From the NCBI GenBank assembly GCA_004297315.1, contig SCTU01000075.1, positions 1 through 33,694 of the forward strand: 33,694 bases of DNA. Direction: 5' to 3'. Each line of letters starts with the position of its first letter. The first letter of the stretch is position 1. The DNA comes from Dehalococcoidia bacterium (GTDB lineage Bacteria > Chloroflexota > Dehalococcoidia > UBA2979). Position numbers and translations under genes: made by a program. Under the pieces are notes generated by a model, which was not told where the DNA came from, did no database searches, and saw only the letters and a program-made list of their open reading frames with translations. Below are positions 1-33,694 of this stretch, piece after piece.

Positions 1-1
1 C

Positions 2-1117
2 GGGGCGGGGGCGGTCGGACTCGCGATCGCAGAGCGGCTGGCACGCACACGCTCGGTGCTCCTGGTGGAGCGGCACGAGGGCTACGGCCGCGAGACCTCG
101 TCGCACAACTCCGGCGTCGTGCATGCGGCGATCTACTACGAGACCGGATCGCTGAAGCACCGCCTCTGCTGGGAGGGCAACCCGCTCATCTATGAGTGGG
201 CGGAGGCGCACAACGTCCCGGTGCGCCGCTGCGGCAAGTTGATCGTCGCGCTGGCCGAGGACGAACGGGCCGGCCTCGACGAGGTATGGGGGCAGGCGAC
301 CGCCAACGGTGTGCGCGGCATCGAGCGGCTGACGGGCGAGCAGGCGCGCGCGCTGGAGCCGCACGTCCCGACCGTCGAGGCGATCTGGTCGCCCTCGACC
401 GGCGTGGTCGACCCCGCGTCGCTCGTCCGGTCGTACGAGGGCGAGGCGCGTGCCCACGGCGCGCTTGTCGTCTACCGGCACGCGGTCACCAGCGTCGAGC
501 GCATCGCGGGCGGGTTCCGCCTCGACCTGCGCGACGCGGACGGCCAGTCGAGCAGCGTCACGTGTGCGGCGCTCGTGAACAGCGCCGGCCACGGCGCGCC
601 CGACCTCGCCGCAGCGCTCGGCTACCCCCTCGACGGCGGCATGCACGAGGGCGTCGAGGTGCCCGTGCTGCGCCAGCGCGCGAACGGCGGCCGCTACTAC
701 GACATCGTCGACCCGGATGTTGCACGGATGGTCTCGCGCCCGGTGTACCCGCTGCCGGAGCACCAGGCGGGTGGGCTGGGGCTTCACCTGACCGTCGACA
801 CCGACGGGGGCGCACACCTCGGGCCCTCCACGGAGTGGCTGCCGGATGGCGCGCCGCTCGACTACCGGCAGGTGGACGAGCCGGAGTGGCACGCGCGGTT
901 CCTCGAGGCCGGGCGCCGGTTCCTGCCCGGGCTGCGTGGGGACCAGATTGCGCCGGGGCAGGTCGGCTACCGGCCGAAAATCCAGCGGCCGGACCAAGGG
1001 CTGGTCGACTTCCTGATCTGGCACGACCGCGGCTACGTCCACCTCGGCGGCATCGAATCGCCCGGGCTGACGGCGAGCCTGCCGATCGCGCGTGTCGTGG
1101 ACGAGGCGCTAGGCTGA
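2..1117 (+). CDS. NAD(P)/FAD-dependent oxidoreductase, L-2-hydroxyglutarate oxidase (LhgO)-like; 5'-partial
   Basis: The frame is open from base 2 and reads GAGAVG (FAD-binding GxGxxG). It also has ETSSHNSGVVHA, GLGLHLT, GYRPK and the C-terminal GIESPGLTASL motif. Confidence 0.85.
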   Translation, partial: GAGAVGLAIAERLARTRSVLLVERHEGYGRETSSHNSGVVHAAIYYETGSLKHRLCWEGNPLIYEWAEAHNVPVRRCGKLIVALAEDERAGLDEVWGQATANGVRGIERLTGEQARALEPHVPTVEAIWSPSTGVVDPASLVRSYEGEARAHGALVVYRHAVTSVERIAGGFRLDLRDADGQSSSVTCAALVNSAGHGAPDLAAALGYPLDGGMHEGVEVPVLRQRANGGRYYDIVDPDVARMVSRPVYPLPEHQAGGLGLHLTVDTDGGAHLGPSTEWLPDGAPLDYRQVDEPEWHARFLEAGRRFLPGLRGDQIAPGQVGYRPKIQRPDQGLVDFLIWHDRGYVHLGGIESPGLTASLPIARVVDEALG

Positions 1118-1122
1118 GGCCC

Positions 1123-1236
1123 GTGAACCTCCTCGAAGACCCCGGGAAGTACTACTGGAAGTGGCTGGCGATCGCCGCCGTGCTGCTCGTCGTCTACGGG
1201 GCGGAGCGCTGGATCCGCACGGGCGCGCTCTTCTAG
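1123..1236 (+). CDS. Small single-pass membrane protein, 37 aa (MNLLEDPGKYYWKWLAIAAVLLVVYGAERWIRTGALF)
   Basis: GTG lies 5 nt after the upstream stop. Codons are G/C-ending like the neighbours and there is one clean hydrophobic helix. It is the tail of the 196..1236 shadow ORF. Confidence 0.6.
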   Translation: MNLLEDPGKYYWKWLAIAAVLLVVYGAERWIRTGALF

Positions 1237-1362
1237 CGCCCTCCCTATCGGCCTGAGTTCGCGCGTGCGCATGCCCGCGTCGCCGGGCCGGCCTTACGAT
1301 GCGGCCCGATCCAGCAGCGACGTCCACCGCGACGGGGACGGCTGCCTTTCGAGGAGGCATGA

Positions 1363-1869
1363 ATGGTCGACCGATTCCCGGTGGAAGCCGGGCACATCAT
1401 GTTGTTCGCGCGCGCCGTGGGCGACACGAACCCGATCTACTACGACGAAGAGGCCGCGAAGAAGACGGAGCCCGGCGGGATCATCGCGCCGCCGACCTTC
1501 GTGCAGGCCTCGGCGCAGTTCGACTCGAACTACAGCCTGCGCCCACGGCCCGGCCAGCGCTGGTTCGGCTCGGGCAAGGCGCCGAGCGGCAGCAATGCCG
1601 AGGCGCCGAAGGAGGAGGCCCCGCGCGGCGGGGGCGGCGGCTCCGGGCTGCACGCTGAGCAGCACTACGAGTACCACCGTCACCTCAAGCCTGGTGACGT
1701 CCTGCACTGGGTGACGAAGCCGGGCAAGACCTGGGAGGCCGAAGGCCGCCGCGCCGGGAAGTTGAAGTTCTCCGAGACGATCACGGAGTACTACGACCAG
1801 AACGACAACCTCGTGATCACGGCGCGGTCGGTCGGCGTGCAGACCGAGCGCCCGGTCGCTCAGGGTTAG
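1363..1869 (+). CDS. MaoC-like hotdog dehydratase, N-terminal/HadA-type subunit
   Basis: FARAVGDTNPIY, APPTF and LHAEQHYEYHRHLKPGD motifs; SD GAGGAGG at 1351-1357. Confidence 0.85.
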   Translation: MVDRFPVEAGHIMLFARAVGDTNPIYYDEEAAKKTEPGGIIAPPTFVQASAQFDSNYSLRPRPGQRWFGSGKAPSGSNAEAPKEEAPRGGGGGSGLHAEQHYEYHRHLKPGDVLHWVTKPGKTWEAEGRRAGKLKFSETITEYYDQNDNLVITARSVGVQTERPVAQG

Positions 1870-1878
1870 GGGGCATCG

Positions 1879-2301
1879 ATGGCGCTCAAGGCAAGTCAGT
1901 TGAAGGTCGGCGACAAGCACGAGGCGGTCGTGGCGCGGGACTTGAGCCGCACGCAGGTCGTGCAGTACGCCGGCGCTTCCGGGGACTACAACCCGTTGCA
2001 CACGGACGAGGTCTTCACCACGCAGGTCGCGGGTTATCCCTCGACATTCGCGCACGGGATGCTCTCCATGGGCCTGACCGGCAGAATGCTGACGGACTAC
2101 GTCGGCGACGGCCGGCTCACGAAGTTCGGCGTGCGCTTCGTCTCGCAGGTCTTCCCCGGCGACACGCTCACCGCGAAGGCCGAAGTGGAGGCGGTGCGCT
2201 CCGAGGGCGGACAGCACTTCGTGGACCTGAAGTTGAGCACGGTGAACCAGGACGGCAAAGAAGTCGTGCAGGGCAGCGCGTCCGCGCGCATCGACCCGTA
2301 A
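1879..2301 (+). CDS. MaoC-family (R)-hydratase/dehydratase, catalytic HadB-type subunit
   Basis: Hydratase-2 motif YAGASGDYNPLH, plus AHGML and RFVSQVFPGDTL. Confidence 0.9.
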   Translation: MALKASQLKVGDKHEAVVARDLSRTQVVQYAGASGDYNPLHTDEVFTTQVAGYPSTFAHGMLSMGLTGRMLTDYVGDGRLTKFGVRFVSQVFPGDTLTAKAEVEAVRSEGGQHFVDLKLSTVNQDGKEVVQGSASARIDP

Positions 2302-2322
2302 CGCGAGGCCACGGATCACGTC

Positions 2323-2360
2323 AGGGGCCGTCGCGCGATGTGCGACGGCCCCTTCGTTTT
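2323..2360 (+). terminator. Intrinsic terminator after the MaoC pair
   Basis: Perfect 12-bp stem AGGGGCCGTCGC (2323-2334) / GCGACGGCCCCT (2342-2353) followed by TCGTTTT. Confidence 0.8.
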
Positions 2361-2453
2361 GACGCCCCGCTGCGAGCACTGCCGCCAGCCGTGTGCCGGC
2401 TCCGGTACACTGCGGCGCGCGCTACGACGCTATGACGCGCCGAGGAGACTGAG

Positions 2454-4916
2454 ATGCCGGGGCCGCTCGATAACATACGTGTAATTGACCTCACCAGCGG
2501 CCCCGTGGGCGGCATCGCCACGATGGTACTGGCCGACTTCGGCGCCGACGTGATCAAGGTCGAACGTCCCGGCGGCGACCCGTTCCGCTCCATGGCCTCT
2601 TCGCTGATGTGGCTGCGCGGCAAGCGCTCGGTCGAGCTCGACCTGAAGCGTGCGGACGGCCAGGAGCGGCTCGCGCAACTGGTCGAAACCGCCGACGTCG
2701 TGATCACGTCGTTCCGAGGGGATGCGGCGGCGGCCCTTGGAGCCGGTTATGAGGCGCTCTCGCGCCGCAACCCCGGCATCGTCTACTGCAACATCTCAGG
2801 CTTCGGCCCGCGCGGCCCGTACGCCGGCTACCCCGGCTATGAGGGCGTCGTCGCCGCGAAGGCGGGCCGCATGATGGCGTTCTCGGGTGTCGCGCCGCGC
2901 CCGGGGCCGCAGTTCGCCGCCGTGCAGGTGACCTCGCACGCGGCCTCGCAGGCGGCGGTGACGGGAGTCATCGCGGGCGTCGTGGCGCGCGAGCGGCAGC
3001 AGCGTGGCCAGCGCTTCGAGACGAGCCTGTTGCAGGGCCTGATGTCGTACGACATGGGCGGGCTGCTCATGTCGTCGTTGCGCGCGCGCGAACCGGAGAA
3101 GTGGCCGGTAGCCCCGGCGCCGACGATGCCGACGATCAACTACCACCCCGCCCTCGCGAAGGACGGACGCTGGATCCAGATGGGGAACCTGCTCCAGCAC
3201 CTGTTCGACAACTTCGTCGCAGCCACGGAGATGTACGACATCTACGCCGACGGGGAGCACGAGGGCTCGCCCGCCAGTTGGAAGGAAGAGGTGCGCGAGG
3301 CGTTCCGGGACCGGATGCTCCGGCTGATGCGGGAGAAGACGGTCGACGAGTGGATGCGCATTTTCATCGAGCACGGCGGCGTGGTCGCGCATCCGTACCA
3401 CACGACGCAGGAAGCGCTCGACGACCCCGACGTGGCGATGAACGGCCACGTAGTCGAGGTACCCGACCCGCGCGGGCGGACCGAGCCAGCCGCACAAGGG
3501 CGTCCGCCGATGCGCGCGATCGGCCTCGTCGCGCGGCTCACGGAGACGCCCGGCGCCGTGCGCGGCGAGGTCCCCGCCGTCGGGGAGCACACGGCCTCCG
3601 TCCTCAGCGAGCCGAAGCGCGCCGCGTGGCGGCCAGCGTCGGGCGAGCAAACGCCCCGCCTGCCGCTGGAGGGCGTCACGGTGCTCGACTTCTCGACGAT
3701 CATCGCTGCGCCGCTTGGCTGCTCGCACCTCGCCGACCTCGGCGCGCGCGTGATCAAGATCGAGCAGATCGGCGGCGATCCGTGGCGGTGGATGGGGAGC
3801 GGATCGTTGGGCGCGCTGAAGACGAACGCTGGCAAAGAGAGCATTTCAGTCGACCTGAAGGACCCCGCGGGCCAGCCGATCGTGCACGGCCTGATCGCGA
3901 AGGCCGACATCGTCGTCCACAACTTCCGCCCCGGTGTACCGGAGCGCCTCGGCATGGCGTACGAGCAGGCGAAACAGGTCAACCCCGAGATCGTCTACGT
4001 GAACGTGAACGGGTACGGCCCGGACGGCCCCGGCGCGCATCGTCCGGCGACGCATCCGATCCCCGGGGCGGCCCTCGGCGGCGCGCAGTACCAGGCTGGC
4101 GGGATGCCCCCCGCGTCCGACGACCTCAAGGTGATCCGCGAGGGCGCCCGGCGGCTCTTCCGCGCCAACGAGGTGAACCCGGACCCCAACACCTCGGCGG
4201 TCGTGTCGACGACCGCGATGCTCGGACTGTGGGCGCGGCAACGCACCGGCCAGGGCCAGGAGATCTTCATCGACATGATGGGCGCGAACGCCTACGCAAA
4301 CGCCGACGACTTCTTCTGGTACGAAGGCCGGGCGCCCCGCCCGCCGATCGATGAGGGTCTGCACGGCACCGGCCCGCTCTACCGCCTGTACGAGTGCAAA
4401 GCAGGTTGGGTCTTCGTCGGCGTGCTGCTGGAGAAGGAGTGGGCGCGGCTCTGCTCACTCCTCGGCCGTCCCGAACTCGCGGCCGACCCGCGCTTCAGCA
4501 CGGCCGAGGCCCGCGACGCGAACGCGGAGGCGCTTGCGGACCTGCTCGTGGAGTTGTTCCACACCAACACGGCGGACGAGTGGGAGCGCTCGCTTGCCGG
4601 TGCCGGCATCGGCTGCGTGCGCGCGGACGGCCCCGTGCCTGCGGAGTTCTTCTATCGCGACGAGCAGATGAAGGCGAACGATTTCACCTCGGCCGTCGAG
4701 CACCCGTCGCTGGGCACCTACCAGCGCCACGGGCCGGTCGTGCGGACGCAGGGCGCGCCGGCACGGCTGGGGCCCGGCCCAATGTCGGGCGAGCACACGG
4801 ACAGCCTGCTGGCGGAACTCGGCTACACCCCTGAGCAGGTGGCTGAACTGCGGGCGAAAGGCGTCGTCTGGAGCGAGGCGGGCGTCCCCGTCGCGCAGGC
4901 CACGAGGCACACGTAG
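2454..4916 (+). CDS. CaiB/BaiF family III CoA-transferase, tandem two-domain form
   Basis: Two repeats: LDNIRVIDL..LADFGADVIKVERPGGDPFR..RGKRSV and LEGVTVLDFS..LADLGARVIKIE..GGDPWR..AGKESI..NFRPG. SD GAGGAG precedes the start. Confidence 0.92.
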   Translation: MPGPLDNIRVIDLTSGPVGGIATMVLADFGADVIKVERPGGDPFRSMASSLMWLRGKRSVELDLKRADGQERLAQLVETADVVITSFRGDAAAALGAGYEALSRRNPGIVYCNISGFGPRGPYAGYPGYEGVVAAKAGRMMAFSGVAPRPGPQFAAVQVTSHAASQAAVTGVIAGVVARERQQRGQRFETSLLQGLMSYDMGGLLMSSLRAREPEKWPVAPAPTMPTINYHPALAKDGRWIQMGNLLQHLFDNFVAATEMYDIYADGEHEGSPASWKEEVREAFRDRMLRLMREKTVDEWMRIFIEHGGVVAHPYHTTQEALDDPDVAMNGHVVEVPDPRGRTEPAAQGRPPMRAIGLVARLTETPGAVRGEVPAVGEHTASVLSEPKRAAWRPASGEQTPRLPLEGVTVLDFSTIIAAPLGCSHLADLGARVIKIEQIGGDPWRWMGSGSLGALKTNAGKESISVDLKDPAGQPIVHGLIAKADIVVHNFRPGVPERLGMAYEQAKQVNPEIVYVNVNGYGPDGPGAHRPATHPIPGAALGGAQYQAGGMPPASDDLKVIREGARRLFRANEVNPDPNTSAVVSTTAMLGLWARQRTGQGQEIFIDMMGANAYANADDFFWYEGRAPRPPIDEGLHGTGPLYRLYECKAGWVFVGVLLEKEWARLCSLLGRPELAADPRFSTAEARDANAEALADLLVELFHTNTADEWERSLAGAGIGCVRADGPVPAEFFYRDEQMKANDFTSAVEHPSLGTYQRHGPVVRTQGAPARLGPGPMSGEHTDSLLAELGYTPEQVAELRAKGVVWSEAGVPVAQATRHT

Positions 4917-6148
4917 TGCCCGACCGCCACATCGAGGTCCGCGCCCCCAGCGAGACTGAGGTCGCGGCGTTTGATGCGATGCCGCACTACGTCTTCGCGT
5001 TGTCACAGGAGGACGTGCGGGCCTACTCGACGCAGCCGGCACCGCTGGCTTCGGCCGTCCGCCTCGGTGTGTACGTCGATGGCAAAGTCGCGACGACCTA
5101 CGGATGGATCCCGTGGCAGGTGAGGCTGAACGGCCGCCCGGTCTCTGCGCCTGGCATCACCGCGGTGGGCACGTACCCCCAGTTTCGCCGCCGCGGCCAC
5201 CTCCGGCGCCTCATGGTGCGGGCGCTCGAGGTCCATCGCGAGCGCAACGAGCCGCTCGTCATGCTCTGGGCCTCTATGGGAGCGATCTATCAGCGCTTTG
5301 GCTACGGCCGTGGCTCCGAGCACGTCATATACAACGCGGATCCGCGCTTCATCGCGCTGCGAGAGCCCTTTACCTGGGATGGCGAGGTGCGGCTGATCGA
5401 CCAGGCCTCCGCCGAGGATCGTGCCGTCGCTGAACGCGTGTACGAGGAGTGGGCCGTGCCGCGCAACCTCGTCCCGATGCGTGATGCAGCTCGCTGGGTC
5501 CATCTGTGGTGGGACATTCAGCGGCAGGGCTACCACGTCGCCGTGGCGGAGGATGCGGGCGGCCGCGCGCGCGGGATGATCGCCTATAAGTCGAAGGAGC
5601 AGCACGAGGCGGGCGTGCCAGGCCCCGACCAGCACATGGAGGTCGCGGGCTTCTTCGCGCTCGACCTCGACGCCCGACGCGCGCTCTGGCAGTACGTCCG
5701 TGCGCACGACCTGGTGTTACGGGCGAAATTCGTGATGGTCGAGCCCGACGACCCGATCCCGGACCTGCTGCTCGAGCCCCGCGAACTGCGTCGCTCGACC
5801 GGTGATGCGATGTGGGTGCGGATCGTCGATGTCCCGCGCGCCCTCGAAGCACGGCCCTACGCGACAGCCGGCACGCTGACGCTGCGCGTCCACGACAAAC
5901 TGGCGCCCTGGAACGATGGCATCTGGCGCTTCGAGACGGACGGCTCCGAGACGAGGGTGACGCGGGTGGATGACGCCACGCCGGACCTCGACCTCTCGAT
6001 CAACGCGCTGGCGTCGCTGCTGACCGGGTTCCGCTCCGCCACCCGCATCGAGCGGGCGGGGATGCTCACCGGCAACGAGGCCGCCGTGCGGCGCGCGGAC
6101 GCGATCTTTGCGACCGCGTACGCGCCGCACATGCCGGAGGGGTTCTAG
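4916..6148 (+). CDS. eis: Eis-family GNAT acetyltransferase with SCP2-like C-terminal domain
   Basis: GITAVGTYPQFRRRGH, LWASMGAIYQRFGYG, MWVRIVDVPRALEARPY and a terminal Phe. The start overlaps the upstream stop (TAGTG). Confidence 0.85.
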   Translation: MPDRHIEVRAPSETEVAAFDAMPHYVFALSQEDVRAYSTQPAPLASAVRLGVYVDGKVATTYGWIPWQVRLNGRPVSAPGITAVGTYPQFRRRGHLRRLMVRALEVHRERNEPLVMLWASMGAIYQRFGYGRGSEHVIYNADPRFIALREPFTWDGEVRLIDQASAEDRAVAERVYEEWAVPRNLVPMRDAARWVHLWWDIQRQGYHVAVAEDAGGRARGMIAYKSKEQHEAGVPGPDQHMEVAGFFALDLDARRALWQYVRAHDLVLRAKFVMVEPDDPIPDLLLEPRELRRSTGDAMWVRIVDVPRALEARPYATAGTLTLRVHDKLAPWNDGIWRFETDGSETRVTRVDDATPDLDLSINALASLLTGFRSATRIERAGMLTGNEAAVRRADAIFATAYAPHMPEGF

Positions 6149-7086
6149 GCCCGACGCTCCAGCCAGGCCATCGCCGCCTGAGCGAAGGCGGCGGGCTGGT
6201 CCCCCTGCACCGAGTGGCCTGCGCCCTCGATCATGACGAGCTCGGCATCCTTCATGGTCTTCACCACCTCGGCAGCCACCTCGGGGGCGAGGATCTTCGA
6301 GATCGACCCGCGCATCAGGAGTGTCGGCGTCTTGATCGCGCGGACGTCCGCCCAGAGCGCCTCGCTGCGCTTCTGCGCTGCCGCCTTCATCGCGGCCTCG
6401 TCCGGCTGCGCGGGCGCCTCGCGGTGCTGCTGCTTCCACGTCCACCCGTCGGCCGTCGGCTTCAACGAGTGCATCAGGCTGTACTTCAGGTGGGCGGGCT
6501 TGCGCTGCGGGTTGAACTTGATCGCGCGCTCCAGGAAGTCCTCGAAGCGGCTCATCGTCTCCGTCTCGACGCGGAACGCCTCCATCTCGATCTGGCCTTC
6601 CTGCATCGTGACCGGCGCGATGTCCACGATGATCAAGCGCGAGACTCGTTCGGGGTGGCGCGCGGTGTAGCGGATCGCGTTCTGGCCGCCCATGGACATC
6701 CCGCAGAGCACGACCTGCGGGAAACCGAGGTGTTCGATGAACGCCTCGGTGTCGCGCAGCATGAGGTCGCCGTTGTCCTCGCCGGCCTGCGACTCCGGCG
6801 TCCATCCCGTGTCGCCGTGGCCGCGCTGGTCCGGTGCGATGACGTGGTAGCGGTCGCGCAGCAGGAGGGCGGACATGTCCCAGGTGTGCGCGGTCAGCGC
6901 CCCGCCGTGCAGCAGCACGAGCGGCGGCAGGTGGGCGTTCCCCCAGTCGACGTAGTGGAAGTCGATGCCGTTCAGCTTGACGTGGTGGTCGGTGGGCTGC
7001 ACGAACTCGCGCGGCTTGAGGTTGATTGACTCGGCGCAAGCGCGCATCTCGTCGAGGTAATTCGCAAATGGTGATGCGGTGGTCAT
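6145..7086 (-). CDS. Alpha/beta fold hydrolase
   Basis: LLHGG oxyanion motif, DQRGHGDT, nucleophile GMSMGG and catalytic His in GAGHSV. Confidence 0.9.
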   Translation of the reverse strand: MTTASPFANYLDEMRACAESINLKPREFVQPTDHHVKLNGIDFHYVDWGNAHLPPLVLLHGGALTAHTWDMSALLLRDRYHVIAPDQRGHGDTGWTPESQAGEDNGDLMLRDTEAFIEHLGFPQVVLCGMSMGGQNAIRYTARHPERVSRLIIVDIAPVTMQEGQIEMEAFRVETETMSRFEDFLERAIKFNPQRKPAHLKYSLMHSLKPTADGWTWKQQHREAPAQPDEAAMKAAAQKRSEALWADVRAIKTPTLLMRGSISKILAPEVAAEVVKTMKDAELVMIEGAGHSVQGDQPAAFAQAAMAWLERRA

Positions 7087-7184
7087 GGGGCGTCCCTTTC
7101 AGTCCTCGCGCCATCACGCGTCGAGGCCGCCGCGATGCTAGCCGATCGGGCCGCGCCCTGCCGCCTCGCTGTTGGGCGTGACGC

Positions 7185-7853
7185 CTAACCCTCCGGCGTG
7201 ACGTCCAGCACTCGCTGGCTCCACAGCGCGAGGTCGCGCAGGCTCTCGTTCCCGATCTGATGGCCCATCGCGTACTCGCGGTGATCAGGCTTCGCGCCGA
7301 GCGCCTCCAACCGCGTCTTCGAGTCGCGCGCCCGGTCGAGGGCGATCATCGGGTCCTCGGAGCCGTGCTGGACGAGGATCGGGAGTGCGGCGACCGCCGC
7401 TGGGTCGGCGGCCTGACCGGCCGCCTCGGCCTCTTCGGGGAGCCAGGTGGACAGCGCGGCGAGGCCTCGCCACCGACCCGGCTCAGCGAGCGCGAGGCGG
7501 TAGGCGATGCTGCCGCCCTGCGAGAAGCCGAGGAGCGCGACGCGCCCAGGGTCGCCGCCGTAACGCGGCACCGCGACATCGATGAAGTCGTGGAGGAGGC
7601 CGACAATGCGCTCGAACTCCTCGGGGCTGCGGCGCGGGTCGCCGCCGGTGTTGAACCAGGTATACGAGAGGGTGCCGGGCTGGAGAACGTACGGCGCTTC
7701 CGGGAAGAGCAGGAGCGTCCGCCCGCCACCGAGGAATGGCGCGAGGCCCATGAGGTCCTGGCCGTGCGCCCCGTGCCCGTGGAACGCGACGATCGTCGGT
7801 AGCGGGCCGTCGCCGCCGGGATGCCACACGCCGTGTGCGAAGTCCATGTCCAC
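7185..7853 (-). CDS. Phospholipase/carboxylesterase (Abhydrolase_2-like)
   Basis: FHGHGA, GFSQGG, HGSEDPMI and MGHQI give the Ser-Asp-His triad. The start could be ATG 7847. Confidence 0.9.
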   Translation of the reverse strand: MDMDFAHGVWHPGGDGPLPTIVAFHGHGAHGQDLMGLAPFLGGGRTLLLFPEAPYVLQPGTLSYTWFNTGGDPRRSPEEFERIVGLLHDFIDVAVPRYGGDPGRVALLGFSQGGSIAYRLALAEPGRWRGLAALSTWLPEEAEAAGQAADPAAVAALPILVQHGSEDPMIALDRARDSKTRLEALGAKPDHREYAMGHQIGNESLRDLALWSQRVLDVTPEG

Positions 7854-7920
7854 CGCCCTCGATTGCCTCGTTGACGTCGGATCGTAGCGCCGGTCGAGGG
7901 TCCCCGCGGCGACGTCGGGC

Positions 7921-9237
7921 TCAGCCGCCGGAAGTCGAAGATGGCGGCGCCGGACGGGGTGCGCCGAGCGGCACGATCAGCACCAGCGCGGCAATCCAGC
8001 GGCCGATCGCGGAGACGAGCATCGCTGTGCGGATGTCCGAGACCCCCACGACCCAGGTCCCGATTGCGGGGCCGAAGAACGAGGCGGCGAGGATGACCAT
8101 CTGCTGGATCGCCGCGTACCGGGGCAGGTTCGCCGGCGGCGCGTACTCCATCAGCAGGTTGAACGAGAGCACGTTGTGCGCGGCCCAGGCCGCGCCGCCG
8201 GAAACGGAGGGCAGCGCCGCATGCCACCACGTGCGCGGCAGCAGCCAGAGCAGGGGGACGAAGGGCATGGTGCAGAGCAGCGTGCGGAACAACGACGCGC
8301 TCGCCTTCCGGGCGACGAAGAGACCGAGCGCGAACTGGCCGAGGATGGCGCCCCCGGCCTCGATCGAGGCGATCAGGCCGACCTGCCCGGGCTGCGCGTG
8401 GAGGTCGCGGACGAGGTACACCGCAAGGAACGGCCCCACCACCATCGCCGAGGTGTGGAGGAGCAGGGTGGCGGTCAGGTAGCGCACGAACGCGGCGTCC
8501 CGCAGCACGGCGCGTGTGGAACCGGCGGGCCGTTCACGTCTGGGCGCGCGCGGCCGCTCCGGGATGCGCGCGTAGGAATACGTCGAGGCGAGGCCGACCG
8601 CGAAGGCGGCGAGGAACGCGACCTGGAAGCCCTTCGTGCCGCCCACCACGCGGATCGCGACACCCGCGATCGGCGCGGCGACGGCCGCCGCCACCGTGAG
8701 GCTGAGCATCCGCTGCGAGACGCAGAAGGCCCGGCGGTCGATGGGGAAGATGTCGGCGAGCAAGGAGACCCATGACGGGTGACAGGCTGCCCCGGCCAGT
8801 GACTTCACGAACGTGAGCGCTACGAGCGCGTAGACCGCCGTACGCACGTCGTCGAACAGGAGCGGCACGCCGGCCATCGCGAGGATCGCGAGCCTGCCTG
8901 CACCACCCCCTCCGGCGAGCACGACCCACTTTCGCGAGGGCGTGCGCTCGGCGAGGGCAGCGCCCGGCACCAGCGCGAGGATGCCGGCGAGCCCGTTCGC
9001 GATCGCCAGCAGCCCGACCTGGGCGTCCGAGGCTCCGAGGGTGATGGCGTAGATCGAGAGGAACTGGACGACCACCGACTCGGACACCGAGGAGAGGATG
9101 CCGTCCGCGTAGAACCAGCGCTCCTCCACCGTCGACCAGATGCGGCGGCGGTACGAGGAAAGCGAGACCCACGCCGGGACACCCGGCCGCAGGCCGCGGG
9201 GCGTCCGCATCACGGGCCGTCGCGCCGTCCTCGCCAC
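7921..9237 (-). CDS. MFS transporter
   Basis: About 12 hydrophobic helices with the MFS two-half pattern; SD GAGGAGG before GTG 9237. Confidence 0.85.
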   Translation of the reverse strand: MARTARRPVMRTPRGLRPGVPAWVSLSSYRRRIWSTVEERWFYADGILSSVSESVVVQFLSIYAITLGASDAQVGLLAIANGLAGILALVPGAALAERTPSRKWVVLAGGGGAGRLAILAMAGVPLLFDDVRTAVYALVALTFVKSLAGAACHPSWVSLLADIFPIDRRAFCVSQRMLSLTVAAAVAAPIAGVAIRVVGGTKGFQVAFLAAFAVGLASTYSYARIPERPRAPRRERPAGSTRAVLRDAAFVRYLTATLLLHTSAMVVGPFLAVYLVRDLHAQPGQVGLIASIEAGGAILGQFALGLFVARKASASLFRTLLCTMPFVPLLWLLPRTWWHAALPSVSGGAAWAAHNVLSFNLLMEYAPPANLPRYAAIQQMVILAASFFGPAIGTWVVGVSDIRTAMLVSAIGRWIAALVLIVPLGAPRPAPPSSTSGG

Positions 9238-9377
9238 ATCGCCTCCTCACAACCTTTCGATAGTGGCAGATAGGCGAGCGCACGTCCTGACCGAAATATG
9301 GTCCGCGGGAAAAAGTAAGGACCCGTTAGCCAGAGGCGACCTGTTACGGCTCACTGAACGGGGCCCAGGAACTGTCG

Positions 9378-10649
9378 CTACGCGCGCCGGATCGCGCGGT
9401 TGAAGACGAAGATCAAGAGGAACATCCCCAGGCAGACGACGAAAAAGCCGAGTTCGGCTGAGCGCACGCCGGCACGGTTGATCATGAAGCCCATCGCCAG
9501 GACACCGAACGGCGTGATGCCGAATCCCATCTGCCACGCAGCCATCCCGCGTCCCTGCATGTCCTGCCGCAGCGCGGTCAGGAAAAGCGTGTTCCCCAGC
9601 GCGAGGCAAAAGCCGTGGATCACGCCCGCGGCGATCAGGACGGCCATCGACTGCCAGAGCTCGCGCGTTTGCGTGAATGCCATCACCAGGAGGGCGTAGG
9701 CGATGAGCCCGCCGAGCGTCAGCGGTCCGCCGTGCCGCAACCGGTCCCCTATGACAGCGAGGCCGAGCAAGCCGAAGATCGACCCAATCCCGATCGCGGA
9801 GACCAGCAGGCCGTACGTACCCGATCCGTGTCCGAGTTCGACCCGGGCGAACAGCGGCATGAACGAGATGTAGGGATAGATCAAGAGCGCGGGCAGCGTG
9901 TTCACCGCTAGTAGCACGCGCGTCTGCGGTTCGCCCATGACGTACTTGAAACCAGCGGCAATATCGCTAAGCGGGTTCCGGGGTTGCCGATAGACCGCGG
10001 GGACCGCGGGCCGGCTCATCATGAGCGTATTGACGCACGCAAGACCTCGCATCGCCGCGACGAAGATGAAGGGCGAGGCCAGCGAGGCCGCCGTGAGGAT
10101 GCCGGCGAGCGACGGGCCGAGGATGCGCGAGATGTTCTGGGCGATGGAGTTCATCGCGATCGCGTTGGGCAGGGTCGCGGGCGTCATGAGGTCGGCGACA
10201 AACGCCTGGCGTGCGGGCTGGCTCATCGCCGTCGTCAGCGCGGTTAGGAGGCTGAACGCGTAGACGTGCCAGACCTGGACATGCCCGCTGAACACGAGGA
10301 CAGCCAGCCCGGCCGCCTGCGCGGTGTCGGCCAGCGTGGCCAGGACGATGACCGTGCGCCTCGGATAGCGGTCCGCCACAATGCCGCCGACGGGCGTGAG
10401 GAGGAGCGAAAGCACGCCGCCAATGAAGGCGACGTTCGCCAGCTGAATGGCGGACTCCGTGAGCACAAAGACGAGCCAACCCAGCGCGATCTGCTGTCCC
10501 CACTGTCCGAAACCAAGCGAGATCGTGCTGAGCGTGAGCAGGCGGAAGTCGCGGTTTCGGAGGGATTCGAAGGCACCCTTTCGCCGCTTCCCCGGGGCCG
10601 GTCCGGCGTGAGGGGTCGCAGAGGACTCGGGCTGGGTCTCGGAGGCCAT
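9378..10649 (-). CDS. MFS transporter (MFS_3/EntS-like)
   Basis: SLRNRDFRL, GGIVADRYPRR, PARQAFVADL, NAIAMNS and RILGPSLAG. Start moved to ATG 10649 because the longer ORF runs into the divergent cop promoter. Confidence 0.88.
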   Translation of the reverse strand: MASETQPESSATPHAGPAPGKRRKGAFESLRNRDFRLLTLSTISLGFGQWGQQIALGWLVFVLTESAIQLANVAFIGGVLSLLLTPVGGIVADRYPRRTVIVLATLADTAQAAGLAVLVFSGHVQVWHVYAFSLLTALTTAMSQPARQAFVADLMTPATLPNAIAMNSIAQNISRILGPSLAGILTAASLASPFIFVAAMRGLACVNTLMMSRPAVPAVYRQPRNPLSDIAAGFKYVMGEPQTRVLLAVNTLPALLIYPYISFMPLFARVELGHGSGTYGLLVSAIGIGSIFGLLGLAVIGDRLRHGGPLTLGGLIAYALLVMAFTQTRELWQSMAVLIAAGVIHGFCLALGNTLFLTALRQDMQGRGMAAWQMGFGITPFGVLAMGFMINRAGVRSAELGFFVVCLGMFLLIFVFNRAIRRA

Positions 10650-10718
10650 TCGCGCACCCTTCTTCGAGGCCCGCAACGATAACGCGCGCGTCCGTCCGGG
10701 GCGCGTGCCGTCCCGGGT

Positions 10719-10749
10719 TTGACCCATACCCCCCGGGTAGGGGTATCAT
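10719..10749 (+). promoter_or_regulatory. cop operon promoter with CsoR operator
   Basis: -35 TTGACC (10719-24) and -10-like TATCAT (10744-49). Between them lies the pseudo-palindrome ATACCCC-N7-GGGGTAT (10726-10746), the C/G-tract operator typical of CsoR. csoR is in the operon. Confidence 0.85.
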
Positions 10750-10770
10750 CGCCTCGAAGGAGAGCCGCCA

Positions 10771-11331
10771 ATGCCTCAAATGACCCTCTATGCCCCAGAC
10801 ATCACCTGCGACCATTGCATCGCCACGATCAAAAAGACCGCGACCGGCGTGGGCGGGGTCCAGTTCATCGACGGCGACCCCGAGTCGCGCTCGTTCCGCC
10901 TCGACGTGCCGTCCGGCGCCGCGTTCGACGCCGTTGCGGCGGCGCTCGCGGACGAGGGATACCCGCTCGGTGGCCCGGAGGACGCGCCTACCGGCGGCGG
11001 GATGGCAAGCGCCGTTAACGTCACGCTGATGCCGATGGCCGGGGCGGCGCCGGCGAAGCGCGCCTTCGTCCCGACGTATGCCCCGCAGGCCACTTCGACG
11101 GGCGCCGACGTCGTCTACTCCTGCCCCTGCGGTTCGACCACCGAGGTCTTCCACTACGACCGCTCGCGCGCCGAACAGAAGCCTGAGGCCTGTTGCAACC
11201 ACCAGGTGCTCGTCGCCCCGGACGCCGCCGCGCGCCTGCGCACGCTCGAGGGGTACGAGGTGATCGACGTGCAGCGCGTCACGATGCCGTGGGGACAGCC
11301 GGTGGAGGCCGCGATGGCGGTCCGCCGCTAG
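10771..11331 (+). CDS. CopZ-like HMA protein with an extra C-terminal Cys/His-rich domain
   Basis: N-terminal ITCDHC...EGY HMA fold; C-terminal CPC..CCNH; SD AAGGAG. Confidence 0.8.
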   Translation: MPQMTLYAPDITCDHCIATIKKTATGVGGVQFIDGDPESRSFRLDVPSGAAFDAVAAALADEGYPLGGPEDAPTGGGMASAVNVTLMPMAGAAPAKRAFVPTYAPQATSTGADVVYSCPCGSTTEVFHYDRSRAEQKPEACCNHQVLVAPDAAARLRTLEGYEVIDVQRVTMPWGQPVEAAMAVRR

Positions 11332-11352
11332 GCGTCCCGAAGGGAACGTTGC

Positions 11353-11619
11353 ATGGACTCGCACACGCGCGCCGACGTCCTCAAGCGCCTCAACTACATC
11401 GACGGGCATCTCCAGGGCGTCCGCAAAATGATCGAAGAGGACCAGTACTGCGTGGACGTGATGAAGCAGGCGTTCGCCGTCCGCCGCGCCATCGAAAAGT
11501 TGGAGGCGACGATGCTGGACGGGCACCTGCACCACTGCGTGGCGGAGGCCGTCCGCGCCGGCGAGACCGAGCAGGTCTTCGGAGAACTCGTCGAACTGTA
11601 CCGTCTCGCGAACAAGTAG
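11353..11619 (+). CDS. csoR: Cu(I)-sensing repressor CsoR
   Basis: [22 protein letters not shown] and HLHHCV give the C-H-C fingerprint. Confidence 0.93.
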
Positions 11620-11632
11620 CCGAAAGAGTCCC

Positions 11633-14011
<2,379 letters not shown>

Positions 14012-14021
14012 TGGCGGGCGC

Positions 14022-15239
14022 CTAGCCCCCGAGCTGCTCGATCTGCGAGGCCAGTTCGAGGCGGTGCTCGGACTCGGCGGAGGCGGGCTCGGCTGCGGGA
14101 CGTTGCCGCGGCAGCGCGAAGCGAAGGAGCAGCGGCGCGGCCAGCGTTGTGAGCAGCGTCACCGCGATGCTGGCCGTGTACGTGTTGTCGCCGATCACCC
14201 CCGACTGATGGCCCAGCACCGCGATCACGAGGGCGACTTCGCCCCGCGCGATCATCCCCGTGCCGACCGCGAGCGACTCGGCGTGGGTGAAGCGCCCCAG
14301 CCGCGCTCCGCCGTAGCAGCCGACCACCTTCGTCGCCACAGCCACGACCAGCAGCAGGGCGGTGAACACCGGCACCGCGCGCAAGCCCGCGAGGTCGGCG
14401 GACATCCCCGTGGTCACAAAGAAGATGGGGGCGAAGAGCGCGTACCCGATCAGATTGCCGAAGTCCGCCAGGTCTTCCTGCAGGATCGTCCGTCCGAACA
14501 TCACCCCGGCGAGATAGGCGCCCGAGATCGCGGCCAGCCCGCCGATCTGCTGGGCCGCCCACGCGAATGCCAAGACCAGCGCGAGTACTTCGAGGAAGCG
14601 GTGCTCGCGCGTCTCCATGAGGACCAGGCGGACGGCGGCCATCTTCGTGATGAAGTGGCCGGCGATCAGCGCAGCCGGGATGAAGACCGCCAGCCGGACC
14701 AGGTCGCCGGCGCCACCGCCGCCCTCGATGCTGACGACCACGGTCAGGACGACCACCCCGATGATGTCGTCGATCACCGCCGCGCCGAGGATCGCGCTCC
14801 CGATCCGGCTCTGCAGGAAGCCCGCCTCCTTCAGCACGTGGGCGGACACCGTGACGCTCGTCGCGGTCATGATCGTCCCGATGAAGACGGCCTCCGAGGT
14901 GCCGTAACCAAAGGCCATCGCCAGGCCAGCCGCCGCGGCCATCGGCATGGCGACGCCGCCCACCGCCGCCAGCGTGGCGGCGATCCCGACGCGCCGCATC
15001 TCGACAAGGTCAGTCTCGATACCGGCGACGAATAGCAGGAGCACCACGCCGATGCTCGACATGCCCTCGAGCGCGGCGGACGGGTGGATGAGGCCGGTCA
15101 CGCTCGGACCCAGCAGGACGCCGGCGACGAGCACGCCAAACACGCTCGGGAGCCCGAGTCCGGTCGCGATGGAAGAGGTGATCCGGGCCGCCAGCAGGAT
15201 CAGCGCGAGGCTGATCAGGAGTTCGGCGGAGGATTCCAC
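14022..15239 (-). CDS. CPA2 cation:proton antiporter, NapA-type, without an RCK domain
   Basis: LLFVAGIETD, ATSV, AAVIDD, PIFF, TKVVG and MIARGEVAL motifs; about 12-13 TM segments; SD GGAG. Confidence 0.9.
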   Translation of the reverse strand: MESSAELLISLALILLAARITSSIATGLGLPSVFGVLVAGVLLGPSVTGLIHPSAALEGMSSIGVVLLLFVAGIETDLVEMRRVGIAATLAAVGGVAMPMAAAAGLAMAFGYGTSEAVFIGTIMTATSVTVSAHVLKEAGFLQSRIGSAILGAAVIDDIIGVVVLTVVVSIEGGGGAGDLVRLAVFIPAALIAGHFITKMAAVRLVLMETREHRFLEVLALVLAFAWAAQQIGGLAAISGAYLAGVMFGRTILQEDLADFGNLIGYALFAPIFFVTTGMSADLAGLRAVPVFTALLLVVAVATKVVGCYGGARLGRFTHAESLAVGTGMIARGEVALVIAVLGHQSGVIGDNTYTASIAVTLLTTLAAPLLLRFALPRQRPAAEPASAESEHRLELASQIEQLGG

Positions 15240-15333
15240 GAGTGCTCCGGGACGCTAGCCCGGGCCAACTGCTGCCCGAGCGGATTCAGACGGTCGCAGC
15301 AGCCCCAGGCCTGCCGCGATCGCGATCACGGTA

Positions 15334-15420
15334 CTACTGCTGCGCAGAACGCCGGCTGCGGAAGTAGTGGATCGCGGTGCTGACTGCGAAGAGACCGAAG
15401 AAGACGATTCCCGGTGCCAT
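15334..15420 (-). CDS. Putative 28-aa membrane peptide (MAPGIVFFGLFAVSTAIHYFRSRRSAQQ)
   Basis: Read by hand; below the ORF-track cutoff. ATG...TAG with a hydrophobic helix and basic tail, G/C-ending codons, and a candidate promoter about 50 nt upstream. Confidence 0.55.
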   Translation of the reverse strand: MAPGIVFFGLFAVSTAIHYFRSRRSAQQ

Positions 15421-15469
15421 CTCAGATTCCCGTCTGCCGGCCTCGTGGGAGAGGTGTCCGACATTCAGG

Positions 15470-15523
15470 ACGTTACGGAGCCCATGTTTCGTGAAGGTGA
15501 CGCCGGAGTCTCAGTCACGTGAC
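15470..15523 (-). promoter_or_regulatory. GlnR-box-like tandem operator plus -10 element
   Basis: The minus strand reads GTCAC-N6-GAGAC-N6-GTCAC-N6-GAAAC (15523-15486), then N10, then TAACGT (15475-15470). Confidence 0.7.
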
Positions 15524-15558
15524 GAGTTCATTGCTTCTGCCGCGCCCGCATACACGCG

Positions 15559-15586
15559 AAAGGGGCGAGGCCGCAGCCTCGCCCCT
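15559..15586 (-). terminator. Intrinsic terminator after amt
   Basis: Stem AGGGGCGAGG / CCTCGCCCCT (15561-15586), 24 nt after the amt stop, with a short U-tract on the minus strand. Confidence 0.75.
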
Positions 15587-15610
15587 CTTGGTTCGTGGTT
15601 TGCCTCGAAA

Positions 15611-17797
15611 CTATCGGGCCCCGACGAATTCTCCCGTCATCGCACTGCCGTAACCGGGGATCTCCTGGGGAGGGTACGCGTGCGTGCCCATCTCCGGGAT
15701 GTCCAGACCGGCCATCTCGTCCTCAGGCTTCGAGCGGAAGATGCCCATCGCCTTCAGGACCGAGAAGAGTACGAACGAGGTGCCGAACGACCAGACGATG
15801 ACCGTCACAGCACCCACGAGTTGCGCCACGAGCTGCGCCCCGTCCCCGAAGAAGAGCCCCTTGATCGGGTGCCCCACCACGAGGAAGTCCGGCGCCGTCC
15901 CGTCCGCAAACAGTCCGACACAGAGGATGCCGAAGACGCCGCTCACACCGTGGACGGCGATCGCACCCACGGGGTCGTCGACCTTGAGCACCCGGTCGAT
16001 GAAGCCCATCGCCCAGCACGTCAGGACTCCGGCCATCCCGCCGATCAGGACGGCGAGGATCGGGCTGACGTACCCGGACGGGGCCGTGATCGCCACCAGG
16101 CCGGCCAGAATGCCGTTGATCATGTAACCGGGGTCGTACTTGCCCAGGGTCATCCGCGCGAAGGCCATCGCGGTCACGGAGCCGGCAGCACCTGCCAGCA
16201 TCGTCACCACCGCGACTTCGCCGATACGCAGGTTGCCGCTGCCGGCAGCGCCGAGCGTCGAGCCCGGGTTGAACCCGAACCACCCGAACGCCAGGATGAA
16301 CGTCCCGATCGCCGCCATGTTGATGTTGTGGCCCGGCATCGCGTTCACGCTGCCGTCTCGGTTGTACTTGCCCAGCCGCGGCCCCAGCACCCACGCCGCG
16401 GCGAGTGCGGACCATCCGCCGACGGAGTGCACCACGCCGCTCCCGGCGAAGTCCACATACGGACGGCCGATCACGGAGTCCTTCAACTGGAAGAGCCAGC
16501 CGCCGCCCCACGCCCAGTTGCCGAACATCGGGTAGATGAACCCACCGATGAACACGCCCCAGATGAGGAACGACACCCAGCGCCATCGCTCGGCGACCGC
16601 GCCCGTGAGGATCGTCGCCGCGGTGTCCATGAACACCATCTGGAAGAGGAACAGTACCGCGATGCCGACGTCGAGCACGTTCGGCCCGAGGAAGAAGCCC
16701 TTGTAGCCGAAGAGGCCCCACTTCGTGCCCGCGAGCGTGATCCCGGCTTCCTTGTCGAGCGCGAGCAGGCCCGCACCCAGGTTCGTCGGGCCGGTGAGGC
16801 CAACACCACCGAACTGGATCGCGAAGCCGACCGCCCAGTACGCGAGCATGCCGACGCCGTAGATCATGAAGTTGGTCATCATGACCTGCATCGCGCTCTT
16901 GGCACGGCAGAAGCCGGTCTCCACCATCGCGAAGCCCGCCTGCATGAACATGACGATGTAACCGGTGACCAGCACCCAGACGAAGTTGATCGCCAGGCGG
17001 TTCTGGTTCACGTACGCAGCCAGGTTGTAGGCGAACGGCTCTTTTGTCTGCGCTTCCGCGAACATCTTCGCGGTGGCATCGGCGTCCAGCGCCCCGTCCT
17101 TGTCGAGTACGGCGAGGCTGCCCCCGCCGACTCCGACGCCGGCGAGGTCCTCTGGGGTGCCGACCTTCGTACCGGACACGTCGAGTGCTGGCCCGTCGTC
17201 CGGGCCGTCGGCGAAGGCGGTGTGCGCGCCCAGTCCGAGCAACAACGCGACCGCGACCACCGGCACGATCAGCAGCGCCGGCCGGATCGCCTTGACGGAC
17301 GGCGTGGCGCCCGCGGCCGTCTTCACGGGCCTGAGGTGGCGCGTGAGCGCTGCCGTCACCAGCGGGTACCGCTTGAGGGCCACGCGCACGTCGAAGCGGT
17401 TCGAGGTCGCTGTGCCAATGAGGCGGACGCTCCCCTTGCGTGCTTCGTACCCGCTGAACTCCGCCCAGGGGCGGAACACCACGCGGTTCACCGCGATGCC
17501 GGTGCTCGTCAGGCGATAGCGGACCGGGCGGCTCACGACGGCATACATCGCAAGCATCGCGACGAGTTCAAGTCGCGCATGAACCACACCCGAAAGTGAG
17601 CCCAGCACGAGCAGAACCCCGAGTGAGTAGATGGAGAACTGGTGGTAGCGCAGCCGCTCCGAGAAGGAGAGGTTGAACTCGCGTTCCATTTTCCCCTCGA
17701 CCTTTGCGCCGCGGATGGCGACCACCCGCGAGAGCGCGGTCAGGATGGTGAAGAGCAGCGGCATCAAGAAAAGTGCCGTGGTCAGTTGCGGGGTCAT
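15611..17797 (-). CDS. amtB: Ammonium transporter (Amt) with a long N-terminal extension, 728 aa
   Basis: MQAGFAMVETG, FQMVF..GAVAER, WGGGWL, DFAGSGVVH, GWFGFNPGS, DDPVGAIAVHG and C-terminal EMAGLD. Start chosen at ATG 17797, 8 nt after the TPR gene stop. Confidence 0.93.
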   Translation of the reverse strand: MTPQLTTALFLMPLLFTILTALSRVVAIRGAKVEGKMEREFNLSFSERLRYHQFSIYSLGVLLVLGSLSGVVHARLELVAMLAMYAVVSRPVRYRLTSTGIAVNRVVFRPWAEFSGYEARKGSVRLIGTATSNRFDVRVALKRYPLVTAALTRHLRPVKTAAGATPSVKAIRPALLIVPVVAVALLLGLGAHTAFADGPDDGPALDVSGTKVGTPEDLAGVGVGGGSLAVLDKDGALDADATAKMFAEAQTKEPFAYNLAAYVNQNRLAINFVWVLVTGYIVMFMQAGFAMVETGFCRAKSAMQVMMTNFMIYGVGMLAYWAVGFAIQFGGVGLTGPTNLGAGLLALDKEAGITLAGTKWGLFGYKGFFLGPNVLDVGIAVLFLFQMVFMDTAATILTGAVAERWRWVSFLIWGVFIGGFIYPMFGNWAWGGGWLFQLKDSVIGRPYVDFAGSGVVHSVGGWSALAAAWVLGPRLGKYNRDGSVNAMPGHNINMAAIGTFILAFGWFGFNPGSTLGAAGSGNLRIGEVAVVTMLAGAAGSVTAMAFARMTLGKYDPGYMINGILAGLVAITAPSGYVSPILAVLIGGMAGVLTCWAMGFIDRVLKVDDPVGAIAVHGVSGVFGILCVGLFADGTAPDFLVVGHPIKGLFFGDGAQLVAQLVGAVTVIVWSFGTSFVLFSVLKAMGIFRSKPEDEMAGLDIPEMGTHAYPPQEIPGYGSAMTGEFVGAR

Positions 17798-17805
17798 CGG
17801 AAGTC

Positions 17806-18339
17806 CTATCCCAGTGCCGTCGCGACGGCGGGTTCGGCTGGTTGAGTACGGCGCCGCCACGGACGCCAGCCCTTCGGCCACCGCGGCAGCGCGGTCTCGC
17901 GGTAGAAGAGCCCCTTGCTCTTGTCGATGCAGAAGCGCCGCATCTCGAAGGCGGCCCGGTACTCGGGCTCACCGGACGCGTGCTCAAGCGCCGCATTGAG
18001 GTGCGGCACCGATTTGTCGTAGAACCCGAGGCGCGCGAAGTACTCCGCCTGGGCCATCTGGCAGGCGAACTCGCCGGGCGTCTCGGCCAGCGCGCCCTCG
18101 ATCAGGTCCTGCGCCTCGTGCACCCGACCCATCCGGACGTAGGCGACGCCGAGGCTGGCACGGGCTGCCGTCCACGAGGGGTATTCCGCCACCACACGTT
18201 CCAGCAGCGGGATCGCGTCCGTGACCTGCCCGATGACGAGCAGGTGATGGGCGCGCGTCCAGGCCTCCGCAGCCGGTGGCGCCGGGAGATGCGACGACGC
18301 GACGGCGCCACCGCCTGCAACCACTTGCTCTGCAGTCAC
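17806..18339 (-). CDS. Tetratricopeptide-repeat protein, 177 aa
   Basis: TPR-like helices (AIPLLERVVAEYPSW, ARASLGVAYVRMG..EAQDLIEGALAETP, AEYFARLG). Strong SD AAGGAGG before GTG 18339. Confidence 0.8.
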   Translation of the reverse strand: MTAEQVVAGGGAVASSHLPAPPAAEAWTRAHHLLVIGQVTDAIPLLERVVAEYPSWTAARASLGVAYVRMGRVHEAQDLIEGALAETPGEFACQMAQAEYFARLGFYDKSVPHLNAALEHASGEPEYRAAFEMRRFCIDKSKGLFYRETALPRWPKGWRPWRRRTQPAEPAVATALG

Positions 18340-18467
18340 GGGCAACCTCCTTCGCCGCACGTGCGACGGTCCCGCGCGCGCACGCAGGCGCACACTTTGC
18401 GGGCGTGCGAGGGGTAGGAGGCGACCAGCGATGCGATGCACGCCGGTGGAGAGTTCCGCCCCCCTCC

Positions 18468-18571
18468 GTTTCCGCTTGATGCGGAGATTGCCGCTCAGAT
18501 GTTTCCGAGTGTTGGAGAACAGGCGTCGATTGGATGTACTTTCGGTGTCCGCAATGTTTCGCGCGCGTCTC
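18468..18571 (-). promoter_or_regulatory. Phased GAAAC repeats and candidate promoter of the TPR-amt operon
   Basis: GAGAC-N6-GAAAC-N6-GACAC (18571-18545), plus GAAAC at 18505-18501 and 18472-18468, all in 11-bp register. GAAAC-N10-CAATCT is the candidate -10. Confidence 0.55.
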
Positions 18572-18634
18572 AGAGGTTGGAGACAGTGCCGCCCGGGCTG
18601 GCATTCAAGCCGCCCAGAGTCAGGCCTATGAGAT

Positions 18635-18734
18635 CTAGTAGTGGATCGCGCGCGGCGCGCCGCCGTCCGCCGCGATCGCGTCGCCGTTGATCGCGACCGA
18701 CAGCGGAGAGGCGAGGAATGTCACGACGGCCGCG
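18635..18734 (-). pseudogene. Orphan 3' fragment of the SDR gene (last 32 codons plus stop)
   Basis: 89/100 nt identical to 20223-20322; translates to AAVVTFLASPLSVAINGDAIAADGGAPRAIHY*. Confidence 0.9.
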
Positions 18735-18756
18735 CGGCCTTCGCCGCCGTGTCAGA

Positions 18757-18785
18757 TTGACGGGCGCGGACGGAGCCATCACGAT
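18757..18785 (+). promoter_or_regulatory. Sigma70-type promoter for the leader-MFS unit
   Basis: TTGACG-N17-CACGAT. Confidence 0.55.
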
Positions 18786-18818
18786 GCGTGCAACGCCGCA
18801 GGCGCTCAGGAGGACACT

Positions 18819-18872
18819 ATGAACGCATCGTTGATCCGGACGTTCAACCTGCCTGCCTCGCGCGCCGCTTAA
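18819..18872 (+). CDS. Putative leader peptide, 17 aa (MNASLIRTFNLPASRAA)
   Basis: Strong SD AGGAGG; lies between the promoter and the efflux gene; followed by alternative hairpins near the MFS RBS. Confidence 0.65.
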   Translation: MNASLIRTFNLPASRAA

Positions 18873-18929
18873 CGAGCCAAACTCAACCGCTCGACCGCGT
18901 CACACGGGGCGTGACCCCGGAGTCCGTGC

Positions 18930-20210
18930 ATGCCTTCGACTGTCTCGTGCCTTCGACGGCCCACGGTCCTGCCCGGCCGTCCGGTCGACCCCGCACGTCT
19001 CTACGTGCGCCTCGCCGGCCTCGGCGGGTTTGCGAACGCCGCCGGCCTCGTCCTCTACGCCTACTACGTCGTACGCGTTGCGCATCTGTCGCCGCTCGAA
19101 CTGGTCCTCGCGGGCACGGCACTCGAAGCCGCGGCCTTCTTGTTCGAAATCCCGACCGGCGTCGTTGCCGACCTGGCGTCTCGGCGGCTCTCGGTCATCC
19201 TCGGCTACATGCTCGTGGGCGCGGGCTTCCTCCTGATGGGAGCGGCACCCGAGTTCTGGGCGATCGCCGGTGGCCAGTTCGTCTGGGGCATTGGCTTCAC
19301 GTTCATCAGCGGCGCGCGCGAGGCGTGGCTCGCGGATGAGGTCGGTGACGACGTTGCCGGACCCCTCTATCCCGCGTTTGCGAGGCGCCGCCAGGTTGGC
19401 TCGCTCCTTGGCGGGTTCGTCGGCGTCGGTATCGGCTGGTGGTGGGCGGCGGGCACGCTGCTTGCCGGTGGCGTGCTCTATGCGCTCGCCGGGGTCTACC
19501 TGCTGTTCGCGATGACCGAGCATGGCTTCACGCTCGCGGCCCGCGAGGACCGCGCCACGTGGCGCACTCCCTTCGTACAGGCTGGCGCCGGCCTGCACGT
19601 CGCACGATCTCGCCCGGTCGTGATCACCGCCCTACTCACGACACTGCTGATGGGTGGCTCTTCCGAGTCATTCGACCGGCTCTGGGGCTTTCACCTCATC
19701 AACTCGTTCAACGGGCTGCCCGACGTAATGCCGGAGGCACTCTTCTTTGGCCTCGTGCAGCTCGTCGCGCAACTCGGGTCGATCGCCGCGCTGCGGATCG
19801 CGCAGTCGAGGACTGACTTCAATAGTTCTAGCAGCGTCGCAATCGGTCTGATCGGCTCGAACCTCGCGATCATCGTGACAATGGTCCTGTTCTCGGCCGC
19901 CCCGATGTTCGCGATTGCCCTTGTGGGCGCGTGGGCCACGTTCTGGGTGCGCGCCGTTGAGGAGCCGTTCGCCACGGCGTGGGTGAACCGGGGTCTGGCC
20001 TCGCAGACGCGCGCGACCGTGCTCTCGACGATGGGCCAGTCGAACGCCCTCGGTCAGATCGTTGGCGGCCCGCTGTTCGGCCTGCTCGCCGCCGCGGCGG
20101 GCGTCCGCGCCTCGATCGCCGTCGCCGCGCTCGTGCTCATCCCCGCTGTGGCGCTCTATTGGAGGCATCGCAGCGTTGAGTCGAATGACCCGGTGGACCT
20201 GGCGACGTGA
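18930..20210 (+). CDS. TetA(P)-like MFS efflux transporter
   Basis: HLSPLELVLAGTALE..FLFEIPTGVVAD..SRRLSV, QFVWGIGFTFISGAREAWLADE, SESFDRL and RATVLS..GQ..GGP match the TetA(P)/Tet(40) family pattern. Substrate is not established. Confidence 0.85.
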   Translation: MPSTVSCLRRPTVLPGRPVDPARLYVRLAGLGGFANAAGLVLYAYYVVRVAHLSPLELVLAGTALEAAAFLFEIPTGVVADLASRRLSVILGYMLVGAGFLLMGAAPEFWAIAGGQFVWGIGFTFISGAREAWLADEVGDDVAGPLYPAFARRRQVGSLLGGFVGVGIGWWWAAGTLLAGGVLYALAGVYLLFAMTEHGFTLAAREDRATWRTPFVQAGAGLHVARSRPVVITALLTTLLMGGSSESFDRLWGFHLINSFNGLPDVMPEALFFGLVQLVAQLGSIAALRIAQSRTDFNSSSSVAIGLIGSNLAIIVTMVLFSAAPMFAIALVGAWATFWVRAVEEPFATAWVNRGLASQTRATVLSTMGQSNALGQIVGGPLFGLLAAAAGVRASIAVAALVLIPAVALYWRHRSVESNDPVDLAT

Positions 20211-20222
20211 TCCCCAGCGCGG

Positions 20223-21023
20223 CTAGTAGTGGATCGAACGCGGTGCGCCGCCACCGGCCGCAATCGCGTCGCCGTTAATAGCGACCGAGAGCGGCGAGGC
20301 GAGGAATGTCACGACGGCCGCGATGTCGCTTGCGTCGATCAGGCGGTGGACCGAGTTCCCCTCCGCCATCTGGCGCTCGACCTCGGCGGGGGTCGTGCCG
20401 CGCGAGGCGGCGCGGCGGGCGAGGACGGCCTCGGTGGCCTCGGTGCGCGTGATGCCCGGGTGGACGACCGTCACGTTGACACCCAGCGGCCCGAGCTCGT
20501 CCGCCAGGTTCTTCGTCAACGCCGCGACCGCGACGTTGCGCATCGACCCGATGATCGAGCCGGTCTGCCGCGCCGCCAGCCCCGAAATGTTGATGATCCG
20601 CCCCCAGCCATTCGAGGCCATGTGGGGCGCGGCCTCGCGCGCGCAGCGCAGATAGCCCAGCACCTTCACGTTCATGTCGTCGTTGAACGCCTCGTCCGTG
20701 ATCTCCGCGAGGCGCGGCGGGGGCGCCTGCCCGCCCGGCTTCGCCGCCGCGTTCACGAGGATGTCGACGCCGCCGAGGCGCGCGACTACGGTCCGCATCA
20801 TCCCGCGCACGGACTCGTCGCTGCCCGTGTCGCACGCGACCCCGACGACAGTGCGCCCAGACGCGGCCGCGATCTCGCTCGCGGCCGCGTCGAGGTCAGC
20901 CTGCGTCCGCGCGACGAGCGCGACATCGCACCCCTCGCGCGCCAGCGACAGGGCGCACGCCTTGCCGATGCCCTTGCTGCCGCCGGTCACCACCGCGCGC
21001 TTGCCCGTGAGTCGCAGGTCCAT
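20223..21023 (-). CDS. SDR family oxidoreductase (atypical active site)
   Basis: TGGSKGIG, DILVNAA, GRIINISG and VHPG motifs. Start at ATG 21023 after SD GAGGGG. Confidence 0.9.
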   Translation of the reverse strand: MDLRLTGKRAVVTGGSKGIGKACALSLAREGCDVALVARTQADLDAAASEIAAASGRTVVGVACDTGSDESVRGMMRTVVARLGGVDILVNAAAKPGGQAPPPRLAEITDEAFNDDMNVKVLGYLRCAREAAPHMASNGWGRIINISGLAARQTGSIIGSMRNVAVAALTKNLADELGPLGVNVTVVHPGITRTEATEAVLARRAASRGTTPAEVERQMAEGNSVHRLIDASDIAAVVTFLASPLSVAINGDAIAAGGGAPRSIHY

Positions 21024-21133
21024 CGTGTCCCCTCGCCTTCCGTCCCCCGCGCACGGTAACGCGCCGCCGCGGACTGCTGGGTACACTCGACTCCCGCACG
21101 CCCTCTGACATGCACCCGGTGATGGAGCGCAGC

Positions 21134-21514
21134 ATGAACCCGATCGTCCACTTCGAGATCCTCGCCGGGCCCGGCCAGGACAAGCAGAAACTCCAAGAGT
21201 TCTACGCGCGCACCTTCGACTGGAAGGTCGAGGTGGACAACCCGTTCAACTACGGCATGGTCGACCCCGGCGCGAGCAAGACCGGCGAGCGCGGCATCGC
21301 CGGCGCGATCGACGCCTCCGAGGATGGCCCCGAGGTCGTCATCTACGTCGAGGTGGACGACCCGCAGCGTTACCTCGACCGCGCGCTGGCAAACGGCGGC
21401 ATGCAGGTAATGCCCGTCACCGTGATCCCCGGCGCTGTCACGATGGCGCAGTTCCGCGACCCCTCCGGCAACCTCCTGGGCATCGTGGCCTCGGCGACAC
21501 CACCGGGCGAGTAA
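21134..21514 (+). CDS. VOC/glyoxalase family protein
   Basis: NPIVHFEI, FYARTFDW, IYVEVDD and FRDPSGNLLG motifs. Confidence 0.9.
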   Translation: MNPIVHFEILAGPGQDKQKLQEFYARTFDWKVEVDNPFNYGMVDPGASKTGERGIAGAIDASEDGPEVVIYVEVDDPQRYLDRALANGGMQVMPVTVIPGAVTMAQFRDPSGNLLGIVASATPPGE

Positions 21515-21539
21515 CCCGGGCGCGGAAGGCGCGCTCGGG
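21515..21539 (+). terminator. Hairpin immediately after the VOC gene stop
   Basis: CCCGGGCGCG-GAAGG-CGCGCTCGGG (10 bp with one G-U pair); no U-tract. Confidence 0.35.
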
Positions 21540-21643
21540 ATCGGGCCGGCATGCGGGCCGAAGCGCCGCCTCGAACATCGGCGGTCGGAAGGCTATTCTC
21601 GGCGTCCGGCGGACCAGGCTGCCGGTAGGGCACGGAGCAAGCG

Positions 21644-22711
21644 ATGAGCCAGAAGGTCCGCGCGCAATTGATCGGGGCGACTGGCTACGGCGGCCTCGGC
21701 ATCCTGGAATTGCTGATCGGCCACCCGAATTTCGAGATCGCCGCGCTGGTGGCCCGCGACGACGCTGGGAAGCGCATCGACGAGGTCTACCCGCACCTGG
21801 CCGGCCGCTGCGAAATCACCGTGCAGGCCCCCGACTCGGTGGAGGTGGGCGCAGACTGCGACGTCGTGATCTTCGCGACCCCCGACCGCGTCTCGCAGCC
21901 ATATGCCGCCTCCCTCGTCGCGCGCGGTGTGCGCTTCATCGACTACTCGGGCGACTTCCGCTTTGCGAACACGGACGACTACGCCCGGTACGCCAGCCGC
22001 CACCCCTCGATCAGCGACACGAAGCACCAGGCCGCCGACCTGCTCGGCCGCGCGGTCTACGGTGTGACCGAGCTGAATGTCCCGGGCATCGCAAATGCGC
22101 CGATCGTCGGCAACCCAGGCTGTTTCGCGATCGGCATCGTGCTGGGCATGGCGCCGCTCTACCAGGAAGGACTGGTAGAGGACGGGGTCGTGATCGTGGA
22201 CGGGCTGACGGGCTCGTCCGGCGCGGGCAAGAAGCCTGCGCCGCTCCAGCACTTCAGCCACCTGAACGACAACGTCGTCCCCTACCGCGTCCTGAACCAC
22301 CAGCACACGGTGGAGACCGAATTCACGCTCGGGCGGCTGGGGAAGGCCAAGGGCGCCAGCATCGACTTCATCCCGCACCTGCTGGGCACCACCCGGGGCA
22401 TCCTGAACACGATGCACACCACCCTCACGAAGTCAGTCTCGCGGGAGGCGCTGCTGGCACAGTATCGCGAGTACTTCGCCGGGCACCCGTTTGTGCGGGT
22501 GCTGGACACCCCGCCCACGCTCAAAGGCACGCTCGGCTCGAACTACATCGACGTCTCCGTCTTCACTTCGCCGGACAACCGGAGGGCGGTCGTGATGACG
22601 TCGATCGACAACCTGATGAAGGGCCAGAGCGGCTCGGCGATGCAGAACCTCAACGTTATGTTCGGCCTGCCGCAGACCGCCGGCCTGGAGCGCGGCCCGC
22701 TCTACCCCTAG
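21644..22711 (+). CDS. argC: N-acetyl-gamma-glutamyl-phosphate reductase
   Basis: GATGYGG, DYSGDFRF, YGVTE, NPGC, SGAGK, HQH..E, PHL..TRGI and IDNLMKG..G.AMQN.N motifs. Confidence 0.92.
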   Translation: MSQKVRAQLIGATGYGGLGILELLIGHPNFEIAALVARDDAGKRIDEVYPHLAGRCEITVQAPDSVEVGADCDVVIFATPDRVSQPYAASLVARGVRFIDYSGDFRFANTDDYARYASRHPSISDTKHQAADLLGRAVYGVTELNVPGIANAPIVGNPGCFAIGIVLGMAPLYQEGLVEDGVVIVDGLTGSSGAGKKPAPLQHFSHLNDNVVPYRVLNHQHTVETEFTLGRLGKAKGASIDFIPHLLGTTRGILNTMHTTLTKSVSREALLAQYREYFAGHPFVRVLDTPPTLKGTLGSNYIDVSVFTSPDNRRAVVMTSIDNLMKGQSGSAMQNLNVMFGLPQTAGLERGPLYP

Positions 22712-22936
22712 GCCCAGGGCGAGGCCCCGACGCAGCACCCCTCAGATTCCAGCGACGATGTTGCCGGGAGCGAACGAGTCTCAGCGCCATATCGTTCCTC
22801 GAATGTCGGGCACACCGTCCGACGGCCGGGTACGGCTGGAGCCGCCACCCGAAGTACCCGGAGGACGGCGCCGGCCGTTGCCCCGCCTGGGCCGGCGCCG
22901 CTTTCGGGGGCATTTCAAATCTGTGGGATCGGGCGC

Positions 22937-22962
22937 GAGACGGCGTGCCCACGAGGGACGTT
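22937..22962 (+). promoter_or_regulatory. Candidate ECF-sigma autoregulatory promoter
   Basis: GAGAC-N17-CGTT, about 20 nt upstream of the sigma ATG. Confidence 0.45.
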
Positions 22963-22983
22963 ATCGTGAGACTTGGGACGGCG

Positions 22984-23628
22984 ATGGTGTGGGCCACATT
23001 CAGCCCGCCCGCGGTGCTGCCGTTCCGCGGGGCGAAGGCGGGCGCGTTGGACCGTACTGCAGCGCGCGACGCCGCTGTCTCGGCCGACCCGGCCGATGTC
23101 ACGCGCCTCGTCGACCGCGCGAAGGCCGGGGACTCACAGGCCTTCGGCCTCCTATACGACCGCTTCCAGCCGGAGATCCTCCGCTACCTCACCTACCGGA
23201 CGCGCAACGCCGAGACCGCCGAGGACCTCACGCAGCAGGTCTTCCTCAAGGCATGGCAGGCCATCCCGCGCTTCGAGCAGCGCGGCGTGCCGTTCAAAGC
23301 CTGGCTGTACCGCATGGCCCACAACCAGATGGTCGACCACTTCCGTACCCACAAGCCCACGAGCGAACTGGGCGACTTTGACCTGCCCGACAGCGCCGAC
23401 CAGGAGTCTGCGCTGCTCGCCGTTGAGATGAGCGAGGCGCTCCAGCGCGCCCTCGACCGGCTCTCGGAGGACCACCGCCAGGTCCTGGTCCTGCGGTTCC
23501 TGATGGAGAAGTCCGCGCGCGAGATCGGCGAGGTGATGGGCCGCAAGGAGGTCACCGTCCGTGGCCTCCAGATGCGCGCCCTCCAGGCGCTGCGTCGCGA
23601 GATCGAGACGATGGGAGGGCTGCCATGA
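22984..23628 (+). CDS. ECF RNA polymerase sigma factor
   Basis: AFGLLYDR, AEDLTQQVFLKAW and FKAWLYRMAHN..VDHFR (region 2); region 4 L..LSEDHRQVLVLRF..EIG. Start is uncertain (22945 or 22984). Confidence 0.93.
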   Translation: MVWATFSPPAVLPFRGAKAGALDRTAARDAAVSADPADVTRLVDRAKAGDSQAFGLLYDRFQPEILRYLTYRTRNAETAEDLTQQVFLKAWQAIPRFEQRGVPFKAWLYRMAHNQMVDHFRTHKPTSELGDFDLPDSADQESALLAVEMSEALQRALDRLSEDHRQVLVLRFLMEKSAREIGEVMGRKEVTVRGLQMRALQALRREIETMGGLP

Positions 23629-25532
23629 CCAGGCGTCTCCCGGTCGATGAAATCGTGGACCGTTGCGTGGAGGAGATCCGCAGCGGCCGGAGCACGGTGG
23701 AGGAGTGCCTGCGGCGCTACCCCGAGCTTAACCACGAACTGGAGCCGTTGCTCCGCGCCGCCGAGGCGTTGAGCGCGCTGCCGCGCACCGTCCAGGCCTT
23801 CTCCCCCGACCCGCACCAGCGCGCCGCGTTCATGGCGACGCTGCGCGAGACGCCGCAGCAGCGCCGCCGCTGGCAACCCTCGCTCCCTGCGCTGCTTGGC
23901 ACGGGCGCCTTCCGCATCATCGGGCCGGCCGTCGCGCTGGCGGCGCTCGCGGTGGTGGCCGTCTTCGGCGGTGGTGGCGGCACGCCTGCGGCCGCCTCGA
24001 CGCTGACCGTATTCGACGGCGAGGTGCAGCGCCTCGACAGCGCCGAGTGGAGGCCGATGCGCGACGGCGACACGGTCGAGCCTGGTGTGCGCCTGCGCAC
24101 CGGGGCCGCCGGCCACGCGCTGCTCACCTTCCCGGACGGTTCCACCGTCGCCCTCGATCCGCTGACCGAGCTCGCGGTCGAGACGATCGCGGTCGCCCCG
24201 CGCCGGGTCGAGGTTCGTCAACTCTCCGGCCGTCTCTGGCACGACGTCGTTCACGACGAGACGGCGGGCGCGCGGTTCGTCGTCCTCACGCCGGACGCGC
24301 GCGTGGAGGTGGCGGGCACCGTCTTCGAGACCATTGTGGACGTGAGCACCGGCCAGACCGACGTCGCCACCGTGGACGGCGAAGTGCGCGTGGTGGCGGG
24401 CAGCCAGACGGTCCCGGTCGGCCGTGGCGAGACGCTCCGCGCGAGCGCCGCGACGATCCAGTCCGTCTCCACCGCACCGCTGCTGGACGGCGCCCTCACG
24501 GTAAATGGCCCGTTCGCCGCAGCCATCATGGCCACAGACGGCCGCGGCGCCGGCGTGCGCACCGACGGCGTGGTCTTCCAGCAGTTGCGCGGGGTCACCA
24601 CCTCGCGCCAGGACGGCCACCAGCGGTTCGACCTTCAGGATGCGGGTTCCGGCGACCTCGTGCTGGTCCTGCAGCGGTACGGCGAGGGCGGCGGCGAGAT
24701 CGTGCTCGACACCGCGCACGGCCAGCAGCGGTTCAAGATCAACGCCGAGACACGCCTCACCCGCCTCCCGCTGCGCCTCGAAGTGTTCGAGGGGCTGCCG
24801 GCGTTCGCGGTGACAGCGCCCCCGGTCGCCGACGACGCCGCCCCCGTGCCGGCCGCACGCATCGTGACCAGCGACCGCACGAAGGACGCCGTGGAACTCG
24901 GTCAGGGCAAGGAGGGCCGTGGGAGCGGGCGCGCCACGACCGCCCGGACGCCGACGCCGAACAACGCCACGAGCGCGCCCGCGTCCCCGGCGACTGATCG
25001 AGACTCGGACCGCACCGCCACACGCACGCCGGACGTCACGCCCACGCCCAGCCCGACGCCGTCGGTAGCCGCGACGAATGCCGTCCCTGACGCGGCCGTG
25101 CTGGCCTACGCACAGCGGCTCCGCATCGCCATCGCCTCGGGCCGGCCGGAAGCCATCCGTGCCGCCCTCCTTGAAGCGGTCGCCGGAGACAACTCCGCAC
25201 TTCGACGGCGCCAGGTGGCGGTCATCGCCTCGGCACTTGGGGACGACACGAACGCGTTGCGCATCGGCAGCCTGTTCGTCTCCGGCGACAACGGAGCGTT
25301 GCGCGACAGCCTGCGTACCGTGCTGGCCGAGCTCGGCAATGACGCGCGCGAGACGTTCGACGACGCCGTCGCGCACGCGAGCGAACGACGGCAGCAACAG
25401 TCCTCGGACGACAACCGCACGCCGACGGCTACGCCGCGCGCCGCCACGCCGGCAACGACCACCACGGCGACGGCTACGCTGGGCGTCATCATCACCCCGT
25501 CGGCCTCCGGATCGCTGGTGCCGCTGCCCTGA
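23625..25532 (+). CDS. Membrane anti-sigma factor with FecR-like extracytoplasmic domain
   Basis: ATGA overlap with the sigma gene. Helical N-domain (VEECLRRYPE..ELEPLL), one TM, a FecR-like domain (LTFPDGS..L...T; GRLW; TPDARVEVAGTVF; V..GEVRV) and Pro/Thr linkers. Confidence 0.8.
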   Translation: MTRRLPVDEIVDRCVEEIRSGRSTVEECLRRYPELNHELEPLLRAAEALSALPRTVQAFSPDPHQRAAFMATLRETPQQRRRWQPSLPALLGTGAFRIIGPAVALAALAVVAVFGGGGGTPAAASTLTVFDGEVQRLDSAEWRPMRDGDTVEPGVRLRTGAAGHALLTFPDGSTVALDPLTELAVETIAVAPRRVEVRQLSGRLWHDVVHDETAGARFVVLTPDARVEVAGTVFETIVDVSTGQTDVATVDGEVRVVAGSQTVPVGRGETLRASAATIQSVSTAPLLDGALTVNGPFAAAIMATDGRGAGVRTDGVVFQQLRGVTTSRQDGHQRFDLQDAGSGDLVLVLQRYGEGGGEIVLDTAHGQQRFKINAETRLTRLPLRLEVFEGLPAFAVTAPPVADDAAPVPAARIVTSDRTKDAVELGQGKEGRGSGRATTARTPTPNNATSAPASPATDRDSDRTATRTPDVTPTPSPTPSVAATNAVPDAAVLAYAQRLRIAIASGRPEAIRAALLEAVAGDNSALRRRQVAVIASALGDDTNALRIGSLFVSGDNGALRDSLRTVLAELGNDARETFDDAVAHASERRQQQSSDDNRTPTATPRAATPATTTTATATLGVIITPSASGSLVPLP

Positions 25533-25535
25533 CGG

Positions 25536-26606
25536 TCAGACCGCGGGGCGAGAGTCCGGCGGCCTCACGCTCACCGGCCGCATCGGCACGCCCTCGGCGG
25601 CAAGGGCGGCCGGCAACCGCTGGGCGAGGACGTGGCGCAGTTCGGCGGCCTCCGCGAACCCGCGCGCCCTTACCCGGACGACGACTTCGACGTGGTTGTC
25701 GGCGAACCGGTTGATGCGTACGGACGGCTCCGGGCCGGGGAGCGCGCCGGGCTCGCTGTCCCGCACGCGACGCGCCTCCGCGGCGAGCGCTCGGACGGCG
25801 AGCGCAAGGTCGACGTCGTAGGTGACGCTGAGTTCGAGCCGTGCGTCCATCCCGGGGTCGCCGGCGGAATAGTTCGTGACTACGGAACCCGCAAGCAGGC
25901 TGTTCGGCACGATCACGATGTTGTTGTCCGCGTTGCGCAGCCGCGTCGCGCGCCAGCCGATGTCCTCGACGCGGCCCGAAGGCCCGCCCGCCATCTCGAT
26001 CTGGTCACCCACGCGCACCGAGGCGTCCGAGAGCATGTAGGAAGAGGCGAAGAGGTTGGCGAGCAGCGGCTGGAGTGCCAGCGCCACCGCCAGACCGCCG
26101 ATCCCGAGTCCCGCGAGCAGCGGGCTGATCTCCACGCCCAGCGCGTCCAGGACGATCATCGCGCCCGCGAGGACGATCGCGACGCTCGAGGCGCGGCGGA
26201 CGAGCGGCGCCGTCCGCGCGTCCAGGCGCCCTCCAGCGGCGCTCGGACGGGCGGCATACCAGCCGAGCAGACGTGACACCGTCTGCTGCACGGCAAGCGT
26301 CACGATCGCGACGGTGGTCGCGAGCCACGCCCGTTCGAGGCGCAGGTGGTGCGGCTCCAGGTACGAGAGCGTGCGCAGCGCCAGGAAGAGCGCCTGGGCG
26401 AACACGAGGAGCACCAGCGGGGCCCGCAGCGCGCCGGCCAGCGCCTCGTCCAATTCGCGCTGTGCGGCGCGTGTCACGCGATGCACTGCCCAGCGCAGCG
26501 CGACGGCCAGCAGTCGCGCTGCAGCGGCGGCGAGCAGCACGAGGGCGAAGGCCGCTGCGGTCTCGCCCCATTCCGCGCGGGTCAGGCCGAATCTCAGTCC
26601 ATCCAC
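25536..26606 (-). CDS. mscS: Small-conductance mechanosensitive channel (MscS family)
   Basis: LLAGLGIGGLAVALALQ..LANL, VGDQI, GRVEDIGWRATRLR and VIVPNS motifs. Confidence 0.92.
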   Translation of the reverse strand: MDGLRFGLTRAEWGETAAAFALVLLAAAAARLLAVALRWAVHRVTRAAQRELDEALAGALRAPLVLLVFAQALFLALRTLSYLEPHHLRLERAWLATTVAIVTLAVQQTVSRLLGWYAARPSAAGGRLDARTAPLVRRASSVAIVLAGAMIVLDALGVEISPLLAGLGIGGLAVALALQPLLANLFASSYMLSDASVRVGDQIEMAGGPSGRVEDIGWRATRLRNADNNIVIVPNSLLAGSVVTNYSAGDPGMDARLELSVTYDVDLALAVRALAAEARRVRDSEPGALPGPEPSVRINRFADNHVEVVVRVRARGFAEAAELRHVLAQRLPAALAAEGVPMRPVSVRPPDSRPAV

Positions 26607-26688
26607 CGAGGCATCCTACCCCACAGATGTTTCACAACTCGAATCGGAGCACGTGCCATACTCGACTGCGTCCGAAGGGAGAGCCGCC

Positions 26689-27552
26689 GTGTTCCAGTCG
26701 CTGTTCCGTTCGCTCGCTCACACCGTCGAGTTGATGAAGACCTCGTGGCGCGTCCTGATGCAGGACCGCGAACTGATGGTGTTCCCCATCCTCTCGGGCA
26801 TCGTCGTCATTGTCATCGCCGGAATCTTCGCGGCGCTCGCCTTCAACCTCGGGACGTTCGACCGGCTTTCCGCGGCCCGCGAGGCAGGTGCTCAGGCGTC
26901 GTTCACCGCGGCTGACATCACGCTCGGCACAGCGCTGGCATTCAGCGTCACCGCCGTCACGGTGTTCTTCAACGCGGCACTGATCTCGGCAGCCCTGGAG
27001 CGCCTCGACGGTGGCGACCCGACGGTGCGGTCAGGCCTCCGCGTCGCAAGCCAGAGCCTCCCGGCGGTCCTCGTGTGGGCCGCGATCTCCGCGACCATTG
27101 GGCTGCTGCTCCAGGCCGCCCGCGGCCAGTCACGCGGCGGCGCCGGCGCGATGCTCGTGCGGATTGGCGTGGCGATGGTCGGTGGCATCTGGGCCTACAT
27201 GACGTTCTTCGTCGTCCCTGTGATGGTCGCGGAGCGCCTGGGCGCCGTGGCCGCGATCAAGCGCTCGAGCGCGCTGTTCCGGCAGACATGGGGGCAGCAG
27301 GCCGGGGCGTCGTTCGGCTTCGGGCTGATCTACGTCGGCGCCGCGCTCGTGACCGCAGCGGTCGCCGTCCCGTTGATGATGGTTTACCCGCTCCTCGGGA
27401 TCATCGCAGGTGGAGCAGTCTTCGCCGTCGCGTTCGGAGCGGTCGCGGCGATGGAGGGGATCTTCAAGGCCGCGCTATTCCGCTTCGCCTCCGGCCAGCC
27501 GTCCGCAGCCTTCGACGACGCCACACTGCGGTCGGCGTACCGCGCGCTCTAG
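26689..27552 (+). CDS. Membrane protein, DUF6159-like
   Basis: SWRVLMQDRELMVFP, FFNAAL, TFFVVPVMV.E..AIKRS..LFRQTWG; about 6 TM. Start at GTG 26689 after AAGGGAG. Confidence 0.75.
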   Translation: MFQSLFRSLAHTVELMKTSWRVLMQDRELMVFPILSGIVVIVIAGIFAALAFNLGTFDRLSAAREAGAQASFTAADITLGTALAFSVTAVTVFFNAALISAALERLDGGDPTVRSGLRVASQSLPAVLVWAAISATIGLLLQAARGQSRGGAGAMLVRIGVAMVGGIWAYMTFFVVPVMVAERLGAVAAIKRSSALFRQTWGQQAGASFGFGLIYVGAALVTAAVAVPLMMVYPLLGIIAGGAVFAVAFGAVAAMEGIFKAALFRFASGQPSAAFDDATLRSAYRAL

Positions 27553-27565
27553 CGATCGCGAACGG

Positions 27566-28102
27566 TCATGCGTGCGTGTCCCCGTCCGGGCCGAGGCGTT
27601 CCCCGGCGCGAATGTGGACGCGCAGGCGGTTCTCCGCCGGCGGGATCGGACATGAATACGCTGCGTTGTACGCGCAGTACGGGTGGTAGGCATAGTTGAA
27701 GTCGAGCAGCAACCGGACGCCATCCAGCACCGGGAGGTCGAGGTAGCGCCCGGCCCCGTACGTCTCGGACCCTGCACCAGCATCGACGAACGGCAGGAAG
27801 AGGTCGCCGGTGTCCGGCTGACGGAACACCGTCAACGATTGCTCGACGCCCTCGACCACGAACCGCAGGCGAGCCCAGCGCTCGTACTCGCGGTTCTGCC
27901 CGTCTGACGTCGATAGTTCGACCGCCTCGACCTCCTCGTACGGCTCGGGCGTCACCTCGAAGGCCAGGTGCGGCGCCTCTGGGTAGTACGCGAGGCCGCC
28001 GAAGTTCCGCCGACTGGGGACCGGCAACGGCGACGCAGGGTCGTCGCGGAAGAATTCGTCCTTCCCCGCCCGGTAGGTCTCTAGTTCGCTCGGCGTGCTC
28101 AT
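27566..28102 (-). CDS. DUF1684-like protein
   Basis: LFLPF.D...G.ETYGAGRYLD and LDFNYAYHPYCAYN..YSCPIPP.EN.L...I.AGE motifs. Confidence 0.9.
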   Translation of the reverse strand: MSTPSELETYRAGKDEFFRDDPASPLPVPSRRNFGGLAYYPEAPHLAFEVTPEPYEEVEAVELSTSDGQNREYERWARLRFVVEGVEQSLTVFRQPDTGDLFLPFVDAGAGSETYGAGRYLDLPVLDGVRLLLDFNYAYHPYCAYNAAYSCPIPPAENRLRVHIRAGERLGPDGDTHA

Positions 28103-28914
28103 CTCCGCACCGGCCTCTCCAGGTCGCGCAATGCAGTCACCATGACCAGCGGGACACCAGCTTCTCGTACAGCCTCAGCGATCGCGTGCGCGGCCTCCGG
28201 GTTCGTGTCCGCCTGGTTCACCACGACGGCGAAGGGACGAGGGCCGGCATGCTTTCGCCCGCCCTCCTCGTGCGCCAGCACGCGCGCGACCAGCGCAGCA
28301 TCGCACATGGCGCCTGGCGGCAGCCCCGGCACGATTGCGCGCACGCGCTCCGGCCGGTGGACGTGCGCCCCATCCAGCGGCTGGCCGAGGACGCTCGCGC
28401 CGACGACGGCGACGATATGCGTCGCGGCGTCCGGGATGACCGGCTCGTGTTCTGCCGGGGCCTTGAACGCGCGCGCCCGGCTGCCGTCTGCCTCGACCAG
28501 CACGGCGTCGACGCCCTCGACGGCCGCGAGCGGAGCGACATCCTCCGACGCGATGGGTGCGAGGCGTCCCGCAGGCTGCGGCTCGACGCCCGCCACCACG
28601 AGCACGCCGCGCTCGCCCGCGGCCTGCGCGACCGCCGACGCTGCCGCGCCGGGGCGCGCCTCGACCAGCGAGGGCATCTGCCAGCCGTGCGGCGCCGGCG
28701 TGAAGCGCGCCGTGCCGGTGACGATCGCCCGGCCGCCGAGCGCGGCGACCTCGCGCGCCAGCGCGTACACGAGCGAGGTCTTCCCGCCAGCCCCGACGAC
28801 AGCAACCACGGGGACGCCTCGCGCCTCGTGCAGGGCAAGGGCGTGCCATAGCGGTGCGCGCTGGCGCGCGCCGGCGTCGGCGTTCCGTATCATCGACGAA
28901 GGTCTTGGACTCAC
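28099..28914 (-). CDS. yqeC: YqeC-like selenium-dependent molybdenum hydroxylase accessory protein
   Basis: VVGAGGKTS, VLVEADGS..RAFKAPAEHEPVIP and VHRPE motifs. Start is uncertain (GTG 28914, possibly leaderless after TACCAT, or ATG 28893). Confidence 0.85.
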   Translation of the reverse strand: MSPRPSSMIRNADAGARQRAPLWHALALHEARGVPVVAVVGAGGKTSLVYALAREVAALGGRAIVTGTARFTPAPHGWQMPSLVEARPGAAASAVAQAAGERGVLVVAGVEPQPAGRLAPIASEDVAPLAAVEGVDAVLVEADGSRARAFKAPAEHEPVIPDAATHIVAVVGASVLGQPLDGAHVHRPERVRAIVPGLPPGAMCDAALVARVLAHEEGGRKHAGPRPFAVVVNQADTNPEAAHAIAEAVREAGVPLVMVTALRDLERPVRR

Positions 28915-28949
28915 CGAGCGATGGTAGTGCCGCGCGGACGGCGGTACGG

Positions 28950-29609
28950 ATGGGGGCAAGATTGGCGGCCGAAGCGGATGTGAGCGCCATCATCCTCGCG
29001 GGCGGCCGTTCCTCGCGCATGGGAGAGGACAAGGCGTCGATCGTCCTCCACGGCACGACGCTGCTTCAGCGCGTCGTAAGTGCGGCCGCCGGGGCGGCAT
29101 CGCAGATCGTGCTCGTGCGTGCGCCGGGACAGGCGCTTCCCGCCGTCACGGCCCCCTGCCCGGTCGTGACCGTCGCCGACGCGGTCGCAGGCGAGGGACC
29201 GCTGTTCGGGATGGCGACGGGGCTCGCCGCCGCCACCGGCGAACGCTGCCTCGTGCTCGGCGTGGACATGCCGTTCCTCCAGCCCGCCCTGCTGCGATTG
29301 CTGGCAGGACGGCTGCGCGACGTGCGGGCGGAGTCGGGCGGGCGCTGGGTCGTGCCGATCGCGGAGCGCCGTCCGCAGCCGCTCTGCTCCGCGATCGCCC
29401 GCGACGCGCTCCCCGTCCTACGCGCGCACCTCGACGCTGGCGACCGGGCACCGATGTCCGTTGCCGCAGACCTCGGTCTCGCACGTCTCGACGAGGCCGC
29501 CTGGCGTGCCGCGGACCCCAGCGGCCAGTCGTTCATGGACGTGGACACGCCGGGCGCGCTGGACGCAGCCCGGCAGCATCAACCGGAGCGCCCAGCGCAC
29601 GGAGTCTGA
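28950..29609 (+). CDS. mobA: Molybdenum cofactor guanylyltransferase
   Basis: ILAGGRSSRMGEDKA, GEGPL.G, DMPF, QPLC and SFMDVDTP motifs. Start is approximate. Confidence 0.85.
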   Translation: MGARLAAEADVSAIILAGGRSSRMGEDKASIVLHGTTLLQRVVSAAAGAASQIVLVRAPGQALPAVTAPCPVVTVADAVAGEGPLFGMATGLAAATGERCLVLGVDMPFLQPALLRLLAGRLRDVRAESGGRWVVPIAERRPQPLCSAIARDALPVLRAHLDAGDRAPMSVAADLGLARLDEAAWRAADPSGQSFMDVDTPGALDAARQHQPERPAHGV

Positions 29610-29635
29610 ACACAGAACCCGCTGGAAGGCGCCGG

Positions 29636-29842
29636 TCAGCGACCGCCGTGCCTCTGGTCTTCACCTCGGACTTGAAGGCTTGGTGGCTCTCCCTGCGTGC
29701 CGGCCTGCGCTTCGTCCACGTCCGGTGCGACAAACCGCCCCGTCCGTTCTGGCGTGTGGCGGGCACCGGGGACGTGACGCACCGGCTGGTCCGGGAGGGT
29801 GTCTTCCTCGCCTGGTTGCATCCAGGGTTGCTCGTTCGTCAT
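29636..29842 (-). CDS. Small hydrophilic hypothetical protein, 68 aa
   Basis: Perfect SD AGGAGG 6 nt before the ATG; fills an otherwise empty gap; begins MTNEQPWMQPGEEDTLPDQ. Confidence 0.55.
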   Translation of the reverse strand: MTNEQPWMQPGEEDTLPDQPVRHVPGARHTPERTGRFVAPDVDEAQAGTQGEPPSLQVRGEDQRHGGR

Positions 29843-30079
29843 CGCCGTCCTCCTGGACGCTACAACGTGCCACCGCCGGGGTGTCGTCGAGGTAACGCCT
29901 CGGCCCGCAGCCGTTGCGATTGTGTGCCGGTACGCCGGTCCCGCTCGCTCTGCGCGGGCCCGCGGATTTGCCGCCGGGTACCCTCCCCCCTTTCTGTGCG
30001 CTACCGTGCGCGCGCGGCGTCCGCGGCTCGTCATGGAAACGAGGCGGTTCCCCAACGTCGCGGGGCGGGGCGGAGGACC

Positions 30080-32125
30080 GTGCGACGGCGCACTCGAGTC
30101 TCGATCGGCGCGTCCGTCGCGGGCATCACGCTCGCGCTGTCGGCCCGCTCGCCCGCGTTCTCCGATGCCTACGCGCTGGCCAACGGCGGCTTTGAAGGCG
30201 GCGCGGCCGGATGGGCGCCTCCGGTTGGCGCGGTGCTCGCCGTCGATGCCTCGACCGCACCCGCCGAGGGCGCCAGCGCCGCCCATCTGACCTCGACCGG
30301 CGCGGGGCAAATGTCGCTGACGAGCCAGTATTGGCAATCGCCGGACGCCACGGCGTTCATGTCGTATTCACTGGCCGCGCTCGTGCGTGACAACGACGCC
30401 GCGACGTCCGCGGTCACAGCGCGGCTCGCGGTACTCGACGTGGACCAACGAGTCCTGGACGAAGCCATCAGTCTGCTCGGCGGGAGCGACAGCGCCCCGT
30501 ACCGCCCGATCGCAACGGGCTCGCTCCTGGCGCCTGCCGGGGCGAAGTACCTGCGCGTCACGTTCTCCGCGCAGGCCTCAGCCGCCGGCGCGCGGTTCTC
30601 AGTCGACGGCGTGACGATTACGGCTACCGCGCCGGCCACCCCGATCCCCACGCCCGAGGCACCACCACCCGCGCCCGCCGAGCCGGAGCCGCCCGAGAGC
30701 GTCGCCACACCGACGTCCACACCAACGCCGACTCCGACGCCTCGTTCGACCTCTACGCCGCGGCCTTCGGCGACGCCGCGCATGACCGCGACGCCCACCC
30801 TCACACCGACGGCGGCGCCCCCACCGGGCACAACGCTGCGTAACGCGAATTTCGAGCAGGGCGTCGCGGGGTGGAGCGTCGTCCGCGGCCGCCTGACGGC
30901 CGCCCCCGTGATCGACGGGCTGGGTGCATCGTTGGTACTTACCGCAGACGACCGAGGGACGGCCTGGGTGCAGCAGACCGTCGCGGTCACGCCCGGGAGC
31001 TGGTCGAGCGCCAGCGCCCTCCTCTTGCCGTATGACGGCGTCGAGGCGGCATGGCTCCGGATCGCCTGGTACGCCAGCGCGGACGGCGGTGGAGCGCAGC
31101 TCAGCAGCGAGGACTCGCCCGCCGTCGCCTCTGCCGCACCGCATGCCTTCGTGCAGACCGGCGCGTACGAGGTCGTCTCGACCGGGCCGGTGCAGGCGCC
31201 GGCGGAGGCGCACAGCGCGCGCGTCCGCGTCCTGCTGCGCGCGGCTGGCGACCGCGGGGCATCGGTCCTCATCGACGACGTCACCTTCGAGGCGGCGGAA
31301 CCCGGGGACGCCTCGCCGGTCGCCTCGGCACCCGCGGCACGCATCCGCGCGACGCCGGCCGGCACGCCTGCGCGGCCTGCAGAAGACGCGGCTCGCCTCG
31401 CGGCCACCCCGTCCCCCCTGAACCCGCCCGCGCCGCCGCCGGCGCCGCTCTCTGAGACGCGGGTTGGCGGCCCGGCGGCGCGTGCGCTCCGGATCACGGA
31501 GGTGATGAGCAATCCGCAAGAGTCGGGGGCCGATGGCGACTTCGAGTGGGTTGAGGTGATGAACACTGGCCAGAGCGCAGTCGACCTCGCGGGCCTCGTC
31601 CTGAGCGACCGGCGGTCGGGCAGCGTGCTGCCGCGCTACACGCTCGGGCCGGGCGTGGTCGCTGTCGTCGCCGCGTCGGGTGCTCGGTTGCCTGAGGGCA
31701 CGCCGGTCGTCCGGCTTCCCGGCATGATCGGAAACAGCCTCGGCAACACCGGCGACCGAGTTGCCCTGATCGGCGCTGACGGGCGCGAGATCGACGCGCT
31801 CGCCTACGGGGAGGGTGCCGAGGACGGCGAGGCGGCGGCGCCCGCGCCCGGGCCGGGCCAGTCGCTCGAGCGACTCTTCTCGCCCTCGGGCGTCCTGCTG
31901 GACGTACGCGTGACCGACACGCCGACGCCGGGCCTCCCGCCCGTGCCGGCGAGGGCCCGCGCGACCGAGGCGTCCGATCCGGGATCCGGCCCAACGGCAC
32001 TCGCGGGCCTCGGCGATGGCACTCCCACCTGGGTGGTGCTCGTCGCGCTTGCGGGCGGCCTGCTGGCGGGCGCGGCGGCCACCCGAGCGATCTCTGTCAT
32101 ACGCGGGCGGGACGGAAACCTGTGA
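30080..32125 (+). CDS. Secreted, membrane-anchored protein with two CBM-like domains and a lamin-tail domain
   Basis: Signal peptide ending AYA; two NxxFE..GW beta-sandwich starts; Pro/Thr linkers; LTD motifs ITEVM.NP..EWVEV.N..DL.G..L.D and LGNTGD.V.L; C-terminal TM with basic tail. Start inferred at GTG 30080. Confidence 0.75.
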   Translation: MRRRTRVSIGASVAGITLALSARSPAFSDAYALANGGFEGGAAGWAPPVGAVLAVDASTAPAEGASAAHLTSTGAGQMSLTSQYWQSPDATAFMSYSLAALVRDNDAATSAVTARLAVLDVDQRVLDEAISLLGGSDSAPYRPIATGSLLAPAGAKYLRVTFSAQASAAGARFSVDGVTITATAPATPIPTPEAPPPAPAEPEPPESVATPTSTPTPTPTPRSTSTPRPSATPRMTATPTLTPTAAPPPGTTLRNANFEQGVAGWSVVRGRLTAAPVIDGLGASLVLTADDRGTAWVQQTVAVTPGSWSSASALLLPYDGVEAAWLRIAWYASADGGGAQLSSEDSPAVASAAPHAFVQTGAYEVVSTGPVQAPAEAHSARVRVLLRAAGDRGASVLIDDVTFEAAEPGDASPVASAPAARIRATPAGTPARPAEDAARLAATPSPLNPPAPPPAPLSETRVGGPAARALRITEVMSNPQESGADGDFEWVEVMNTGQSAVDLAGLVLSDRRSGSVLPRYTLGPGVVAVVAASGARLPEGTPVVRLPGMIGNSLGNTGDRVALIGADGREIDALAYGEGAEDGEAAAPAPGPGQSLERLFSPSGVLLDVRVTDTPTPGLPPVPARARATEASDPGSGPTALAGLGDGTPTWVVLVALAGGLLAGAAATRAISVIRGRDGNL

Positions 32126-32165
32126 CGGCGGGGCTCGCTGTTACGATCGATGTGGAGGCCGCCGC

Positions 32166-33089
32166 ATGCCGCACACCATCCTGCTCGCGGAACCGCGCGG
32201 CTTCTGCGCCGGGGTTGTCCGCGCGATCGACGTCCTGAACCAGGTCCTCGACGCCGAATCCGGCCCCGTGTACGCGTTCCACGAGATCGTGCACAACCGC
32301 TACGTGGTCGACGGGTTTCGGGAGCGTGGCGCGATCTTCGTAGAGTCGGTAGACGAAGTCCCGGTGGGGTCGCGGATCGTCTTCTCCGCCCACGGGGTAG
32401 CCCCCGACGTCATTGCCTCGGCGCGTGACCGAGGCTTGCGGGTGATCGACGCCACCTGCCCGCTCGTGACGAAGGTGCACCTCGAAGCAAAGAAGGCGGC
32501 GAAAGACGGCTTCGAGATCCTGCTCGTGGGCCACGAGGGACATGACGAGGTCGAGGGGACGAAGGGCGAAGCGCCCGACCGCACGCGCGTGGTGGACAGC
32601 CGGCGCGACGTGCAAGCCCTCGGCGAGCCGGGACGGCCGGTCTTCGTCGTGACCCAGACCACGCTCTCGGTGGACGACACCGCGGACACCATCGCTGCGG
32701 TGCGGGAGCGCTTCCCATCCGCGCAGATCCGCAACGACATCTGCTACGCGACGACGAACCGCCAGTCGGCGGTCAAGGTGCTGGCGGAGCGCGCTGGCTT
32801 GGTCATCGTGGTCGGCTCGGCGAACTCCTCGAACTCCGTGCGACTGTGCGAGGTGGCCCGCTCGATGGGCACGCCGGCCTACCGCGTGGACGGCATCGCG
32901 GAGATCGACCCCGCCTGGTACGAGGGCGTCGCGGTCGTCGGCCTGACCGCTGGCGCCTCCGTGCCGGACGACCTCCTGCAACCGATCATCGAGGACCTCC
33001 GCGCGCGCGGCGTCACACGGATCGAACCGGTCGTCGTGGCGGAGGAGACAGTGGAGTTCCGGCTGCCGGAGGAACTCGAAGCGCGCTAG
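32166..33089 (+). CDS. ispH: 4-hydroxy-3-methylbut-2-enyl diphosphate reductase
   Basis: PRGFCAGV, EIVHN, SAHG, DATCPLV.KVH, H.EVEG, DICYATTNRQ, SSNS and TAGAS motifs. Confidence 0.97.
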   Translation: MPHTILLAEPRGFCAGVVRAIDVLNQVLDAESGPVYAFHEIVHNRYVVDGFRERGAIFVESVDEVPVGSRIVFSAHGVAPDVIASARDRGLRVIDATCPLVTKVHLEAKKAAKDGFEILLVGHEGHDEVEGTKGEAPDRTRVVDSRRDVQALGEPGRPVFVVTQTTLSVDDTADTIAAVRERFPSAQIRNDICYATTNRQSAVKVLAERAGLVIVVGSANSSNSVRLCEVARSMGTPAYRVDGIAEIDPAWYEGVAVVGLTAGASVPDDLLQPIIEDLRARGVTRIEPVVVAEETVEFRLPEELEAR

Positions 33090-33694
33090 CGGATCACGTA
33101 CCCCACGCCGCGGATCGTGGTCACGATCTGGCCAGCCCCACTTCGCGCGAGCTTGGCGCGCAGACGCGAGATGTGCGCCTCCACGAAATTGCGCGATCCG
33201 AACGTCTCGTAGCCCCAGATCGCGAGCGACAGCGCGTCCGGACTGACGACCTCGCCTCGGCGGTGCAGCAGAAGGCGCAGGACGGCGAACTCCTTGGGCG
33301 TGAGCTCCAGCGGCACGCGCTGGACGAGCACCTCGTGCGACCGCAGCCGGAGGACGAGGCCGCCGGGGCCTTCGAGTTCCTCGACCGCGAAGCCTTCCGT
33401 CCCGCGCGCGCGGCGAAGGAGGGCGCGGGCCCGCCGGCCCAGTTCAGGCACCTCTGCGGGCTTCAAGAGGTAGTCGTCTGCGCCGAGGTCAAGGCCGGAG
33501 ACGCGGTCCGCGACGTTCCCCTTGCTCGTGGTGATGATCACGGGCAGGCCGCTGCGTTCACGCAGGCGGCGAAGCGTCTCGAACCCCGAACGTCCGGGGA
33601 GGTCGATATCGAGGATGACGAGGTCGAACTCGCCCCGGTCGAGCGCCGCAAGCGCAGCCTCGCCGGAATCGGCCACTGAGACACGCGCACCGTC
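33086..33694 (-). CDS. OmpR/PhoB-family response regulator, 5'-partial
   Basis: DLVILDIDLP, GLDLGADDY..KP, LTPKEF, VEAHISRLRAKL and TIRGVGY motifs; the frame runs off the window edge. Confidence 0.93.
   Translation of the reverse strand, partial: DGARVSVADSGEAALAALDRGEFDLVILDIDLPGRSGFETLRRLRERSGLPVIITTSKGNVADRVSGLDLGADDYLLKPAEVPELGRRARALLRRARGTEGFAVEELEGPGGLVLRLRSHEVLVQRVPLELTPKEFAVLRLLLHRRGEVVSPDALSLAIWGYETFGSRNFVEAHISRLRAKLARSGAGQIVTTIRGVGYVIR

What the first reader, a model, noticed from the sequence alone, without database searches (positions are those of the whole stretch)
14022..18571. Candidate new nitrogen module: TPR + extended Amt, then micropeptide + CPA2 antiporter, under matching operators
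Seen: two consecutive minus-strand units separated by a terminator. Each is preceded by 11-bp-phased GAAAC-type repeats with the same geometry to a -10-like hexamer (GAAACATGGGCTCCGTAACGT and GAAACATCTGAGCGGCAATCT). No PII gene is in the window. Known: amtB is usually paired with glnK, and a CPA2 protein (AmhT of Bacillus pseudofirmus) mediates NH4+/K+ flux. Inference: a co-regulated ammonium uptake and cation/pH-balancing system in which TPR and small-protein partners replace or supplement GlnK.
Basis: partly seen in the sequence, partly recalled or inferred. Interest (0 to 1): 0.75.

Follow-up and report, generated by a model that had tools for sequence, protein, structure and literature searches.

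The report
Nitrogen-controlled Amt–TPR–antiporter gene module
A groundwater Chloroflexota genome carries a gene set, apparently switched on by nitrogen shortage, that pairs an unusual ammonium-transporter-like protein with a TPR partner, a 28-residue membrane peptide and a sodium/proton-type antiporter; the same combination recurs in several phyla and our literature searches found no study of it.

Summary
On the minus strand lie two units split by a strong terminator: TPR gene + 728-aa Amt, then a small ORF + a 405-aa CPA2 antiporter. Each unit is preceded by 11-bp-phased GnnAC/GAAAC repeats placed 10 nt before a -10-like hexamer.

- **Operator:** the repeats fit the actinobacterial GlnR box (a-b-a-b). 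In this genome they also precede two glutamine synthetase genes, amtB-glnK-glnD and a nitrite/sulfite reductase. The genome, a Chloroflexota MAG, encodes a GlnR-like atypical response regulator and a receiver-less paralogue.
- **Amt extension:** it is a separate 3-TM + PH-like module, fused to Amt in 13 and adjacent to it in 14 of 27 loci.
- **Micropeptide:** the real one is a 28-aa transmembrane ORF (15420..15334). The 69-aa ORF is not coding.
- **Conservation:** Amt + TPR + CPA2, often with PII and a small membrane protein, recurs in Chloroflexota, Acidobacteriota and other phyla.
- **TPR docking:** a complex model places TPR on the Amt cytoplasmic face and C-tail (0.64, best control 0.00).
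- **Amt type:** its nearest solved relatives are the sensor Amts Ks-Amt5 and Sd-Amt1, and all four N1-site ligands are kept.

GlnK is not replaced. A canonical amtB-glnK-glnD lies elsewhere, and relatives carry PII inside the module. The physiological coupling of Amt and antiporter is inferred only.

The parts
18534..18571 (-). Distal array of 11-bp-phased half-sites GAGAC-n6-GAAAC-n6-GACAC-n6-TACAT upstream of the TPR unit
   Evidence: This array is poorly conserved in G001 and G003.
18468..18516 (-). Proximal boxes CCAAC-n6-GAAAC (18505..18501), then a further GAAAC (18472..18468) 33 nt downstream; -10-like CAATCT at 18490..18485
   Evidence: Both GAAAC are invariant in G001 and G003. The hexamer reads CAGGCT and GAGCCT in the congeners.
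17806..18339 (-). Cytoplasmic TPR protein, 177 aa (GTG start behind GAAGGAGG)
   Evidence: Pfam TPR_16 41.9, TPR_14 40.3 and TPR_19 36.6 bits, all above cut-off. Orthologues align across phyla (A5). Modelled onto the Amt cytoplasmic face.
17303..17797 (-). N-terminal module of the Amt gene (residues 1-165): 3 TM helices + cytoplasmic PH-like beta-sandwich
   Evidence: AF2 pLDDT 93.9. PH-domain matches at Z 9.3-8.0. Family of 102 representatives, mostly stand-alone proteins of about 170 aa. No Pfam or NCBIfam hit.
17210..17296 (-). Signal-peptide-like hydrophobic segment (residues 168-196, ...AHTAFA|DG) that would act as a fourth TM helix in the fused protein; a linker of about 75 aa follows
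   Evidence: Read from the translation. The topology is inferred.
15611..16981 (-). Amt core (Pfam domain 16981..15674) plus C-terminal tail; residues 691-723 are in the modelled TPR interface
   Evidence: PF00909 359 bits, TIGR00836 365.6 against a 343.3 cut-off. Best solved relatives are 6EU6, 8QJ3 and 8QPF. Interface.
15558..15586 (-). Intrinsic terminator between the two units
   Evidence: dG -29.2, z -4.57. Compensatory changes.
15486..15523 (-). Four-site GlnR-type operator GTCAC-n6-GAGAC-n6-GTCAC-n6-GAAAC
   Evidence: The half-sites are kept and the spacers vary in G001 and G003.
15470..15475 (-). -10-like hexamer TAACGT (TAGCCT in G001 and G003), 10 nt after the last box
   Evidence: The TAnnnT consensus is recalled. 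The sigma-70 scan found 0 sites in 13800-19000.
15334..15420 (-). 28-aa single-TM micropeptide MAPGIVFFGLFAVSTAIHYFRSRRSAQQ
   Evidence: Kept in G001 and G003, with variable columns 2/2/12 at codon positions 1/2/3. A 32-aa counterpart lies before the CPA2 orthologue of G062. No family hit.
14022..15239 (-). CPA2 cation/proton antiporter, 405 aa, with no KTN/RCK domain
   Evidence: PF00999 201.9 bits. Nearest solved chains are the Na+/H+ antiporter 4BWZ/5BZ2/5BZ3 at E 6e-45, with KefC at 1e-15.

Best explanation
This is a two-operon member of a GlnR-type nitrogen regulon in a Chloroflexota bacterium.

Shown by sequence and comparison. Operon 1 encodes a cytoplasmic TPR protein and an Amt paralogue whose N-terminus carries a fused 3-TM + PH-like module. 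Operon 2, behind a strong terminator, encodes a 28-aa transmembrane peptide and a NapA-like CPA2 cation/proton antiporter. Each operon has head-to-tail 5-nt half-sites at 11-bp spacing, ending 10 nt before a -10-like hexamer. This is the architecture of the actinobacterial GlnR box, which four GlnR protomers bind around the -35 position to activate transcription.

Inferred. Under nitrogen limitation the GlnR-like regulator of this genome activates both units together with glnA, amtB-glnK-glnD and nitrite reductase.

Modelled. The TPR protein sits on the cytoplasmic loops and C-terminal tail of the Amt. In canonical AmtB that face is the one where GlnK docks (recalled).

Inferred from conserved linkage only. 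Amt, TPR, the small membrane protein, CPA2 and, in many relatives, PII work as one ammonium acquisition and homeostasis unit. The antiporter would balance the proton and charge consequences of ammonium entry, or exchange NH4+/K+/Na+ for H+.
For: Operator.
- The consensus gTnAc-n6-GaAAc-n6-GtnAC-n6-GAAAc is quoted in passages of review PMC10704036. The window has GTCAC-n6-GAGAC-n6-GTCAC-n6-GAAAC.
- The half-sites are conserved and the spacers vary in two congeners.
- Like boxes precede the CPA2 orthologue in G062, G227, L029 and L030.

Regulon.
- The same genome has GAAAC-n6-GAAAC before both glutamine synthetase genes and GAAAC-n6-GTAAC before amtB-glnK-glnD. An array also lies before a NIR_SIR reductase.
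- All 5 strict sites lie outside predicted genes.

Regulator.
- The 232-aa response regulator on C223 has GlnR chains as its three best PDB hits: 8HIG 5e-35, 8HIH 6e-34, 8HML 1e-28, ahead of MtrA at 1e-27. Only its Trans_reg_C domain matches Pfam.
- Two canonical response regulators of the genome hit KdpE and RegX3 best, with no GlnR chain at E<=1e-25.
- 8HIH and 8HML are GlnR structures (PMC10235972, passages).

Module.
- N-domain then Amt in 10 of 10 class loci; TPR in 9, CPA2 in 6, PII in 5.
- Among 80 wider Amt relatives, CPA2 lies within 3.5 kb in 47 and PII in 44.
- 23 of 29 ORFs between Amt and CPA2 have TPR-family hits at E<=0.01.
- The N-domain is fused in 13 and adjacent in 14 of 27 loci.

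Contact. Complex prediction gave 0.64 as the median of three runs, with a best control of 0.00. The tool states that this mark was reached by 116 of 157 solved complexes and 2 of 215 mismatched pairs, and that these counts hold only roughly with own alignments. The runs agree in at least 87% of contacts and the partner pLDDT is at least 72. Contacts fall at Amt residues 296-300, 475-492, 549-557, 595-609 and 691-723.
Against: - There is no expression or binding data of any kind.
- Genome-wide, strict arrays are no more numerous than in shuffles (8 against 6, 4, 4).
- The distal TPR array is imperfect and not conserved in the congeners.
- Only 4 of 12 other TPR upstream regions show GAAAC/GTAAC pairs at multiples of 11.
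- No boxes were seen before CPA2 in L025, L026/L032, L031, L039, L044 and L049. Ktedonobacteria-type loci carry a palindrome instead.
- The N-domain query was not found in 3 of 5 other genomes of the genus, which are 70-90% complete.
- Related OmpR-family regulators could bind the same boxes; MtrA does so in Streptomyces, per the title of a reference listed in PMC10704036.
- The complex was modelled with one Amt protomer, whereas Amts are trimers.
- The CPA2 substrate is unknown, and nothing shows that it handles ammonium.
Confidence: 0.7

Rival explanations
1. The Amt paralogue is mainly an ammonium receptor (transceptor), not a bulk transporter. It would signal through non-covalent partners, namely the PH-like module and the TPR protein, and perhaps set the activity of the CPA2 antiporter. 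Uptake would be left to the canonical AmtB-GlnK.
For: - The three best solved relatives are the sensor Amts 6EU6 (Ks-Amt5) and 8QJ3/8QPF (Sd-Amt1). Their identities are given in PMC5764959 and PMC11152129 (passages).
- In the alignment all four N1-site ligands of Ks-Amt5 (E31, N47, T109, T112, named) are kept as E293, N309, T395 and T398. Q24 is kept as Q286.
- The Phe+Glu signature (F289, E293) stands where the genome's canonical AmtB reads ...LFYGG.
- Two of the three pore-obstructing residues of Ks-Amt5 (F27, F34) are kept as F289 and F296.
- A second, canonical amtB-glnK-glnD exists in the genome.
Against: - The N2 ligands are not kept: Ks D50 is I312 and T51 is Y313, and Y30 is V292.
- The same 'cluster 2' signature includes plant AMT1 proteins that do transport (PMC11152129).
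- No transducer domain such as a kinase or cyclase is fused.
- Many orthologues sit next to PII, as transporters do.
Confidence: 0.25
2. One reading: TPR and the small peptide take over the role of GlnK, as plug or regulator, for this Amt and for the antiporter.
For: - No PII gene lies in the window.
- TPR is modelled on the cytoplasmic loops and C-tail of the Amt, the face used by GlnK on AmtB (recalled).
- In the window, G001, G003, L028, L029 and L030 the module has CPA2 but no PII hit.
Against: - The genome keeps glnK with amtB and glnD, so GlnK could still act in trans.
- TPR and PII co-occur in the same cluster in many loci, for example L012, L023, L024, L027, L031, L032 and most Acidobacteriota loci. 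They are therefore not alternatives.
- The peptide-antiporter contact was not tested.
Confidence: 0.15
3. The repeats are bound by another OmpR/PhoB-family regulator (for phosphate, envelope or cation stress), and the CPA2 unit is an ordinary pH/salt homeostasis gene that merely neighbours the Amt.
For: - Direct repeats at 11-bp spacing are generic for this regulator family.
- The genome has 16 Trans_reg_C matches.
- The CPA2 is most like a Na+/H+ antiporter.
- Some relatives lack boxes before CPA2.
Against: - The same motif marks glnA, a second GS gene, amtB-glnK-glnD and nitrite/sulfite reductase in this genome.
- The only regulator genes found next to those genes are GlnR-like.
- CPA2 lies within 3.5 kb of the Amt in 47 of 80 loci from several phyla, in different gene orders.
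Confidence: 0.1

Closest known systems
Actinobacterial GlnR regulon and GlnR box (Streptomyces, Mycobacterium, Saccharopolyspora)
   Same: - 5-nt a/b half-sites separated by 6 nt, in head-to-tail arrays of four near the -35 position.
- Targets include glnA, amtB-glnK-glnD and nitrite reductase.
- The regulator is an OmpR-type protein with an atypical receiver.
   Different: - The host is Chloroflexota.
- Two searches for GlnR with Chloroflexi listed no paper on the subject. One search gave 15 co-mentions, none on topic by title; the 12 papers listed do not contain the word Chloroflexi.
- A receiver-less GlnR_DBD-only paralogue of about 97 aa sits beside the GS gene and, in G055, directly before the module.
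- The targets include a CPA2 antiporter.
Canonical AmtB-GlnK(-GlnD) ammonium uptake system
   Same: - An Amt-family channel under nitrogen control.
- A soluble partner is predicted on its cytoplasmic face.
- PII is adjacent in many orthologous clusters.
   Different: - This Amt scores far below the AmtB equivalog (121 against 657 bits).
- It carries the Phe/Glu N1-site signature instead of the Tyr of the genome's own AmtB.
- It has an N-terminal PH-like membrane module and a signal-peptide-like segment with a linker.
- Its conserved partners are a TPR protein and a CPA2 antiporter.
Sensor Amts Ks-Amt5 (6EU6) and Sd-Amt1 (8QJ3/8QJ4/8QPF)
   Same: - They are the best solved sequence relatives (E 2e-81 and 3e-64).
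- All four N1 ligands, Gln-24 and two of three bulky helix-I residues are conserved.
   Different: - No C-terminal kinase or cyclase transducer is present.
- The N2 ligands Asp and Thr are replaced.
- The extra module is N-terminal and PH-like.
- Whether the protein transports ammonium is unknown.
NapA-type CPA2 Na+/H+ antiporter (4BWZ/5BZ2/5BZ3; the name NapA of Thermus thermophilus is recalled) and the AmhT/AmhM ammonium-potassium system of Bacillus pseudofirmus (recalled)
   Same: - CPA2 membrane domain of about 390-405 aa without a fused KTN domain.
- The sequence contains ...VIDDI..., which resembles the twin-Asp ion-binding motif of electrogenic CPA2 (motif recalled).
   Different: - It is linked to an Amt, a TPR protein and a small TM protein, and it sits under a nitrogen-type operator.
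- The substrate is untested.
- No AmhM/KhtT-like RCK partner was seen in the window.
- Kinship with AmhT could not be tested.
YobD/UPF0266 (DUF986) and DUF5673 small membrane proteins
   Same: Language-model neighbours of the N-terminal module at 0.92-0.93, with similar length of about 150-165 aa.
   Different: HMMER finds no Pfam match for the module at E<=10 apart from a chance-level Tetraspanin hit. The link is a lead only. None of these families is known to pair with Amt (recalled).

Membership tests
Amt/MEP/Rh ammonium transporter family | Match to PF00909 / TIGR00836 above the curated cut-offs | tested here: met
   PF00909 scores 359.2 against 23.2 bits. TIGR00836 scores 365.6 against 343.3 bits.
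Amt/MEP/Rh ammonium transporter family | Phe gate and twin-His pore residues | tested here: met
   In the alignment to 6EU6, Ks-Amt5 F103 aligns with F389. The His of ...VVHS(V/I)GGW... and of ...AIAVHGV... are identical in query and target. The residue roles come from PMC5764959.
AmtB equivalog (NF007947) and marine subtype (TIGR03644) | Score above the equivalog cut-off | tested here: not met
   NF007947 scores 121.2 against 657. TIGR03644 scores 322.9 against 514.
Ammonium-receptor ('cluster 2', N1/N2-site) Amts | Conservation of the N1 and N2 ligand set of Ks-Amt5/Sd-Amt1 | tested here: inconclusive
   N1: 4 of 4 ligands kept (E293, N309, T395, T398). N2: Gln kept (Q286), Asp changed to Ile (I312), Thr changed to Tyr (Y313). 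Supplementary table S2 of PMC11152129 was not read.
CPA2 monovalent cation:proton antiporter | Na_H_Exchanger domain; TIGR00932 subfamily cut-off | tested here: inconclusive
   PF00999 scores 201.9 against 26.2 bits, which is met. TIGR00932 scores 163 against 238.3 bits, below its cut-off.
KefB/KefC glutathione-gated K+ efflux | Equivalog score and a C-terminal KTN/RCK domain | tested here: not met
   It scores 79 bits against cut-offs of 752 and 804. The protein has 405 aa with no second Pfam domain.
AmhT-type NH4+/K+ CPA2 transporter | Sequence kinship with AmhT and an AmhM-like RCK partner gene | not testable with these tools
   No AmhT sequence was held, and none of the papers listed by the search contains the term. 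No RCK-type gene is among the window's Pfam hits.
GlnR box (operator) | 5-nt half-sites with A at position 4, 6-nt spacers, head-to-tail; usually two boxes (four sites) | tested here: met
   GTCAC/GAGAC/GTCAC/GAAAC at 15523..15486 all have A at position 4. The consensus and the position-4 adenine are in PMC10704036 passages. The TPR promoter meets the feature only in part.
GlnR box (operator) | Bound by GlnR and nitrogen-responsive | not testable with these tools
   No RNA run holds the stretch.
GlnR (OmpR-type global nitrogen regulator) | OmpR-type wHTH closest to GlnR; atypical receiver | tested here: met
   L110 (G000 C223) has as its top three PDB hits 8HIG, 8HIH and 8HML; 8HIH and 8HML are GlnR chains per PMC10235972, while 8HIG is taken as GlnR only from recall and its rank between them. 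Pfam finds only Trans_reg_C at 1e-5. Two control response regulators do not hit GlnR. Orphan status (no partner kinase) was not tested.
PII / GlnK | PF00543 gene in or next to the module | tested here: not met
   The only match in the genome is C296:7327-7644, next to the canonical amtB.
TPR repeat proteins | TPR Pfam models above cut-off | tested here: met
   TPR_16 41.9 against 32.7; TPR_14 40.3 against 23.5; TPR_19 36.6 against 25; TPR_2 29.1 against 27.
PH-like fold (for the N-terminal module) | Seven-stranded beta-sandwich capped by a C-terminal helix | tested here: met
   The AF2 model has pLDDT 93.9, with strands at 37-138 and a helix at 141-152. VIA-align gives Z 9.3 (rmsd 2.5 A, 80 residues) to the SSRP1 middle domain, followed by many PH domains. 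Foldseek E-values are only about 4e-3. Z lies only slightly above the tool's stated background of 7-8.
DUF986 / DUF5673 | Pfam model match | tested here: inconclusive
   No HMMER match at E<=10. Atlas feature neighbours score 0.92-0.93.

The most novel reading that the evidence does not exclude
Amt, a dedicated TPR protein, a small membrane protein and a NapA-like CPA2 antiporter, with or without PII, form a physical ammonium sensing and scavenging complex. It is conserved from Chloroflexota to Acidobacteriota and Dormibacterota.

In this reading an N1-site (receptor-type) Amt reports or admits ammonium. The TPR protein, docked on the Amt cytoplasmic face and tail, couples it to the antiporter. 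Proton import through the antiporter then traps or balances incoming NH3/NH4+. In Chloroflexota a PH-like membrane module has repeatedly fused to the Amt.

The whole set is run by a GlnR system outside the Actinobacteria that includes a receiver-less GlnR paralogue.
Probability: 0.25. Interest if true: 0.85.

Novelty: new variant of a known kind. Interest (0 to 1): 0.7.

Why it matters
How bacteria other than the model proteobacteria, firmicutes and actinomycetes sense and take up ammonium is largely unknown. The phyla concerned here, Chloroflexota and Acidobacteriota, dominate soils and groundwater.

If the reading is right, it gives four things:
- A GlnR-type nitrogen regulon in Chloroflexota, with a testable operator and two candidate regulators.
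- A recurrent partner set for a receptor-like Amt clade: TPR, a PH-like membrane module, a small TM protein and a CPA2 antiporter. This would be a new way of regulating or coupling Amt proteins besides GlnK.
- A possible link between ammonium entry and proton/cation balance.
- A 28-aa membrane peptide that is too short for common gene-caller length limits (recalled).

A cultured carrier, Thermogemmatispora carboxidivorans PM5 (locus L033), makes these points directly testable.

Tried and rejected
- **69-aa ORF (15464..15255) as the micropeptide:** rejected. GC3 is 0.64 and there is a stop in the G001 frame.
- **P0004 (17984..18604) as the TPR gene:** rejected. It is an Arg/Ala/Gly/Pro-rich product of a wrong frame.
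- **Riboswitch or other known RNA in the 356-nt leader:** Rfam gave 0 matches at gathering thresholds over the window. Only three chance-level hits appeared at E<=5.
- **Attenuator between micropeptide and CPA2:** the fold energies are not better than shuffles (z -0.14, -0.24, +1.51). In L022 z is -1.64, with 12 of 200 shuffles as good.
- **Sigma-70 consensus scan:** 0 promoter-like sites. It did not list the real terminator because the T-run is short.
- **Family searches:** Pfam and NCBIfam gave nothing useful for the micropeptide or the N-terminal module (FixQ E 0.13, Tetraspanin E 0.0085).
- **Foldseek against the PDB:** no match at E<=0.001.
- **The search for related loci with the 63-row alignment A3:** The single protein P0008 was used instead.
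- **Expression:** no RNA holder is listed for window 14000-18700. The DNA holders are groundwater metagenomes.
- **Earlier findings of this scan:** three look-ups returned nothing.
- **Literature:** searches for AmhT/CPA2/ammonium, GlnR + Chloroflexi, amtB + tetratricopeptide + antiporter + glnK + Acidobacteria and 'ammonium transporter' + CPA2 + operon listed no paper on this module, judged from titles and abstract starts only.
- **Actinobacterial origin of the window:** first guessed from the amtB-glnK-glnD order, then rejected.
- **Micropeptide-CPA2 complex:** not modelled.

Full report
**1. What is there**

The window is contig C25 of a 2.5-Mb, 323-contig genome with about 70% G+C. In such DNA many spurious ORFs are open, so genes were picked by third-position G+C.

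Between 14022 and 18571 the minus strand carries four features.
- A TPR protein, most likely GTG 18339..17806 behind GAAGGAGG, with several TPR models above their cut-offs.
- An Amt of 728 aa, ATG 17797..15611, four bases after the TPR stop. The Pfam domain starts only at residue 273.
- A hairpin terminator at 15586..15558, with dG -29.2 kcal/mol and z -4.57.
- A 356-nt stretch of low coding signal, then a CPA2 antiporter, GTG 15239..14022.

The flanks are unrelated: a divergent MFS gene upstream, and a convergent CsoR plus P-type ATPase pair downstream. Rfam finds nothing in the region.

**2. The micropeptide**

The longest small ORF (69 aa) is not coding. Its GC3 is 0.64 and the frame has a stop in G001.

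A 28-aa ORF at 15420..15334 encodes one hydrophobic helix with a basic tail. In two congeners, G001 and G003, it is kept with 2, 2 and 12 variable columns at codon positions 1, 2 and 3. Column identity is 0.77 in the ORF and 0.32 in the 60 columns after its stop.

A 32-aa counterpart (MAAGI..., hydrophobic, then RRSRR) lies before the CPA2 orthologue of G062, which belongs to another family.

In Acidobacteriota and Dormibacterota loci, a two-helix protein of 44-58 aa with a G[AV]P..P[VL]..G motif and a basic tail ends 0-108 nt before the CPA2 gene, or overlaps it by 4 nt. In all, 20 of 54 CPA2 loci tested have such a small TM ORF. Only ATG starts were considered, and one of the 20 is really the end of the TPR gene. 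Homology between the short and long forms is only suggested by the alignment.

**3. The Amt extension**

Residues 1-165 fold with high confidence (pLDDT 93.9) into three TM helices plus a beta-sandwich with a C-terminal helix. The sandwich matches PH-like domains: Z 9.3 to the SSRP1 middle domain and 8.5 to the ARAP3 PH domain. These values are only a little above the tool's stated background.

A search of 1.84 billion representatives found 102 relatives at E<=0.001. Most are stand-alone proteins of about 160-190 aa, and a few are long. No Pfam or NCBIfam model matches. The Atlas suggests DUF986 and DUF5673 as distant neighbours, which is a lead only.

After the module comes a signal-peptide-like segment (...AHTAFA/DG) and a linker of about 75 aa. 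In the fused protein that segment would be a fourth TM helix, and the PH-like domain would be cytoplasmic. This topology is inferred.

Of 27 loci with both parts, 13 have them fused and 14 have them as adjacent genes. These come from 89 loci examined, not de-duplicated by genome. Such fusion and fission argues that the two parts work together.

**4. The operators**

Before the micropeptide-CPA2 unit the full array is GTCAC-n6-GAGAC-n6-GTCAC-n6-GAAAC (15523..15486), followed after 10 nt by TAACGT. In G001 and G003 the four half-sites are kept (GTTAC in one case), the spacers differ, and the hexamer reads TAGCCT.

Before TPR, GAAAC starts at 18560, 18505 and 18472, with spacings of 55 and 33 nt. 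The last two are invariant in the congeners, and CAATCT follows the middle one after 10 nt. The distal array is not conserved.

This is the known GlnR-box layout gTnAc-n6-GaAAc-n6-GtnAC-n6-GAAAc, with the adenine at position 4 essential (review PMC10704036, passages). In the M. tuberculosis GlnR activation complex, four protomers bind such sites head-to-tail around the -35 element (PMC10235972, passages).

**5. Is it the nitrogen operator of this organism?**

In the same genome:
- GAAAC-n6-GAAAC lies 39 nt before one glutamine synthetase gene.
- GAAAC-n6-GAAAC-n6-GATAC lies between a second GS gene and a divergent regulator gene.
- GAAAC-n6-GTAAC lies before amtB-glnK-glnD.
- GAAAC-n6-GCAAC-n6-GAAAC lies before a NIR_SIR nitrite/sulfite reductase.

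A strict scan (at least 3 of 4 in-phase GnnAC with at least one GAAAC) gives 8 hits, which are 5 sites, in the genome. All fall in the 23.5% of the genome outside predicted genes, and two are in this finding. Shuffled genomes give 6, 4 and 4 hits, so the number alone is not significant. The placement and the conservation carry the argument.

**6. The regulator**

The nearest named relatives of the Amt are Chloroflexota: Tepidiformaceae, Dehalococcoidia, Ktedonobacteria and Thermogemmatispora. The organism is therefore not an actinomycete.

It nevertheless encodes a 232-aa OmpR-type protein on C223 whose three best PDB hits are GlnR chains, ahead of MtrA. Its receiver does not match Pfam at 1e-5. 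Two ordinary response regulators of the genome hit KdpE and RegX3 instead.

Next to the second GS gene starts a receiver-less wHTH protein. It is cut by the contig end in G000 and has about 97 aa in G001. Its best PDB hits are the same GlnR chains. In G001 the GlnR-like regulator follows it directly. In G055 another receiver-less copy lies directly before the TPR-PH-Amt-PII operon.

Our two searches for GlnR with Chloroflexi listed no paper on the subject.

**7. Conservation of the module**

The N-terminal module was found in 2 of 5 other genomes of the genus and in 9 of 301 genomes of the class, G000 included.

In the 10 loci fetched around those matches:
- N-domain then Amt occurs in 10 of 10.
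- A TPR gene lies just before it in 9.
- CPA2 is present in 6.
- PII follows the Amt in 5 (one locus, L026, is from the unpublished genome G270, and no claim depends on it).

Among the best 80 of 465 confirmed Amt relatives in species-representative genomes:
- CPA2 lies within 3.5 kb of the Amt in 47.
- PII lies within 3.5 kb in 44.
- One or the other is present in 70.
- Of the 55 loci with at least 3.5 kb on both sides, 36 have CPA2, 30 have PII, 18 have both and 7 have neither.

The gene order differs by lineage:
- TPR, PH-Amt, then CPA2 in Dehalococcoidia-type loci.
- CPA2, TPR, PH-Amt in Ktedonobacteria-type loci.
- Amt, TPR, small TM protein, CPA2, PII in Acidobacteriota and Dormibacterota.

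Of 31 ORFs found between Amt and CPA2, two were PII genes and were dropped. Of the remaining 29, 23 have TPR-family hits at E<=0.01, many below the curated cut-offs, and 6 have none. These ORFs align with the window's TPR protein over its whole core at 16-24% identity. The acidobacterial forms carry a C-terminal TM anchor, and some Dehalococcoidia forms carry an N-terminal zinc ribbon.

GlnR-type arrays precede CPA2 in the window, G001, G003, G062, G227, L029 and L030. They were not seen in L025, L026/L032, L031, L039, L044 or L049. Ktedonobacteria-type loci have a TGTGCA-N4-TGCACA-like palindrome instead.

**8. Contacts**

One complex job was run: TPR (alignment A5) against the full PH-Amt protein (alignment A6).

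The tool's verdict is that the model supports binding but does not show it. The score is 0.64 (runs 0.66, 0.64, 0.64) and the best of three controls is 0.00. By the tool's calibration, this mark was reached by 116 of 157 solved complexes and 2 of 215 mismatched pairs, and the counts hold only roughly with own alignments. The runs agree in at least 87% of contacts, and the partner pLDDT is at least 72.

The confident contacts are on Amt residues 296-300, 475-492, 549-557, 595-609, 691-695 and 711-723. These are the loops after helix I, the long loop 5 and later cytoplasmic loops, and the C-terminal tail. No contact falls in the PH-like module. I know of no solved TPR-Amt complex (recalled), so a pass from memory is unlikely. 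Only one Amt protomer was modelled.

**9. What kind of Amt and what kind of antiporter**

The genome's other Amt (406 aa) sits in amtB-glnK-glnD and reads ...LFYGG... in helix I. The window's Amt reads ...FAMVETG... at that place.

Its best solved relatives are Ks-Amt5 (6EU6) and Sd-Amt1 (8QJ3, 8QPF), both ammonium receptors. All four N1 ligands and Gln-24 are kept. The N2 ligands Asp and Thr are not. Two of the three pore-narrowing residues are kept. The published 'cluster 2', which has this signature, also holds true transporters, so transport cannot be excluded.

The CPA2 is far closer to a solved Na+/H+ antiporter (E 6e-45) than to KefC (1e-15), and it lacks a KTN domain.

**10. Reading**

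- The regulatory part rests on motif, placement, conservation and a matching regulator. I hold it at about 0.7-0.75.
- The TPR-Amt contact is modelled.
- The functional coupling of Amt and antiporter rests on linkage only.
- The claim that TPR and the peptide replace GlnK is not supported.
- The more novel readings, a receptor-type Amt or a physical Amt-TPR-CPA2 unit, are open.
- No RNA data exist for this lineage.

Noticed in passing
L033, L035, L036, L037, L040, L041 (about 100-250 nt upstream of the CPA2 start): In Ktedonobacteria/Chloroflexia-type loci the same module (order CPA2-TPR-PH-Amt) is preceded by an AT-rich region. It holds a 16-bp palindrome of the type TGTGCA-N4-TGCACA instead of GAAAC direct repeats. 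The shape recalls CRP/FNR/NtcA-family sites (recalled).
   Followed up: no
G000 C168:4892 to the contig end (L124 1444-1647); L125 1704..1411; G055:C3:524185-524379: Receiver-less OmpR-type wHTH proteins of about 97 aa have GlnR chains as their best PDB hits. One is divergent from a glutamine synthetase gene and has a GAAAC-n6-GAAAC-n6-GATAC array in front. One lies directly before the TPR-PH-Amt-PII operon of G055.
   Followed up: partly
L051, L055, L057, L062, L071, L077, L083, L084, L088, L092 and others (just upstream of CPA2): Acidobacteriota and Dormibacterota loci encode a conserved two-helix protein of 44-58 aa (G[AV]P..P[VL]..G, basic tail). It abuts or overlaps the CPA2 start. The TPR orthologue there has a C-terminal TM anchor.
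   Followed up: partly
L012, L023, L028, L029, L030, L032, L043 (N-termini of the TPR orthologues): Several Dehalococcoidia-type TPR orthologues carry an N-terminal CxxCG...CxxCG zinc-ribbon-like segment. The window's copy lacks it.
   Followed up: no
window 11353-14011 (+): A CsoR-type metal-sensing repressor is followed by a heavy-metal P1B-type ATPase with an HMA domain, convergent on the CPA2 gene. The ATPase also neighbours the module in G001 and G003.
   Followed up: no
window 33086-33676 (-): An OmpR-type response regulator (Response_reg + Trans_reg_C) is cut by the contig end. It has a typical receiver, so it is not the GlnR-like one.
   Followed up: no
G000 C168 end (5097) and C223 end (16799): By synteny with G001 (wHTH gene followed by the GlnR-like regulator), these two contig ends probably adjoin in the real genome.
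   Followed up: no
L047 6840-6890: An Armatimonadota locus has GAAAC-n6-GTAAC-n6-GAAAC about 370 nt before the Amt match. The same operator type may therefore reach beyond Chloroflexota and Actinomycetota.
   Followed up: no
window 23625-27552: A FecR-domain protein, an MscS-type mechanosensitive channel and a DUF6159 protein lie together. The crude gene calls at 25536-26606 (-) and 26056-27552 (+) overlap, so one start is probably wrong.
   Followed up: no
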